Assembly: GCA_965240325.2 (NCBI GenBank)
Contig: OZ251243.1
Span: forward strand, 806,001-870,000
Length of the DNA: 64,000 nt
Direction: 5' to 3'
Source: Rebecca billardiae RCC1528
Taxonomy: Eukaryota; Protista; Haptophyta
Shown: positions 1-64,000 of the stretch, piece after piece
How positions within the stretch are numbered: the stretch's first letter is position 1
How the letters are laid out: each line of letters opens with the position of its first letter
Notes under the pieces: model-generated
What the model was told of the DNA's origin: nothing
What the model saw: only the letters and a program-made list of their open reading frames with translations
Databases searched by the model: none
Position numbers and translations under genes: made by a program

Positions 1-209
1 CCTCACTGGTCAGGCAGACACTGTCGCGGGCGTGTGGCTCGGTGGCGGCACGGGCCGGCCGCGCCCGGGCCGCATGCGGCACGCCTGGCACGGGTGCCGC
101 AACGGTTCAAGCGCAGCAGCCGATCAGTGCCATCGAAGGCGCCAGGCAGCCCGATGCGGCCTAGCGGCCGCCCGACCGCGCGCGGCGCGCAGCGCCGGGG
201 CTCGCGGCC

Positions 210-3200
210 TCAGAACGCGTCGAACGTGCCCGACGGGATTTTGATGTGCGCGTAGGCTTCCTTGTCAGCGTCAGACTCGTCGTATCGGTCGTAGTTGGAG
301 TCGTCTGTGGGGCAGCGGGGTGCGCGCGCCGCCGCGCACAGTGGGCGTGAGCGCACGCCGCGCTCTGCCACCGCCGTCCGCGTCGGCAGCACAGCCCCAC
401 GGCGCGCGCGCCCGCCCGCGAATGCGCGCGCGCGCCCGGCCGCGGCCGCGCACCGAATGGGTTGCTAATGTTGGGCACGTAGGGCGCCTTGAGCTCTTTC
501 CTCTCGAGCGCCGCCCAGTCCATGCCCTTGAAGAAGGGGTGGTCCTTCACCTGCGGGGTTTCGGGCAGGGCGGGCGGCGCGCCGGGGCCGGGCCGCCGTG
601 CGGGCCAGGGCAGGGTGGGCCACGGTGAGCGCGCGCGCGCCCGCCGCACCGTGCGGCCGACGCCGCGGCCGCGCGCGCGCGCCCCCGCTCCGCCACCGCT
701 GCCACCGCCCACCACGGCCCGCCCCGCCGCCGCCGCCGCCGCCGCCGCCGCGTCGGCGCTCGCTCGCTCGGCCTTGCGCGCGCACCTCCTGCCCGTCCGT
801 GGACGCGCCGATCCTGATGGCCGGGTTGACCTCGATCAGCTTGCTCATCAGATGCTTCGCATCTTTGGAGATGCGCGCGGGGTACTTCACCTTGCCACGG
901 ATGATCTTCTGGTAGAGCACCATCGGGTCGCGGTCGGAGAAGGGCGGGTGGCCGGCGATCATCTCGAAGAGCAGCACGCCCACCGTCCACCAGTCCACGC
1001 CGATGTCGTGCGACTTGTTGAGGATGATCTCGGGCGCGAGATATTCGGGTGTGCCGCACAGCGTGAGCGTGCGGTCGAGTACCTGCTTGGCGAAGCCGAA
1101 GTCGACGAGCTTGAGGTAGCCCTTGTCGTCGAAGAGCAGGTTCTCCGGCTTGAGGTCGCGGTACGCGATGCGCCGCTGGTGCATGTACGAGAACGCCGCG
1201 GTCACGCACGACGCGTAAAACTTGGCGTCGGGCTCCGAGAAGGGCCCCGCCGAGTGCATGCGCGAGAAGAGCTCGCCGCCCAGACAGATATCCATGAGCA
1301 TGTAGAGCTTGTCCGCGTCCTGGTACGTGGAGACGAGCTCGATGATGAACGGGTGGTTGCACAGCGCGAGCAGCGACTTCTCCTGCAGGATGTGCTGCTC
1401 CTGCTTCAGGTGCACCACCTGCCGCTTGTCCAGGATCTTGAGCGCGTACGCGCGGCCACTCTTCGTGTCGCGAACGAGCTTGACGCGCCCGAACGTGCCG
1501 ACGCCGAGGGTGCGCCGGTGCTCGAGCTGGGTGAGCGCGATCTTGGCGCGCGAGCCCATGTCGTCGCGCCGCTTGATCTCCGACTCGAACGCGTTGATGA
1601 TCGTCTGCAGCGAGCCGAGCGTCTGGCTGAACACCTTTGACGAAATCGAGTAGCACACGAGCTCGGCCGAGACGCAGCGCACGGTCGCACTCGTCTTCTC
1701 GTGCGTGAGGAGCGAGCGCTCGCCGAAGTAGTCGGAGGGGCCGAGCTTGGCGATCTCCTTGTTCGTGCCGAGCATCCCCTTCCCCTCCGAGAGCACCTGC
1801 ACCGCGCCGCTCTTGATGATGTAGAACGCCTCCCCCGGCCGCCCCTCCTTGATCACGTCGTCGCCCTTCACGTAGCGCACCTCCTTCATCTTGGACGCGA
1901 GGTCGTTGCGCTGCTTGTCGGTGAGCGGGGCGAAGAGGGGCATCGAGTCGATCACCTTGAGCGTGAAGTTGTGCTCCAGCGCCGCCGTGAGCGAGCCGAT
2001 CAGCGCGTGGAAGTCCGACGCCGACAGCCGCAGCACGATCACCTTGCCGTCGGCGATCACGTTGGCGGAGCGCACCGCGTTGATGTTGCGTGCCGACACG
2101 GTCGCGCCGCCCGCCGTCTCCTTGTTGTAGATGGCGTTCTCGCCGAAGAACTCGCCGGCGCGCTGCTTGTGCACGTCCGCCGACTTGGAGAAGTTCTCCG
2201 ACGGGTCCTTCGTGTGGATCATCACCTCGCCCGACTTGATGAAGTACAGCGCGTCCGCAACCTCGCCCTTTTTCACAATGTACTCGCCGTCTGTGTACAC
2301 ACGCGTGACCATCGAGCGCGCGAGCGCCGCGCGCTGCCGGTCCGAGAGGGAGGCGAAGATGGGCACCGACTTGAGGAAGTGCTCGTTGCTCTGCACGTTC
2401 ACCTTCGTCACCGTCCCGCGGAACGCCCGCCGGTCGAGCGCCCACAGCTTGCCCGCCTGCGTGCACCGGATGGTCGCGGCGCGCGGAGAGTTGTACAGTA
2501 GTGCGAGCTCGCCGAAGAGCTTGCCTTCCCTGTACTGCGCGACCGGCCGGTCGCCGTGCTGCGAGATGAACGCCTGCGTGCGAGCGGGTCGGGGCGCGGC
2601 GCGCGCGCCGGGCGCGCCGCGTCAGACGCGCCGCGCGCGCGCCCGCCGCCACCGCGCCACGGGCGCCGCCGCCGCGGGGGGGCGCGGGCCGGGCGCGGGC
2701 CGGCGCAGCGCGGCACAGCGCGGCGCGCGCCGCGCGCGCCTTGAACTCGCCGCTCTCGACGACGTAGAGCTTGTCGCCCTCGTCGCCCTGCACGATCAGG
2801 TCCTCGCCCGCCTTCACCGTCACGGGGAACATCTGCGCCACGAGGTCGCCCACCGTCAGCTCGTCCAGCTCCGCAAACACCGACGCCGCAGCGAGCGAGG
2901 TCACGAGAAACGACGTCACATCGGCCGGCTTGGGGTGGACAACCTGCGTGCCAGGCGCGGCCGCGCGGGAGAGCGCCGGTGGCGCACGCGCGCGGGCTGT
3001 GTGTAAGCATCGGCGCGGCCGCGCCGGCACGGGCCGAGAGCGGAGCAGCACACGCGCCGCGGCCGGCCGCTGCTGTGCGCACGGCGGGGCGCGTGGAGTG
3101 TGCAGCAGGCGCGCGTGCACGCGCGAGCGCACGCGCGCGCGCGCGCACCTTCTTGAAGTTGGTGAGGTCCTCCTCGCCCGTCGTCACGGCTGCGCGGCGG

Positions 3201-3211
3201 GATGTCGTCAT
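210..3211 (-). CDS. Cyclic-nucleotide-dependent protein kinase (PKG-like architecture: 3 CNB domains + AGC kinase), 5 exons
   Basis: Exons 3211-3149, 2943-2740, 2573-786, 550-454 and 304-210 join in frame. CNB motifs FGELALLYNSPRAATI, FFGENAI..RSANV and YFGERSLL..SATV. Kinase motifs GVGTFGRV, YRDLKPEN, DFGFAK, CGTPEYLAPE. AGC tail HPFF..DW..PYVP..DDSNYD..F*. Start codon is uncertain. Confidence 0.9.
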
Positions 3212-3735
3212 ATGCCGGTCATCGTCTCCCGAGCCCGACGACGAGCGCCCCTTCTGCGTGCGCAAAGGGGGGGCCAAAAGTGGTCAGCAAAGGGCGATCG
3301 CCTCGGCGGCGCGCGCTGCAAGGGGCGCGGCTCGGCGGCGCGCGAGGTGATCGGCGTGGCAGGCGCGGCTCTCGTACGTTCCCATCGCCGCGCTGGGACG
3401 AAAAGCAACTCCCCATGGGCGCACCCGCCGCTCGGCCACGCCGAGCGCCCGGTCCAGACTTGGCTCACCCAAGGAGGCGCCTGTGATGCCGCACCGCCTA
3501 TTGGCTCTATGTATCTGGGGCAATCCGGTCCGGGGACTTGCTCGGTGGAGTTCGTCGTCGATTCGCGAGCTTGCTGGGCGCGCGCGCAAGCGTGCTGCCG
3601 CAGCGGGCAGCGGCGCCTCCGATCCTGCGGCAACGGAGCAAGGCCAGCACCCGGACCGGGTCGTAGACTAAGCTCAGACTGAGCTTGTGCAAGTGAGCGA
3701 CGGCAGGCGAGCTTAGGAGTGGTGGCCGGACGATC

Positions 3736-4548
3736 ATGGCGGTCGGTGGCCGCCGCAGCGTCGGGCTGCAAGCGCTCCTGCTGCTGTCGACTGCTCGCCG
3801 ACGGCACGCCTTGACAGACGGCACGCTGCGCCCAGGGGATGGCAACGCGACCGAGGCTCCGGCTGGCCGCACCGTCGTGCTCGAGGTGACGAGCAGCGCC
3901 GAAGCATTGCGCGTATACGTGGCAGGTACAGCAAAGTGGCGCTCCAAAGCGATTGTCATCTTGCCCGATACGTGTGGTTGGGAGAAGAGCGTCCTCCACG
4001 TGGCCGACCGCCTCGCCTCGAAGGGCTTCGTGGTCGCGGCGGCGGACCACTTTCGAGGCCGCGAGTGGTCGGCCTCCGTCTCGGTGGCCGACGTGCACGC
4101 CGAGTTGCTCGAGGTCGTGATCCCGTATTTGGAGGAGGAGTACGCTGCGAGCGTGGTGGGGCTTCTTGGCTTCGGATGGGGGGGGCAGCGCGCGCTGGAC
4201 CTCGCCCACGAGCGGCAGCATGTGGGCGCAGTCGTCGTCGTGCACGGCACCGCGCTGACAACCGGCGCGGCCGCGCTGGCACGCGTGCCCGTTGCGCTGT
4301 ACGCAGCTCGCAACGATCCCGACCTCGTCCCACTGCGTGCCGCCCTCGAGCGAGCCGTCGTGCGCGACAGCTGCGAGGTGAGGCTGTTTGATGGCCTGCC
4401 CCCCAGCCCATGTGCCAGCAGTGGCGTCGATTGGTCCGACGCGGCCACTGCAGCGGGTGTGGCTGATGTGCTGAGCAGGACGAGCTCCTTCTTCCGGGAG
4501 CACCTGAACATCTTCCACGCAGAGCTCGGCGAGAAGGACGAGTTGTAG
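3736..4548 (+). CDS. Dienelactone hydrolase-family alpha/beta hydrolase-like protein, probably catalytically inactive
   Basis: AIVILPD..GW....VADRLASKGFVVAAAD.F.G, VGLLGFGWGG, VVVHG, PVALYAARND. Possible N-terminal targeting peptide. Confidence 0.75.
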   Translation: MAVGGRRSVGLQALLLLSTARRRHALTDGTLRPGDGNATEAPAGRTVVLEVTSSAEALRVYVAGTAKWRSKAIVILPDTCGWEKSVLHVADRLASKGFVVAAADHFRGREWSASVSVADVHAELLEVVIPYLEEEYAASVVGLLGFGWGGQRALDLAHERQHVGAVVVVHGTALTTGAAALARVPVALYAARNDPDLVPLRAALERAVVRDSCEVRLFDGLPPSPCASSGVDWSDAATAAGVADVLSRTSSFFREHLNIFHAELGEKDEL

Positions 4549-4903
4549 CTCTGAGAGAGTGAGTGTCATCTGCGCGGCGCGGAATGCACTGCGCCGAATC
4601 GAGACGATTATGCCGCCGTCATGCATGCGAGTGACGACTGCTGCTCAGCGCCACTCAGATGTATTACGCGCGTGTTTTTTTTTTCGCGCGCGCGCATTTT
4701 ATTCGCCGCATGACCTGGGCATACCGTCTGATGAACAGTGGAGCCGCCACCCGCCACCGCCGTTACAGATGCAAGCGCACGCACTGGTGGCAGCAGCAAG
4801 CAGGCTGCCGCAGCAGCATGCCTGTCGCTGCCCCTGCTGCCTAGGGCAAGCACGTTGGCAAACGCGTGACCCCCGCGCGAGGGCGCCGGGCGGCGAGGCA
4901 GGC

Positions 4904-6766
4904 ATGTCCGCGAAGGGCAAGATCGAGGAGCTGCAGGCCAAGCTGCGCGAGCGCGAGGCCGAGCTCGCGCGCAAGGAGGCCGCGCTGCAGGAGAGCTCGC
5001 GCGCCGCCGAGTCGGCCCGGTCGGAGCTCGCCGCGCGCAAGTCGCAGCTCGAGAAGACGTCCGAGATGCTGCGCAAGGCGACGGCGGAGAAGGCGGCGGC
5101 GCGGTCGGAGCAGGCGCTCCTCGCCGAGCAGCTGCAGCGCATCGAGGCCAACGCCGGCGGCGCCGCCAAGGAGGCGCAGCAGCGTGAGCTCGACGCCGAG
5201 TCGCGCGCGCGCGCCAAGGCGGCTGCCGAGGCGCTCGCGCTGCAGCGGCTGGAGGAGGTAGAGGGGCGGCTGCAGGGGGCGGTGGCGCAGCGCAACCAGC
5301 TCGAGGCGCAGCTCGCCAGCCGCGCCAAGGAGCTCGACGCGCTCAGCTCCGCGCGCGAGGCCGAGCAGCAGGCTCTCTCTGACGCGGCCGCCCGGGCGGC
5401 GGAGCTCGAGCGACTGAGAGACTCGGCGGCGGAGCAGGCGGCGGCGGTGGAGGCGCGGCTGGCGGCGGTGCTGCAGCGCGAGGAGGCGCTCGCCTCGGAG
5501 CTGCGCAGCGCCAAGGACGGCCTCACCGACTCGGAGCGCCAGCTCGGCGCGCTCAGGACCGCGCACGCCGCCGACGCCAAGGCGGTCGCCGAGATGCAAT
5601 CTCGGCTGAGCGCCCTGGACAGCGCCCAGGCGGCGGAGGCGGGGGCGGCGCAGGCGCACAAGGTGGCGGCGGAGCAGCTGGCGAAGGAGCTGGGCGTGCT
5701 TGAGGAGGAGCTCGCGCGCAAGCAGGCCGCCGTCGACGAGCTCGAGAGGCTCGCCGCCGCGCAGCGCGACAAGCTGAGCGTCGCCGAGGCCGCGCTTGCC
5801 TCGCTCTCGGCTGAGGCTGCCGAGGCGCGCGCGGCGCGCGAACGGCTGCAAGCTAACCTGGAGAGCGCGCGCGCCGAGCTCGACGCGGCGCGCGACGCGG
5901 TGCGCCGGCTCGAGGCGCAGCTCGCGCAGCGCGGCCGGTGGATCGAGTCGCTCGAGACCTCGTCGCGCCTGCACCGCGAGCAGCTCGCCAAACTCTTCGA
6001 GCAGCTCCAAGCGGCGCAGCGCGCCGCGCGAGATGGCGCGGAGGAGGCCAAGCGAGCGGCGGCGCGCGCGGTGGACGCGGAGGGAGCGGTCGCCGCGGCG
6101 GCGAAGACCGCGGCCGAGGCGGGCGGCGCGGGCAGCGGCGGTGGCACAGGCGCCGCCGCCGACGACGACGACTCCTCAGAGGGCGGCGAGCGGCTGGGCT
6201 CGCCGAGCCGCGGCGCGCGCGAGGCTGTCGCCGCCGCAGCCAAGCGCGAGGCCGCCGCCATCGCCGAGCGGGATGAGCTGGCCGCCGAGCTCGCCGGCGC
6301 GCACGAGCAGCTCGCCGCGGCGAGCGGCGCCGCGGCGAAGGCGGCGAGGCAGCTCAAGGCGCGCACCGCGAAGCTGCGCGCCGCGCGCGAGGAGCTCGAG
6401 GCCGCGCAGGACGAGATCTCGCGGCTCTCGGCCGAGCTGAGCGAAGCGCAGGCCGCGGTCGCGGCTGGCGAGGGTCGCTCGCACGAGGCCGTGCGGCAGG
6501 CGGAGGCCGCGCTCGCCGACGCGCGCGCCGCGCTCGCCGAGCGCACGAAGGAGGTCGACCTCCTGAAGGAGATGGTCCGCGCGATCCGAGGCGAGGCGAA
6601 GACCAAGGAGCTGCAGAACCAGGCGCTGCGCCGGAAGGTGCGCGTGAAGGGAGAGACCGTCTCGCCGCCCGCGGGTGGGAGGGGGGCGGGAGGCGTGCGC
6701 GCGGCCGGCGGCGCGGCCGGCGGCAGAAGCCCGCCGCCCAACATGATGATGCGGGTGGAGGATTGA
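4904..6766 (+). CDS. Long coiled-coil protein of unknown function
   Basis: From MSAKGKIEELQAKL, about 600 aa of E/A/L/Q/R/K heptad-like sequence with strong GC3 coding bias. The true 3' end could be spliced. Confidence 0.75.
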   Translation: MSAKGKIEELQAKLREREAELARKEAALQESSRAAESARSELAARKSQLEKTSEMLRKATAEKAAARSEQALLAEQLQRIEANAGGAAKEAQQRELDAESRARAKAAAEALALQRLEEVEGRLQGAVAQRNQLEAQLASRAKELDALSSAREAEQQALSDAAARAAELERLRDSAAEQAAAVEARLAAVLQREEALASELRSAKDGLTDSERQLGALRTAHAADAKAVAEMQSRLSALDSAQAAEAGAAQAHKVAAEQLAKELGVLEEELARKQAAVDELERLAAAQRDKLSVAEAALASLSAEAAEARAARERLQANLESARAELDAARDAVRRLEAQLAQRGRWIESLETSSRLHREQLAKLFEQLQAAQRAARDGAEEAKRAAARAVDAEGAVAAAAKTAAEAGGAGSGGGTGAAADDDDSSEGGERLGSPSRGAREAVAAAAKREAAAIAERDELAAELAGAHEQLAAASGAAAKAARQLKARTAKLRAAREELEAAQDEISRLSAELSEAQAAVAAGEGRSHEAVRQAEAALADARAALAERTKEVDLLKEMVRAIRGEAKTKELQNQALRRKVRVKGETVSPPAGGRGAGGVRAAGGAAGGRSPPPNMMMRVED

Positions 6767-6960
6767 GTGCGGCTCGTCATCATGATCGCCGCCCCGCGCA
6801 CGGCCCGACGGTTGCGCCGTCAGGTATCTTACTTACTGCCGTAACTAACCAGGCACGGGACGTTCAGTTGTTGGAGAGCACTCCGCACCCTTTATTTTGA
6901 ATTTATTTCATGGTCCTTTAAGCTTAACCCTATATTGGTGGGCAGACTGCTGAGGAAAGC

Positions 6961-8706
6961 ATGGCTGCAAACGTCCATGGCCGAACCTGTGATGAGGCCG
7001 GCTGCACAAAGTTGCCAGTATTCGGCATGCCGGGTGCGCGGCGCAGCCGGTGCGCTGAGCACAAGCTGGCCGGCATGGTCGATGTGAGGAACCGCAAGTG
7101 TGATCACGCTGGCTGCACCAAGCAGCCTTTGTTCGGCATGCCGGGCGACGCGCGCGCCAGCCGGTGCGCTGAGCACAAGCTGGCCGGCATGGTCGACGTG
7201 GTGAGCCGCAAGTGTGATCACGCAGGCTGCACCAAGCAGCCTTCGTTCGGCATGCCGGGCGACGCGCGCGCCAGCCGGTGCGCTGAGCACAAGCTGGCCG
7301 GCATGGTCAATGTGAGGAGCTCCAAGTGTGATCACGCAGGCTGCACCAAGCAGCCTTTGTTCGGCATGCCGGGCGACGCGCGCGCCAGCCGGTGCGCTGA
7401 GCACAAGCTGGCCGGCATGGTCGATGTGAGGAACCGCAAGTGTGATCACGCTGGCTGCACCGCACAGCCTTCATTCGGCATGCCGGGCGACGCGCGCGCC
7501 AGCCGGTGCGCTGAGCACAAGCTGGCCGGCATGGTCGACGTGGTGAGCCGCAAGTGTGATCACGCAGGCTGCACCAAGTGGCCTTCGTTCGGCATGCCGG
7601 GCGACGCGCGCGCCAGCCGGTGCGCTGAGCACAAGCTGGCCGGCATGGTCAATGTGAGGAGCTCCAAGTGTGATCACGCAGGCTGCACCAAGCAGCCTTC
7701 GTTTGGCATGCCGGGCGACGCGCGCGCCAGCCGGTGCGCTGAGCACAAGCTGGCCGGCATGGTCGATGTGAGGAGCTCCAAGTGTGATCACGCAGGCTGC
7801 ACCAAGCGGCCTTCGCTTGGCATGCCGGGCGACGCGCGCGCGAGCCGGTGCGCTGAGCACAAGCTGGCTGGCATGGTCAACGTGATGATCCGCAAGTGTG
7901 ATCACGCCGGCTGCACCGCACAGCCTTCATTCGGCATGCCGGGCGACGTGCGCGCCAGCCGGTGCGCAGCGCACAAGCTGGCCGGCATGGTCAATGTGAG
8001 GAGCTCCAAGTGTGATCACGCAGGCTGCACCAAGCAGCCTTCGTTTGGCATGCCGGGCGACGCGCGCGCCAGCTGGTGCGCTGAGCACAAGCTGGCCGGC
8101 ATGGTCGACGTGAAGAGCCGCAAGTGTGATCACGCAGGCTGCACCAAGCAGCCTTTGTTCGGCATGCCGGGCGACGCGCGCGCCAGCCGGTGCGCTGAGC
8201 ACAAGCTGGCCGGCATGGTCAATGTGAGGAGCTCCAAGTGTGATCACGCAGGCTGCACCAAGCAGCCTTTGTTCGGCATGCCGGGCGACGCGCGCGCCAG
8301 CCGGTGCGCTGAGCACAAGCTGGCCGGCATGCTTCCGCTGTCACATGGCAACAGCGGCGTTCACGTGGCCCAGAGCTCTGGCGCAATGCTCTCCCAGATC
8401 GGTTCCAGCAAACGTCCCCGAGCGCAGCACTGCGATGCCGATGGGCCTGCACGTGCTGCGCGTGCAAGGCCCAGCACTGCTCCGCTGCCAGCCAATGCAA
8501 CAGGCTGGCCACAAGTCGAGTTGACTGTGTCTCCAATGCTACTACCAATTGTCGTGGGCGAAGAATTCCCCCCCTCTGGCTCGATGCACCCGCAGGTGGG
8601 ACACCATCAGCCTCACGATCCAGTGTCCGTGTCGGTGCTCCCGCAAGAGCCAGAGCTCCCCGTGGTGACTGTGGGTCAGATCGACTTTACCACGCGCGCT
8701 GGTTGA
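6961..8706 (+). CDS. EsV-1-7 cysteine-rich (C-x4-C...C-x2-H) repeat protein, 12 repeats
   Basis: Intronless 581-aa ORF. Unit CDHAGCTKQPSFGMPGDARASRCAEHKLAGMVDVxxxK matches the EsV-1-7 motif pattern. The C-terminal tail contains NLS-like SSKRPR. Confidence 0.8.
   Translation: MAANVHGRTCDEAGCTKLPVFGMPGARRSRCAEHKLAGMVDVRNRKCDHAGCTKQPLFGMPGDARASRCAEHKLAGMVDVVSRKCDHAGCTKQPSFGMPGDARASRCAEHKLAGMVNVRSSKCDHAGCTKQPLFGMPGDARASRCAEHKLAGMVDVRNRKCDHAGCTAQPSFGMPGDARASRCAEHKLAGMVDVVSRKCDHAGCTKWPSFGMPGDARASRCAEHKLAGMVNVRSSKCDHAGCTKQPSFGMPGDARASRCAEHKLAGMVDVRSSKCDHAGCTKRPSLGMPGDARASRCAEHKLAGMVNVMIRKCDHAGCTAQPSFGMPGDVRASRCAAHKLAGMVNVRSSKCDHAGCTKQPSFGMPGDARASWCAEHKLAGMVDVKSRKCDHAGCTKQPLFGMPGDARASRCAEHKLAGMVNVRSSKCDHAGCTKQPLFGMPGDARASRCAEHKLAGMLPLSHGNSGVHVAQSSGAMLSQIGSSKRPRAQHCDADGPARAARARPSTAPLPANATGWPQVELTVSPMLLPIVVGEEFPPSGSMHPQVGHHQPHDPVSVSVLPQEPELPVVTVGQIDFTTRAG
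6988..8331 (+). repeat. 114-bp coding tandem repeat, 12 copies
   Basis: Near-identical units (tgtgatcacgcaggctgcaccaagcagcct...cacaagctggccggcatggtc) visible directly. Confidence 0.95.
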
Positions 8707-9108
8707 TGCCGCGGTCTGGCCGGAGTCGTGAAGCAGGAGCAGTGGTCGGCGTTCAAGCGCGACGACCCGGCGGAGGCGCTCGAGCTGATGGATCATCGAG
8801 GCACTCGGGCTGTGCCTGTGGGCATGGCCACGCAGTAGCGCCGTCTCGTCGGCGCGACAGGCCCAAGTTTGACGAAGTTACGACCGCCATCATCAAGTAG
8901 TAGAGAGAGAGATCGCCAGACGGAGATCATCGCAGGTCAGCATCAGGACGCGACGACATCACGCGCGCGTATATACCGCCGGGAGTGACTCAGCCTGACC
9001 GTTCTGACTCTCAGCGCAGTTCGCTTGCTGATGAGACTAGCAGTCGTAGTCGTAGTCGTGTACAGCCTGATTAGATGATGATCGATCATGTACTGTAATG
9101 ACATATAT

Positions 9109-11045
9109 GACCGCGTTCCGCGGTCCTTTCGTAGAACCAACGTAGTTAGGGGCCCGCGGTGCCGACTCTCTGTCGGCTTGCTAACCGAATAAGCCAGCAG
9201 TATGTATCGTCATACAGACGCTGTCTGTCATCTAATTATTATAGTCTGACCGTCGGTGCCAACCAACAGTTCGCCTGTGAGCAGTGCCATGCTACGGCTC
9301 ACTCAGTTGCCCGCCCACTGGCTCCGGGCCCGGGCTGCGGCCCGGGGGCCGAGCGAGGACTCTGGATCGCCGATGGCGATACGGCCCGAGTCCGGCGACT
9401 AACTACTGCCGCATGGGCCATGCCACTCGTCAAGCCTCAAGAGTCAAGAGTCAAGGCTCCGGCTCGCAGCGGCACGTCGCCGTCGGCTTGCCTCGGCAAC
9501 TCGGCCGGGGCCGATGGCGATGCCCGATGCCGATGGCGATGCCGATGGCAGCCCGGGGCCGCACGCCCCGCCACCGGATTCCGGAATGGCTGCGCGGCTA
9601 CAGTAGTCCCGCGACCCGGGGCCGCCCGGCGCCAGCGGGGTGACGGCCAGCCCCGGAGGCGGTTGCGACCAGTCCCTCGAGTAGTCTCGGGGCAGCGCAC
9701 GCGCAGGGTGCGTGAATAAATCTTGCAGCAGCTGCAGCAGTTGTGCGGCTCCGTCGCCAGCCCATCGTCGCGACGCGGAAGACGCGCGGTGGCGGCGGCG
9801 CGGTCTCGGGGCAGCGCACGCGCAGGGTGCGTGAATCTTGCAGCAGCTGCAGGTTGTGCGGCTCCATCGAGCCCATCGTCGCGACGCGGAGGACAGTAGA
9901 CGAAGACCAGCTTGAGTGAACACGGCCTGCGAAGTGCGAGCGAGTCGACCGGGAACAGTCACGGGTCGCGAGTGCCACTCGCCCAGAAGCGACGTCTGCG
10001 TGGGGTGCGCGTCGGGCAGGCCCAAGAAGATGCGCAGCATCATGTTCAGGCCCACTAGGCCCAGCGCCTCGATCACCACCTGCTTCTTCGCTGTGTTGAT
10101 CATCTTCACTGCCGCGGTTCGCGCCGAGTTTGACTGGCGGCCGCACGCCCCGGCGGCGGGCACGGCCCGTGCGCTCGCCGTCCTCACCCGTCCTGACGCG
10201 GCGGCGGTCCTGGATGCACTGCGGCACCTGGCCTGAACCCGCGTGCCACGCCACGCGCCGCCGCCGGGCGAGGCGTCGGCGGCGGCCGCCTCCGCCGCCA
10301 ACGCGGCACGTCGCGCTGATCTGCGGTGCGAGCTGACCAGTCCTGAGCAACCGCTTCAAAATCAAATAGCCTGAGTAACCCCATAAATAAGGTAGTTGGC
10401 GCGTAAGATCGAATGGAGATAGATAGCGACTACGGTTATCTTTGTTTTGGCAATAATCAGAACTACACGAGATAATCGCGTTTACGGCGATCTCCATTAG
10501 CGGTCGTAGCTCCCGTAGCTCCAATTAACGGTTTTGCTGGGATCCTTCGCGTAAGATCGAATGGAGATAGATAGTGATCACGGTTATCTCTGCTTCGGCA
10601 AGAATCAAAACCAAACGAGATAATAGCGTTTACGGCGATCTCCATTAGGTCGTAGCTCCCGTAGCTCCAATTAAACGGTTTTGCTGGGATCCTTCTCATA
10701 ACAAGTTTTTGACTCGAAACAATCAAACGTCGCTCGGCAAACTCGTACTCCAGCATACAAGAATGACAAAAATACTCACTTGTTTCACCCCCGGGGTATC
10801 TGATCCCACGTCCGTCCATCGACTTATGCGGAATGGCGTGGGCGCGCTTATTTCGTCAAGCGCGTAGTTGCTAATGCAGAGCACTATGGGCCAACGTACC
10901 CCTCGAAAAAGCGAAAACTCACCCTCCAACACCCCTCAAAATCGTCCCCCGTCCCCTTTTCTTTGATCAAAAGATCTTTTTGACAACGTAGTGAGGGCCC
11001 CCGGCGGGGCTCCACGCTACGCGCTCCGCCCTACACCGCGGGCCA
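9109..11045 (-). mobile_element. Non-autonomous Helitron2/Helentron-like element, copy 1
   Basis: Terminal hairpin GACCGCG-ttc-CGCGGTC at 9109-9125. Subterminal GGCCCGCGGTG (9151-9161) is inverted relative to terminal CACCGCGGGCC (11034-11044). Both ends are shared with 22271-24301 and 59511-61126. Confidence 0.75.
10400..10694. repeat. 148-bp tandem duplication with nested internal inverted repeats (inside element copy 1)
   Basis: Units start at 10400 and 10548 (cgcgtaagatcgaatggagat...gctgggatcctt). Each contains AATGGAGAT..TTATCT..AGATAA..ATCTCCATT. Confidence 0.9.
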
Positions 11046-11579
11046 TGATTTTTAAACATGATTCATGATCATGATGACTACGATATACTATATTACTATA
11101 TATATACTCGTATGCGCGCATCACTCATCATATCATCGATCGTCATGAACTACTCATCATCGTCGACGTCGTCATCAGTACTCACACGCGACGACATCCG
11201 GGACACCGGAGTCACCGGACGAGCCGACGAGATACGCGACGACGCGGACGACGAGGCACTGGCCAGCAGCACCAGGCCCAGCGCGGCCGACTCAGCAGGC
11301 CGGCAGCATTCCGTCTGAGCCCCCGGACAGTCCGGCATCAGTACATACGTGACTCGTGACGCGGGACGTGGGTCGGTCACGACTCACGTGACCTGCCGGA
11401 GTGCTCAGCCTCAGGCGAACGATGCCGCCATGATGCGCCGATATGCGCCAACTCTCCGACGCAAAGATGACTCTGGCGGCGTCCAAGTCGCCAGCACGTC
11501 CAGCGCGCGCGCGCGCGTCACGCACGCAATGCCGTGGTGCTCCTCTGTGTAGCCCGCGCCGGCTGCTCGGCTAGCCACG

Positions 11580-14500
11580 TCATTCGCGCCGCCTGCGCTT
11601 GGGCGAGGGCGACGCGGCCGACTGCCGCGCCGCCGGCTCGCTGTCCACGCCACCGCCAACGGCGGACGCGGCCAGCGCACTGCACCGCGCGCCGTCCTCG
11701 CAGCCAATGGCACCGTTCGCGGCGCCGCTTGCTCCGAGCGCGCGCTGGGGCCCATCCGCCGGTTCGAGCTTCGAGCTGTCCGGGAGTGCGCCGCGCGCCG
11801 GGCTGCCGCCGGGCGGTTGCGCGCGCACGCACCCCTCCGGCACGCGGCTGTGGGGGCGAGGGGACGGCGGCGCGCGGGCGCACGCGAGTGAGGGCCGCGC
11901 GGCCGCGCGCAGTCCGCGCACGCGCCACGGCGCGGCGAGAAGCGCAGCGCCGGCGCGCGGCGCGCACGTGTGCACGGCGCCGTCCCCGAGCATCAGGTCG
12001 TACGAGCCATCGGCGTGCACGTCGGCGACGACGGCGGCCAGCCTGCGCGCGGCGCGCGCGCGGCCGGAGGCTCAATGCGCGCAGCACGCGCGCGCGCGCA
12101 CGGCGCGCGGCGGGCTCGCCGCGCGCGCGCGCACGGCGCGGCGCGCGCACCAGTCTGTGCCACGCTCGCCCCCGTGTGTCGAGCGCTCCGAGCCGCTGGC
12201 GCCGGCAGCAGCAGCGGCGGCGGGCGCGTGCGCGGGCGGGCGGACGCGCACCTGCTGCCCTCGGGCGAACGAGGGCAGCAGCCGCCAGCGCGCGCTTCGC
12301 AAGTCGAGCTGAGTCGGCGCGCCGCCGGCCGCGTCGGCCGCGTCCGCGCCGGCTGCCATGACCACATGCCGGCCCGTGCGCGCGTTCGAGCGAACGACGG
12401 TGGCGGTGCACCAGCGCGGCTCGGGCACGTCGGTGCCGGTACCCGACGCGCCCGGCGGCGGCGCCGGCGCGGCGGGCGGCGGCAGCTCGTGGCCCGGCCG
12501 CAGCAGCACCTGAATCGAGCGCCCTTCAAGCCTCTGGTGAGCGCCCAGTGGTGGCGGCGAGTGCGCAGCTCCGGGCGCGGCGGCCGGCGCCGCACCGCCC
12601 TCGTCCGCGCTCGAGCTGAGCTCGGCGCCCGCGTCGTGCGCGCCGCCGTCCGCGCGGCTCGCGCGCCGGCCGGCCGCGGCGACGCGGCGCGTGCTCAGCA
12701 CAATGCGCAGCGGGTGGCTCAGGTCGGGCGTGGCGCGTGCGCCGCCGCCGCCGCCGCCGCCCTTGCGCGCAGGCCGTGAGCGCGCGGCGCGCGGCGCGAC
12801 GGCCCCCGTGCTACGCGCGCGCGCGGGCAGGGCGAGCGACGCGCCGGCGGCGGCGGCGCCTCCGTGCGCGGCGTCGGCCGCGCGGTGTGCGCCGCCACTC
12901 TCGCCGCCGCCCGCGGGCTCGAGCGGCGCGCCGTCCGCGGGCGGCGCGCCGTGCTGCGCGCGGAGCTGCACCAATCGGCTCGCGTACGCACCCTGTGCCT
13001 TAGCGACGAGCGAGGTCGACGCGGTGAGTAGCCCGTCCGCCGAGGCCCACGCGCGGGAGTTGACGTCGTTGTACTTGAGCGCGTTCCGGCAGATCAGGCA
13101 CAGGTCGGCGACGAAGTCGGCGAACGACGAGTACGCGCGGCGCGCGAGCTTGGACGCCATCGTGCCGAAGTCCATCGGCTGCGAGATCGCGATCTCGTAC
13201 CCGGGCAGCCCTCGCGGCCGAGTCTGAAAGAAGCCATTGAGGTCGAGCGCACGCACGCGCGGCAGCAGCTCGGCGAGGCACGCGTGCAGCAGCTCGGCCT
13301 CCGCCACCCGGAGCGCGGCCGAGGGCGCGGAGGTCTCGGCAGCCGCGGCGGTGGCGACGCCGCCGCCGCCGCCGCCGCCATCGCCGCCGCCGCCGCCGCC
13401 GCCGTCGCCGAGCGCGGCCGAGGTCGCGCCGCCGCCGTCCGCGCGTCCCGGCTCGTCGGAGCCCGCGCCGCCGCCGCCCGCGCCGTCGGCCGCGGGATGG
13501 GCGGGCGCGGCGGGCGCGCCACTCGCCACCCCGACGCCACCGCCGCGCGGCGAGACGCCCATGCCGCCGCCATCGGCGAGCGACGGCGCGCCGCCCGCCA
13601 GCAGCGACGCGTGCACGCGCGCCCACGTGCGACCGTCCGGCGCGCGGCCCGTCACCACCGCCGACAGCAGCGAATGGAGCGCGTCCGCGTCCACCTCCAT
13701 CCTGCTGAGCAGCTGCGCGTTGCTCAGCAGCACGTCGCAATCCGCCAGCACCGCCTCCGGCTGCCGGTAGTACCCGCTGCGCAGCCGCCGCTGGATGAGC
13801 GGCAGGTCGATCGGAGCGCTCACCGCTCGCCACCAGCTGGCCTCGTCCGCGCGCGCCGGCGCGACGACGACCGCGCGCAGCGCGGGGATGGCCAGCGCGG
13901 CCTCGACGCGCGCGCGCGCCGCGTCGAGCTCGGCCTGCCGCGCGCGCGCGAGCGCGCGCGCCGCGCACAGCGGCGCGAGCAGCTCAGACGCCTCCGCCGC
14001 GGCCGACGCCGCCACGTCTGGCTCCTCTGAGAAGTCGAGCTCCCAAGGGCTCAGCCACTCGGCGCCGCCCGCGGCGGCGGCGGCGGCGGCCTCGTCGAGC
14101 GCGGAGTACGGCGCGTGCGCCTCGAGCCCGGCGGCGCCCTCGCCCTCCGCCGCCGCGCCCGCGGGCGCGCCGCCCGGCGGCAGCCACGCCACTTGGACCG
14201 CTTCCCACGCGCTGCGCACGTCCGCACGGACCGAGAGGACGTTTCCGGGAAACCACTCGTCGCGCGCGCCGTCGGCGGAGGCGTAGCACACGCGCACGCG
14301 CCGGCCGCGCGGCGCATGCGGCTCCGCCGCGCCGCCGCCGCCGCCGCCGCCCAGCTCCGCACGCAGCCGCGCGAGGTGCACGAGCGAGGTGGCGAACTGG
14401 TCGGCCGGCACCAGAAAGTCCGGGAGTTCGGTCCTGGTGAGCGTAAGCGAGAAGCGATGGCCGTGCAGCGCCGACGCGCCGTCGAGGAGCGCCGCGGCGT

Positions 14501-14882
14501 CGGGCAGCCGCGCGCACTCGAGCTCGACGTTGGCGGAGCGCACGAGCAGCTCGACGTGCGCGCACAGCGCGGGCAGCGCCGCCGCCGCCGACGCCGACGC
14601 CGACGGCGCGCCGCCCGGCGCGAGCGCGCCGGCCGGCGCGGCGGCGCTGCCGTCGTCGAGCGCAGAATATGTGACGCCGACGACGGCGCACGGCAGCGCG
14701 GGCGGCAGCGACGGGTACGTCTGGTACGGCGGCGGCTGCGCGGCGTGGCCCTCGCCCAGCGCGCCGTGCATCGCGTGCAGCTCGTGCCCCTCGCGCAGGT
14801 ACACGAGCACGTCTCCCACCTGCGGTGCGTAGACGCACGCGCGCTGCCGATCTCGCAGCAGCCAACCATCGTCCGCGGCCGT

Positions 14883-14915
<33 letters not shown>

Positions 14916-15689
14916 GTGGCTTTGATGCGCGGCGTGGTGCCGCCGCCGCGTCTCGTCGCGCGACTCCTCCGCGCTCTCGTCGCCCGCCGACGAGCCGTCG
15001 TCCAGCACGGCCGTGCGCGCGCGGCCGCGCAGCCGCGCGCGCGCGCGCGGCGCGCTGCGAGATCGAGTGCGCTCACTGCCACCGAGGCGGTGGCCGCGGC
15101 TGCCGCCCGCGCGCGCGGCGTTTCGCGTGCGCCGGCGCGTGGGCCGCGCGCCAGGCTCCATGTCGCTCTCGCTGCCGTCGTCGTTGAGCGCGTCCGAGCC
15201 CGAGCCGCTGTCGCTGTCGCTGTCGTCCCAGTCCCGCCTGCGGCCGCGGCCGCGGCGCGCGACGCGCGCGCCGCCGCGGCGCGCGGGCCGCGAGCCTCGC
15301 GTGCGCCGCGCGTAGGCGCCGCCGCCGCCGTCGTCCGAGTCCATGTACTCGACCTCGTCGTCGTCGTCGTCGCTCGAGCCCGAGCGCGCGTGCGCGCTGT
15401 AGTCCTCGTCCTTCACGTCGTCGCCGCCCTCCTCCTCCTCCTCCTCCTCCGATGAAGGCACCGCGCGCCGCCGACGCCTCGCGGCCGCGCCGCCGCCGCC
15501 GCCGCCGCCGCCGGCCGCGCGCCGCTGGGTGCGGGCCGGCGGCGGTGCTGGCTCGAGCTGCAGGGCAGCGCCCGCGTGCGGCCCGGCCGGCGCGCCGAGC
15601 TGGGCGATGCCGAAGGGGGCTGGCGGCGCTGCACCAGCGCGCGCCAAGGCGCCCGGCGGCGCGCCACCGTTGCCCGCGCCTCGCGGCCA

Positions 15690-15735
<46 letters not shown>

Positions 15736-15885
15736 GCCGCGGCGTCGGGCTGCGCGGCGGCGCCGCCGGCGGCGGCGTCCAGGGGCGCGTCGCCGAACGA
15801 GGGCCACGCGGGCGGCGCGATCAGCACGAACCCGTCTGGCAGGGCCGCGCCCGCTGCCAGCGGTTGCTGGCCCGGCGGCGGAGCC

Positions 15886-15948
<63 letters not shown>

Positions 15949-18371
15949 GGCGGCGGCGGCGGCGCCGCCGCCGGCTCATGCGGCGGCGGCGGCGGCGGCG
16001 CGGCCGCCGCGGGCGGGCGCGGCCTGCGCCGCCGCGCGAGCGCCGCGCGCTGCCTCGCGCTCGCGCGCTGCACCGCCTCGGGGTGCGCCCGGCCGCTCAG
16101 GTCGACCAGCGGCCCCGGGGCCATCAGGTGCGGCGGCAGCTGCGTGCTCGAATCCAACACGTTGTAACGAGAGTCTCGGACTAGGCCGCTGTAGTCAGTG
16201 GCGAAGAACTGCTGCTCGGGCGCGGCGGCCATGGCCGCGCCCGCGGCGCGCGTGCCCACGATCTGTATCTTCCCCTCCAGGTCGGTCGTGGCGAACAGCG
16301 TGCCGCTCGGGTCGAAGCGGCCGTCGAGCAGCGGCGCCCAGGCGGGCCCTCCGCCAAAGCTGGCGAGGACGCGCGCGCTCAGCGCGTCGATGAGCGAGAC
16401 CTGCCCGCCGTAGCTGCCGCTGACGAGGACGTTGGGGTCGAAGGGGTGCGGCTCGAGCACGTACGTCGGCGTGCGCGCCGTGTCGATGTGCCGCAGCATC
16501 TGCCCCGTGCGCGCGCACCACGTCCGGATCGCCGCACCCAGGCAGTCATTGTTCGAGCGGCGCGCGCGCTCAGATTCCGAGGTGACGATCAGACGGTCGC
16601 TCGCCGTCCACTGCGCCATGTCGACCCAGAGCAGCGGCGGGTTGCGGACGTGCGCGCCGCGCGCCGCGCCGCCGTCGGGCATGCCCCCCGCGCCGCCGCC
16701 GTCGCCGCGCCGCCGCACGGCGAGCACGAGCTCCGCCTGCGCCGCTTCCTTCGGCCGGGCGGACCAGAGCGGCGGCCAGTTGAAAACGCGCGCGGTGCCG
16801 TCTCGAGAGCAGGTGAGAAGCCGGCGCGCGCACGTGCTGAAGGCCATGTGGCCGACCCAGCCCGTGTGCCCCGCGAGCGTGGCGTGCGCGCCCGGCGGCG
16901 CGCGCGCGTGCGCGCCGCGCCGCCGCGCCGGCTGCCGCTTCCTCGCCCCGGCCCGCTCCGTCGATGGCCGCTCCACCGCCGGCCGAGCGATCACGGTGCC
17001 GCCGACGACGAGCAACCCGCCGTCGGCGGCGGCGGGCTTGCGCGACGCGCGCGGCTCGCTCGGCGCGCGGAGCACCCACGCGCGCACGGCGCCGTCGGAG
17101 GACGACGCGACGAGCGCGTCGCCGCACGGCTCGAGCGCGACGCACACGATGTCGCTCGGCGCCGGAGTCGGCAGGCCGTCGGCGCGCGGCGCCGGCGCCG
17201 GCAGCTCGAAGCGAGTCGGAGGCTCGTCGAGCGCCGCGGTGTCGAAGGCGAAGCACACGCCCGCCGAGCAGCCGACGACGAGCGTGTGCGCCGCGCCGGC
17301 GTGGGCGTCCTCCGCCCCGTCCTCCCCGCCCTCGTCGCCCCCGCCGCCACACCCACTCACAGCCGGCGCGCCGGCCAGCACGGCCGCCGCGGCCGGGCTC
17401 GAGAAGAGCAAGCAATTTATCGGCTCGGACTGGCTCAGGAGCGTGCGCACGGGCGCGCCGTCGTCGACGTACCACAGGCGGACGGTGCCGTCGTTCGACG
17501 CCGAGGCGAGCAGCACGTTCGCCGCGTCCACCGCCAGGTCGGTCACCACGCCCTCGTGCCCGCGCATCGTGCGCAGCAGCAAGGCGCTCGACGCACACCA
17601 GGCCTTCACGAGGCGGTCGTCCGCTCCTGTGAACAGTACCGAGCCGGTGCGGTCGAAGAGGAGGCAGTACGCCTCGAGGCGGTGGCCGTGCACGGTCTTG
17701 ACCACCTCGAGCCGCGACGCGTGCACCGCCGACGCCGGACGCACCGAGCGGACCGCGCCGCCGCCGAGCTCGCGCGCACGCAGCTGCTCGTGCGGAGGTG
17801 CGCGCCGCGCCGCATCCATGTCGGCCAGGTCGCCGCGCGGCGCGAGGAGGCGGCGTGAGCGCGGCAGCGGCGCGCGCGAGCGCCACTGCCACAGCGCGCA
17901 CGGCTCAAGGGGAGGCTCCTCCGCCGTGGCGCGCAGCGTGCGCGGCGGCGTGGGCGAGCCGACGCCGGCGCCGACGCCGACGCCGACGCCAGCCAGGCCG
18001 ACCGCGGCTGCGCGCTGCTGCGCGGCCGCGGGCAGCGCGGCGAGCGAGCTGGGCCCGGCGCCGAGCAGCGTCCAGGGCGGGGTGGAGAGCCGTGCCGAGG
18101 GCGGTATCGCCTCGTACGACCGGCGCATCAGCGCCTCGAGCAGCCTTGGGAGCGTGCTGCCGTCGACGTGTGCGTGCGCGGCGCGCACACACGCGTACGA
18201 CGGCGCACGCGACGCGCACGCGACGACGCCACCGACGTGCCCGCCGGGGAGCAGGCGGCGCGCCTCCACGGCGCGGCGCGCCGCGTCAAACGCCTCGGGA
18301 GGCAGGCGATCCTCCAGGAAGCGGAGCGCGAGCAGCACGAGCTCGCCCTCGTCCACCTGCGCGGGCACCAT
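11580..18371 (-). CDS. BRWD/PHIP-like protein: N-terminal ELVLLALRFL segment, WD40 repeats, two bromodomains, Tudor-like C-terminal domains
   Basis: GHRLEAYCLLFDRTG..TGADDRLVKAW, GHEGVVTDLAVD, PEQQFFATDY..L.RD, YAPQVGDVLVYLREGH. Bromodomains PIDLPLIQRRLRSGYYR..D...LLSNA and PMDFGTM..KL...Y....F..D..LI..NA.KYN. Introns 12043-12150 and 11848-11967 restore TDWLAAVVADVHADGSYDL. Ends in NLS-like PKRRRRE. Confidence 0.85.
15888..15947 (-). repeat. (CAG)n poly-glutamine tract of about 20 Q in the BRWD-like gene
   Basis: Pure ctg run on the + strand. Confidence 0.9.
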
Positions 18372-18556
18372 GGCGAGTGGCGAGCGACCACCGGCCTCCC
18401 TTCCGCCGCGCCGGTGCGCAGTGCGCACGCACGCCGGGGCCCCCGTGGGCCCAGCCGGACAGCGCGGACCGGCTTCTCAGACTCCGCGCTTGGGCCCGCT
18501 CGCGGAGGCTGGTCCCGACGGCGGCACGCCCGACGGAGCGCGACGCGGACGTGGCC

Positions 18557-19252
18557 ATGGCACGACGCCGCGCCCCGCCGCGCGATGGCGCAACCGCCTA
18601 CGCGGCCGCGCCCCTGAGCGAGCGCCAGCAGACGCATGCTGCCGCGAACGCGGCCGCCGGCGCGCGCGGCGCGATGCGCAACGCGACGAGCAAGCGGCCG
18701 GGCGATCACGATGATGAGCTCGGAGGCATGCGCAGCGTGAAGCGGATGCGCGAGGATGCGCGGCACGCCGTCGACGCGCGGGCGGGACACGGGCCTGACG
18801 CGTCAGAAGCCGCGGACCCGTCCGCACCCGGCATGCGCGCATCCCACGGCCGCGACCCGATCCACGAGCTGATCCGCTGCCCCATCACACTCGAGGTGAT
18901 GAAGTGCCCCGTTTTCGCCTCGGACGGGCACACGTACGAGGCGCGCGCCATCGAGTCATGGCTGCAGGATCACCCGACCTCGCCTGTCACGCGCGAGCCC
19001 ATGGACTCGCGCTCGCCGCGCCCAAACTTCTCGCTGCGCCACTTGCTGAGCGATCTCGGCCACGAGCTGGAGCCGCCGCCTCCGACCGACCGGGCCGCCC
19101 CGCTGTGCGACATGGCGGCGACGCCGACGGCAGCTTCGGAGCTCGCGCTCGGCTCGGAGGCACCATGGCCCATCCTCGCACTCCGCCTCACGCTCGAGCT
19201 ACTGCTCGGCGCTGCTTTCAACGCGTACGCCATCTCGCACCTCAGCAGCTGA
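18557..19252 (+). CDS. U-box E3 ubiquitin ligase-like protein with hydrophobic C-terminus
   Basis: CPITLEVMKCPVFASDGHTYEARAIESWL....TSPVTREPM....PNFSLR is a canonical U-box. Start codon is inferred. Confidence 0.8.
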   Translation: MARRRAPPRDGATAYAAAPLSERQQTHAAANAAAGARGAMRNATSKRPGDHDDELGGMRSVKRMREDARHAVDARAGHGPDASEAADPSAPGMRASHGRDPIHELIRCPITLEVMKCPVFASDGHTYEARAIESWLQDHPTSPVTREPMDSRSPRPNFSLRHLLSDLGHELEPPPPTDRAAPLCDMAATPTAASELALGSEAPWPILALRLTLELLLGAAFNAYAISHLSS

Positions 19253-19920
19253 GGACAACGATGCGGTCGGCCGGCCGAGGCTGCATGCGCGTGCGGGCGG
19301 ACAACGCGAGCCCGCGCGAGGCCCGTGCCTGCGCGCATTCCCTGTTCGCCCTGCCATCCCAACGAGGTCGCCCATGCGCACGCTCGGGCGGCACTGCCCC
19401 GCGCCACTGCTCCGCGTCGCGTGCCACGCTCCGACGCGCCGCACGAGCGAGCAGGGCAGCGAGGCGTCGCGCGCATGCTCGGCCGCGCATGCATGCCATC
19501 GCCGAATCGAATGGCAATTCGTCGATGCTGCACTCGGCGACTCTTCGGTGGCTCAGTGCTGAGGCGCATGGTTGCGGCAGACGTGAAGTCTCGCCGCACC
19601 ATGTGCACGACGGGCGTCAGCTGTCAGTCTGGCCGCGGTCAATCTGACACTCGACGGCGACGCCAAGCGTCGCGCGCGCTCGTCAATCGCGTCTCACGAG
19701 CGCCCGGCGCTCACCATTGACATTCGGAAATCCTCACATTCACATTGTCACGCTGTTGATCGTGAGCACTGGATTGGTTCCACACCACACCGCCTTGTAG
19801 ACGAAATCAGAGTCGCCAAAACCAAGCCGACAAAAAGTCCGGCTCCGCCGAACGGCTCCGCCATTGTGAAATAAAGGCGGCGATTCACGTCCCGGGCATC
19901 GTGCTCGGCACGAGTTGACG

Positions 19921-20754
19921 ATGGTGCGTGTGCATCGCGGCATCGCCCACTGATGACATCATTGCACTGTCGTGCGCGCTACTCACAGCCAGTGCACCGC
20001 GCGCCGCGCCGGCCGCGTCCGCGCGCAGGCGGCCCGCCCAGCGCTCGATGCGGTCCCCACAGCCGAGCTGCTCGAGGAGCTGCGCCGGAGGCTCGATGAG
20101 CCGGAGCAGAAGCGCATGATCCTGGTCGGCCCGCCCGGCTCAGGCAAGGGCACGCAGGCACCGATCATCAAGGACCGGTTCTGCCTGTGCCACCTGGCCA
20201 CGGGTGACATGCTTCGTGCCGCTGTCGCGGCGGGGACGGAGATGGGCAAGGCGGCAGACAAGGTCATGAAGTCGGGAGGGCTCGTCTCGGATGAGATTGT
20301 GGTCGGCATCATCAAGGATGCGATCGACCAGCCGGAGTGCAAGAACGGCTTCATCCTCGACGGCTTCCCGCGCACGGTCGTGCAGGCGCAGAAGCTCGAC
20401 GCGATGCTCTCGGACAAGGGGCAGACCATCGACAACGTGATCGAGATGAAGATCGACGATGAGCTGCTAGTGTCGCGCATCACCGGCCGGCTCATTCACG
20501 CCGAGAGCGGTCGGAGTTACCACAAGACATTCCGGCCGCCCAAGGTGCCGATGTGCGACGACGAGACGGGCGAGCCGCTGATGCAGCGCGCAGACGACAA
20601 CGAAGAGACGCTGCGCAAGCGCCTCGGCGCCTTTCACAAGCAGACGCAGCCGGTGGTCGACTACTACGCTCAGAAGGGCATCTATGCCAAGATTGACGCG
20701 GCGGAGAAGGCGGACACCGTCAAGAAGGCGATCATGGACATCCTGACCGCCTGA
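19921..20754 (+). CDS. ADK: Adenylate kinase (AK2/ADK type)
   Basis: [33 protein letters not shown] region [22 protein letters not shown] at 19921-19923 is followed by GT..AG intron 19924-20028, in frame with exon 2. Confidence 0.93.
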
Positions 20755-21979
20755 GCGTTTGGTGCTCCGGGCTGCATGTGAGGGGCGTGCGTACATGGGC
20801 CGCCGCTCGTGTGCGCCGTCTGTGACAGCGTCGCTCGCCGCTTGACACCGCTCAGCAGCTGCCGCTGGTGTGACAATGCTGAGGAGCGCCGACTGCGGGC
20901 GGCCGAGTGCAGCATGGCACCGTCGTCTGTCGACATCGGGGCCATTATACATATCAGTCATCAATCAGTGGTCGCAGGCTTGCTGCTGCTGGCTGACGGC
21001 CGGTGGCTGCCAGTAGTGCCTCTGAGTGCTGAGCCAGTTCCCGCTGATGAGCAATAATATTAATAATAAGCGCATCAGCGCGCGCATCGTCAGAATAATA
21101 TATATAATACGCCGCGCCAAATAATAAATAATTTAATGATGATTACGACGACGACGCGAGCCACCGCCCTTATATTACAGTATGATACTCTACTCGGCAG
21201 TCTCGGACCCTATACTATACTGTCCGTTGAATAACACCGCAGAGTGAGAGTCCGCGCAGTTCAGACCGATAGTGATGATGACTACAGTGACTAACTACGT
21301 CTACGGTCAACGACAACCGCGAGGAGGCGCGATGCTGAGGACCGATGCTGATGCCGATCAATGACCTCAGACCTGCGCCCGCGGGCGCGGGCGGCCCGTT
21401 GTGTCTTGTTGAGTGACCGGGCACACCGGCGGCCCGTTGCCTGCACTGACGACCGTCATTTGGCTCATGCACTTGCCGTGTGCGCCGCCGTCAGGCCGCG
21501 TGCGGCGCGGCCTGACGCCGCCGCATAGGCGCATTCTCAGTGACTCAGAATCATTCTCAGGTGCCGACGGTGGCAGCCCGACTGGCCCGCCATTGTCACG
21601 CCATGTTGATGTTCTGATGACTGATTGCGATGTATTGCAGCTCGGACCGGGCCATCTGATTGCGGCCATCATCGTCTGGCATCATTACTCTCGCAAGCTA
21701 AGTCGCAGGCGCGCCGCGGAGTTGTCTACTCTTATAGCTATCGCCGACCGCCGACAGCGCGCTAGCAGACCATCAGTCACGAATTATGGATGCTGGATAT
21801 CCGGGACGTCAGAGACCTCTGACGACTCTGATTCTTATCACATCACGCGGCGCGGCTGAAACTTATATCAGCTCAGCGCAGCAGTAGCTAGTATGGCGTA
21901 TATACGGTATAGCAAATGTTGCACTCATCACTGCTATACGATTCTAGTTCTCAACGAGTTCAGACTTCAGAGACTGAGT

Positions 21980-22112
21980 CTGAGAGAGATCGAGAGAGAG
22001 AGAGATCGAGATCGAGAGAGAGATCCAGAGAGAGATCCAGAGAGAGAGAGAGATCGAGAGAGAGAGAGAGACGAGAGAGACGAGAGAGACGAGAGAGAGA
22101 GAGAGAGACGAG
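21980..22112. repeat. Imperfect (GA)n microsatellite
   Basis: gagagagatcgagagagag... visible directly. Confidence 0.9.
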
Positions 22113-22170
22113 AGCGCATCAGTCATCATCACGATGACTGCTGCTGTAACTGATCGATGATATGGTAACG

Positions 22171-22172
<2 letters not shown>

Positions 22173-22240
<68 letters not shown>

Positions 22241-22270
22241 GTATACATATATATGTGTGTGTGTATATAT
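22173..22270. repeat. (AT)n microsatellite abutting the terminus of element copy 2
   Basis: About 60 bp of perfect AT, followed by degenerate AT/GT. Confidence 0.95.
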
Positions 22271-24301
22271 GACCGCGTTCCGCGGTCCTTTTCCGTAGAA
22301 CCAACGCAGTTGGGGGCCCGCGGCGCAGTGGTTGAGAATGAGACCGTGACGTCGTCAATCCGCACGGTCTGGCGTCTGCCTGGCAGTCAGACAGGCCGAG
22401 CCGCACCGTCTCGGAGAGTGAGTGAGAGTCAGACCCGTCCGTCGGACTCGCGGCGCGTGAATGGGCGCGCCGACGGCCAAGGGTGGCACGGGACACCAGC
22501 GGACGGGCCGCGCGGGGAAGCGGGGCGGCGCGCGCGCAGGGCGAGAGGCGCGGACGGGCCGCGCGGGGAAGCGGGGCGGCGCGCGTGCAGGGCGAGAGGC
22601 GCCGCGCGGCGCGGGCCGGCGCGTGCGCGCGCGCGCGCGCACCTGCTTGAGGTGCTCGCGCTGCGCCATGCGCTCGACGAAGGGCCGCTGGTCGCTCAGC
22701 CGGCGCGCCTCGGGCCGGCATAGCGAGAGCGCGCGCCACTGCTGCCCGCCCACGCTGCGCAGCCACGCGCAGACCGAGCGGAGCTCGGGGTGGGACGAAG
22801 CGAGTGGCGTGTCGCGCCCGCCGCCAGGCGCACGCGTGCCCTGCTCCGCACCGCGCCGCCGTGCTCGCCCGCCGCCTGCTCCGCCGCGTCGGCCTCGAGG
22901 ATGGCGGCGGCCAGCGGCAGGCTGAGCGGCGCGCGCTCGCCCACCGTAGCTTCGAGGGCCGTCCACACCTGCTCGAGCTGCTGCAGGGCGTGGACAAGGG
23001 CAGCGCGCGCGCCCAGCGCATCCGTGCCGCGTGACGCAGCGCGTCGAGCTCGGCGTCTCGCTTCGCCAGCTCGGCGCCCAGCGCCTCTGCGCGCACGCGT
23101 CGAGCTCGGCGTCGCGCTTTGCCAGCTCGGCGCCCAGCGCCTTCACGCGCACGTGCTCGTGTATCTGCGCGCGCACGGCCTGCGCGCCGCCGCCCATCTG
23201 CGCGCGCAGACTCGGACTCGTCGCGGCTGGCTGCTAGGGAGTGCTAGGGTGCGCGCCGCGTAGTCGATGGCCAAGGCCTGCAGCCAGCGCGCCTGCACCG
23301 AGAAAAGAAGGCGCGGCACGCGCGCTATAACCCAGTCCACGCAGACACGCGAGCGCGTGCTGGAGCGGCGCGCCGGGGCAACCGTCCACGTCGGCCGCGC
23401 GGGAGCCGCAGGTACTCTCGCGTGCCTGCGCGACGCAGCGCGCACGCACAGCGAAACGGGCGCGGGGTAGAAATCAGGAGAGCGCCGCCGCCCGCGCACC
23501 ACCCCACCGAGAGTGCGCACATGCGCACGCCACGACATGGCACGACATGGCGCACGAGTCGGACGCAACGCCCGACAGACAGAAGCCTTCGAAAATCCGC
23601 GCGCGCCCGCAAACGCGGCCGCGCGCGCGGGCGGGCGCGCGGGCGGGCGCGCGGGCGTGCGTGCGCCACCCGCGCGGGAGGCGCCCGCGGCCGCGCGGGC
23701 GGCGCGCGCGCGGCGCGCGCTCCGCGCGGTCGTCCACACCGATGGCGGTCGATCGAGGGCGACGAGGGCTCGCCCCGTTTTGGAGCGAGCGCGTGCCGCG
23801 CGCCCCCTGGCCCCCAACTGGGTATGATAATACCCACAATTACCCAAAATGACCTTATGCCCCCAACACCGTTAGCGAGCCAATGTACTGATATGATAGA
23901 CTGAACGAGAGTACCCACAATTACCCAATATACTCCAGTAGTGAATACGACCCCGACGAAGCCAATATATATCGGTTGGTTACTTCGCTGATCCCGTAAG
24001 GACGTGCAAAAATAGCCTCAAAGAAGCTGACGCTTGTATTGGACTTGTAACCGTCCTACTTCACACAGAAGTGAACTCTCACGCCCGGCCGTCCACGATT
24101 GATTAGGGGAATGTCGTGGACGCGGTTTTTTTCTCCGTGATGCATGTGTAGAGAGGGTCTCAAAATTCGAAACTCGGTCTCCGCCAGCCCTAAAAATCGG
24201 CCCCCGCGTCCCTTTTTCTTGATCAAAGATCTTTTTGAAACGTGGTTCCGGCCCGCTGGTGCGGGCTCCACGCTGCGCGCTCCGCCCTGCACCGCGGGCC
24301 A
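22271..24301 (-). mobile_element. Non-autonomous Helitron2/Helentron-like element, copy 2, carrying a spliced-gene fragment
   Basis: Hairpin 22271-22287, subterminal GGCCCGCGGCG 22315-22325, terminal CACCGCGGGCC 24290-24300. The ~140-bp terminal block is nearly identical to the reverse complement of 59511-59650. Confidence 0.8.
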
Positions 24302-24689
24302 TCATCAAAATAAGGTACCGCCGCCGGTCCTGACGTACCGGATTCCCGCGTACGGACCGACCGCGCCGCGGGCCGGTCACAGCGCCATTGATAGTCGTGT
24401 CAGTAAAAACTGTGCCCTGGCGGGCGGGGGGGTCGGCGGGCCGTGCCAGTGCTGTCGCAATGTATCCTCTGCGGGTTCGCGTCCTTCCACATTCGCTCGT
24501 GGCCGTGGGTGACGGACAGTCGAGTGCAAGCGGACCAGTGACACGTGAAGTTGGCTCCCCGACGTGTCACACGTCTCAGTCTGTACTCTTATGCGCATCA
24601 GCGAGGCCCCACACCCACGAGGGAATGTGCAGCACGCGGGGCGGGGCGGGTAGCCCGTTGCTCCGCGCGAGCGCGGGTACGCGCTGTAT

Positions 24690-25190
24690 GTGCCGCATGT
24701 CGACCGCGATGGCGTAATCGAGCGCCTCGCCGCCGACGAAGCCGCCAGAGTAGATCATGTGCATGTCCTCCTGCCAGCCGAGAGCGGTCGTCGCGAGGAT
24801 GCTTGCCGATGTCCGCTCCAGGCATGATGGGCTCGGCGCAGGTCGCGTTGACGTCGTACACGGCCGCCACGCTGAGCACGAGCGCGTTGACGTTCACGCG
24901 GTCGTCGCTCTTCGCATCTTCGACAGGTCTGGTGCTCGTGTGCTCGGCGGCACGAGGAGCTGTGCGCACAGCGACAGCGTGTGCCACTCGCGATCGAGAG
25001 TGGGCAAGCGCTGCTCACGCGGGCACACGAATCGCAGCGCATCCGTCACCGGCGTGACGACTTCCGCCTCGTCCCGCAGCGCCTGCGCCATGGACGAGGA
25101 TGGCGCGGCGATGTTGCATGCTCGACGATTCATCTCTCTGCGGATGGCATCACGGGCTTGTCTGTGTCGCGCTGCGGCGAGGGTCGCCAA
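24690..25190 (-). pseudogene. Frameshifted coding-like remnant of unknown family
   Basis: Codon-biased segments in different frames (EAEVVTPVTDALRFVCP / VNVNALVLSVAAVYDVNATC / SILATTALGWQEDMHMIYSGGFVGGEALDYAIAVD), with no clean splice junctions linking them. Confidence 0.35.
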
Positions 25191-26983
25191 CTCGCGATGA
25201 CGCGGTTGCTACCACGGCGACAGACCCGGGAGGTGCGTCCGCTGCGCGTCGTACGCCGTTGGCGCTGCGCTTCCGTCGCATCGGTCACCGTCGACGCCAT
25301 GCAGGCCGGACGTGGGCTTCGGCTGAGGGACCGGACCGCGAGCGAGGACTGAGTCCGGTGCGCGGATTCCGGCGATCGAGTTCAGAAGGCCGCGCCAAAT
25401 CTTGCGTCGCGTGCGATGGCGCTTCCCGCCCGCGAGACACCTCGTGATGAGGGCCTTTCTGCACCGAGCTCGACGCGCGGCGGTGGATCGCGCGAGGCGG
25501 CCATCGTGCGCAGCGTCTGATGCTATGGCCGGTGCGAGCGTTCGACGTGCACGTCGGGCGAGGATCGCCCCAAGTCGCACGATCGTGTCGACGCGCCGAG
25601 CGTACCGCATCAAACGGGTCGATTTGGGCCCCGTTCGACCTGCACGCGAGACGACGAGGGCAGCAATCGCGAATCGGGCGAAAAAACCGTTCGGGAATCC
25701 TCTCACGATGTCCGCGCCGGCGTTGGATTTGGCGCGCGCGGCCCATGCGCTCCGCGCCATGCGGAAGATGTTTTCGGCCGAGCGTCCCCAGTGGGAGCTG
25801 CGAGGGCGCCCGGTAGTGAGCGAAGCGATTTTCTTTTCTTGGCGAGGCGATTTTCCTTTTCCTTTTTCTTTTTCTTATCTTTTTCCCGGGCACTACAAGG
25901 GGCGGACCTACGGCCCGCCATACAGGGTCCCCAACAATTGTTCGGACACTGATTTTTGCTGACTACGGCTGCATACGATCTAACGATGAGATGGGCCAGA
26001 GGCTCACATGAGCGCCATGGACCTTACTCCTCGGATGACGACAGGGTGTGGGTGCAGCGAGCGGCGCGCTCAGCGTGTGGCCAGGGCTGGCTTGGATGTA
26101 CAGCTCAACCGACTAGCTGTTGGCTCTGAACAGGTCCACGGAGCCCCCGCGGGTGGCATGCCTGCTGAAATTCGTATATCTGGCGCACGGTTGCATTTGG
26201 CGGCGGGCGGGTTGGTGCGCGCACTGGTGGGCCTCCAGCCGTTCGCTGCGGGTAGTGGTGCCGACTGTAGCCCTTGCCTGCACGGCCAGAGCCGATCGAT
26301 GGGCTGTGCAGCAGCTACTGTGCAAGAGAGGTGCGCAACTGGTAGGCTGGTCCGATCGGGCCGTATATACTCCTGGTGTAGCGCTACGTCCGGGCTTACC
26401 CAGGGCTGTCGAGCGCATGCCGCATAGTCATCGACCATGCCACGTGATCAATATCTGCGCGGCCTTGAGCGGGCTTGCTGGCTACAGACATGCGCAGAAG
26501 CCACACGCCCACGGCTGCTTCACGGCCCTCACGACCAGCCTTGTGCCGACTGTCCGCATGACCCAGCGGGGTGCTCAACGCGGGCTGCCCGGCTATGCGC
26601 GGTCGCAGACAGACCTAGTGGGGTGCACACGAGCCGAGCTGGCCGCTCCTGACCCCGCGCGAGGCAGCCACAGGCCGTACGCTGCTGAGCTATGCTGCCC
26701 AAAGTGTCCAGTCGTTTATTAATGTTGATGGCGGAGACCCGCCTTAGTATCAGTACATGCAAATAAATTTACAGCTAGCTAGCTATATATATATATATAT
26801 AATACTGGCACGCTCCGAGTCAGTATATAAGCAGCGGCCGCGCCATCTAATGAATTAATGACGCGATGATATGATCTGCTATAAAAGGCGCGCCCAATAA
26901 CGCCGAGCCACTGAGTACTGGTCAAGACGGACAAGGGCGGGCTACTCGTCTTCAGCAGACATCCGAGCCGCCGCTCAGTCTCA

Positions 26984-29900
26984 TCAGATCTCCGTGGCGA
27001 TGCCGTTTGCGATGGCCTTGTCGTGCTCGATCGCCTGCCGTATCCGTGGTAGGTAGGAGCGCACGACCTCGTTGAACCTCGACACGATCGCGATCTCGAC
27101 CGAGTGCACGATGCGCGCCTTGTCCTCCTCGCGGCTCGAGCGCGCGTACATGACGGCGAACGCGTCAAAGGACGCGATCACCCTGTCGCGCGCCGCCGCG
27201 TCGAACGCAACCGGCACCACCTCCACGTCGTCGAGCGTGCCGCCCAGGCTGAGCCACGTGTACAGTTCGCACACCGTCCACAGCCTGTCCGCGACCGTCG
27301 GCCCGGCGAGCAGCAGCAGCCGCCGGCACTTGGCGAGGTACACGACCATGTGGTGCAGGTGCTCGTGCGGCGAGAGTGACGGGTCGGCGCACATCGCGTC
27401 GAGCCACACGACGGGCAGCCTGCCGTGCGCCTCCGCCCAGCGCTGCGCCCACGCGCCCAGCGCGGCCTGCTTGTCCGACGGGCTGTCGTGCCATGAGTGC
27501 ACGAGGTAGAAGTCGACGTCGCTCCCCACGCCAACCGCGCCGATCGCCATGCTGTCGCTGAGCGCACGCGTCATCATTGAGCTGGGCATCCGGCTGTCGC
27601 GCCGGCCGAGGCCGTTGGCGGCCGCGCCGCCGGCGCCGCCGTGGGCGTTGCCCAGCGAGGCGCTCCCGTGCGCAACCGCCTTTCGCCGCTTGGTGGCGGC
27701 GGCGGCGGCGGCGGCGGCCGTCACGGCGCCCGGCTTGCCGGGCTCGCGCCCGGCGCCGCCCCAGCGGCGGAACGGCCCGCCGCGCCCGTGCTGCGACGTC
27801 GCCTTCCCCTTGTCCGCCGCGCGCCTGCCCTGGCCGATCAGGTAGAGCAGCTCCTCGTTCACCGGCGCGCCCACGAACACGATCAACGCGACGCGAATCA
27901 GCTCGGGGACCTCCGCCTCGTCCTTGGTGCCGAAGCCGATGAGCGGCGCGATCGGCGCGAGCGAGCCGTCGCCACCAGGCACGGTGACCATCTTGGCGAA
28001 GAGGGCGCGCGCGCTCAGGTGCATGTGCGGCCAGAGCAGGAGGCCACCCCAGAGGGATTTGTACACGGATCGAACGACCGTCGTGACGGCGACCGCCGTG
28101 CCGCGCTCGCCCGTCACCCAGCCGTTGAGAGAGCGCCGGAGCAGCACGACGATCGCCTCGCAGACCGTGCCGAAGCCGAGCGTCTGCAGCAGCGCGAGCA
28201 TCAGCGGCCGCACGCGCAGTCTGTAGATCCAAAGCGCGCGCGCGAGGAACACCGCGCACAGCCAGCGCGCAGCGCCGTACAGCACCTGCTCCCATAGGCG
28301 GTTGGACGCCTGCGCCGCGCCCGGCTGCGCCACCTCCACCAGGAACTCGATCAGGTACCCGAGGTTGAAGACGATGACGGCGAAGACGGTAAGCCGGACG
28401 TGTGGCAGGAAGGGTTGCGTCGGCTGCAGCGCGAGCGCGACCAGCGTCACCCCCGGCGTGAAGAGCATCGACGCGCCGTCCGTGCGCACGATCCCGAGGT
28501 CGGACGTCGTCGGGTCAGCCGGGCCGCCCGTCACGGCGCTCCAGTCTCTGTCCACCAGGAAGAGACCGAGCGCGCCCGCGGTGAGCAGCACGCCGCAGAG
28601 CGCGGTGGGCAGCGAGTACCGGCGCTGCCCTTTGCGCGCCTGCGCGAGCGCCGCCTCGAGCACCTTCTGCAGGTGCGCCGTGGGCAGCGGCTGCCCGGGC
28701 GCGCGCAGCACGCCGGTGATGGCGACGCTCTCAACCGCGCCGCCCGCGCCGCTCGAGATCGGCGCGACCGCGCTCAGGCTGTCGTCCAGCGTTCGCAGCC
28801 CGGGCCTGAGCGCGCCGCGGCCGTCCGCGGCGGCCGCGAGCGGCGCGCCGCCCGTGCGCGGCACGGGCAGGTGCCCGCCCGCATCGGCCGCCGCCGCCCC
28901 ACTCGCGCCGCGCGGCGCCACGCGCGCCGGGCCGCCCAGCCCCATGTTCCCAAGCCTGTCGCGGACGCGGCCCTCAGGCGAGGCGAGCCCGCGCGGGCCG
29001 GGCCCGCCGCTGCCACCCAGCCCGACCATGCTGTATGTCTCCTTGGTCGCGAGCGCCACCTCGTGGAACGTGTCCCGCAGCAGCTTGAGCACGTGCCGCA
29101 CGTCGATCGCGTGCTCCGAGCCCAAGAAGAGCGAGTGCTTCACGTGGTTCCGCACGTACACGGCCGAGCCTCCGCGCTCAAACAGGTGGTGCGTCAGCGG
29201 CAGCGCGGACATGAGCGCGAGCACGTCGTACGGCGTGACGTAGCCGTTGAGGTACGGGATGATGTTCTCCGACGCGCCGAGCTGCTCGTAGTTGTTCGCC
29301 TCGAACTCCTCCTGCTCCACGCCGCAGAACGTCTGGAAGTACCACTGCTTGGTGCAGCGCGCCGGCAGCCTCCCCTCGCACAGCTTCAGCCACAGCCCCT
29401 CCAACCCGAGGAACTGCGCGTCGGCAAGGTAGGTCATGATCGGGCAGTTGGTGCGCACGGCGAAGCTCTTGGCGAGCTGCATCGGCAGCATCGGCACCGC
29501 GTTGCGCGAGAGCACCGTCAGCGGCACCCCCCGGTCGAAGCAGAACGAGTAGACGTACGCGGCGCCCGCGCGGTCAAACTCATTGTTCACGGACGTGTCC
29601 GGCCGCCACTCGCCGTCGCTGCCGCGCTCAAGGCCGCCCATCACGACGACCTCGCGCGCCTTGGCGATGAAGAGCTCGGCGTTCGCCTGCATCAGGTCCG
29701 CCACGTCGCGCAGCGACGAGATGCACACGAACGTGATCCCCTGCTTGGGCGCGCTCCGCAGCACGCGCAGCAGCAGCGAGTGTCCGTCCTCCAGCCGCGT
29801 GCGCTGCACGTCCGCAAAGCCGCGCAGCTGGTACTCGTGCGGCTGTGCGGTGTACGGCTTGCCCTGGCTGCCGATGCCGACGGGGATCTCGCGCGTGCCG

Positions 29901-30424
29901 ATGCCATCGAGCAGGCACCGCGCGAGCCGCGCGCGCATGTCCGGCTGCTGCCCGCCTGGCGCGGCGCGCGCGACGCGCGGCGCGCACAGCCGGCCGCAGG
30001 GGCAGCCTCAGCGCCGCGCGCCTCCCGCGGCGCGCACGAGCGGGAGCAGCGTGCGAGGCGCGCGCGAGCGCCTGGGTGGCGTGCGTGCGTGCTCACCATT
30101 CGTCACAACCGCGTGCAGCACCACGTCGCCCTGCTTGTGCAGCACGCCAGCAATGAGCAGTGCTGCAGTGGGCAGAAGCGCGCGCGGCACAGCATCGAGG
30201 GCGCGCGCGCGCGTGCCGCAAGCGGCGGAGCGGATCAGCACGCGGCTGAGGATGCGCGCACGGCAATGCGCCGTGCGCCGCGCGAGCGATCGACGCACGC
30301 GCCAGCCCTCCAGCCACGCACCCTTGATGTCGTCCGGGTCCGGCCCCGGATCGGTCGTGATCACGATTCCAAACGGCTCGCGCTTCTGCAGCCCGAAGCG
30401 GGCGAGGAGCTTTTCCTTCACCAT
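26984..30424 (-). CDS. Nucleoside-hydrolase-like domain + ~6 TM + C-terminal TIR/HET-like domain fusion (~1046 aa, 3 exons)
   Basis: Exons 30424-30322, 30162-30097 and 29955-26984 join in frame via GT-AG introns. NH motifs IVITTDPGPDPDD, AVVTNGG, EIPVGIG, VVVMGG, NNEFD..A, PYD.L. C-terminal DFYLVHSW..VWLDAMC..LAKCRRLLLLAGPT..DRLWTVCELY. Confidence 0.8.
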
Positions 30425-31294
30425 GCTCCGACGAGCGCTGAGGCCGACACCGGCCTCCTCCCAGTCCCACCCAGGAGGGCGCGCACGTCAGCGCCGAGCC
30501 GCCACCCTGGGCCGTGCAGCTTGCCCGCCCCACGCCGGGCTGCCGGGCTCCAGCACCGCTGCGAATGGGCGTCGCCAAGCAAAGAGCTCTGCTCTGGTCA
30601 GGCTCTTGTCCTTCCATTGTCAGCGTTGCCCAGTCAGGTAACGCTGACAAGGTACTACACTATGGGGTACACTATGGGGTAATACCTTTGCTACTGCTAA
30701 ACTGTATTGTACTAAGAAACGAGGTACGCACAGTCGCACACGGCTCAGGCACTGGCGAGATTGACGCCCGCCAACTGTCACCGCCCATGAAGCTGTCGCC
30801 GATGCGGTACAGTACACGGCAAAATGCTCGCGGCTTGCCCGGCCGCTGCTACTACGCAGTGAGCAGTGTCGCCCCCATGCCCGCATGGCACGATGACGAT
30901 CGCACGAGCGGCGCGGCTGCCCTCCGGCTCACCGTGCCTTGTCAGCTGCGTCGCGCCCGGCCCCGTATCCGGTTGGCGTCCCAGATCAAGATGACACAAA
31001 GCGCGCGACTACTGTTCTCGACACCGGCTCCACGCGCTCCGACGCCACTGTCACCTTGTCGAGCTTGAGTCTGAGTCAGCCTTGAGCGCGGCCGGACCGG
31101 CGGCCAGCCGCAGCCCCCGCGAACCCGCTTGCAGGCAGCTCAGGCACCGCCGCTGGCAAGCAGGGGGTGCGTGCGGAGGCACGTGCAGGCGCGCTCGGGG
31201 GGGGGGGGGTGCACGGTCCACCAGCGCCAGTGAGCGCGGGCATGAGCCTGCGAGGCCAGCAGCCTTCCCACCCCGTATGGGGACCGCACGCGCC

Positions 31295-32085
31295 TCATTG
31301 GGAGTGCGCGTGCCACGGGAAGCCGAGGCTGAAGTCCGGTGGCCCATCGATCATGCCCTTTGTGCAGAAGTCGCTGTTGCGCAGGCTGCACTGCACAGCG
31401 CAGCACAGGCTGTGCGCGCGGTGCGGTGCGCGAAGGGGTGGCAGAGGGCGCGTGGGGCAGGGGCAGCAGCACGGGCGGCTGAGGACACACCATCGGTCCG
31501 TCGCGAGGGTGAGCTCGGCTGGCTCCCCGGAGGCCATGCCGCGCGCGCGCGCACACCACATGCAGCGGAAGAAGTCGACGCCCCACGTGTCGTTGAGGCC
31601 CTTCTTGCGCGCACATCCGTGCGGGTCATGGTGCTGCAGCCCAGGCCAACATCTATGCCTGCGGGCGGCGCGTGAGGCGGCGGTGAGCCGGGATCCGTGT
31701 GAATGCCCCGAGAAGACACGATGCGGAGTGGCTGGCGGGGTGGGCGCATCGCATGCACGGGCGCACACTCCAGGCACGTGAAGCCCTTGTGCCCCTCTCT
31801 GGCGGGCGGATTACGCGAGCAGAAGCCGGGAGATGTCGCGACCTCGGACTTCTTCTCGTCGGGCTTGCTGGCCGTAGTGCGTTGGCGACCGTGGTGCGGG
31901 TTGCGCTCGTGCGCGACGGGCAGCTCCAGGTCGTCGTGCTGCAGCACCCACTTCAGGCGCGAGGGGGCAAAGCGCGCGATACTCTCCCCGGGGAGCTCGT
32001 GGATGGCGACGAGCCCGAGCAGCACGAGCGCGAGGACTGCTGTGACGGACACGGCACGGCGCGACGCTGCCCAGCGTCCCGACAT
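31295..32085 (-). CDS. Small Cys-rich membrane-anchored or secreted protein of unknown function (3 exons)
   Basis: N-terminal hydrophobic AVLALVLLGLVAI. GT-AG splices near 31768/31653 and 31556/31410 give TCLECWPGLQHHDPHGC..FFRCMCLCCAVQC..FC..FPWHAHSQ*. Confidence 0.55.
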
Positions 32086-32352
32086 GCTCAAATTTCTGAT
32101 GAGAGCAAGATGAGAGTGCGCGTGTAGTGCCTGACGCGTGCGCAGTCCTTGGCGGTTGCCGTTACGTACGTAGTCCGGTGGGGTCCTGGCCTAATGGCAC
32201 ATTGGTGAGCAACCCTCGCGCGCGCGAAGGCGCGAAGCGATACTGGTACCCGGGAATCTCTCGTGGGCGGACTATCTATGGTTAATATTGGCCCTTGAAG
32301 CTGGGTGCAGGCGGCAAAAACTGGGGGCTGGGGCAGTCAGCAGTCATTCGCG

Positions 32353-35300
32353 ATGCGCGGTGGGCGGGCCCTCGAGCCTCCGCCGGCGCGCACGCCGCGG
32401 CGGAGCAAGCGCGACTCGGCCGCTGGGGCAGAGGGCGGCTCGCGCCATCAGTCGCTTTCCGCTCGCACGCCTCCCACAGTCCTCGCACCCGCCTCCGCGC
32501 CCATCCCCCCGCCCGCGCCATCGCCGCCGCGCCTGCCCATCGACTCCTCTTCGAGGGGCCCGCTCGACTCCTCTACAAGGGCCCCGCTCTCGCCGAAGAA
32601 GCAGGCCACGAAGACGGCGGCGCAGATGCGTCGCGGCACGCATCGGCACGGCACCTTCACCGACCTGTTCGGCGGTGCCGTGCGCCGCATCAGCTCCGGC
32701 GCCCACATGGAGAGCTCCTCGGCGCACAGCGGCCGGACCGGCCGCGGCGCCGCCGCCGAGCCAAAGCGCGACGAGCCGGCGAAGAAGATGGGCATGTTCC
32801 AGGGCGTGATCGTGCCGACGTGCGCGAACATGTGGGGCGTGCTGATCTTCCTGCGCTTCAACAACATCGTCGGGCAGGCCGGCCTCGGCGAGGCGCTCGT
32901 CATCGCCGTGCTCGCGTACACGGCAGCGCTGCTCACGACGCTCTCGCTCTCGGCGATCGCGACGTGCGGCGCGTCCTCGAAGCAGGGCGTGTTCCCGATG
33001 CTCTCGCGCGCGCTCGGGCGCGAGCTCGCCACCGCCATCGCGCTCATGTACTTCCTCGGCATCACCCTCGGCGCCGTCCTCGAGTCGCTCGGCGCGTGCG
33101 AGGTGTGGATTGCTCTGGACCCGTCGTTTGGCGGATTCTTCTGGGATGTGCAGCTCTGGGGCTCGGTGTTCATGGCGGGGCTGGCGCTGCTCGTGCTCGG
33201 GGGCATGCGGCTCGTGTCGCAGCTCGGGATGGGCTTCTTCGTCGTCACGCTGTGCACGCTGCTCGCCTTCTACGTCTCGCTCATCGGCGCGCCCAACCTC
33301 GCGTCGGCCGAGCCGGAGCCCGCGCTCGGCGCGACGACGGCGGGCGCGTCCGCGGGCGCCGAGTACGAGCTGGGGCTGTCGGCGGAGCACCTGAGCGCGA
33401 ACCTGTCGCCGGGGTACACTGAGGGGCAGTCGTTCTCCACCAACCTCGCCCTCTTCTTCCCCGCCTTCACCGGCTTCCTCTCGGGCGCCAACCGCGCGTC
33501 GTCGCTCGCCAACCCGTCAGCGGGCATCCCGTACGGCACTCTGAGCGGGATCACGATCTCGTTCGTCGTGTACACGGCGTACATGCTGCTGTGGGCGGCG
33601 GTGGGCGAGCGCGAGTTCTTGCAGCTGGCGCGGGGCCACCTCGAGGCGCTGATCTGGCCATCCGTCACCGCCGTCCGCATCGGCATCGTCGTCACCTCGC
33701 TCGGGCAGGCGCTGCAGAACTTGGTCGTCGCGCCGCTGCTGCTGCAGTCCGTTGCGCAGGAGGGCGTGCTTCGCGTGCTCAACCCGTTCGCCGTGCGGCA
33801 CAAGGGCGAGCCGAAGCGCGCGCTGGCGGTGGCGTACGTCGTGGGCGCGCTGTGCGTGCTCATCGGCTCGCTCGACCTCGTCGCGCCGCTCCTCTCCATG
33901 TGCTTCCTGCTGTGCTACGCGTCGATGAACCTCACCTGCTTTGTCCTCGACCTCCTCCAGGACCCTTCGTGGCGGCCCAAATGGCGCTACTTCCACTGGA
34001 GCACGGGGCTGGCGGGGTTCGTGCTGTGCGTCGGGCTGATGTTCGCGATCTCGTTCATCTACGCGCTCATCGCGTGGGCGTGCGCCGGCATGATCGTGCT
34101 CTACATCCTCCGCCACTCCGCCGAGACCGACTGGGGCTCGGCGCTCCACGGGCTGCGCTTTAAGCTGGCGATGCGCTCGCTCGCCGCGATCGACATGCAG
34201 GCGCATCTCGAGATCGCGTGGTGCCCGCAGGTGCTGCTCATGTACCAGCTGCAGGTGGACGAGGAGGTGGACGAGGCCGACGCGAACGCGCCGGGGTACG
34301 AGCCCGCCGACCCCAGCATCTGGGGCGGCGTCGGCGGCAGCACCGCCGACGTCGACGGCCGCGACCGGCGCGCCGGCAGCATCGGCGTGGCGAGCGTGGG
34401 CTCGTCGATCGCCGGCCCGGCCGCGGGCGCGATCGGCACGTCGCGGGGCGGGCACACGCACAAGGTGATGATCTCGCTCGCTGACCAGCTGCGCAAGGGC
34501 CAGGGACTCGTCATCGCCGCCGCCATCGTGCCGCTGCTGAAGGACGAGGGCATGAGCGATCCGGATGTGAGCGCACGCGCGCTCGCGCGTCGCGCGCGCG
34601 CGCGCCCGAGTGTGCGGCGCGGCGCGGCTGCGCGGCGCCGCACCGCGCCGCGCCGCGCGCGCACGGCCGGCGGCCGAGCCGTGGGCGTGCTCGCGCGTGC
34701 GCCGCGTGCGCGCGGCGCCGCACGGCGCGAGCCATGCCCTTCGCCACGCGCGCACTCGCGCTGCGCACTCTTGCCCGCGGCCGCGCGCGTGAGGCGTGCG
34801 CGCCGCTCGCGCTCAGCCGCGCCCGTGCGCCCGCCGCCCCGCGCCGCGCGCCCGCTCCGACGAACGCTCGCGCGTCGGCCGCGCGGCGCGCAGCTGATCG
34901 AGTACGCCGAGTCGGAGAAGAAGTACATGGCGCACCTCTTCAAGCGGATCGGGCTGCAGGGCTTCCCCATGACCGTGCTCTCGCGCGACCCGTTTGAAGG
35001 CAAAGCGTATGCGATCCAATGCGCGGGCCTCGGGCCGCTCACGCCCAACACGGTGCTGATGGGGTGGCCGTGGTGGTGGCGCTCGGACGCGCCGACGATC
35101 GTGCCCGCTTTCCTCGAGAGCATCCACCAGTGCACGCGGCTGCACAAGGCCGTGGTGATCGGCAAGAACCTCAACGTGCGCCCGCGCTGCCACCGCGCGC
35201 CCGCGCTGCCACCGCGCGCCCGCGCTGCCACCGCGCGCGCGCGCCGCGCGCCCGCGCGCCCTGCCGCCGCGCTGACTCGCCCTCGCCCTCGCACGCCGCG

Positions 35301-37152
35301 CCGCGCCGCATTTCCGCGCGCGCGCCCACAGCACTTCCCCACGCACGAGTCACTGCCCATGCCCGGCGGGTACATCGACGTCTGGTGGATCCGCCATGAC
35401 GGCGGTCTGCTGCTGCTGCTGTCAAACTTACTCAAGAAGCACAAACTGTGGAGGCGGTGCCACCTGCGGCTCCACCTCGTCACGGACTCGCTCACCGAGC
35501 CCGCGCTGATCCGCGACCGGATGCACAAGCTGCTCACGATGATCAACATCTCGGCGTCGGTGGAGGAGGTGGTGCGCGTGAGCGAGGGCTCGATGCTGCC
35601 CTACATGACGCGGTGCGCGCGCGCACCCGGCCTGGCCGCTCGGAGCCCATTCGGAGGCCGAGGGGAATGATTCAATTTGTTTATTTGTGTCGCCGCGCGC
35701 GCCCGCTCGCGCCGAGAGTGCCCGCGCGGCGCCGAGACACGCGCAGGGAGGGAGCGAGACACGTGCGCACGCGGCCGCGCCCGCTGCGGCGCGCGCGCGA
35801 AAGCACTCAGCGCGCGCCGCCCCCGCCGCCGCGCCGCCCACGCCCCGCCCGCTGCTCATGCAACCAGCAGCGCCGCGGACGGCGGAGACGCGCACGAGGC
35901 GGATGACGAGCTGCTGTGCGCGCCGGACGACAACGCGATGCCCGAGCAGCTGCTGCTCGAGGCGGTGCACGCGGCGGGCGCCACCCGGCGGCACTCGGTC
36001 GCGCCGCCGTCCGGCAGCGCGACCGACATCCGCGCGATGCTGGGTGCGCGCGCCGCGGTGGCGGGCCCAGACGGTCGTCCATCGGTTGCGCGCTCGCCGT
36101 CGATGCCGGGGGCGGACCTGGAGGTCGGCCGCCCCGCGGGCTGCAGGCTCTCGGCCGGCGGCACCGCCGGCCCGGCGCGGCGGCACAGCTTGCGATCCGG
36201 TCGGTACAGCCGCTCGGACTCGGGCCGGCGCGCCGCTGCGGACGTGGGCGGAGGCCACGAGAGCGATGACGAGGACTCCGAACCAGTGCGCCCAGTGCGC
36301 CGTCGCTCCGTCGCAACCGCCGGCGTCGCGGCCAACGTCGGCTCGCGCACCTCCACCGCGCAGACCTCCACGCCCTCGCCGCGCGGCGCGGCGCAGGGCT
36401 CGTCGCTCTCGTCCGCAGCGCCGATGGCGGCGGCTGGCGCGATCGCGCCGTCATTGTCCGCACCGCTGCCCACGACGGCGAGCCCGCACTCGGCGCGGCT
36501 CCAGCGACATGGCACGGACGACGGGACGCGCGCCGGCGCGCCCGGCGCGGATGGCACGGATGCGCCGCCGCCGCCCGCGCCGCCCGTCGAGCCGCCGCCC
36601 TCGCCCGGGCCGCCGGCACCGCCGATGCCGCCGTCGCCGCCGCGCGGCGCAGGCGGAGCGGGCGTGCGCGCGGCGCCAGACGACGGCAGTGCGCACAGCC
36701 GGCCGCGATCTGCGCAGCCCAGCCCGCCGGGCTCGGCGGGGCTGCCGTCGCGTGCGCCGCGCGACCTCCTCAAGTTCGTCACGCGGAACGCGCTCAACCC
36801 GCAGCAGGCGGACGAGCTGTGCAACATCTTCGAGAGCGCCACCGCCAAGTCGGCCGCGGCCGCGGCCGCTGCGGCCGCCGCGGAGGAGGCGCCCGCGGCT
36901 GAGCAGCGCGCGTGGTCGTGGGAGGAGATCCACGAGATTATCGTGCAGCGCTCGCGGCAGTCGCAGCTCGTGCTGATCAACCTGCCCGACCCGCCCGAGG
37001 CCGAGCGCACCGAGTCCACCCTCCACTCCGCCTCGGATATCGAGGACATGGTGCACTACATGGAGTACATGGAGGGGCTGAGCGCCTCGCTGCCGCGCGT
37101 GCTCTTCGTGCACGGCGCGGGGCAGGAGGTCATCCGCTTCGACCTGCTCTGA
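32353..37152 (+). CDS. SLC12/CCC cation-chloride cotransporter
   Basis: KMGMFQGVIVPT..NMWGVLIFLR, TTLSLSAIAT, FFPAFTGFLSGANR, APLLSMCFLLCY, PSWRPKWRYFHW, DWG, IDVWWIRHDGGLLLLL, LVLINLP, LPRVLFVHG.G.EVI. Introns 34567-34893, 35176-35331 and 35613-~35867. Start codon is uncertain. Confidence 0.92.
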
Positions 37153-37741
37153 TCGCGCGCGCGGCGTGAGGGCGCATTGGGGGGAGCATGGCGGTGGGTT
37201 CACCCGAGCGCGCACACCGATGTCCACGACGTGCGCAGCCTCTGCGATGGCAGCAGTCGGCAGGCGGGCCCGTTGTTTCAACGTCCGCCGGGTCGCGCGG
37301 TCGGCTTGGGGGCGGCCGGGCGGCGTGTCCTGGCACACAGACCGTGGCGCGGCGCGCTGAGAAGCTGACAGCTATACAGTAGTACGCATAGGCACTGCCA
37401 CGAGTACAGCATCCCATGATGGCAAGCCGTCCGCCGGGGCTCCTGTGCCGGGGAGGCGCTCAGGCGCACGCCCGTCGCCGCGTCGCCCTCCGGCTCCCGG
37501 TCGGTGGTTCCGCGGGGGGCACGTCCGAGTTCCGACCGGGACGGCCACCGGAGCGATCTCTGGTTCCGATTTCCAGATTCCGACCGAGGCCCGGGAGTCC
37601 GGGACACAAAAAGGAAAAGGGCAGCCTTCTCGGCCACGGGCCTCGGCGTAACGAGGGCGGACTGGTCCCATCTGTCGCCGTTTTTACCGTTGGCACGGGA
37701 GACGCCGGGCACCCAGCACGGCCGGAACGAACGCACACGGA

Positions 37742-39514
37742 ATGCAGTCCACCCACGGCGAGCAGCGCGGCGACAACGACGAGGACAAGCCGGAGGGCGA
37801 GGGGCTCACGAGCATCGCGGATGTGACGCGCCGTCTCGCAGCCGTCGACTCCTTCCGCCGCCGGGCGCAGCCGGCGGCCATCTCCACGGCGGCGAGCCAG
37901 GTGCGCGATCTGAAGCACTCGCGCGACGAAGTGCAGAGGCTGCTGCAGCATACGCAGAGCCTCGAGACGTCGCTGCACAGCCTGAGCGGGCGCTGGGACG
38001 AGCACGTGGCTGGATGGAGCACGGTGATCGACAAGACCCTCGGCGACGTCTTCCCCGACGAAGAGCACACCGCCCTCGGCACCGAGGTGCAGCGCGAGTT
38101 GATGGGGACGGACCGCGCGGACGCCGTGCGCGCGCGCAACCGGCTGCTCCGCGCGATCGGGCTCGAGCTCACGGCGGGGCGCGACGGCGTCTGCCCGCTC
38201 GAACGGTCCACGCTCAAGCTGTACGACCGCGAGCACCGGCAGTCCGAGACCTTCCGCGCCCAGCTCGCGCGCGCGCTGCAGCCGGAGCCGTCCTTCTTCA
38301 AGCCCCTCGCGGCCGCGCTCGCGCCGTATGCGACAGCCGCTCCGTCGACGGGGGAGCCGGGCGGGCGGCGCGCGTCGCGCGCGCCGCCGATGCTGCGCAC
38401 AGCGTCGGGCCGCACGCTCGACGCCGCGTACCCCCGCCTCCTCGAGCAGAGCTTCGACGACTTTGCGCACACCGCGCCCAAGGTGCCGGCGGCGGGATAC
38501 AACGTGGTCTGCGTCGTCGGCACCGTGCATGCGGAGGTGGTGCGCGCGGCGATGGCGACGCTCGCGAGCGCGACGGGGCTGGGCTCGCGCGTGCTCGAGC
38601 CCGTGGAGCTGCCCCGCGGCCGCGGCCGCCGCTCGACGCCCGGGGCCATCGCCAAGTCGCCGCCAGCCCGCGCAGAGCCCACTGGTCCCTCAGCCGATGA
38701 GGTGCTTGCAGCGCTCCCGCCGGAGGCGCACGCCGCCGGAGGAACGACGCCGGCGCCGGCGGTGCTCTCGCGGCCCTCCTCGCGGAGGAGCAGCACGCGG
38801 GGCGACGAGCCGCCGTACATCACCCTCGTGCTCGTCGGCGCGGGCCGTGGCTCGCCGGGCCCGCGCGCGCGCGCGCGCGGCCCAGTCGCACCGACTGCGG
38901 GCGGCGCGCAGCAGCTGCCGGCACCTCAGCCCCATGGTTCCGAACGCCCAAAGACACCTGAAGGCAGCTGCAGCGGCGGCTATGCGGTGGCCATGCAGGC
39001 GGCGCCGACCACGCCGAAGATCCAAGCCACGGTCGTGCGCGGCCGCACCGTCATCATCACGTGCCCGCGCGACGCCGTCACCGGCCGCGGCGCCGACTCG
39101 CACGCGGCGTCGGCCGAGGCATTGGCGGGCGTCATGCTCGAGTGCATGCGCGCGGTCGCGGCGGTGGGTGGGATCGAGCGCTGCGCGGCGTTCCGCTGCG
39201 CGAACGCGAGCCGCCGCGAGCACACGTGCAGCCAGTACTGCCCGATCTGCCTGCGCAAGCTCCTCTGGGCCGCACCCCTCTCTCCCTCCGAGCACTACCT
39301 CAGGCAGCGCGACGTGTTCTCGCGGCACCACTCCAAATTTGAGCCTGAGCTCCGCTGGCTGGCGCGCAGGGTCGAGTTCCTCGCGGAAGGCGCCGACGGT
39401 GGGTCACCCGGCGCGGCGCGGAGCGGGCGGAGGCACACGGAGCCATCGGCGGCCAAGGACGCGACGATCGCCGCCGCTGGCGCGCCCGAGGCGGACCGCC
39501 GCTTCTCGATCTGA
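37742..39514 (+). CDS. Archaemetzincin (peptidase M54)-like protein with a degenerate zinc-binding motif
   Basis: EQSFDDF, then GGIERCAAFRCANAS......YCPICLRKL and HY...F..E.RWL..R, which resemble the AMZ Cys4 C-terminus. HEXXH is absent. Confidence 0.55.
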   Translation: MQSTHGEQRGDNDEDKPEGEGLTSIADVTRRLAAVDSFRRRAQPAAISTAASQVRDLKHSRDEVQRLLQHTQSLETSLHSLSGRWDEHVAGWSTVIDKTLGDVFPDEEHTALGTEVQRELMGTDRADAVRARNRLLRAIGLELTAGRDGVCPLERSTLKLYDREHRQSETFRAQLARALQPEPSFFKPLAAALAPYATAAPSTGEPGGRRASRAPPMLRTASGRTLDAAYPRLLEQSFDDFAHTAPKVPAAGYNVVCVVGTVHAEVVRAAMATLASATGLGSRVLEPVELPRGRGRRSTPGAIAKSPPARAEPTGPSADEVLAALPPEAHAAGGTTPAPAVLSRPSSRRSSTRGDEPPYITLVLVGAGRGSPGPRARARGPVAPTAGGAQQLPAPQPHGSERPKTPEGSCSGGYAVAMQAAPTTPKIQATVVRGRTVIITCPRDAVTGRGADSHAASAEALAGVMLECMRAVAAVGGIERCAAFRCANASRREHTCSQYCPICLRKLLWAAPLSPSEHYLRQRDVFSRHHSKFEPELRWLARRVEFLAEGADGGSPGAARSGRRHTEPSAAKDATIAAAGAPEADRRFSI

Positions 39515-40166
39515 GCACGGCGAGCCGGCGGCAGCACAGCGCAATCCAGGGCTTCAGCCATGAGCCAGTGGCTGGGTGGGCGGGCGGTTGGTCGTCGTCA
39601 GCCCCCGCCAGACTCCAGAGCGCGGGACAGGGTACGTACTACGTGCTCATGTTATCTCAGAGGCAGTCATCTAGGCATGCAGCACAACCCATAAAACAGC
39701 AAGCAGCACGCGCTCCGTGCTCAAGTCTGAAGTCATCAGACTCGTCAGCTATATATATATATAGAGTATATCGTGAGCAGACTGAGCAGTCAAACTAGTT
39801 AGCTGATCAGCATCATCATCAGACGACATCAATCAGGCGGCGGCGGCGCGACTACTATATTATTATTATTTATATGCTGCTAGCTGACTATACTAAGCAC
39901 GTACGCGCGCCGTTACTCGCCCTCACCGTCACGGTCCGCGGCCGCCGGCCGCGCTGCCGCAAGAGCACGCGGCGTAGTGCGCACCCGCCACGCGCCCTCC
40001 AGGGCGGCGGCCCAGGAGACGTAGCCGCTGCGCCACGAGGCCGCACGAGTTGAGGGACACCAACCCTCCGCCGCTCGGCGCCACTGTGGGAGTTGACCGC
40101 CCTTAGTACCGCCCATGCCCTGGCCACCCTCCGGTGCTGACGCCGCGTGCCACGGGGAGTGGCGGG

Positions 40167-40528
40167 GGAGGACCGGATGTTGATTGCGTCTTGCTGCCGG
40201 TCGGCTGCTCAGGCCTGGAGGCGCGCGGGCGGCGCGGCCCCCGCGGGGGCGCTCGTGACGCTCTGACGGGTTGATACGGCCCGACGCGCCCTCGCCCTCG
40301 CGCCTAGCTGCTCGCTCCTCGCTGTGGGCTGCTCCGCGATGCATGCGCGAGGCCGCGCTGCGGAGAGCCCCCCGGCGCCGGCGGGTCGTCGAGACGCCGG
40401 CGGAGATGGCCGGCGAGCGGCCGGTCGGATGCCGGGCGTTGTGGCTAGCTCTCCGCTTCCTGCCCACCCTGCTCGCCTCGCCGCTCATCGCGCTCATCCG
40501 CGATGACGAGCTGTGCCGACGCGCATGC
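40167..40528 (+). pseudogene. Decayed local duplicate of the 5' end of the ABC1 kinase gene
   Basis: Aligns by eye to 42062-42419 (atgYtgattgcgtcttgc..gacgagctgtgc), with indels and an aga-to-tga change at about 40264. Confidence 0.85.
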
Positions 40529-40672
40529 GAAAGACCATATTCGTACGTGCACGTGGCGAGGCCGAGGTTCAACCGAGTCCGAAGTGCCAACCGCGCGTTG
40601 ACGCTTTGATGACATCAAATATAAGGGGCGGACGGATGACGACGGGAGGAGGCCCCGAGATCGGCCCTATGA

Positions 40673-42019
40673 TCAGTAGGCCGCCCCCCTCTGCTCCTGG
40701 GTGTGCCCTAAGGCCTGCAGCTCGGCGCGCAGCTGGCTGAGCAGCCGCTCGCGCGCGCGCGCGTGCTTGCGCCGGATGTCAGCTCGCTCGTCCAGAGCGC
40801 AGCGCAGCGCGGCCTCTGCCCGGCTGGCCTTCTTCGCCGCCTCGTCCACGAGTTCTTGCGAGACGACCGGGCTGTTGCGCAGAGTGAGGAGCTCCATTTC
40901 GGTGTCCAGCCTCGCGATGCGTGCCTCGCGCGCGCGCTCCTCCGCCGTGTCCATCGCCATGCGCTCCTCCGCCTTCTGCTCGGAGAGCCGGCCGCGCATC
41001 TCGACGAGCGCTTGCACGAGGCGCGCGTCGCGGAGCTCCGGAAGATGGGCGGCAAAGCCGAGCCCCTCGCCGTGCAGCAGCGCCTCGACATGGCCCGAGA
41101 GGCTCGCAGCGCGCACGTCGCGCGCGAGCAGCTCGCACAGCGCGAGCGTCATGCGGCCCGACGCGTCCGGCCCCTCGCCCAGCCTCGCGTGCGCTGCCGC
41201 GGAAAGCACTCCGCGGCCGACTGCGGAGAGGGCGCTCTCGAGGGCCAACGGCTCGTCCTCCTCAGCGCGTCCCGCTCGCGGGCGCTGCTCGCCCGCGGAG
41301 GCCTGCGCCTCGACGATGGACGCCACCGACCCCGCCGCAAGCAAGCCGGCGTCGAGCAGCGCGACCACGCCGTCGCGACCGCCCGCAGCGTGCGCAAGCT
41401 CTGGTACGGTGCGCACAGTGGCGGCGACCTCGCGGACGCGCGCCCGCGCCGCGGCAAGTACTGAGCCGGCGCGCAGCACAGTGCTCCATCCGCCGACGGC
41501 GCTCAGGGCGCAGAGATCAGATAGGCCGAGGCGGGGGCCGAGGCCACCATCCAGCTGCTCTGTCATCAGCTGCGCCAGTGCGTCGGCCGTCCCGGGAGCG
41601 AATTCGAAGATGCCATTCAGCCCGCCCCCGCGCGCCTGCCCACACGCGAAAATGAGTGTTGCCGCGCCGTGTTCCGCCGCCGCCGTCCGGAGGTGGGAGA
41701 GCAGCACGTCCTCGCGCTTGAACAGGAGGAGTGGAGGGTGTCTGCTCAGAACTGCGCGCGGATCTTGGCAGAACTTCTTGCGCAGCTCGGCGAGCTCGGC
41801 TGGTGAGTCGTAGTCCGCTGCGGCGAGGAGGGTGCTTGCGTACACGGCGAGCGCAGCAGGCACGGACAAGGCGATGATGGTGAGCAAGTCCAGCGCCAGG
41901 CAGCGCTGACGCAGGATGAAGACGCCAATCCCAGCGGCGAGTGTGCTCAAGGAGAGCGTGAGCCATTGCGTTGCGCGCCGCCATCGCGCGCGGCGGGCTG
42001 GACTGGTGTGCGCCGCCAT
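40673..42019 (-). CDS. Hypothetical protein with two N-terminal TM segments and a C-terminal coiled coil
   Basis: 448-aa ATG-started ORF with normal protein composition: WLTLSLSTLAAGIGVFIL, LLTIIALSVPAALAVYA, and an E/R/A-rich tail. Confidence 0.7.
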   Translation of the reverse strand: MAAHTSPARRARWRRATQWLTLSLSTLAAGIGVFILRQRCLALDLLTIIALSVPAALAVYASTLLAAADYDSPAELAELRKKFCQDPRAVLSRHPPLLLFKREDVLLSHLRTAAAEHGAATLIFACGQARGGGLNGIFEFAPGTADALAQLMTEQLDGGLGPRLGLSDLCALSAVGGWSTVLRAGSVLAAARARVREVAATVRTVPELAHAAGGRDGVVALLDAGLLAAGSVASIVEAQASAGEQRPRAGRAEEDEPLALESALSAVGRGVLSAAAHARLGEGPDASGRMTLALCELLARDVRAASLSGHVEALLHGEGLGFAAHLPELRDARLVQALVEMRGRLSEQKAEERMAMDTAEERAREARIARLDTEMELLTLRNSPVVSQELVDEAAKKASRAEAALRCALDERADIRRKHARARERLLSQLRAELQALGHTQEQRGAAY

Positions 42020-42072
42020 CTTTGCCGGTCCGGGCTCCGTCCGCAGGCGCGACGGCCGACGGGGAGGACGAT

Positions 42073-43995
42073 ATGCTGATTGCGTCTTGCCGCCGGTCGG
42101 CTGCTCCGGCCTGGAGGCGCGCGGCCCCCGCGGGGGCGCTCGTGACGCTCAGACGGTTTGATACGGCGCGACGCGCCCTCGCCCTCGCGCCTAGCTGCTC
42201 GCTCCTCGCTGTGGCCGCTCCGCGATGCGTGCGCGGGGCCGCGCTGCGGAGCGCCCCCGCCGCGCCACAGCCGCCGGCGGTTGTCGAGACGCCGGCGGAG
42301 ATGGCCGGCGAGAGGCCGGTCGCGCTCGGATGCCGGGCGTTGTGGCTAGCTCTCCTCTTCCTGCCCGCCCTGCTCGCCTCGCCGCTCGCGCTCCTCAGCG
42401 ACGAGCTGTGCGACGCATGGCTGTCGCTGCTCGTGCGCACGCTCGCATGCGCCGGGCCGTGCGCCATCAAGCTTGGGCAGTGGGCGAGCACGCGGCCGGA
42501 CATCTTCCCGCCGCGCGTGTGCCACGCGCTCGCGCAGCTTCACGAGAGCGTGCCGCCGCACCCCGCCGCGCTGACCCGCGCCGCGTGCGAGCGCGCCTTC
42601 GGGCCCGGCACGACCGACTCCCTGTGTGCCGACGGGATCACACTGGGGCCGGTGCTGGGCAGCGGCTGCATCGCGCAGGTGCACGCGGGCGAGCTGGCGG
42701 ACGGCACGCCGGTGGTGATCAAGGTGCTCCACCCCTCCGTCGCCCGCGTGTGCGCGCTCGACCTCGCGCTCCTCCGCGCCGCCGTGCGCGCGTTCGAATC
42801 GCTCACGCGCCGGCTGGACACGCGCTGGCTGGCAGCCGAGCTGGCAGTTGGGCAATTTGAGCTCTTCATGCTGCAGCAGCTCGACCTGCGGCGCGAGGCG
42901 GCGAACCTGGAGCGCTTCGCGCGCAACTTCGAGCACGTCGAGCCCGACGACGCCGTCCGGATCGTCTTCCCGCGCCCGATCCCCGGACTCGTGGCCTCGG
43001 AGGTGCTCGTGGAGACTCGGGTCGGAGGGCAGTCCCTGTCGCGGCTCCTGCTGCAGGGCGCGGCCGAGGCGCGGCGCGCGGGCGCGGGCGGCGGCGGGCG
43101 GCGGCGGGGTGGCGAGGGAGTCGCGCTCGCGCCGGGAGATGAGGCGCGGACGCCCGCCCGCCGCCCCTCGCCCGCCGCAGCCCCCGCCGCCGCGCCGCTC
43201 GGCCCTGCCGACGCGCTCGACGGCGCCGCCGGAGCGGCCGGCGGCGCGGCAGCGCTCACCGACGAGAAGAAGCGTCAGATCGCGCGCGCCGGCCTGCGCG
43301 CGTTCCTGCAGATGATCCTCGTGCACAACTTCGTGCACGCCGACCTGCACCCGGGCAACATCATGTGCGACCTCGACGCCGCCGCCGACGCGCACGAGCG
43401 GCCGCCTGCCGGCTCGGGCGCGCGCGCAGCCGCGACAGCGACGGGCGGCGGTGGCGGCGGCGCGAGGGGTCAGGTGACGCTCGGGTTTGTGGACGCCGGC
43501 CTGACGGTGGAGCTGAGCGCGCGGGACCGGCGCAACTTCATCGCCCTCTTCGAGGCGATCGCGCGCGGCGACGGCATGCGCGCCGGCCTGCTCATGGTCG
43601 ACAACGCGCGCGAGACCGCGTGCGAGCGCCCAGACGTGTTCGCCGCTGAGGTGAGCGAGCTCGTGAGACAGGCGCGCGCCTCGGAGCGAGGCCACTTCAA
43701 CCTGCAGCACGTCGAGCTGGGCGGGCTGCTCTCGCGCGTGCTCACCGCCGTGCGCGAGCACCGCGTGATGATCGAGCCGAACTACACCACGCTGATCGCC
43801 AGCATCGGCGTGCTCGAGGGCCTCGGCCGGCAGCTCGACCCAACCCTCGACATCTTCACCCTCGCGCTGCCCATGCTCGGCCGGCTCGCCATCAGCGAGG
43901 CGTTTGGCGGCGCCGCAGCGCGCCGCAGCCCAGCGCAGCCGAGCCACAACGCTGGCGCGTCGGCGCAGCCCGCGCCGACGCCGTTCAGCAGCTGA
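42073..43995 (+). CDS. ABC1/UbiB/ADCK atypical kinase (ADCK2-like)
   Basis: GPCAIKLGQWASTRPDIF, GSGCIAQVH, VVIKVLHP, QLDLRREAANLERF, NFVHADLHPGNI, VDAGL, LEGLGRQLDP. Confidence 0.92.
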   Translation: MLIASCRRSAAPAWRRAAPAGALVTLRRFDTARRALALAPSCSLLAVAAPRCVRGAALRSAPAAPQPPAVVETPAEMAGERPVALGCRALWLALLFLPALLASPLALLSDELCDAWLSLLVRTLACAGPCAIKLGQWASTRPDIFPPRVCHALAQLHESVPPHPAALTRAACERAFGPGTTDSLCADGITLGPVLGSGCIAQVHAGELADGTPVVIKVLHPSVARVCALDLALLRAAVRAFESLTRRLDTRWLAAELAVGQFELFMLQQLDLRREAANLERFARNFEHVEPDDAVRIVFPRPIPGLVASEVLVETRVGGQSLSRLLLQGAAEARRAGAGGGGRRRGGEGVALAPGDEARTPARRPSPAAAPAAAPLGPADALDGAAGAAGGAAALTDEKKRQIARAGLRAFLQMILVHNFVHADLHPGNIMCDLDAAADAHERPPAGSGARAAATATGGGGGGARGQVTLGFVDAGLTVELSARDRRNFIALFEAIARGDGMRAGLLMVDNARETACERPDVFAAEVSELVRQARASERGHFNLQHVELGGLLSRVLTAVREHRVMIEPNYTTLIASIGVLEGLGRQLDPTLDIFTLALPMLGRLAISEAFGGAAARRSPAQPSHNAGASAQPAPTPFSS

Positions 43996-44313
43996 GTCGG
44001 CGCTGGCGTGGCACCGCGGCACTGCAGCACTCAGCCTGGCGCCGCCGATTCACTTGCAGACTTGCTGCCGCACAGTTGCACAGCGGCGCCGCGCGCCGCG
44101 CGGCCCGCCGGCCCGGTCCCAACCGGTTCGTATTTAAAAAGTAAATAATCGTAACGAGTGGAGAACGGCCCGCGGTTGATTCGGTTGAACGCGAATTAAA
44201 ATAATATGATTGATAATAATAACTAGCTTAGTTATTATTATTATATTTTGAATATAATAATAAATTATTATTACTTTAAAACCGTCCTAAGACTGACCAG
44301 TGTCACAGTCAGT

Positions 44314-44462
44314 AGTGACCGTGTGATCAGCATCGGTTACGACGACTCCCTCACCCGCGGCCAACGCGCTCCAGCGACATCCTCCATTAACTCCATTCAG
44401 TACTTCGACAGACGAATCAGGAGAGCTGCGCCCTCGTGCCTGTGTCTTTAAATCATAGAATT
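44314..44462 (+). repeat. ~149-bp dispersed repeat, copy A (putative mobile-element 3' end)
   Basis: Identical by eye to 46915-47060 except for a 3-bp indel. Both copies end at ...tttaaatcatagaatt. Confidence 0.9.
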
Positions 44463-45604
44463 AGTCAGTGACTCCCGCGGCCCGTGAGTGACCGTTCCCG
44501 GAGGCGGAGTGGCCGGACAGTCCGTTGGCAGCGGATCACCGCGGATGCAGCGCAGGATCGTGATAACAGAGATCGAATAGATCGATATTCGATCGTCGAT
44601 CGGGCTACGACAGTCTGATGACTGATGAGTTACACCGTCGGCCATGGCGCAGCATGACCAGGCCCGCCGCCCGCCCGGGGGCACGGTGACGACTGACGGT
44701 TGGCGCGCGCGCCGCCGGCGCGCGGCGCGCGCCCCGGGGCGCGCGCATCGGACTCGTATATACGACGGACACGGTCACGGTAGCTACGGCTTAAACCGTA
44801 ACGCTAACATCAGTAACATGCAGTAAGCTACTACCGACACGCGACACGCGGTACCGAGTGTAGTCTCACTACTCTCTGACCGGCGCGGACCCGCCGGGGT
44901 GCCTCAGCCGCACCGGCCACTGCTACTCTCCGACCGCGACTCAGTCTCAGAGTTATCTCCGTAGTAAGTAAGTCTCGGTCCGAGACCGCGGAGTGGCGGC
45001 AGCCGAACTGAGTATAACGGAACTTGCCAAGTCACACAGTGTGACCGAGTCATGCGACTCATGCCCACCGCCGTCCGTCAGACGTCCGTCTGCGTCACTG
45101 TCATCTGTTGAGTGAGACGACCGAGCGTCACTGGCACCGTCAGGCACTGGGCCTGGCAGGCCGAGTGCGGGTCCACGCCGTCCACGGGCGCACGGGGTAC
45201 GCACGCGGCACGGGGTGACTGACACCGCTAACACGGCCAGGGCTCAGGCCCTCAGTCAGGCCCGAGGCCGGCGGGCCGTGGCCGCCGCTCGCGGCGGCGT
45301 GTCTGCATAACAAGTCGGTTGACGTCGACTGACTCCGCATCGGCGGTATCCTCGCCTGCCGGCATACCGCTCACTGCCAGGCTCGAGCCAGGCGGTTGCC
45401 CTCCCGCCCCGCCACAACCGCCGCGAACGCCTCAGCCATCGGATGGACAGCTTATGGCACAGCGCCGCTGCTCCATATCGGTATAGCATCGACGGAGCAG
45501 TGCCTTGGGTGTGGTCTGGGCCATTGGGTCAGTCAAACACGCCTGAGGCGCCAGCAGCACGAGCGGGTACTCGCCTGCCCGGTGTGAGCCGTCCGACCAT
45601 GCTA

Positions 45605-45996
45605 CTACAGGTTGTACTCGTGTCGCAACTTCTTCTGCAGCTGATAGATCCCTGTCGCGCCCACAAAGATGTTCACAGTCATGAGGTTGTAGTTCACAGG
45701 CACGATCTGTGTCGCATACCGCGCCCAGATGACGCCGGTGGACGCGAGCGCGGCGGACTGCGGCAGGGAGATGAGCTCCGCTGGTCGGTTGATGTCGGCA
45801 ATGCCCGCGATCACGAGGCCCCACTGCGCGCGCGAGCGGATCAGCGGTGCGCTCGGGGATGAGCCAGGGCGAAAGGGGGGCTGGGGTGGGGGGGCGTGCG
45901 TCCGCGGTGCGTGCACACCTTCATCGCAGGGGCCCAGAAGAAGACGGTCTTCGGGCCCGCCGGATGGTTCATAAACTTCGCGAACGACGACGACAT
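45605..45996 (-). CDS. MPC2: Mitochondrial pyruvate carrier 2
   Basis: Exon 1 (45996-45919) MSSSFAKFMNHPAGPKTVFFWAPAMK. GT-AG intron 45824-45918. Exon 2 WGLVIAGIADINRP..IS..QS.AL..TG.IW.RY...I.P.NYNL..VN.FVG.TG.YQL. Confidence 0.95.
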
Positions 45997-46627
45997 CCCG
46001 CCACTCGTCGGCCCTACGCAGCCGACTACTAGCCGTCGCGGTCGCCGCTTCGCGCCCGCGAGGAGGCACCACCCGGACGCACGGCTGAGAATCCGGAGGC
46101 GAATTCTATCATGCAACCAACTATGCGTCCCACACAACCTGTGGGGCGTGCCGCCCGCGCCGCCTGTGCCGCCCGCGCCGCCCGCCGCTGCGCGCCGCCC
46201 TGCTCCTCAGCCGGCCGACCAACAGGCGGCGGACCCCGCCGGCCCGGAGGCGGAGGAGCCCGAGGGGGAGGGTTCGGACGATGCCATCCCGCCACCCCAG
46301 CCACCAACCGCGGCCGCGCCGTCGGACGGGCCCGAGGTGCAACAGGCCAGGCCGGCGCTCGGGGAGTCCAACTACCGCCTGGTCCTGCCCCCCGGCGCCG
46401 CGGCAGCCGGCAAGCGCGCGGCGACCGAGCCGTCCACGCCGGCGGAGGAGGATGGGCCCTCCTCCGCTGGCGGGAGCGACGCCAAGCCGGCCAAGCAGGC
46501 TCGCACCGCGTCCCTCGGCGACCCCCCCCGTGACCTGGCTGCCGCCGCGCCGCAGTCGCTGGCGTAGAGCCGCGCGCGGCGCTGGCGCGCCAGACGCGCC
46601 CGGTTGGGCAGCGCAGGCACCCTCAGC

Positions 46628-46748
46628 GGCCAGGACGACGACTTCCTCAACGGCAAGGGCGACGACTTCCTCTGCGGCCAGGGCGACGACTTCCTCAACG
46701 GCAAGGACGACGACTTCCTCAACGGCAAGGGCGACTACTCCCTCAACT
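46628..46748 (+). repeat. 24-bp minisatellite, 5 copies
   Basis: ggcMaggRcgacgacttcctcaac-type units. Confidence 0.9.
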
Positions 46749-46914
46749 CGGCAAGGCCACTAGGCCGCGCACACCGGCCCGGGCGACCACATCCACTACC
46801 TGCACTACGGCATCAACTTGAACAGCCTCGGACGACGACGACACGGGCAACTACATGATGACCAAGGCCGACGACGACTGCAAAACAGCGGCATCCCCGG
46901 GCGCCTACTACCTC

Positions 46915-47060
46915 AGTGACCGTGTGATCAGCATCGGTTACGACGACTCCCTCACCCGCGGCCAACGCGCTCCGACATCCTCCATTAACTCCATTCAGTA
47001 CTTCGACAGACGAATCAGGAGAGCTGCGCCCTCGTGCCTGTGTCTTTAAATCATAGAATT
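46915..47060 (+). repeat. ~146-bp dispersed repeat, copy B
   Basis: Matches 44314-44462. Confidence 0.9.
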
Positions 47061-47336
47061 GGTCTATGGACTATGGGTAACTGCCAGTACTAGCTAGTAC
47101 TCAAGTGTGCACGTTAAATCATAGTAAACTGTAGTAGTATGGGGGTAGTTTCCGAGGAAGGCAGAGAGGCTCTCAAAAGGCGAGATGGGCAGGCGCTACT
47201 CACCACTGCCGCCGCCGCGCTGGAGAGTTCTTCAGCGCGTTGCCCAGCATCCAGACTCCAAGCTTGCCGAACCCGCCACCGGCATCTGGAGTGTCCGCTG
47301 GCACAACATCCCCGGGCGCGCGCGTGACGAAGGGCG

Positions 47337-47978
47337 ATGGTGTTCTGCTGCTTCTCCGATCAGCCGCCGAATAACGTCAAGGCACGCGGCGCCTCAGGCG
47401 CTCGCAATGGCGCCCTGCTCGACAAGCAGAACAACCCGAACGAGTTCGCCGTCGGCCTGAAGAATGCGTGCTGCAAGGACCCGTGCTGCTGCTGCGGCAC
47501 GATGATTGGCATGGTGTGCGGCCTGTCCTCGTGCTACTTCCGAAAGAAGGTGCTCGACACGTATGGGAACGGCATTGAGGACTACGTCTGCTGCCAAGGC
47601 TACGTCCCCAAAGTCTGCTGCATCGACTTCCCCAACATGTGCCAGGGGAACGGATGCGCACTGTGCTGCGAGGGCTGCTGCTGCCCCTTCTTCAGTCTCT
47701 CGATCGCGCGGCTGCACCTGATGGACGCGAAGCAGGTGCGCCCCGACCCGATGGACTGGCAGATTATCGCCTTCTCGAACTGCTGCCAGATCCTCAGCTG
47801 CTTCTGCGACATCCTGGCGTGCTTCGTCCCCGAGCTCGAGCAGCTCGCGGAGATCATCGACTGTATCGCCGATGCGATCACTTGCAGCGTCGCCGGCTGC
47901 ATGGGCGCGCAGATCAACTATGAGATCAAGACGGGGGGCGGGGGCGCCGCGCCGCAGCAGATGGATCGCGCTTACTAG
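47337..47978 (+). CDS. PLAC8/cornifelin-like cysteine-rich protein
   Basis: Intronless 213 aa: F..GL...CC.DP.CCC, R.KVL, CCEGCCCPFFSLSIAR, CMGAQ..YEIK. Confidence 0.75.
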   Translation: MVFCCFSDQPPNNVKARGASGARNGALLDKQNNPNEFAVGLKNACCKDPCCCCGTMIGMVCGLSSCYFRKKVLDTYGNGIEDYVCCQGYVPKVCCIDFPNMCQGNGCALCCEGCCCPFFSLSIARLHLMDAKQVRPDPMDWQIIAFSNCCQILSCFCDILACFVPELEQLAEIIDCIADAITCSVAGCMGAQINYEIKTGGGGAAPQQMDRAY

Positions 47979-48864
47979 GCGATCCGTGCCTACGGGACTC
48001 TGCGCCGGAGTCCGCACGGACTCTGCGCCGGGCGCGGCTCACCGCTCCAGCGGGCTGGCGCACTCATTGGACGCCAGCCCTTGCGCGGTGCCAGCAGTGC
48101 GACCGCGGTCGTCGCCTGTCGGCTCAGACGGCAGTGCCGGCCAGCTCCGCCTGATCCGCGTGGTCATGGCCGAGGCGCGGCGCGGGCCCGCCGTGCACCC
48201 GATCAGTCTCTCGCAGGCTCCGCGCTACGCGGACCGTGTCCGAGCCGCACGGTGCTGGCAGCTGCCCGGCGCGAGAGTCCCGGCCGTCCGGACAGTCCGA
48301 CTCCCGTCGCGGACCCGTCGCCGGTTTGATTCGCAGTCGGACCGGTCGAGTGACGTGCTGGCTGCGGGTCGGTGCAGCCGGTTTCACTGACGAGTCTGGC
48401 CGCTGACGCTGTTCATGTGACGCGAGCCCGCGTGGCCGTGCTCGGGGCTCATGGATAGCGGCCCGTTCCGGCTGGCCTAGCCAGCGGCTTGGGCATCGAC
48501 TTAAAGCGACTTATTCGTGTGATCGTGCTCGCGCCCGTTGCAACCGCTCCGGGGACCAGACCCGGACCGGGATTCGAGAACCTGTGGCGAAGAGTGCAGC
48601 TTTGAATTCCTCATAGATAGGCTTCAAGGTAATACAAATGCGCCGATTAAAATGATGCTGTGCAAACGCCGAGTACCATTAATCATCCAATTGGTCACAT
48701 TATAAGCGGGTACAACGTACCCGCTGGTAAGGAGGGGGCCCAATGGAGACACCTCATGTCGACTTATTGGTAGTCGTCGACACACGACGAAAGATACGCA
48801 AGCTTGCCCGGCCTCCTGACAAAGGTAACGTGCGATCGAGAGCGCAGAGTGGTGGCTCCCCAGG

Positions 48865-51800
48865 ATGGGGAAGCGCGCGTCGCGGACACGCGTGGGTGAC
48901 GCCGCGCGCGGCGGCAGCCACGCACAAGGCTGGTCGGGTAGGAGACGAGGACAACCGTCTCTCCTCGCCGCCTGCGTGCTCGCTGTGCTCTGCGCGGGCC
49001 TTCCTGCCGCGGCTCAGGACCCGTCGCCGCCGCCGAGCCCGCCGCCGAGCCCGCCGCCGAGCCCGCCGCCGAGCCCGCCGCCGAGCCCGCCACCGTCGCC
49101 ACCACCGCCAAGCCCGCCTCCGAGCCCGCCGCCGAGCCCTCCGCCGAGCCCGCCTCCGAGCCCGCCGCCGAGCCCGCCACCTTCGCCACCACCGCCGAGC
49201 CCGCCGCCGAGCCCGCCGCCGAGCCCACCGCCGAGCCCGCCGCCGAGCCCGCCGCCGAGCCCGCCGCCGAGCCCGCCACCGAGCCCGCCGCCGAGCCCGC
49301 CGCCAAGTCCGCCGCCGAGCCCGCCGCCGAGCCCGCCACCGAGCCCGCCGCCAAGCCCGCCACCGAGCCCGCCACCGAGCCCGCCGCCCTCGCCACCACC
49401 GCCGAGCCCGCCGCCGAGCCCGCCGCCCTCGCCGCCACCGAGCCCGCCGCCGAGCCCGCCACCGAGCCCGCCGCCGAGTCCACCACCGTCGCCACCACCG
49501 CCGAGCCCGCCACCGAGCCCGCCGCCCTCGCCGCCACCCTCGCCGCCGCCGAGCCCGCCGCCATCGCCGCCGCCATCGCCGCCGCCGAGTCCGCCGCCAT
49601 CGCCACCACCGAGCCCGCCGCCCAGCCCGCCACCCAGTCCGCCGCCCAGCCCGCCGCCGCCGAGCCCACCGCCAAGCCCACCGCCGAGCCCACCGCCGAG
49701 CCCACCGCCACCCTCGCCCCCGCCATCGCCGCCGCCGTCGCCGCCCCCGAGCCCTCCGCCGCCGTCACCTCCACCTTCGCCGCCGCCAAGTCCGCCGCCG
49801 AGCCCGCCGCCAAGCCCGCCGCCGAGCCCGCCGCCCAGCCCACCGCCGTCCCCGCCACCGCCAAGCCCTCCACCATCGCCTCCACCGAGCCCGCCGCCGA
49901 GCCCACCGCCGAGCCCGCCGCCCTCGCCACCACCAAGCCCGCCGCCGAGCCCGCCGCCCTCGCCGCCGCCGAGCCCGCCGCCGAGCCCGCCGCCGAGCCC
50001 GCCGCCGAGCCCGCCGCCGAGCCCGCCGCCGAGCCCGCCACCGCCAAGCCCGCCACCGAGCCCGCCGCCATCGCCGCCACCCTCGCCGCCACCGAGCCCT
50101 CCGCCGCCCTCACCGCCACCCTCACCGCCGCCGAGCCCGCCGCCGAGCCCGCCACCGTCGCCACCGCCGAGCCCGCCGCCCAGCCCCCCTCCCTCGCCAC
50201 CGCCCAGCCCCCCTCCCTCGCCACCGCCTAGCCCGCCGCCGAGCCCCCCGCCGAGCCCGCCGCCACCCTCGCCCCCGCCCTCGCCCCCGCCATCGCCGCC
50301 ACCGTCACCGCCGCCCAGTCCCCCTCCCTCGCCACCGCCCAGCCCGCCGCCGAGCCCGCCGCCATCACCGCCGCCGAGCCCGCCGCCGAGCCCGCCACCG
50401 AGCCCGCCACCGTCACCACCGCCAAGCCCTCCGCCGAGCCCGCCGCCATCACCACCACCACCGAGCCCACCGCCCAGCCCGCCGCCGAGCCCGCCGCCAT
50501 CACCGCCGCCGAGCCCGCCGCCGAGCCCGCCGCCGTCGCCACCACCGAGCCCGCCGCCGTCGCCTCCGCCGAGCCCGCCGCCGAGCCCACCGCCTAGCCC
50601 GCCACCGTCACCACCGCCAAGCCCGCCGCCGAGCCCACCGCCATCACCGCCGCCGCCCAGCCCGCCGCCCAGCCCGCCGCCCAGCCCGCCACCCAGCCCG
50701 CCGCCAAGCCCGCCGCCCAGCCCGCCTCCGTCGCCACCGCCATCACCGCCGCCCAGCCCACCGCCGAGCCCGCCGCCGAGCCCGCCGCCCAGCCCGCCAC
50801 CGTCACCACCGCCAAGCCCGCCACCGAGCCCGCCGCCATCACCGCCGCCGCCCAGCCCGCCGCCCAGCCCGCCGCCGAGCCCGCCACCCAGCCCGCCTCC
50901 GAGCCCGCCGCCCAGCCCGCCTCCGTCGCCACCGCCATCGCCGCCGCCCAGCCCACCGCCGAGCCCGCCGCCGCGCCCGCCGCCGTCGCCGCCGCCCAGC
51001 CCGCCGCCCAGCCCACCACCCAGCCCGCCGCCCAGCCCGCCGCCCAGCCCACCTCCATCGCCGCCGCCCTCACCACCGCCCAGCCCACCGCCCAGCCCAC
51101 CGCCCAGCCCGCCGCCGAGCCCACCCCCATCACCGCCGCCATCGCCACCGCCGAGCCCGCCACCGAGCCCGCCGCCCAGCCCGCCGCCCAGCCCGCCGCC
51201 GAGCCCGCCGCCGAGTCCGCCGCCCTCGCCGCCGCCATCACCGCCGCCGAGCCCGCCGCCATCGCCACCACCGAGCCCACCGCCGAGCCCTCCGCCATCG
51301 CCGCCACCTTCACCGCCACCCTCGCCGCCGCCCTCGCCGCCGCCCTCTCCGCCGCCGAGCCCTCCGCCAAGCCCGCCGCCATCGCCACCGCCATCACCGC
51401 CGCCGAGCCCGCCGCCATCGCCACCACCGAGCCCGCCGCCATCGCCACCGCCGAGCCCGCCGCCGAGCCCGCCGCCGAGCCCGCCGCCGAGCCCGCCGCC
51501 GAGCCCGCCGCCGAGCCCGCCGCCGAGCCCGCCGCCGTCGCCGCCGCCGAGCCCGCCGCCCAGCCCGCCGCCCAGCCCGCCGCCGAGCCCGCCGCCGAGC
51601 CCACCGCCCTCGCCGCCGCCATCACCGCCGCCGAGCCCGCCGCCATCGCCACCGCCGAGCCCGCCGCCATCGCCACCGCCGAGCCCGCCGCCGAGCCCGC
51701 CGCCGAGCCCGCCGCCGAGCCCGCCGCCGAGCCCGCCGCCGAGCCCGCCGCCGAGCCCGCCGCCGTCGCCGCCGCCGAGCCCGCCGCCGAGCCCGCCGCC

Positions 51801-54800
51801 AAGCCCGCCGCCAAGCCCGCCACCGAGCCCGCCACCGTCGCCACCGCCGTCTCCACCACCGAGCCCGCCGCCCTCGCCGCCGCCAAGCCCGCCGCCAAGC
51901 CCGCCACCGAGCCCGCCCCCGTCGCCGCCGCCCTCGCCGCCGCCCTCGCCGCCGCCCGCGCCGCCGCCGAGCCCGCCGCCCTCGCCCCCGCCTTCGCCGC
52001 CGCCCAGCCCGCCGCCCAGCCCGCCGCCGAGCCCGCCGCCCAGCCCACCTCCGTCGCCACCGCCGTCACCACCGCCCAGCCCACCGCCCAGCCCGCCGCC
52101 GAGCCCGCCGCCGTCGCCGCCGCCCAGCCCGCCGCCCAGCCCGCCGCCCAGCCCGCCGCCCAGCCCGCCGCCCAGCCCACCTCCATCGCCGCCGCCCAGC
52201 CCGCCGCCCAGCCCGCCGCCCAGCCCACCGCCCAGCCCGCCGCCGAGCCCACCCCCATCACCGCCGCCATCGCCACCGCCGAGTCCGCCGCCCAGCCCGC
52301 CGCCCAGCCCACCGCCGTCGCCGCCGCCGTCGCCGCCGCCGTCGCCGCCGCCGTCGCCGCCGCCAAGCCCGCCACCGTCGCCGCCGCCCAGCCCGCCGCC
52401 GAGCCCGCCGCCGAGCCCGCCGCCCTCGCCCCCGCCGCTGCCGCCGCCCTCGCCGCCGAGCCCGCCCTCGCCGCCGCCGCTGCCGCCGCCGCCCTCGTGC
52501 TTCGAACTGGGCGGCATCACAGACTTCAACAACCTCACCTACTCGGACGCGCTCGGCGGCTGGAACGGCTGGCAGAACGACCCTGACGGCGACTTCGACT
52601 GGGTGCGCAACATCGGCGAGACGCCGACGGCGGGCACCGGCCCGACTGCGCCGGCCGCGTCGAGTGACACGCTCTCGGGCGGCTCGGGCGGCCACTACAT
52701 CTACGCGGAGGCGACGGGGCAGCAGGTGGACGCTAACGCCATCCTCGTCACGTGCCAGCTCGTGCCCCTTGACACGACCCTCTTCTTTCTGTACCACGCG
52801 TACGGCGCGGACATGGGGATCCTGGACGTGGAGTTTCAGGTGCTCGACTTCCAGGCGGGGGTGGTCGACGCGCCGTGGAGCTTCGCCGGCCGCATCTCCA
52901 ACGTCGACCAGAACGCGTGGAAGGAGGGGCAGGTCGAGATCCAACAGCCGGTCGGCACGCGCGGCTTTGTGCGGCTGCGGTTCTCGCGCGGCATCTCCGA
53001 GCTCAGCGACTTTGCGATCGACGACATTGTGCTCACGCGCTTCCGGCCGCCGCCGCCGCCGAGCGCGCCGCCGCCGCCGCCGAGCGCGCCGCCGAGCCCG
53101 CCCACCGAGCAGGAGGCGACGCTCTTCACCACGATCCAATTCACGCGCGCCGCGAGTGACTCGGACGAGCGGCTGCGCGCCGCGCTCGAGTCGAGCGTCG
53201 AGCTCGCCATCGAGCTGCCTGGCGAGCAGTACCGCGGGATCGGGCTGGTGCGCGCGCTCGCGCCGCTCAACCTGCCCAACGCGAGCAGCGCGCCGAGCTC
53301 GCCCGTCGAGCTCGTCTTCCTCATCTTCGGCACGCTCAGCCTGGAGGCCCAGGGCTACGACGCGAACGCCAAGGCGGCCAACGTGACGGTGGGTTCGCTG
53401 CAGGCGGCCATAGACCGGACCGTCGCGCTGAGCGGGCAGGGCAACCTGACGGGGATCGTGACGGTGCTGAGCGTCGACTCGGTCTCGTCGGTCGAGAAGA
53501 TCTTCCCGCCGCCCTCGCCCGCGCCGCCGCCCGCGCCGCCCTCGCCGCCGCCGCGCACCGCCACCGTGGCCGACTCGGCCGCGCTGAGCTCCGAGATCTC
53601 GGTCGTCCCAGACGGCGGCGAGATTATCCTGGCCGAGGGCTCCTTCGACCTGAGCGAGGAGCTGGTGATCTCGGGCAAGCGAGACGTGGTGATCCGCGGG
53701 CAGGGCAACCTGACGGTGCTCAACGCGGGCGCGAGCGGCCGCCGGCTGATCGTCGCGAGCAACGTGCGGATGGTGCTGAGCAACATCACGCTGATGGCGG
53801 GCGGCGGCAACGGCACCGGCGCGGCCGGCGGCGCGCTGGACCTCAGCGGCGACGACACCGACGTTGAAGTGCGCGGCTGCACCTTCTCCTCGAACGGCGG
53901 CGCCGCCGTGAGCGTGAGCGGCCGGGGCAAGGTGAGGCTCGACGGCTGCACGTTCTCGGGCAACACCGGCGCGGCCACTGGCGCGGTCGGGCGGAGAAGA
54001 CGGCTCGCGACCGGCGCGGGCGCGGGCGCGGGCGTGCTCGTACGCGCGGGCGCCACCGTGACCATCGTCTCGTCGTCGTTCGTCAACAACTCGGCGGAGT
54101 TTGGCGCGGTGTACGCGGACTCTGGCTCGCAGCTCACGGTGCGGACGTCGAGCTTCGAGCGCGCCTCGCTCGGCGCGACGCAGGGCGGCGCGATCTGGGT
54201 GTCGGGCGCGACGCTCAACCTGGTAAGCAGCTCGTTTGTCAACAACGCCGCCTCCGAGTCGGGCGGCGCCGTGTACGCGGAGGCGAACAGCGTCGTGAGC
54301 GTGCGCAAGTGCACGTTCGAGGGCGGGCGCGACGTGGTCTCGGACGGGACGACGGCAGCCTCGTTCGACGGCGGCTCGATCGCCGTGACCGACTCGACGC
54401 TCGACGTGGTCGACTCGTCGTTCTCCAAGTCGACCGTCTCGCTCGTCGGCGGCTCGGGCGGCGCCATCTTTGCTCTGTCATCCAACGTGCGCATCACGGG
54501 CACCACCTTCTCCGGCTCTGTCGCGTCGAACGGCGGCGCGGTGTACTTCTACTCGCTGGACACGACGACGCGGCTGCTGCTCGGCGACAACAGCCTGCAG
54601 GGCAACTCGGCGCTCATCTGCGCCGGCATCAAGTTCGAGGCGGCGGACCGCGAGCTGATGCTCACCTGCGCCGAGAACACGTGCGGTGACGAGGTCGCGC
54701 TCGAGGCGACCAACCTGTGCAACGACGCCGACACGTCGGTCGTGTGCCCGCTGTACGACCTGACGGGGGTCACGCCGAGCACGGGCGCGAGCGTGCTCGG

Positions 54801-57800
54801 CGGCGAGCCGCTCAACGTGACGGGGTGCGGCTTCACCTCGTTCACGGGCGCGGCGCTCCTGCAGTTCGACTCGACGGCGGACGAGTTCGACGCGACGCAG
54901 CCGGTCACCGTGCTCAGCGCGACGCGCGCGCTCGTCACCTCACCTGAGGGCGTGGGCACAGCCTCGCTCTCGCTCTCGATCGGAGGCGAGGTCGCGCCGT
55001 CGAGCGTGAGCCTCCAGTACGAGGCGAACGTGCGCTGCCTGCCGGGCGAGGAGCCGAACGCCGCCTTCGACGCGTGCGAGCCGTGCCTCGACGGCTGGTA
55101 CAAGCCAGCGGCGGGCAACGTCGCGTGCACGCAGTGCTCGGAGGGCGACAACGACATCGACCTGTTCACGCGCAAGACGGGCGCAACCTCGCGCGACGAC
55201 TGCGTGTGCGGCGACACGGACGACGACGGCTTCGACAACCCGCCGCGCTCGGCGGGCGGCAGCCTCTCGTGCTTCTGCCCCGCCGGCTCGGAGTACTCCT
55301 CCGCTGGGCGCAACTGCGTCCCCTGCTCGGTCGGCTTCTACAAGTCGGAGTCAGCCGACAAGGACCGCAAGTGCATCTCGTGCGAAGACGATGACCCCAA
55401 CCTGACGACGGAGCTGACGGGCTCCAACTCGTTCGAGCAGTGCGTGTGCGACGCGGGCTTCTTCCTGCGCGAGGGCGAGGACGCCGACGGCACCGCCGTC
55501 AAGTCGTGCTACCCGTGCGATTCCACCTCGACCGACGGGTGCCCGCAGGAGAGCGTCACCATCCAGACGCTCAACCTGCGCTCCGGCCACTGGCGCGCGC
55601 GCGACGAGACAGCCGACATCCGCACGTGCCCGGTCGAGGCGGCGTGCCAGGGCGGCTCGTCGAGCAGCGCGTACTGCGCGCCGCACCACGTCGGCCCGTA
55701 CTGCTCCGTGTGCGAGGAGGGGCACCACGTCGGCGCGAACGGCCTGTGCACGGCGTGCGACTCGGGCGAGCTGCGGCGCGCGGGCTTCATCGCGCTTGGC
55801 GTCGTGCTCGGCGTGGCGGTGGCGGCGGCGCTGGTCGTGCTGCGCGTGCGCACGCTGCGCAACGCGGGCAGGTACCGCATCCCCGCGTCGCTGCTCATCA
55901 CGATGCGCGTGACGGGCCGCTCGCTCCTCGCCTTCCTGCAGATCCTCCTGCTGATTGAGCGCGCGTACGGGGTCACGCTCCCAAACGCGTTCAAAAATTT
56001 CGTCCTCAACCTGCGCTTCCTGCAGCTCGACTCGCTGTACGTGTACGGCCTCTCGTGCGTGGGCGCGGACTACTACTTCAACATGTACATGCTCTCGCTG
56101 CTGCCCGCCGCCGTGTGCGCGCTCGCGACGCTGCGCGCGCTGCTGCTCTACGCGCTCCTCGGCCGCAAGATCACGATCGAGGCGATTGGCACGCCGACGC
56201 TGCTCGTCGCGTACGTCGCGCTGCCCACGGCGATCACGACGATCTACTCCTTCTTCAACTTTGAGTTTGTGGACGCGGAGGCGGCGGAGCGCACGCTGTA
56301 CCTGCGCGTGGACTACTCGCTCCGCTTCGGCTCGGAGCTGCACGACTTCCACATGCCCTTCGCCATCATCTTCATGGTGGTGTACACCGTGCTTCTGCCC
56401 GCCACCCTCTACCATGTACTTGTGCAGCCGGGAGGCATCACGCTTCGCTTCCTCGCGATTGGCTACCGCGAGCCGGTGGGCTGGTGGGAGTCGATCGAGG
56501 TGGTGCGGCAGGTGCTGCTCGCGGGCGTCGCGGTGATCGTCGGGCTGGTGATCCGCCTCTCCCTCGAGCAGCGCTTCCCGCAGATCTCGCCTCAAGACGT
56601 CGGCATCTACGTCTCGGCCATCCAGCTATTGTTTGCCATCCTCGTGCAGATGCTGTTCACGATCCTCACCGCGACGGTGAAGCCGCTCGAGGCGAACGCG
56701 AACCACCTGGTGTCGCTGCTCGCGCACACGGCGCTCGCGCTGATCCTCGTCTTCACGCTGGTGCACCACCTGATGCGCCGCATCGCGCTCGCCTCGATCC
56801 ACCCGTTCGACGTGGAGCTGGGCATCGGCATGATTGTCGTCACGATCTGCGTGCTCTTCGTGGGCATCCCGGCGCTGCTGCGCGAGGCGCAGCGCGAGCG
56901 CAACAAGCTGGTGCTGCGGGACGCGCAGGACAACCAGCGAATCCGCGCGCGCCCGCTCGCGGCGAGCGGCGAGCGCTTCCACGCGTTCATCAGCCACGGT
57001 GCGCGCCGCGCGGCCGCGCGGCCGCGCGCCGCGCGCTGGCCGCGCGCTCGCTGGTCGCTCGCGCGCGCGGCCGGCGCCGCGTCCGCGCGCTGCTGCCCGC
57101 CTGCTCACCACGCCGCCGCCGCCGCCGCCGCGCCCCTCCGCCCGCGCCCCCCCCCCGCAGTCTGGTCGACGGGCCAGGACCAGTCGCGCTCGCTCAAGGC
57201 GCAGCTGATGGCGGCCGTCCCCGGCATCGATGTCTTCCTTGACGTGGACAACCTGACCGATATCGGCTCCCTGGAGAGCCTCGTGACCGAGACGCAGTGC
57301 GTGATCTTCTTCCTCTCGCGGGGCTTCTTCCGCTCGCGCAACTGCCGGCGCGAGGTGCTCGCGGCCTTCGCGGCGAAGAAGCCGTGCATCATCGTCACCG
57401 AGACCTCCGCGATCCACGGCGGCGCGACGCTCGCCGCGATGCGCGCCGAGTGTGAGTCGTGTGGGGACCCGCGCGTGAGTGTTCTGGCGGAGCACTTCTT
57501 CGGCGGCTCGCGCGACGCGCTGCGCAACGCGCGCACGCGCGACGAGGCGCCGGAGGAGGCGCCCGTCTCGCACTCGATCCGGTGGTACCGCGAGGCCGCG
57601 CACCTGCGCATCACCGTGCTCGAGGTTTGCGAGCAGCTCCGCGCGGCGGGCGTGTTGCTGCCTCCGCCAGAGGACCTGACCAACCCGTACTCGCTCAAGT
57701 TTGGGTGGAATGCGCTGCGCGACCGCACGGCGGTCGCGGCGCTGCGCGAGGGGCAGGTGCCCGTGCTGCTGCGCAGGCACGGCGCGCTCGTCGTGCAGTA

Positions 57801-59493
57801 CCACTCGCTCGCCGCGCGGCGCGGGCTCGACAGGCAGCGCTCGGTGCAGCGGATGCTCTCAGGGCAGGCCGGTGGGCCGCGCGCGATCGAGCCGGACGGC
57901 GGCGGCGAGGAGGAGGGCGCGGCCGCGAGCGGGGCGTCCGCGGAGGGCGCGTCGCCCGCGCGGCCGGGCACCGCGAGCTCGGGCGCCGGGCGCGGCAAGA
58001 AGCCGGGCTCGCCTGAGCGGCGCGGGATGCTCGCCCGCACGGGCTCGCGCATCCTGAGCGGAGGCGGCGACGCGCGGCGCGTCTCGCCGGAGGATGGCAC
58101 GGCCGAGGGCGAGGAGGCGGACTCGGACCTCGGCGGCGACGACGCGGACGGCGCGGAGGCGGCGGCTCTGATGGACGACGTGCGCGTGCTCAAGCTCGAG
58201 CGCAACATCCACGTCGTCATCCGGCCGATGCAGCTGCACCGGCCAAGGCGCACATACCCCGCGCACGAGCGGCCGCACGTGCTGCTGCTGCTGCGCGCGG
58301 ACACGTTCGGCTGGGGCATGGTGATCGACGAGATCGACGACTTCGACAAGCTGCTGGCGGGCGACTACCGGCACCCGCTGCCGAGCACGCTCGCGTCCGC
58401 GCGCATCGCCGACGTCGACGTGTACCACCTGCCGCGCCACCTCGCGCCCGAGCTCACGCCGGGCGCTGCCGAGCCTATCGCCACCCTCGCAGGCGAGCTC
58501 AATACCGACCTGCATGACCTGCAGCTGCTGCACCGCACCGAGGACGGCACGGGGTGGCAGTACGTGGGGCGCGACGGGCCCGAGCGCAAGAGCGGCCGCG
58601 GGCTGATCGCCTGGCCGCAGGATGGGCGGCTGGCCGCGCGGCTCGCGCGCATGATCGAGGCGGGCGGGCACGTGATGACGGTTCTGCTGGACGACGACTC
58701 GGCCATGACTGTGCCTTTCCACTACATCCTGTGGACCGCCCCGCTGCTGCTGCGCCAGGGCCTCTCCTATGAGCGGATCTGGGGCCCGCTCGCGGTGCCG
58801 CTGCGCGTGGGCGCGCACGAGGACGCGTCCAACGACGACATCTCGCGCAACATCATCAAGGTGCTGCGGGGCGACCTGTCGGGCAGCTCGGTGCATCTCG
58901 AGCAGGGCGGGCCGAGCGGTGGGAGGCATGGCGCGCTGCACCGCTCCTTCCACTCGGCGCGGTCCAAGACCTTCCGCAAGGGCAGCGCGTACAGCACGGC
59001 GATGGCGGAGGCGGCGCGCGAGTCTTCCCTCCACTCGGAGCATCGCCGCACCGCGACGAGCCGCGCGTCGGCGCAGGGGCAGAGCCCGCCGATGCAGCGA
59101 GGCTCAACCACGGGCAGCGTCGGCGGCGCGTCGCCGCCCACGCAGGCGTCGTCCGCCGCCCAGCGCCGCCCCCCGCCGCCCAGCTCGTCCCCGCCGCCGC
59201 GCGGCAGCGCGGGCGAGGGCGCCGACACGGAGCAGCCAGGCGCGGGGGCTGCGACCCAGGCATCGCCCGTGCCGGGCCCGGACCGGGTGACGCCGGGGGC
59301 AACGCGCGCGGCCGCGGGCGCGCCCGCGCCCGCCGCACCGAGCGGTGGTGGCGAGGGCGACGATGCGGCCTTGAGCGATGGCTCGCGCAGCCGAACGGCG
59401 CCGCCGCGGACACCGCCGGCTGCGACGGGCGGCGGCGAGGGGTCGGCATCCGCCGCGACATCGTCAGCCCCGGCGCACGCCAAGCAGGCATGA
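48865..59493 (+). CDS. Giant multidomain surface receptor-like protein: signal peptide, (SPPP)n stalk, MAM, SEA-like, right-handed beta-helix, IPT/TIG, Cys-rich repeats, ~9 TM, TIR, degenerate second TIR (~3488 aa after removing intron 56999-57160)
   Basis: Signal LLAACVLAVLCAGLPAAA-Q. MAM: GWQN...DFDWVR..G.TPT.GTGP..GGHYIYAEA..FLYHAYGADMG.L.V..FAIDDI. GGAI/GGAV and FxxN repeats. CxxCxxGxYK repeats. WWESIEVVRQ TM block. TIR: FHAFISHVW.TGQDQ..VFLDVDNL..VIFFLSRGFFRSRNCRREV. Confidence 0.88.
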   Translation: MGKRASRTRVGDAARGGSHAQGWSGRRRGQPSLLAACVLAVLCAGLPAAAQDPSPPPSPPPSPPPSPPPSPPPSPPPSPPPPSPPPSPPPSPPPSPPPSPPPSPPPSPPPPSPPPSPPPSPPPSPPPSPPPSPPPSPPPSPPPSPPPSPPPSPPPSPPPSPPPSPPPSPPPSPPPSPPPPSPPPSPPPSPPPSPPPSPPPSPPPSPPPSPPPPSPPPSPPPSPPPSPPPSPPPSPPPSPPPSPPPSPPPSPPPSPPPSPPPSPPPPSPPPSPPPSPPPSPPPPSPPPSPPPSPPPSPPPPSPPPSPPPSPPPSPPPSPPPSPPPSPPPSPPPPSPPPSPPPSPPPSPPPSPPPSPPPSPPPSPPPSPPPSPPPSPPPSPPPSPPPSPPPSPPPPSPPPSPPPSPPPSPPPSPPPPSPPPSPPPSPPPSPPPSPPPSPPPSPPPSPPPSPPPSPPPSPPPSPPPSPPPPSPPPSPPPSPPPSPPPSPPPSPPPSPPPSPPPSPPPSPPPSPPPSPPPSPPPSPPPSPPPSPPPPSPPPSPPPSPPPSPPPSPPPSPPPSPPPSPPPSPPPSPPPSPPPSPPPSPPPSPPPSPPPSPPPPSPPPSPPPSPPPSPPPSPPPSPPPSPPPSPPPSPPPSPPPSPPPSPPPSPPPSPPPSPPPSPPPPSPPPSPPPSPPPSPPPSPPPSPPPSPPPSPPPSPPPSPPPRPPPSPPPSPPPSPPPSPPPSPPPSPPPSPPPSPPPSPPPSPPPSPPPSPPPSPPPSPPPSPPPSPPPSPPPSPPPSPPPSPPPSPPPSPPPSPPPSPPPSPPPSPPPSPPPSPPPSPPPSPPPSPPPSPPPSPPPSPPPSPPPSPPPSPPPSPPPSPPPSPPPSPPPSPPPSPPPSPPPSPPPSPPPSPPPSPPPSPPPSPPPSPPPSPPPSPPPSPPPSPPPSPPPSPPPSPPPSPPPSPPPSPPPSPPPSPPPSPPPSPPPSPPPSPPPSPPPSPPPSPPPSPPPSPPPSPPPSPPPSPPPSPPPSPPPSPPPSPPPSPPPSPPPAPPPSPPPSPPPSPPPSPPPSPPPSPPPSPPPSPPPSPPPSPPPSPPPSPPPSPPPSPPPSPPPSPPPSPPPSPPPSPPPSPPPSPPPSPPPSPPPSPPPSPPPSPPPSPPPSPPPSPPPSPPPSPPPSPPPSPPPSPPPSPPPSPPPSPPPSPPPSPPPLPPPSPPSPPSPPPLPPPPSCFELGGITDFNNLTYSDALGGWNGWQNDPDGDFDWVRNIGETPTAGTGPTAPAASSDTLSGGSGGHYIYAEATGQQVDANAILVTCQLVPLDTTLFFLYHAYGADMGILDVEFQVLDFQAGVVDAPWSFAGRISNVDQNAWKEGQVEIQQPVGTRGFVRLRFSRGISELSDFAIDDIVLTRFRPPPPPSAPPPPPSAPPSPPTEQEATLFTTIQFTRAASDSDERLRAALESSVELAIELPGEQYRGIGLVRALAPLNLPNASSAPSSPVELVFLIFGTLSLEAQGYDANAKAANVTVGSLQAAIDRTVALSGQGNLTGIVTVLSVDSVSSVEKIFPPPSPAPPPAPPSPPPRTATVADSAALSSEISVVPDGGEIILAEGSFDLSEELVISGKRDVVIRGQGNLTVLNAGASGRRLIVASNVRMVLSNITLMAGGGNGTGAAGGALDLSGDDTDVEVRGCTFSSNGGAAVSVSGRGKVRLDGCTFSGNTGAATGAVGRRRRLATGAGAGAGVLVRAGATVTIVSSSFVNNSAEFGAVYADSGSQLTVRTSSFERASLGATQGGAIWVSGATLNLVSSSFVNNAASESGGAVYAEANSVVSVRKCTFEGGRDVVSDGTTAASFDGGSIAVTDSTLDVVDSSFSKSTVSLVGGSGGAIFALSSNVRITGTTFSGSVASNGGAVYFYSLDTTTRLLLGDNSLQGNSALICAGIKFEAADRELMLTCAENTCGDEVALEATNLCNDADTSVVCPLYDLTGVTPSTGASVLGGEPLNVTGCGFTSFTGAALLQFDSTADEFDATQPVTVLSATRALVTSPEGVGTASLSLSIGGEVAPSSVSLQYEANVRCLPGEEPNAAFDACEPCLDGWYKPAAGNVACTQCSEGDNDIDLFTRKTGATSRDDCVCGDTDDDGFDNPPRSAGGSLSCFCPAGSEYSSAGRNCVPCSVGFYKSESADKDRKCISCEDDDPNLTTELTGSNSFEQCVCDAGFFLREGEDADGTAVKSCYPCDSTSTDGCPQESVTIQTLNLRSGHWRARDETADIRTCPVEAACQGGSSSSAYCAPHHVGPYCSVCEEGHHVGANGLCTACDSGELRRAGFIALGVVLGVAVAAALVVLRVRTLRNAGRYRIPASLLITMRVTGRSLLAFLQILLLIERAYGVTLPNAFKNFVLNLRFLQLDSLYVYGLSCVGADYYFNMYMLSLLPAAVCALATLRALLLYALLGRKITIEAIGTPTLLVAYVALPTAITTIYSFFNFEFVDAEAAERTLYLRVDYSLRFGSELHDFHMPFAIIFMVVYTVLLPATLYHVLVQPGGITLRFLAIGYREPVGWWESIEVVRQVLLAGVAVIVGLVIRLSLEQRFPQISPQDVGIYVSAIQLLFAILVQMLFTILTATVKPLEANANHLVSLLAHTALALILVFTLVHHLMRRIALASIHPFDVELGIGMIVVTICVLFVGIPALLREAQRERNKLVLRDAQDNQRIRARPLAASGERFHAFISHGARRAAARPRAARWPRARWSLARAAGAASARCCPPAHHAAAAAAAPLRPRPPPAVWSTGQDQSRSLKAQLMAAVPGIDVFLDVDNLTDIGSLESLVTETQCVIFFLSRGFFRSRNCRREVLAAFAAKKPCIIVTETSAIHGGATLAAMRAECESCGDPRVSVLAEHFFGGSRDALRNARTRDEAPEEAPVSHSIRWYREAAHLRITVLEVCEQLRAAGVLLPPPEDLTNPYSLKFGWNALRDRTAVAALREGQVPVLLRRHGALVVQYHSLAARRGLDRQRSVQRMLSGQAGGPRAIEPDGGGEEEGAAASGASAEGASPARPGTASSGAGRGKKPGSPERRGMLARTGSRILSGGGDARRVSPEDGTAEGEEADSDLGGDDADGAEAAALMDDVRVLKLERNIHVVIRPMQLHRPRRTYPAHERPHVLLLLRADTFGWGMVIDEIDDFDKLLAGDYRHPLPSTLASARIADVDVYHLPRHLAPELTPGAAEPIATLAGELNTDLHDLQLLHRTEDGTGWQYVGRDGPERKSGRGLIAWPQDGRLAARLARMIEAGGHVMTVLLDDDSAMTVPFHYILWTAPLLLRQGLSYERIWGPLAVPLRVGAHEDASNDDISRNIIKVLRGDLSGSSVHLEQGGPSGGRHGALHRSFHSARSKTFRKGSAYSTAMAEAARESSLHSEHRRTATSRASAQGQSPPMQRGSTTGSVGGASPPTQASSAAQRRPPPPSSSPPPRGSAGEGADTEQPGAGAATQASPVPGPDRVTPGATRAAAGAPAPAAPSGGGEGDDAALSDGSRSRTAPPRTPPAATGGGEGSASAATSSAPAHAKQA
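49021..52497 (+). repeat. ~3.5-kb 12-bp-period coding repeat encoding (SPPP)n with occasional SPPPP
   Basis: agcccgccgccg and synonymous variants. Confidence 0.97.
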
Positions 59494-59510
59494 CATCATC
59501 ATCATCATCA

Positions 59511-61126
59511 TGGCCCGCGGTGCAGGGCGGAGCGCGCAGCGTGGAGCCCGCACCAGCGGGCCCGAACCACGTTTCAAAAAGATCTTTGATCAAGAAAAAA
59601 GGGACGGGGGGCGATTTTTAGGGCTGGCGGAGACCGAGTTTCGAGTTTTTGAGATCGCATAGAGAGGTCTATTAGGCCGAAAATAAGCGCGTCCAGCTCA
59701 TTCCCTTAAGTAAAGTGCGATCTGGACGTCAGCTGGACGTGACATTAACGTAACGGTTCGTTACGAGCGCGATTTTGTGGGTAGACTCTCGTTCATGTGT
59801 GATAGTTTGCCTCCGCCTTGATGAATATGAACTTGGCTTCGCGGCGGTTGGTATCTAGAGTCTAAAACCCGCAAGCCTTATTGAAAATACCCGCGCAGCT
59901 ATTCGTTGCCAGCCCATTCCATAGTCACTGACTTACCGAGCTGGCGAGCTCAAAACCTGCCGTCGTCGCAAGGACGACGTGCTGTGCAGGTTTCTTCTGC
60001 TGGGGTGGCGAGCGAGCCTCGACGACTCTTGGTTGGTCCGCAAGGGGGCGCTCGATGGGCAGGTGCGCGTGGCAAGTGCCGAGTGGCGCCTGGAGCGCGC
60101 GTCTGCGGCGGGTCCCGACGGCCGTCGACATCGCGTTCGTGCCCGCTCACTAGTCACTCCGCACGCCCCTGCCGCGCCCTGTCGATGCCTGCGCGGCCGG
60201 CCGGCGCGCGGCCGCGCCGCCGCCGCCGCAGCCGCCGCCCTGTGTTCGGGCTCTCGCAAGCTCGGGGGCAGCGGCGCATGATGCCGGACTGATCGATCTC
60301 GGAGTCTCCGACTTCACCACACGCCCCCCTTGCCATGCCTCTCCGCCAGGGTCTCCCAGAACTCTTCTTCAGAGCAGGCGCAAGTCGAACTCGGAACTGG
60401 CCGCGGCCCCGCGCGCCGTCGGCTCCCCGTGGCTGTCAGCTCCGCGTGGCCTGGGCGCCTGGCGTGCCCAGAGCTGGCCGTGCCTCTGCGACGCGTGCCG
60501 AGCCTGACCGAGGTGTGTCACCCCGTGCACGCGCGGCGCGCGCAAGCACCGGTGCTGCATGGCTGCTCGCACCGTGCTCCCTGGCTCGCGGTCAGTCAGC
60601 TCGGCCGCGTGGTGCCTGGTGTGCACGTAGAGTCGCGCTCATGCGTCGCTCACGCCTCGCGCCCGCCTGTCGGCCGTCGCGCAGGCGCGCAGGTCGAACC
60701 CTACTGACCTGCAGATCATCTACTCCTGCGCTGCTGGCGTCGCGGCGACGACGGTCAGCGGCAGGCCCGAACGAACGGTCGAATCCGCGCGGTCCCGCGC
60801 CGTCCGGCTCCCTGGCTGTCAGTCAGCTCCGCCGGTGGCCTGGCGTGCAAGAGTCGCGCTCGTGCGTTGATCACGCCGAGTCGCATCCGCCTGTCGGCCG
60901 TCGCGCACGCGCAGGGGGTCAGGTAAGGGCCGTCTGTGATGAGGGCAGCTCGGCCGACGACCGACATCCACACTCGGCGCACGCCGGCGGCGGCGCGGCG
61001 CTGGGGCGGCGCGCCGCTGGATGGAGTCTAGTTACACGTGTACGGGACGACTGCGACGGAGGGTGCACCGCCACCGCGGGCCCCGAACTACGTTCGTTCT
61101 ACGGAAAAGGACCGCGGAACGCGGTC
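59511..61126 (+). mobile_element. Non-autonomous Helitron2/Helentron-like element, copy 3
   Basis: 5' TGGCCCGCGGTG can pair with downstream GCACCAGCGGGCC (5' hairpin). 3' CACCGCGGGCC at 61072-61082, then hairpin GACCGCG-gaa-CGCGGTC at 61110-61126. Flanked by (CAT)n and (TA)n. Confidence 0.8.
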
Positions 61127-61137
61127 ATATATCATAT

Positions 61138-61174
<37 letters not shown>

Positions 61175-61480
61175 ATTTATAAATATAATGATGACGACGA
61201 TGCTGATCGACATGATCATCATTGCTGATCGGATGACGACGATGACTACGCTGATGCTGAAGATGATACTGCTGCTATACGCTATGCGGCGGCACCCGCC
61301 GATCCGACTCGATGCCGAGCAGGTATAAGAGCACGCACATGTACAGATGTACTCCCGTGTGCCATGCCGTCTGTTGACGCCTGCTTCGTCTGTCACCACC
61401 CCTGAAGCCGTCGCCGATTGTGGCGCCGCCGGACAGCTCGCTCAGCCATGCAGCTGCTGTGCATGTCATTGTGATTGCGA

Positions 61481-62086
61481 TTATCTCTCGACGAGGTACT
61501 CCGCCCGAGGGTCGTCCAAGCCCTCGGCCTCAGGCAAGGCCCCGATCGATCGGAGGAACTGCAGGCGCCGGAGGACCGGTGCGATATTCCCACCCAGCTC
61601 CATCGAACCGCCTTCGACCTCGGCGAGGGAGACCCAACGCACCCCACTCGCGTCGTCGCCGCAGATTGCGTGCGCCTCGCGTGTTGCAAAGCAGGCAAAC
61701 TGGCTGATGACGTAGTGGAACGCGAGCTTGCCGTCCGCCTTGCCCTCCTCCTCATGGACGATAACGTCCGACGCGCCGATTGCCCATGGGTGCATGCGTA
61801 CAGCGGGCGGTTTGAGGCCCGTCTCCTCGGCGAGCTCGCGCGCCGCGGCCTCGAGCGACGTCTCGCCGAGCGCGACCTTCCCACCGGGGATTGACCACGA
61901 TCCGGCGCGCGGGGGCTTTGCGCGCTGCACGAGCAGGAACTCGAGTTCGCTGTCACCGCTCCCACCGGCTCGCGGGCGCATGGCCGTCACGGCGACCGCC
62001 GCCCGCGGGTACGGCAGCGCGGCGGTGCCAAAATGTCTCACGGCCGTGAGCAGCATGGCCACCATGCCGGCGATGATGGGGGTCAT
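61481..62086 (-). CDS. Nudix hydrolase (ADP-ribose pyrophosphatase/MutT-like), possible organellar presequence
   Basis: LLVQRAKPP..GSWSIPGGKVALGETSLEAAARELAEETGL (Nudix box), FHYVI, GDDA..VRW. Start codon is uncertain. Confidence 0.88.
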   Translation of the reverse strand: MTPIIAGMVAMLLTAVRHFGTAALPYPRAAVAVTAMRPRAGGSGDSELEFLLVQRAKPPRAGSWSIPGGKVALGETSLEAAARELAEETGLKPPAVRMHPWAIGASDVIVHEEEGKADGKLAFHYVISQFACFATREAHAICGDDASGVRWVSLAEVEGGSMELGGNIAPVLRRLQFLRSIGALPEAEGLDDPRAEYLVER

Positions 62087-62184
62087 CAAAGCGATTGACG
62101 AGACATAAGCAGCCGCCGCCGCCGCGCCGGGCGCGGCGGGTGCCACGCGTCGCGTACACGCGTCGTCATCTGCGTGCATTTGCA

Positions 62185-62706
62185 ATGGCCGCTTCCGCTG
62201 CTGCCGTCTTCCTCGCGCTCGTGCCGAGCTACGCGCCGGCCGCGTCGCGCCTCGGCGCCTCCGCGGTGCGCCACCCGATGGTGGTGCCCACCGCGTCGGT
62301 CGCGATGCTGGGCAACCTTGGCGACTCGCTCAAGAAGGCGCAGGACATGATGAAGAACATTTCGCCCGAGAAGCTTAAGAAGGCGCAGGAGATGAGCATG
62401 AAGATGCAGGATCTGCAGAAGGAACTCGCGGCGACCGAGATCGAGTGCAAGTCGGCGGATGGGAAGATCACCGTCCTCTACACCGGCCAGTCCGTCCCGC
62501 TCTCGGTGAAGGTCGAGCCGGATGCGATGGAGGGCTCGGCAGAGCAGCTTTCCGAGCAGCTCAGCAACGCGCTCAAGCAGGCGTTCATCAACAGCCGAAA
62601 GCACGCGGACAGCCGCATGATGGAGCTGTACGAGGAGGCGGGGCTCGGCGACCTGATTCGGGCGCAGCAGGCGGCCGCGGCGCAGCAGGGCGGGCAGTCG
62701 GAGTAA
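62185..62706 (+). CDS. YbaB/EbfC-family (STIC2-like) protein with a bipartite plastid-targeting presequence
   Basis: Signal peptide + SYAP + Ser/Ala/Arg-rich transit region, then LKKAQEM..KMQ.LQKELA..EIE..S.DG.ITV..TG...P..VKV.P. Confidence 0.85.
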   Translation: MAASAAAVFLALVPSYAPAASRLGASAVRHPMVVPTASVAMLGNLGDSLKKAQDMMKNISPEKLKKAQEMSMKMQDLQKELAATEIECKSADGKITVLYTGQSVPLSVKVEPDAMEGSAEQLSEQLSNALKQAFINSRKHADSRMMELYEEAGLGDLIRAQQAAAAQQGGQSE

Positions 62707-63549
62707 TTCCTTGCCGTGGCCAGACGACGTCATGTACGCAGATGATGACTATGTGACAAGCAGACAGGCTGCGCGACTTCGAACTTGGGTGTCACTCGTC
62801 AGCCCAGCAGTAGGGACAGTGTCGACGCGACGCGTATGCAGAAGTCTGCGTTGCGCGCACATTTTATCTTCATCGTTATTTATTGATGCAGGTTTAAATA
62901 TTTATTTATTTATTTATTTATTTCCGAGTCGCGAATAGCAGCTATATACGGACTATCAGTCATCAGAGGCCTCTGGCTCTGAGCTAGGCGCCACTGGGGC
63001 ACTGTGGCGCGGCGCACTCCGGGCCCCGCGAGTCGCGGCAGACGCCGACGGCGAGTCGGCGACGGCGAACGGCGCGATCGACGCATCAGCGAGACTGAGT
63101 ACACAGTACTGACGCCACGGTGACTCACGCTGACGGCCCCCGGATTCTAGTAACATAATTAAATATATATATATATATATGATGATGATGATGCTGATGA
63201 TCGTCATCAGCATCATCAGTACAGTCGCGCGGCCCGCCGCCGGACGGGCCCCGGGCTAGGTGACCCGGTCGGTGCCTACAGGAGGGCATCAGTGATCACA
63301 TCCGGTCCGCGAGTGCTGACGTTGTCGTTGACGGTGCCGGCAGTGCGCATCATCAAACGCCACGGCGGTCCATGCGGGCACCGCCGCCGCGTGATGACGA
63401 CAGACGAGAGGACTGCGCGGACAGACGAGTGATGCCCAGCGCGGGTAGGGCCACGGGGCCCCACGTGAGTCCCTCCTCGAAGCGGCGTCGTGTGCGTACT
63501 GTGCGTAGCACAACTGCGACTGCGGCTCATCGTGTACGCTGGGGATTCG

Positions 63550-64000
63550 TCACTCGACAGGCTCGTGCGGCCCAGTCGCACATCCAGGCACGGAGATGAA
63601 GTCGTCGAAGTCCCATCGCGACTGGTTGCAGCACGGCCAGCGCTTGCCGCCGTCGTGAAACACCGGCGCCTGTGCGTGGTGCGTGCATGCCGAGGGCCCG
63701 TTCTCGTCGAGCCTGTAGTCGCGCTGGCACCCTGCAGGCGAGCGTGAGGACGGGCGCGTGCGCGAAGGATGTCCGGGCGCGCTCGTCACTCCGGGCACGG
63801 GGAGAGCGCACGCAGCGCGAGCGAGCGCCCGGACTCGCGGCACGACGCCGCTCGACGCGTGGGTGGCATGCGCGCGCGCACCGTAGTGGCGGCACCGTGC
63901 CATGCCAGGCGGGAGCTTGGGCGGCGCCTTTGGCTTGGGCGGCGGCGGCGCGGCGGGCGAGATATCCGGCGCGGCGGAGGGCTTTGGAGCTGCCTGCGCT
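63550..64000 (-). CDS. CHORD zinc-binding domain protein, 3' portion only (the gene extends beyond the window)
   Basis: Removing intron 63732-63881 gives CRHYGCQRDY...ENGPSACTHH...PVFHDGGKRWPCC....WDFDDF..VPGCATGPH. Confidence 0.85.
   Translation of the reverse strand, partial: AQAAPKPSAAPDISPAAPPPPKPKAPPKLPPGMARCRHYGARAHATHASSGVVPRVRALARAACALPVPGVTSAPGHPSRTRPSSRSPAGCQRDYRLDENGPSACTHHAQAPVFHDGGKRWPCCNQSRWDFDDFISVPGCATGPHEPVE

Follow-up and report, generated by a model that had tools for sequence, protein, structure and literature searches.

In the haptophyte Rebecca billardiae RCC1528, a minus-strand gene at 26984-30424 of the window (the whole stretch of 64,000 nt analyzed here) encodes a single membrane protein that crosses the membrane six times and has its two ends in the cytosol, carrying an N-terminal XopQ-like hydrolase domain and a C-terminal domain of predicted TIR fold in which the alpha-C glutamate is kept. 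In bacteria and plants, TIR domains produce immune signals derived from NAD, and recent reports add animals and green algae. How such signals are switched off in cells is much less clear. The leading reading, which we hold tentatively, is that the protein serves NAD-derived nucleotide signalling as a node anchored in the membrane, in which a signal maker and a signal breaker are fused.

The gene consists of three exons that join into a coding sequence of 3141 nt (1046 codons plus stop), giving a product of 1046 amino acids. In the following lines a slash marks the splice junction.

26984-30424, minus strand: whole gene, start to stop codon, by the exon model; relatives of the same layout cover 98-100% of the ORF
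30322-30424, minus strand: exon 1, 103 nt, with the start codon and TDPGPDPDD; donor AAGG/GTGCGT
30163-30321, minus strand: intron 1, 159 nt, GT..AG, in frame and with no stop; GC flat across phases
30097-30162, minus strand: exon 2, 66 nt, coding for ALLIAGVLHKQGDVVLHAVVTNG; start CTGCAG/CACTGC, end AATG/GTGAGC
29956-30096, minus strand: intron 2, 141 nt, GT..AG, with a stop codon inside; GC flat across phases
26984-29955, minus strand: exon 3, preceded by a GCCAG acceptor

Intron 1 is in frame and free of stops, and the raw ORF track therefore runs through it; the relatives have no insertion at this position. Against a profile built from the hydrolase domains of relatives, the spliced N-terminus gave a gapless alignment over both junctions, and both introns are of the GT..AG type, so that the three clean exons first proposed for this locus are borne out. 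Over the full 984 codons of the exon-3 ORF, GC at third codon positions stays at 0.93-0.98, with 0.94 in each of linkers 1 and 2, whereas introns 1 and 2 are flat across phases at 0.72-0.85, indicating that exon 3 is coding throughout. Splicing of the predicted gene model is thus supported by homology and composition. Long stop-free frames are common in a GC-rich genome, spurious long ORFs are plentiful on other frames here, and both linkers are of low complexity, which would allow two adjacent genes or a retained in-frame intron to be misread as a single ORF; with the third-position GC maintained through the linkers and the three-part layout recurring on complete transcripts of relatives, we find such an artefact hardly credible.

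The fusion is real, as complete transcripts of related Pavlovales algae encode the same architecture: a relative from Pavlova gyrans (P0004) has it on a single complete transcript, and another (P0005) on a transcript contig of 3324 nt with one ORF. In this Pavlovales family, relatives P0001-P0020 cover 98-100% of the ORF with E values down to 8e-213, and among 162 proteins retrieved, an iterated search showed 99 with a collinear membrane block. The present copy shows the family layout, with a collinear hydrolase, a six-helix block with the A-P-L-x-G-x-G motif and a TIR-like C-terminus. The initial annotation knew of no characterized protein of this architecture. Uncharacterized it is, and we found no paper describing a hydrolase-6TM-TIR protein in the literature, but unique it is not: multi-copy sets filed as hypothetical proteins are present in Diacronema lutheri, Pavlovales sp. 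CCMP2436, Pavlova gyrans and metagenomes. Among the relatives that appear to lack the hydrolase, most of those examined are truncated gene calls whose start is a Met inside the tail of that domain; a reading in which the close clade carries the hydrolase as only one of many N-terminal modules was dropped. Free-standing copies of the same hydrolase type also exist as complete transcripts.

From the N-terminal to the C-terminal end, exon 3 encodes the following elements.

29036-29955, minus strand: exon-3 part of the hydrolase domain; PDB XopQ match E 4e-17, Pfam PF01156 E 5.5e-7
28682-29035, minus strand: linker 1, low-complexity Gly/Ala/Pro/Arg, ORF residues 302-419; GC3 0.94, GC1 0.83, GC2 0.70
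28034-28681, minus strand: conserved cytosolic pre-membrane helix and six predicted membrane helices; AlphaFold2 pLDDT 89.5
27779-28033, minus strand: conserved cytosolic juxtamembrane stretch following helix 6, holding APIAPLIGFG (27929-27958) plus two short helices; conservation in 46 relatives
27524-27778, minus strand: linker 2, low-complexity, ORF residues 721-805; GC3 0.94
26987-27523, minus strand: predicted TIR-fold (TIR/HET-like) domain; AlphaFold2 pLDDT 92.6
27266-27268, minus strand: codon of the alpha-C glutamate, ORF E891 = spliced E953; aligned to the Glu of TLR15 'WCQYELYF'

The whole hydrolase domain covers spliced residues of about 13-363. Its motifs TDPGPDPDD (30329-30355), VMGG (29633-29644) and NNEFD (29573-29587), all three noticed before, were found on the minus strand together with PYDV (29222-29233). 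The label of an IU-nucleoside-hydrolase-like domain has to give way to XopQ/HopQ1-like. The family profile matched XopQ structures over the full length (positions 15-327, E 1.5e-37, 132 bits), and the best canonical hydrolase over half the length only (positions 21-193, E 7e-10, 41 bits); the exon-3 part alone matched XopQ structures in the PDB at E 4e-17. In NCBIfam the XopQ model was the top match at E 3.7e-21, compared with 9e-4 for RihA. The XopQ equivalog model NF041355 gave 75-102 bits, which is below its cut-off of 500, and the identity of the XopQ substrate is therefore not transferable; judged by sequence, the domain is a distant relative of XopQ and not an orthologue. PF01156, run on the exon-3 part and hence with the first 62 residues missing, scored 30 bits against a cut-off of 34.2 (E 5.5e-7). 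It matches 15 of 21 relatives, down to 5e-11, and most relatives carry the domain in precomputed Pfam annotation.

When a relative was aligned to 4kl0, TDPGPDPDD paired with TDPNKDPDD of XopQ. The Ca-binding Asp motif of the hydrolase domain is thus D-P-x-x-D-P-D-D in place of the canonical DxDxxxDD, and this modified motif is described as a hallmark of the wider group of HopQ1-like proteins (HLP; PMC6019455). The motifs of the Ca site and the ribose site (TDPGPDPDD, NNxFD, PYD) are all present in this copy and nearly invariant in relatives, and we predict that the N-terminal domain is a XopQ/HopQ1-like ribosyl hydrolase with an intact Ca site.

XopQ had been an orphan hydrolase-like effector for twenty years before a preprint of 2026. 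The preprint reports that XopQ hydrolyses TIR-made 2'cADPR to ADPR, that the bond cut is the ribose-ribose O-glycosidic and not an N-glycosidic one, that the enzyme is very fast and that it is inactive on ordinary nucleosides (bioRxiv 10.64898/2026.06.15.732069). The initial annotation saw two N-glycosidase domains in the protein, which is probably wrong, because cleavage by the XopQ subfamily is reported as O-glycosidic, with ordinary nucleosides left untouched; the activity of XopQ is the sole biochemistry of the subfamily and comes from bacterial proteins about 25-30% identical to the hydrolase domain described here. The algal domain shares with the XopQ/HopQ1 effectors the nucleoside-hydrolase fold with modified Asp motif, and the homology extends over the whole domain, including a C-terminal half absent from canonical hydrolases. 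It differs from them in that identity is low (about 25-30%, far under the NCBIfam equivalog cut-off), in that the algal gene is endogenous, with introns and without a secretion leader, and does not encode a secreted effector, and in its connection, through six membrane helices, with a TIR-like domain. A clade of algal HLPs, a haptophyte among them, has already been described (PMC6019455); neither there nor in the preprint (bioRxiv 10.64898/2026.06.15.732069) did we find mention of a fusion with membrane helices and TIR. On viral contigs the hydrolase profile matched 19 patterns, none of which was confirmed by what is an insensitive method, leaving viral counter-defence copies unsupported.

At the other end of the protein, box 1 (DFYLVHSWHD, 27485-27514), VWLDAMC (27389-27409) and RLWTVCELY (27260-27286) form the pattern HSW..WLD..C..RLWTVCEL, spanning 27514-27260 on the minus strand; the TIR/HET pattern with its Glu retained (codon 27266-27268) had been read correctly. 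By the usual alignment of TIR domains, the Glu of RLWTVCELY would correspond to the catalytic Glu of the plant WC..EL motif. It sits in the helix after strand C of the AlphaFold2 model and is retained in 54 of 70 family domains (77%). The top 50 Foldseek matches of this model (pLDDT 92.6) were all TIR, the best at E 6.3e-4. An exhaustive VIA search also returned TIR domains for its top 13 (Z 9.9-7.8). A second VIA search gave 71 chains with Z of at least 8 and a best Z of 10.6; the best 50 of these 71 were listed, and all were TIR-domain proteins. Among the best structural matches are plant RPP1/RUN1, MyD88, SARM1 and AbTir (VIA Z 9.9-10.6). In the predicted structure the C-terminal domain has a TIR fold, and the earlier TIR/HET assignment passes this check.

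Similarity at the level of primary structure is weaker. The family profile matched the TIR domains of TLR15 (0.0015) and SIGIRR (0.066) in the PDB, at box 1 and the WC..E helix. Among 70 relatives, weak Pfam matches were obtained with TIR_2 in 17 (best 6.8e-6), TIR in 3 (best 0.0017) and HET in 11 (best E 0.036). For the C-terminal domain of this copy, no Pfam family was matched even at E <= 10, an NCBIfam scan returned nothing, and a word-indexed protein search with the C-terminal 285 residues gave no match; an exhaustive search retrieved 1735 related cluster representatives at E <= 1e-3. In related Atlas clusters the same type of TIR-like domain is joined to H-NOX and TPR. The three algal blocks also match the pattern of the HET family (h-S-x-W, W-h-D-x-h-C, R-x-W-x-x-x-E). 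This three-block pattern, the weak matches in 11 of the 70 relatives and one Atlas look-alike cluster auto-named HET are points of likeness to fungal HET (PF06985). However, the gathering score of PF06985 was not reached, as this copy gave no match and all matches of relatives were sub-threshold, whereas TIR_2 matches are commoner and stronger. Compared with enzymatic TIRs (RPP1, RUN1, RPS4, SARM1, AbTir, ThsB, SPARTA), the algal domain has the same predicted fold (Z 8-10.6, 115-146 residues aligned), a box-1-like strand A and, behind strand C, a Trp-x-x-x-Glu helix that retains its Glu. It departs from them in a sequence too divergent for the Pfam TIR models (TIR_2 reaches only 17 of 70 relatives) and in the strand-B W-L-D-x-x-C and extra C-terminal helices, which are not typical of TIR.

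The two domains are connected through six membrane helices at 28612-28034 (ORF cores 443-462, about 485-503, 518-537, 552-571, 581-600 and 616-635), close to the 28620-28020 given for about six helices by the initial annotation. Linker 1, which precedes them, is similar in length in the relatives. Loop charges in 46 relatives fit the positive-inside rule with N-in/C-in, and on the basis of these charges and the six-helix model both soluble domains are cytosolic, as had been deduced from the even helix number. The AlphaFold2 model of the membrane block, built from 46 sequences, is confident, and the block is without a known structural relative: Foldseek against the PDB gave no match at E <= 0.001, the best VIA Z was 8.1, to unrelated helical proteins, and Atlas searches yielded TM <= 0.41 by shape and no usable match by features. 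Assignment to any named transporter, channel or receptor family was rejected, as none of these tools returned a fold match.

Conservation of the block in the 46 relatives is limited to elements on the cytosolic face, and neither the charged residues within the helices nor the buried polar ones are conserved; because of this distribution the modelled block resembles an anchor, or a scaffold for clustering, more than a channel. In the juxtamembrane segment, A664, L666, G668, A684 and F688 are 87-91% conserved (46 relatives), and the APIAPLIGFG motif recurs in many relatives. A nucleotide-gated channel or membrane effector would have the block make a pore or disrupt the membrane upon TIR and hydrolase signalling. 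Six helices per chain and a weak, non-significant structural likeness to segments of KCNQ1 and TRPV2 would suit it, and TRPM2, which is ADPR-gated through a fused enzyme-derived domain, is a loose analogue; given the absence of a standout fold in the VIA and Foldseek searches and the lack of conserved charges within the helices, we consider a channel very improbable.

The neighbouring genes (adenylate kinase, an SLC12 transporter, a WD40-bromodomain protein) do not suggest a functional cluster, and paralogues of any of the three domains were not found elsewhere in the 64,000-nt window. The genome carries other TIR receptor genes, one of them within the same window. In the same phylum, TIR genes of Gephyrocapsa huxleyi with several membrane helices respond to virus infection (PMC12489294). 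By description, these proteins resemble the algal protein in having N-terminal helices followed by a cytosolic TIR with conserved Glu, and differ in being reported without additional domains, with no hydrolase fusion mentioned (PMC12489294).

In the maker-plus-breaker reading, the protein would cluster, perhaps via the membrane block or variable outer loops, and the clustered TIR domain would cleave NAD+ and yield a signal based on ADP-ribose, for example a cyclic isomer of ADPR. On the same chain, the hydrolase domain would then cut the ribose linkage of the TIR-made signal, as is reported for XopQ with 2'cADPR, and hydrolysis would confine, threshold or end this signal. That the hydrolase may process TIR products was raised by the initial annotation as one of several options; with the XopQ-type assignment, and because XopQ is reported to cleave the TIR product 2'cADPR, this part has become the leading interpretation. 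That one chain holds both domain types hints independently at a shared pathway. In its most specific form, a self-contained second-messenger node that both makes, through its TIR domain, a ribose-linked ADPR signal of the 2'cADPR kind at the membrane and destroys it through its XopQ-like domain, the proposal is possible but more doubtful. GGDEF-EAL proteins (c-di-GMP) and CD38 (cADPR) are two-domain maker-breaker analogues in signalling; the likeness is one of concept, synthesis and breakdown of one messenger per polypeptide, as they have no homology to the algal protein, whose activities are predicted.

Against a maker-breaker, the top sequence matches of the TIR profile are non-enzymatic animal TIRs, and a shared fold is no proof of NADase activity. 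Moreover, of 42 relatives with both domains about 12 retain the hydrolase motifs but carry Q, L, V, H, A or P in place of the TIR Glu, indicating that strict maker-breaker pairing is not universal in the family. These losses, next to nearly invariant hydrolase motifs, the adaptor type of the closest animal TIRs and the other TIR receptor genes of the genome would fit a tethered signal sink, in which the hydrolase is the sole relevant enzyme, the TIR-like domain docks non-catalytically onto TIR assemblies of other proteins, and the protein is a negative regulator of TIR signalling and not its source. The Glu and the surrounding WxxxE helix are nevertheless kept in this copy and in most relatives, and enzymatic plant, SARM1 and AbTir TIRs are among the best structural matches, making a sink unlikely.

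XopQ closes around bound ADPR by a large hinge motion (review PMC8910321), and the XopQ-like domain might mainly sense an ADPR-like ligand, close and switch on TIR output through the juxtamembrane elements, so that a signal made elsewhere is relayed or amplified. Coupling between the two domains could run through the conserved cytosolic helices on either side of the membrane block, and the joining of this TIR-like domain type to the sensor-type domains H-NOX and TPR points the same way. Nevertheless, the full Ca- and ribose-binding Asp/Asn set is conserved, which fits catalysis at least equally well, and XopQ is reported as a very fast enzyme; a nucleotide receptor is likewise unlikely. The two domains may also have unrelated functions with no shared substrate, the hydrolase in nucleoside or ribosyl salvage at the membrane and the TIR/HET-like domain in protein interaction or cell death, as the Pfam name IU_nuc_hydro and the free-standing hydrolase transcripts might suggest. 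We regard this as clearly improbable, since the domain is far nearer XopQ than any canonical hydrolase, XopQ/HopQ1 proteins are inactive on standard nucleosides in published work, and several species and many paralogues share the fusion.

Together, the architecture suggests a built-in signal maker and breaker on one chain, which we have not found described in the literature. Conserved over several Pavlovales algae, where it has expanded to many paralogues, the natural fusion of a XopQ-subtype hydrolase with a TIR fold points independently, from the genome itself, to one shared pathway. It raises the questions of which ADPR isomer haptophyte TIRs make, whether eukaryotes have signal terminators of their own and where the XopQ family originated. 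If the activities are absent, this is a well-defined but ordinary lineage-specific multidomain family. If the protein is indeed a self-contained node for a 2'cADPR-like signal, a eukaryotic alga remote from land plants would have this signalling chemistry, and the enzyme that terminates it, as its own, and bacterial XopQ effectors would mimic, or descend from, endogenous host signal terminators.

The gene for the fusion protein lies on the minus strand, in a region of high GC content (0.57-0.80) where the raw ORF track gives 138 codons (30008-30424) upstream of 984 codons (26984-29938). Reading of the DNA and scripted assembly resolved the gene into three exons.

30424-30322, minus strand, exon 1
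30162-30097, minus strand, exon 2
29955-26984, minus strand, exon 3

The two introns (159 and 141 nt) are both GT..AG, and the spliced product is 1046 aa long, a spliced residue being the ORF residue + 62. Intron 1 is in frame and free of stops; hence the raw ORF track runs through it. The naive ORF call at 30008-30424 (minus strand) treats the first two exons and the intron between them as one ORF of 138 aa, and gene callers blind to splicing would add 53 spurious residues or drop the N-terminus. When the spliced N-terminus was aligned to a profile built from the N-terminal domains of relatives, both junctions were free of gaps. Since exons 1 and 2 of the studied gene were not among the profile rows, this alignment is an independent check. 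GC3 is 0.93-0.98 throughout exon 3, both low-complexity linkers included, and GC is flat across codon phases in introns 1 and 2. Splice sites and profile alignment support, at the sequence level, the three-exon model of the initial annotation, with a hydrolase N-terminus split over two small exons. GC falls to 47% in the 3' flank just past the stop codon, where at about 26770-26800 a short (TA)n tract precedes CTAG repeats; this stretch is probably a terminator or part of the 3' UTR. Three neighbouring long ORFs look like ordinary housekeeping-type genes with no evident tie to the fusion gene.

19972-20754, plus strand, adenylate kinase
32305-35670, plus strand, SLC12-type cation-chloride cotransporter, carrying AA_permease plus SLC12
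12072-18428, minus strand, WD40 and double-bromodomain protein

Twenty proteins match the 984-codon ORF (best E 8e-213), several of them of similar length and covering 98-100% of it; relatives occur in Diacronema lutheri, Pavlovales sp. CCMP2436 and Pavlova gyrans. Of those of similar length that cover the ORF, P0004, from Pavlova gyrans, is a transcript of 'type:complete', and P0005 is the one ORF (2988 nt) of a transcript contig of 3324 nt, flanked by untranslated sequence at its ends, indicating that the three-part layout is present on single mRNAs in related algae. Most of the examined relatives that seemingly lack the hydrolase are truncated gene calls starting in the tail of that domain. 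An artefact of gene modelling is in our view extremely unlikely. Many public gene calls take as their start a Met inside the hydrolase tail (M-x-x-L-P-x-T...; P0030, P0032, P0039, P0046, P0063, P0076, P0100 and P0110 are N-terminally truncated), and the fusion is often hidden in public models of the family owing to this truncation. Public records label family members hypothetical proteins. The membrane block co-occurs with the TIR-like domain in 99 of 162 fetched proteins. The hydrolase type also occurs free-standing, as complete transcripts.

The initial annotation described the N-terminus as resembling an IU-nucleoside hydrolase. At the superfamily level this stands: the exon-3 part alone scores just below the Pfam IU_nuc_hydro threshold, and 15 of 21 relatives match. 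The subtype, however, is XopQ/HopQ1, judged from sequence comparison. The sole solved structures matched in single-sequence searches were XopQ entries (E 4e-17 and 1.6e-23), and a 17-sequence profile matched XopQ structures at 1.5e-37 over positions 15-327, against 7e-10 and the first half only for the best canonical hydrolase. The top NCBIfam match was the XopQ model (3.7e-21; RihA about 1e-3), at 75 bits, far under its 500-bit equivalog cut-off. The Asp motif TDPGPDPDD corresponds to TDPNKDPDD of XopQ and, like NNEFD and PYD, is near-invariant among relatives. A 2018 paper gave HopQ1-like proteins a clan of their own, which includes an algal clade (PMC6019455). According to a 2026 preprint, XopQ proteins very efficiently cleave 2'cADPR, a TIR product, at its ribose-ribose O-glycosidic bond and are inactive on 3'cADPR, pRib-AMP, canonical cADPR and nucleosides (bioRxiv 10.64898/2026.06.15.732069); as far as we found, the preprint mentions neither eukaryotic homologues nor fusions. 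Because the only activity measured in the subfamily targets an O-glycosidic bond, the proposal of two N-glycosidase domains probably fails for the hydrolase.

Searched exhaustively, the final 190 residues gave 1735 cluster representatives at E <= 1e-3; look-alike clusters of the domain are for the most part haptophyte. Weak Pfam matches among 70 relatives favour TIR over HET (TIR_2 17/70, HET 11/70, TIR 3/70); the studied copy itself has no Pfam match to any of the three. The AlphaFold2 model (70-sequence alignment, pLDDT 92.6) alternates strands and helices, and its best 50 Foldseek matches are all TIR domains, as are the top 13 of an exhaustive structural search (Z 9.9-7.8). A second structural comparison placed plant RPP1 first (Z 10.6, 145 residues aligned), followed by RUN1, MyD88, SARM1 and AbTir at Z 9-10. 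The family profile matches TLR15 and SIGIRR TIR sequences precisely at box 1 and the Trp-Cys-x-x-Glu helix. The TIR/HET pattern noticed earlier was therefore apt, with a TIR fold predicted, and the alpha-C Glu is indeed retained (ORF E891, codon 27266-27268), as in 54 of 70 relatives. In the ESM Atlas, the same domain shape (TM 0.69-0.78 by query) terminates both H-NOX (heme NO-binding) proteins of haptophytes and TPR-repeat proteins of oomycetes, which suggests a common output module with exchanged sensor parts.

In the membrane-block model (46-sequence alignment, pLDDT 89.5), one long helix extends out of a conserved cytosolic segment to become helix 1, five further membrane helices follow, and short helices lie beyond helix 6; structure searches with the model gave no convincing relative. 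Family-wide, Lys+Arg number 1.9-3.6 and acidic residues are few in the segments before helix 1 and after helix 6 and in loops 2-3 and 4-5, whereas loops 1-2, 3-4 and 5-6 are either neutral or acidic on balance. These charges, the six helices and the lack of a signal peptide support the earlier proposal that both soluble domains are cytosolic, as predicted. Conservation is concentrated at the cytosolic face (P506, R515, an A-P-L-x-G-x-G motif, A684, F688) and intrahelical charged residues are not conserved, which speaks against a pore and for an anchor or a scaffold for clustering; a gated channel, despite the six helices, is very unlikely. The outer loops (block 28034-28681, minus strand) vary widely in length among relatives, loop 3-4 averaging 25 residues versus 14 in the studied copy; together with the conserved cytosolic elements this would fit diversifying outside-facing surfaces.

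In 42 relatives the TIR helix could be read and some or all of the hydrolase domain was present. The TIR Glu is replaced by Q, L, V, H, A or P in about 12 of them (P0003, P0011, P0018, P0039, P0042, P0046, P0051, P0055, P0059, P0068, P0076, P0080), whereas the hydrolase motifs, wherever the domain is complete, are intact with a single exception. Glu-replaced relatives with a complete hydrolase domain retain the Asp motifs. The hydrolase is thus the partner under stronger constraint. P0025 is the reverse case, with a degenerate hydrolase site (EAGGPDPDS, YSNLLD) and an intact TIR helix.

Our data show the architecture, a predicted topology and the integrity of both motif sets in the studied copy; all of the chemistry is inferred. 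Our leading, still tentative reading is that the protein, anchored in a membrane, would both make and break down an ADPR-type signal. A tethered signal sink whose TIR-like domain serves docking only, as the Glu replacements might allow, is possible though rather doubtful beside the 54 relatives that keep the residue; a nucleotide receptor that switches the TIR-like domain on is unlikely, and that the functions joined on one chain are unrelated seems improbable.

Each domain type of the fusion is already known: algal HopQ1-like proteins (PMC6019455) and haptophyte membrane TIR proteins (PMC12489294) were reported before, and in the literature searched we found no description of the hydrolase-membrane-TIR fusion. 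For the studied copy, our analysis adds the exact exon model, the intact motifs of both domains, a confident six-helix model without known structural relative, a topology tested by charges across the family and, in the family, invariant hydrolase motifs set against a dispensable TIR Glu.

Follow-up and report, generated by a model that had tools for sequence, protein, structure and literature searches.

No immune signalling module is shared more widely across life than the TIR domain, yet little is known of how unicellular eukaryotes link it to the outside of the cell. The window analysed here, a stretch of 64,000 nucleotides from the Pavlovales-type marine haptophyte Rebecca billardiae, contains an open reading frame of 3,542 codons (48865 to 59493, plus strand), which an earlier note had read as a signal peptide, a giant ectodomain, about nine membrane helices and a cytosolic TIR. 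This raises the question of whether a unicellular alga carries a surface receptor with a TIR enzyme as its output, and it depends in the first place on whether the frame is a single gene.

48865 to 59493, plus strand: whole gene, from ATG to TGA, with coding exons at 48865-56998 and 57161-59493 and a spliced product of 3,488 amino acids.
56999 to 57160, plus strand: intron of 162 nucleotides, GT to AG, in frame, free of stops and 91% GC; the only intron of the gene.

The 10.6-kb gene had been described as one frame throughout. The single gene stands, but the unspliced frame is continuous only because this intron happens to be in frame and stop-free. The donor reads G/GTGCGC and the acceptor CCCCGCAG/TC, and in tblastn searches with three homologues the alignments stopped at 56997 and restarted at 57160 with consecutive residues. 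The insert of 54 amino acids that the intron would encode was found in none of the other TIRs in an alignment of 52 sequences, and the frame lacked codon periodicity at two places only, the intron and a low-complexity tail of roughly 450 nucleotides at the end. The FHAFISHVW motif given in the earlier note is the spliced reading and is correct, as the homologue alignments and the splice sites indicate. The Pfam and AlphaFold runs described below used the unspliced stretch or the part in exon 2.

It could be argued that such a long frame is a chance product of a genome of 70% GC, a fusion of two neighboring genes or a pseudogene. The opposite strand here does carry chance frames of 400-1,170 codons, and the homologous region of Pavlovales sp. 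CCMP2436 is annotated as two genes. However, the split between those two genes falls at a scaffold gap of 1,644 N and cuts the nine-helix module in two, so the two-gene annotation is an artefact; the exon order at that locus matches ours, on one strand. In the window, four Pfam domains above or near threshold share one frame, and codon periodicity is strong and uniform, with a GC3 of 0.93-0.97 across every domain. No 100-nucleotide segment of the frame falls below a GC fraction of 0.59, while the flanks dip to 0.40-0.53 (48600-48800) and 0.48-0.55 (59600-59999). Homologues are collinear over the junction: the relative P0014 keeps the order of the window protein over 1,132 amino acids, beta-helix through TIR, and an MMETSP transcript (P0044) carries the Cys-rich, transmembrane and TIR parts on one molecule. 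We therefore regard an artefact as very improbable; judged from its sequence, the locus is one real gene for an ectodomain, nine transmembrane helices and a TIR. Its full-length product gave only two distant matches, and no match to itself, in a set of 5.8 billion proteins.

The extracellular part is composed of the following segments.

48865 to 49017, plus strand: signal-peptide-like segment, with a basic n-region, the hydrophobic SLLAACVLAVLCAGL and then PAAAQ, where cleavage is presumed.
49018 to 52494, plus strand: array of 287 Ser-Pro3/4 units, about 1,159 amino acids, extensin/HRGP-like, forming the distal, N-terminal end of the mature protein.
52567 to 53037, plus strand: MAM domain (Pfam PF00629, E 2.3e-9, 37.7 bits, cutoff 26.4).
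53104 to 53556, plus strand: alpha/beta-looking segment without a Pfam match, formerly called SEA-like.
53557 to 54750, plus strand: right-handed beta-helix of PbH1-type repeats (Pfam PF13229, E 4.1e-13, two stretches), collinear with P0014.
54751 to 55026, plus strand: IPT/TIG-like domain, weak (PF01833, E 0.025, 15 bits, cutoff 20.9, profile positions 4-82 of 84).
55027 to 55764, plus strand: Cys-rich juxtamembrane region with two Ephrin_rec_like repeats (PF07699, E 4.2e-14) and a DUF7630-like end.

The signal peptide that had been proposed is in agreement with a hydrophobic signal-type segment at about residues 32-50 (Kyte-Doolittle peak of 2.2 at residues 29-53). Behind it, residues 52-1210 hold the proline-rich units, including 266 SPPP and 14 SPPPP, a tandem arrangement that predicts an extensin-like hydroxyproline-rich glycoprotein (HRGP). 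TRF described the array as 283 copies of period 12 with DNA matches of only 77%; there are 72 different DNA units, all with lengths that are multiples of 3, using AGC, TCG, TCA and AGT for Ser, and the peptide is almost perfect. If fully extended, the rod would span about 0.36 micrometre, with a hydroxyproline-glycoprotein-like character at the distal tip. The array is real, but the earlier note was wrong to call it a stalk, since it does not lie between the globular domains and the membrane.

Among the globular parts, the MAM assignment is also supported by a phmmer match (3.1e-7) to the MAM of MDGA1 (PDB 5oj2), and the Pfam matches bear out the beta-helix and Cys-rich repeats. The IPT-like reading is in between: the TIG match spans the full profile but stays below threshold. 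The SEA assignment was dropped, since the segment matched nothing in Pfam even at E 10 and its sole lead was rank 9 (score 0.77) of a language-model search. The DUF7630-like end of the Cys-rich region is a weak match (PF24633, 0.014, profile positions 3-45 of 45), and the Cys positions of the region are invariant in 34 relatives. No LRR family was found among the ectodomain Pfam matches of the window protein.

Volvocine HRGP agglutinins offer an analogue in adhesion, and proteins of adhesion and of the matrix typically contain (SPPP)n rods and MAM domains. The rod, the MAM and the beta-helix might mainly serve to assemble matrix or to attach the cell to other cells, gametes or a substrate, with the TIR only reporting contact, and the 10 sequons and 36 Cys of the ectodomain would suit such a role. 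However, the part that the family conserves is the signalling cassette and not the rod or the MAM: a MAM is present in only 1 of 34 relatives, and phmmer searches with the MAM or the formerly SEA-like segment found no match among 167 proteins. We consider this adhesion or mating role highly doubtful.

The remaining parts are the membrane module and the cytosolic region.

55765 to 56904, plus strand: nine-helix transmembrane module (residues 2301-2680 of the frame), part of the conserved cassette.
56974 to 57645, plus strand: TIR, with strand A (RFHAFISH) in exon 1 and the remainder in exon 2.
57352 to 57354, plus strand: GAG codon of the invariant Glu in S-R-N-C-R-R-E of helix C, residue 2830 unspliced and 2776 spliced.
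58177 to 58950, plus strand: conserved cytosolic C-terminal domain of about 250 amino acids, with the motifs DTFG, WPRD, VVTVLLDD and A-x-P-L-R-x-G-x-H-E.
58951 to 59490, plus strand: Ser/Pro/Ala/Gly-rich low-complexity tail, probably disordered, as judged by the composition of the translation.

The AlphaFold2 model of the membrane module, built with 30 homologues, is confident (pLDDT 87.1, pTM 0.84) and contains nine long helices of 27-33 residues, in line with the earlier estimate of about nine. Its predicted inner loops carry 13 Lys and Arg residues and the outer loops 5, and the family means agree with this positive-inside pattern. The 10 N-x-S/T sequons and the 36 Cys noted above lie in the ectodomain, whereas the 862 cytosolic residues contain one sequon. 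Because of the signal peptide, the odd number of helices, the loop charges and the distribution of sequons and Cys, we infer that the TIR is cytosolic, as had been deduced from the odd helix count.

No solved relative of the module was found by PDB profile search, Foldseek or VIA-align. The designed helical proteins in the profile search, the best Foldseek row (PTH1R, E 0.026, TM-score 0.15) together with all GPCR and rhodopsin rows, and the designed bundles in VIA-align (best Z 8.5) were rejected as noise. A neighboring nucleoside-hydrolase/TM frame (26984-29938, minus strand) is unrelated to the TM-TIR part of the receptor gene. Haptophyte clusters of the ESM Atlas match the nine-helix model with TM-scores of 0.66-0.77. 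The predicted structures of multi-pass LRR-DUF7630 proteins of Cnidaria and Porifera in the same Atlas also superpose on the predicted module (0.72-0.73), and in the window protein, too, a DUF7630-like Cys-rich end precedes helix 1. However, the Pfam families common in these clusters do not include TIR_2, and their taxa are animals or associates of animals.

The module may instead be distantly related to that of the fungal TRP-like Pkd2/Flc proteins (PF06011), which are putative Ca2+-permeable channels activated by stretch. The protein would then be a sensor of surface integrity or mechanical force in which the SPPP rod tethers it to the cell covering, a pull or damage to the coat opens the channel, and the TIR regulates or is regulated by ion flux instead of being the primary output. 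Six of 30 family members gave collinear matches to PF06011 that stay below threshold (2.4e-5 and 23.8 bits for the strongest), with module positions mapping roughly one-to-one onto the profile, and ESM Atlas clusters partly annotated as PF06011 (TM-score 0.73) and language-model neighbors point in the same direction. The Pkd2 of S. pombe likewise has an extracellular domain, a nine-helix membrane domain of 405 residues and a cytosolic tail (bioRxiv 10.1101/2022.08.11.503631), with the N-terminus of the membrane domain outside and its C-terminus inside, and its Ca2+ permeability is activated by membrane stretch (PMC9727806). The rod is also distal, as expected of a tether. However, no member reached the PF06011 gathering score of 28.5, and the module of the window protein gave no match at E 1. 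No TRP_N- or ML-type head was found, the heads differ, the fungal proteins have no TIR, and there is no solved structure for comparison. Moreover, the diverse ectodomains of ligand-binding type in the family fit receptors better than a pure mechanosensor. On balance, this channel role is unlikely.

The TIR fold that the earlier note had read from motifs is well supported. The core of the AlphaFold2 model has a pLDDT above 90, with strands at 7-13, 92-94, 112-119, 143-148 and 206-209 and helices between, so that five strands (A-E) alternate with helices in a flavodoxin-like alpha/beta fold. The best 50 Foldseek matches in the PDB were all TIR domains with a probability of 1.00, including RPS4, RPP1, RUN1 and SARM1, and the family profile matched the chains of RPPT, TIR-1/SARM1, Cat1, RPS4 and RPP1 (E 0.003-0.009). 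The model gave TM-scores of 0.63-0.70 when normalised to single-domain SARM1 TIR chains and 0.48-0.57 when normalised to plant TIR-domain chains. The window copy, run without strand A since the intron splits the domain, scored 26.5 bits against the TIR_2 cutoff of 28, which the relatives P0003 (29.1), P0040 (28.6) and P0091 (28.1) exceed.

The helix-C Glu, which falls within the model helix spanning residues 127-138, is invariant in 52 of 52 sequences. Its counterparts in the alignment are the Glu residues in WCLDEL of plant TIRs and HKEL of TIR-1, which upholds the claim that the catalytic position is kept. Strand B and the BB loop (VFLDVDNL) align with VFIDVDKL of TIR-1; the general form is FLDVDxL here and FIDV(E/D)KL in SARM1/TIR-1. 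Plant TIRs, SARM1 and many bacterial enzymes have a W-x-x-x-E motif, and several TIRs depend on its Trp for activity. In the family, the residue aligned to the plant Trp, four positions before the Glu, is instead an Asn, conserved in at least 90% of sequences. NADase activity is therefore less certain than the earlier note implied, although the Glu stands. By fold and Glu, the TIR appears to belong to the SARM1/plant enzymatic class and may cleave NAD+; the attachment differs, being ARM-SAM or NB-LRR there and nine helices here.

It is also conceivable that the TIR is not an enzyme and that, on clustering, it recruits TIR or adaptor proteins, as is the case for most animal TLR and IL-1R TIRs, with the Glu motif serving for binding. 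The replacement of the Trp throughout the family would suit this scaffold, as would the lack of NADase activity in vitro in the Glu-bearing human TIRs of IL-1R9, IL-1R10 and TLR2 (bioRxiv 10.64898/2026.04.20.719644). However, the helix-C residues S, N, C, R and E are invariant among the 52 aligned TIRs, and with FLDVD they form a (nearly) invariant set at a mean column identity of 35%, a pattern that active sites or ligand sites typically show. All of the nearest structures belong to enzymatic TIRs. The Glu is retained by most non-TLR eukaryotic TIRs, of which many proved active when tested; NADase activity is present in TIRs of several protists, and the production of 3'cADPR by a TIR from a green alga depends on the Glu (bioRxiv 10.64898/2026.04.20.719644). 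A purely scaffolding TIR thus seems to us quite unlikely.

The domain list of the earlier note ended at the TIR and missed the conserved domain that follows. This C-terminal domain is 39-44% identical to the end of KAJ1633083.1 of Pavlovales sp. CCMP2436 and to an MMETSP transcript, has 9 invariant columns in an alignment of 12 sequences and is present in 25 of 150 representative relatives. It gave no Pfam match at E 10, no PDB match and no ESM Atlas lead. The idea that it might be a second, degenerate TIR would have to accommodate an hhalign probability of only 13% against the TIR profile. In the tail behind it, codon periodicity weakens, and GC3 does not drop below 0.9 before about 59200.

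How far the assembly is peculiar to this gene can be judged from its relatives. A search with the stretch from the TM module to the C-terminal domain gave 1,443 matches at E ≤ 0.001, and the 150 representatives are clusters at 50% identity. Of these representatives, 93 have both the TM module and the TIR, always with the TM module first, and 45 of the 51 TIR-only matches are fragments. At least 93 clusters share a cassette consisting of the juxtamembrane Cys-rich region, the nine helices and a TIR with the motifs H-x-F-(L/I)-S-H, W-x-x-G-Q-D and S-x-N-C-x-R-E, optionally followed by the C-terminal domain. The window protein fits this order and is collinear with P0003, P0004, P0005, P0014 and P0154. 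The family is represented in Pavlovales sp. CCMP2436 and Prymnesium parvum, and no giant-virus copy turned up when viral contigs were scanned with TIR patterns. By contrast with the cassette, the outer domains vary: relatives carry LRR, ANF_receptor, Beta_helix, Laminin_G_3, MAM, Glyco_hydro_19 or GPS domains, among them lectin-like, chitinase-like and amino-acid-receptor-like types. LRRs are found in P0003 and P0005, and because P0003, the best-scoring relative found, has LRRs on the same cassette, the window protein is not a unique assembly. The description as independently assembled from non-TLR parts is true of this paralogue but does not hold for the family. The sequence comparisons support the view that the window protein is one member of a receptor-like family with a constant cassette and interchangeable ectodomains.

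That haptophytes possess receptor-like membrane TIRs has been put forward in print before. In Gephyrocapsa (Emiliania) huxleyi, such proteins have been proposed as signal-generating receptors on viral infection, and genes for membrane TIRs that keep the Glu are induced no later than 0.5 h after the virus is added (New Phytol 2025, PMC12489294). They share with our family an outer region or multiple TM helices and an intracellular Glu-bearing TIR, and one with leucine-binding-like and EGF-like outer domains resembles our ANF_receptor/Ephrin_rec_like relatives. However, the example in that paper has a single TM helix, no LRR or NBS partners were found there, and the paper makes no mention of a conserved nine-helix module, a Cys-rich juxtamembrane region, a C-terminal domain, LRR members or giant SPPP rods (PMC12489294). 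The link to the virus-responsive genes is one of architecture only. We found no literature on DUF7630 or Ephrin_rec_like together with TIR, and the cassette family is apparently an undescribed, large family of haptophyte receptors.

Animal Toll-like receptors likewise sit at the surface and combine an ectodomain that binds ligands with a TIR in the cytosol, and P0003 shares their LRRs as well. They differ in having one TM helix instead of nine and LRRs where the window protein has none; the TIR of the window protein is nearer to the SARM1/plant enzymatic class and is followed by a C-terminal domain that TLRs lack. Neither the ectodomain nor the TM part showed homology to TLRs, and therefore the likeness is most simply explained as convergent.

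Taken together, the protein is probably best explained as a nine-pass surface receptor of type-I orientation, 3,488 amino acids long, in which a TIR enzyme is the output in defence or stress. Outside, the SPPP rod would stand at the tip, followed by the binding-type MAM, beta-helix and IPT-like domains and then the Cys-rich juxtamembrane domain; inside, the TIR with its helix-C Glu would be followed by a linker, the conserved domain of 250 amino acids and the disordered tail. When the ectodomain meets a ligand or is pulled mechanically, the packing or clustering of the nine helices may change and bring the cytosolic TIRs together, as enzymatic TIRs need. The gathered TIRs would cleave NAD+ and produce ADPR or cADPR-type signals, or deplete NAD+, and either event could lead to a defence or stress response.

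This receptor might even gate itself. In plants, a TIR acts through EDS1 on helper-NLR channels, and in animals SARM1 or ADPR acts on TRPM2, in each case as separate proteins. If the nine helices formed a Pkd2/TRP-like cation channel, engagement of the ectodomain would lead to NAD+ cleavage, and the attached channel would be opened by the ADPR/cADPR-type product of its own TIR or by a conformational change of the TIR. We hold this to be decidedly unlikely, but if true, surface sensing, second-messenger synthesis and Ca2+ entry would be combined in one polypeptide, and haptophytes, with their LRR-bearing members, would have evolved on their own a multi-pass, enzymatic counterpart of the Toll-like receptors.

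The novelty is tempered by the recent publication of receptor-like membrane TIRs in a haptophyte and of enzymatic TIRs in algae and protists. Nevertheless, a constant cassette with varied outer domains is the pattern of pattern-recognition receptor repertoires. The family makes it possible to ask directly if a TIR enzyme can be controlled by a multi-pass module that is possibly channel-like, and it gives candidates for the sensing of viruses, bacteria or grazers in bloom-forming algae.

The frame at 48865-59493 (+) is open for 3,542 codons in DNA of about 70% GC. Its length by itself is weak evidence of coding, because the opposite strand has chance ORFs of 400-1,170 codons. However, codon-position GC, a periodicity scan and the GC contrast with the flanks show that the ORF is coding. 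GC3 is 0.93-0.97 in the MAM domain, the C-terminal domain and all segments between them, with GC1 of 0.60-0.81 and GC2 of 0.38-0.63 in the same segments. In a sliding scan, codon periodicity is lost at only two places, 56950-57190 and the final ~450 nt. GC is at least 0.59 in all 100-nt windows inside the ORF, and the flanks are GC-poor (0.40-0.53 at 48600-48800; 0.48-0.55 at 59600-59999).

The earlier note had assigned the ectodomain and the membrane-TIR part to one gene, which it called a Toll-like-receptor analogue, and the codon statistics and the relatives argue for a single gene. The relative P0014 (1,931 aa) is collinear with the window protein over the beta-helix, the helices and the TIR, the alignments of two further relatives (P0003 and P0005) start at the Cys-rich domain and extend to the C-terminal domain, and P0044, an MMETSP transcript, carries the Cys-rich, TM and TIR parts on one molecule. 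In the intron-rich genome of Pavlovales sp. CCMP2436 (GC 50%), one strand carries homologous exons for the beta-helix, IPT, Cys-rich, TM, TIR and C-terminal parts, in the order seen in the window. Two genes, one of them KAJ1633083.1, are annotated in this orthologous region (L002 1-14422, on MU631407.1 of GCA_026770615.1), but the break between them coincides with a 1,644-N scaffold gap (L002:7207-8850) and divides the nine-helix module. The split is therefore an annotation artefact, and the public gene model is truncated. That the window gene is itself a gene-model artefact is unlikely.

Elsewhere in the window, a WD40 and double-bromodomain protein of 2,118 codons (12072-18428, -) and an SLC12-type cation-chloride transporter with AA_permease and SLC12 matches (32305-35670, +) are ordinary eukaryotic genes, consistent with nuclear DNA. 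A 581-aa ORF at 6961-8706 (+) consists nearly entirely of EsV-1-7 cysteine-rich motifs (Pfam PF19114, E 1.8e-179, 12 stretches). A 984-aa ORF with hydrophobic segments at 26984-29938 (-) has a sub-threshold match to inosine-uridine nucleoside hydrolase (30 bits vs 34.2); in BLASTP, its membrane and C-terminal parts did not match the nine-helix TIR cassette. Short AT-rich islands occur at 44195-44280 and 61140-61172 in surrounding DNA of 65-75% GC, one being ATT/ATA-rich (GC 0.18) and the other an (AT)n microsatellite.

The window protein contains the following features around its helices and TIR:

residues ~32-50 (+): signal-type hydrophobic segment, preceded by a basic N-region
residues 52-1210 (+): SPPP array of 287 proline-rich units (266 SPPP, 14 SPPPP, few variants)
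ectodomain (+): MAM domain (Pfam 2.3e-9; 3e-7 to the MDGA1 MAM domain)
ectodomain (+): right-handed beta-helix (Pfam 4e-13)
ectodomain (+): IPT/TIG-like match, weak and full-length (E 0.025)
directly before the first helix (+): Cys-rich region, two Ephrin_rec_like repeats (4e-14) and a DUF7630-like end
58177-58950 (+): C-terminal domain of 250 aa, joined to the TIR by a linker
protein end (+): Ser/Pro/Ala/Gly-rich tail

The MAM domain, beta-helix and Cys-rich repeats proposed from the sequence were thus recovered by Pfam. The proposed IPT-like domain is covered over its full profile, though weakly. The 150-aa segment called SEA-like is unsupported, since it had no match in the Pfam search and SEA appeared only at rank 9 in a language-model search. 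The peptide of the SPPP array is near-perfect, but its DNA has diverged (77% matches in TRF; 72 different unit sequences), both Ser codon families are used and all unit lengths are multiples of three. These properties identify a selected coding repeat and rule out a collapsed microsatellite. The array had been described as a stalk, but it forms the distal N-terminus and does not separate the globular domains from the membrane. Folded as a polyproline-II rod, it would be ~0.36 micrometre long, as estimated from the generally known rise per residue. The protein could alternatively act in adhesion or mating.

After ...FHAFISH, the frame gives 54 Ala/Arg/Pro-rich residues and then VWSTGQDQ. This stretch inside the TIR is a predicted intron of 162 nt, with a donor G/GTGCGC at 56999 and an acceptor CCCCGCAG/TC at 57160 (slashes mark the splice points), a GC of 91% and no codon periodicity. 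The insert is missing in 51/51 aligned relatives' TIRs, and in tblastn the alignments to three independent relatives (P0003, P0154 and P0014) end at 56997 and restart at 57160 at consecutive residues. The spliced reading FHAFISHVW, already adopted in the earlier note, is therefore correct, and the spliced product has 3,488 aa.

About nine hydrophobic helices had been noted, and nine, of 27-33 residues each, were found at ORF residues 2301-2680 in an AlphaFold2 model built with an alignment of 30 homologues (mean pLDDT 87, pTM 0.84). The model also has a hairpin and two short helices on the outer side. If the N-terminus is placed outside, there are 13 Lys+Arg in the predicted inner loops and 5 in the outer ones. 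Averaged over the family, the trend is the same and the outer loops are acidic. The stretches after helix 1 and after helix 9 are strongly basic, which requires an odd number of helices. The ectodomain contains 10 N-x-S/T sequons and 36 Cys, compared with one sequon in the 862 residues assigned to the cytosol. The odd helix number and the loop charges, in line with this distribution, suggest that the TIR is cytosolic, as originally proposed. The best-conserved module motif of the family is in the inner loop before helix 6 (window 56440-56505, ORF residues ~2527-2547); it reads F-L-x-x-x-Y-R-x-x-x-x-W-W-E-x-x-E-x-x-R-x-L-x-L-x-G, with W nearly invariant, and in the window protein FLAIGYREPVGWWESIEVVRQVLLAG.

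No solved relative of the module was found by profile search, Foldseek or VIA-align. The sole profile-search matches were designed proteins, the best Foldseek match had E 0.026 and TM 0.15, and the best VIA-align match (Z 8.5, to designed bundles) was at noise level for helical bundles. The module superposes on ESM Atlas clusters of several kinds (TM 0.66-0.77), and its language-model neighbours were of the same kinds: haptophyte clusters with Ephrin_rec_like and TIR_2, a cluster with PF06011 'TRP' at 11%, a cnidarian cluster with LRR families named for DUF7630, and a second cnidarian cluster with DUF7630 in 10% of members. The cnidarian LRR/DUF7630 multi-pass proteins superpose at TM 0.72-0.73, and a further match is an Ephrin_rec_like cluster in which Nucleocytoviricota is the taxon recorded most often. 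The distribution of the module may be far wider than that of its fusion to TIR.

PF06011 (Pfam 'TRP') is the fungal Pkd2/Flc family. Sub-threshold matches to it were found in 6/30 family members (best 2.4e-5, 23.8 bits vs a cutoff of 28.5), with coordinates collinear with the profile; the window's own module gave no PF06011 match in the Pfam profile search. Kinship to this family is a lead, short of membership. S. pombe Pkd2 is described as having a nine-helix membrane domain of 405 aa between an extracellular domain and a cytosolic tail (bioRxiv 10.1101/2022.08.11.503631), and stretching of the membrane activates its Ca2+ permeability (PMC9727806). A rival explanation is that the window protein is a Pkd2-like channel or mechanosensor, with the SPPP rod as its tether.

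The TIR covers about ORF residues 2699-2927, of which 54 are encoded by the predicted intron. Its exon-2 part alone scored 26.5 bits against Pfam TIR_2 (cutoff 28), a cutoff that relatives exceed. A profile of 52 family TIRs matched the solved TIRs of plant RPPT, C. elegans TIR-1/SARM1, Cat1, RPS4 and RPP1 (E 0.003-0.009). AlphaFold2, run on the unspliced stretch, gave a five-strand alpha/beta domain (core pLDDT >90) in which the intron-encoded residues form a low-confidence loop. The top 50 Foldseek PDB matches were all TIR domains (probability 1.00), with target-normalised TM-scores of 0.63-0.70 against single-domain chains of the SARM1 TIR and 0.48-0.57 against chains of plant TIR domains. 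The C-terminal TIR is thereby confirmed, and so is the Glu at the catalytic position. In the 52 sequences (mean column identity 35%), the invariant positions are W, Q and D of W-x-x-G-Q-D, one D and one L of FLDVDxL, and S and E of S-x-N-C-x-R-E; N, C and R of the last motif are at least 90% conserved. The invariant Glu (GAG, window 57352-57354) lies in helix C of the model, and its counterparts in the alignment are the Glu of WCLDEL in plant TIRs and that of HKEL in TIR-1; catalytic TIRs are defined by this Glu (bioRxiv 10.64898/2026.04.20.719644). However, plant TIRs have a Trp four positions before it, where the window TIR family has Asn. This Trp matters in several TIR enzymes, so NADase activity of the family is not to be assumed, and a non-catalytic scaffold is a rival reading of the TIR.

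The C-terminal domain had no match in Pfam, PDB or Atlas. Its identity is 39-44% with the end of KAJ1633083.1 and with an MMETSP transcript, and an alignment of 12 sequences has nine invariant columns and the motifs DTFG, WPRD, VVTVLLDD and A-x-P-L-R-x-G-x-H-E. hhalign hinted at a resemblance to the TIR's second half, at a probability of only 13%.

A phmmer search of 1.84 billion representatives with the TM-to-C-terminal part gave 1,443 matches at E <= 0.001, 589 of them at E <= 1e-10. Among the best 150 representatives, 144 have the TIR, 98 the nine-helix module and 25 the C-terminal domain. The TIR and module occur together in 93, always with the helices ahead of the TIR, and 45 of the 51 TIR-only matches are N-terminal fragments. 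The members of named origin are from Pavlovales sp. CCMP2436, Prymnesium parvum and a Prymnesium MAG, with Pavlovales and Prymnesium proteins as the best named relatives, and the matching ESM Atlas clusters are mostly from Haptophyta. In the 34 members with at least 150 residues ahead of the helices, the outer domains are Ephrin_rec_like (17), Beta_helix (3), LRR (2), TNFR_ELAPOR1-like (2), and ANF_receptor, Laminin_G_3, MAM, Glyco_hydro_19, GPS and Big_9 (one each). The best-scoring relative found, P0003 (43% identity over matched stretches, 40% over the TM module), has the order LRR, Cys-rich, nine helices, TIR and C-terminal domain. The earlier description of a receptor built from non-TLR parts consequently holds for the window paralogue but not for the family. 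In a contig of JGI metagenome 3300037348 (L001 49-8319), a single uninterrupted 2,756-codon ORF, P0001, contains two complete Cys-rich/multi-TM/TIR cassettes in tandem; it is a genuine double receptor or else a pair of neighbouring genes with no stop between them.

Haptophyte receptor-like membrane TIRs have already been published (PMC12489294). In our literature search, we found no description of the conserved Cys-rich/nine-helix/TIR cassette, no account of its family's size or LRR-bearing members, and nothing on its possible PF06011 kinship. Published results give indirect support to the mechanism proposed below. In G. huxleyi, TIR genes whose products have the conserved Glu and either extracellular regions or several TM helices respond to added virus within 0.5 h (PMC12489294). 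NADase activity has been found in TIRs of several protists, and Glu-dependent 3'cADPR production in one from a green alga (bioRxiv 10.64898/2026.04.20.719644). What the analysis shows is the order of the domains, the fold, the conserved Glu, the number of helices and the structure of the family; beyond this, we infer an outside-in topology. A ligand or force on the ectodomain would rearrange or cluster the nine-helix module, the TIRs would self-associate, and NAD+ would be cleaved to ADPR or cADPR-type signals, or be depleted. The varied outer domains, including the LRR of P0003, indicate that the cassette is constant in this family and that the sensing end is shuffled.
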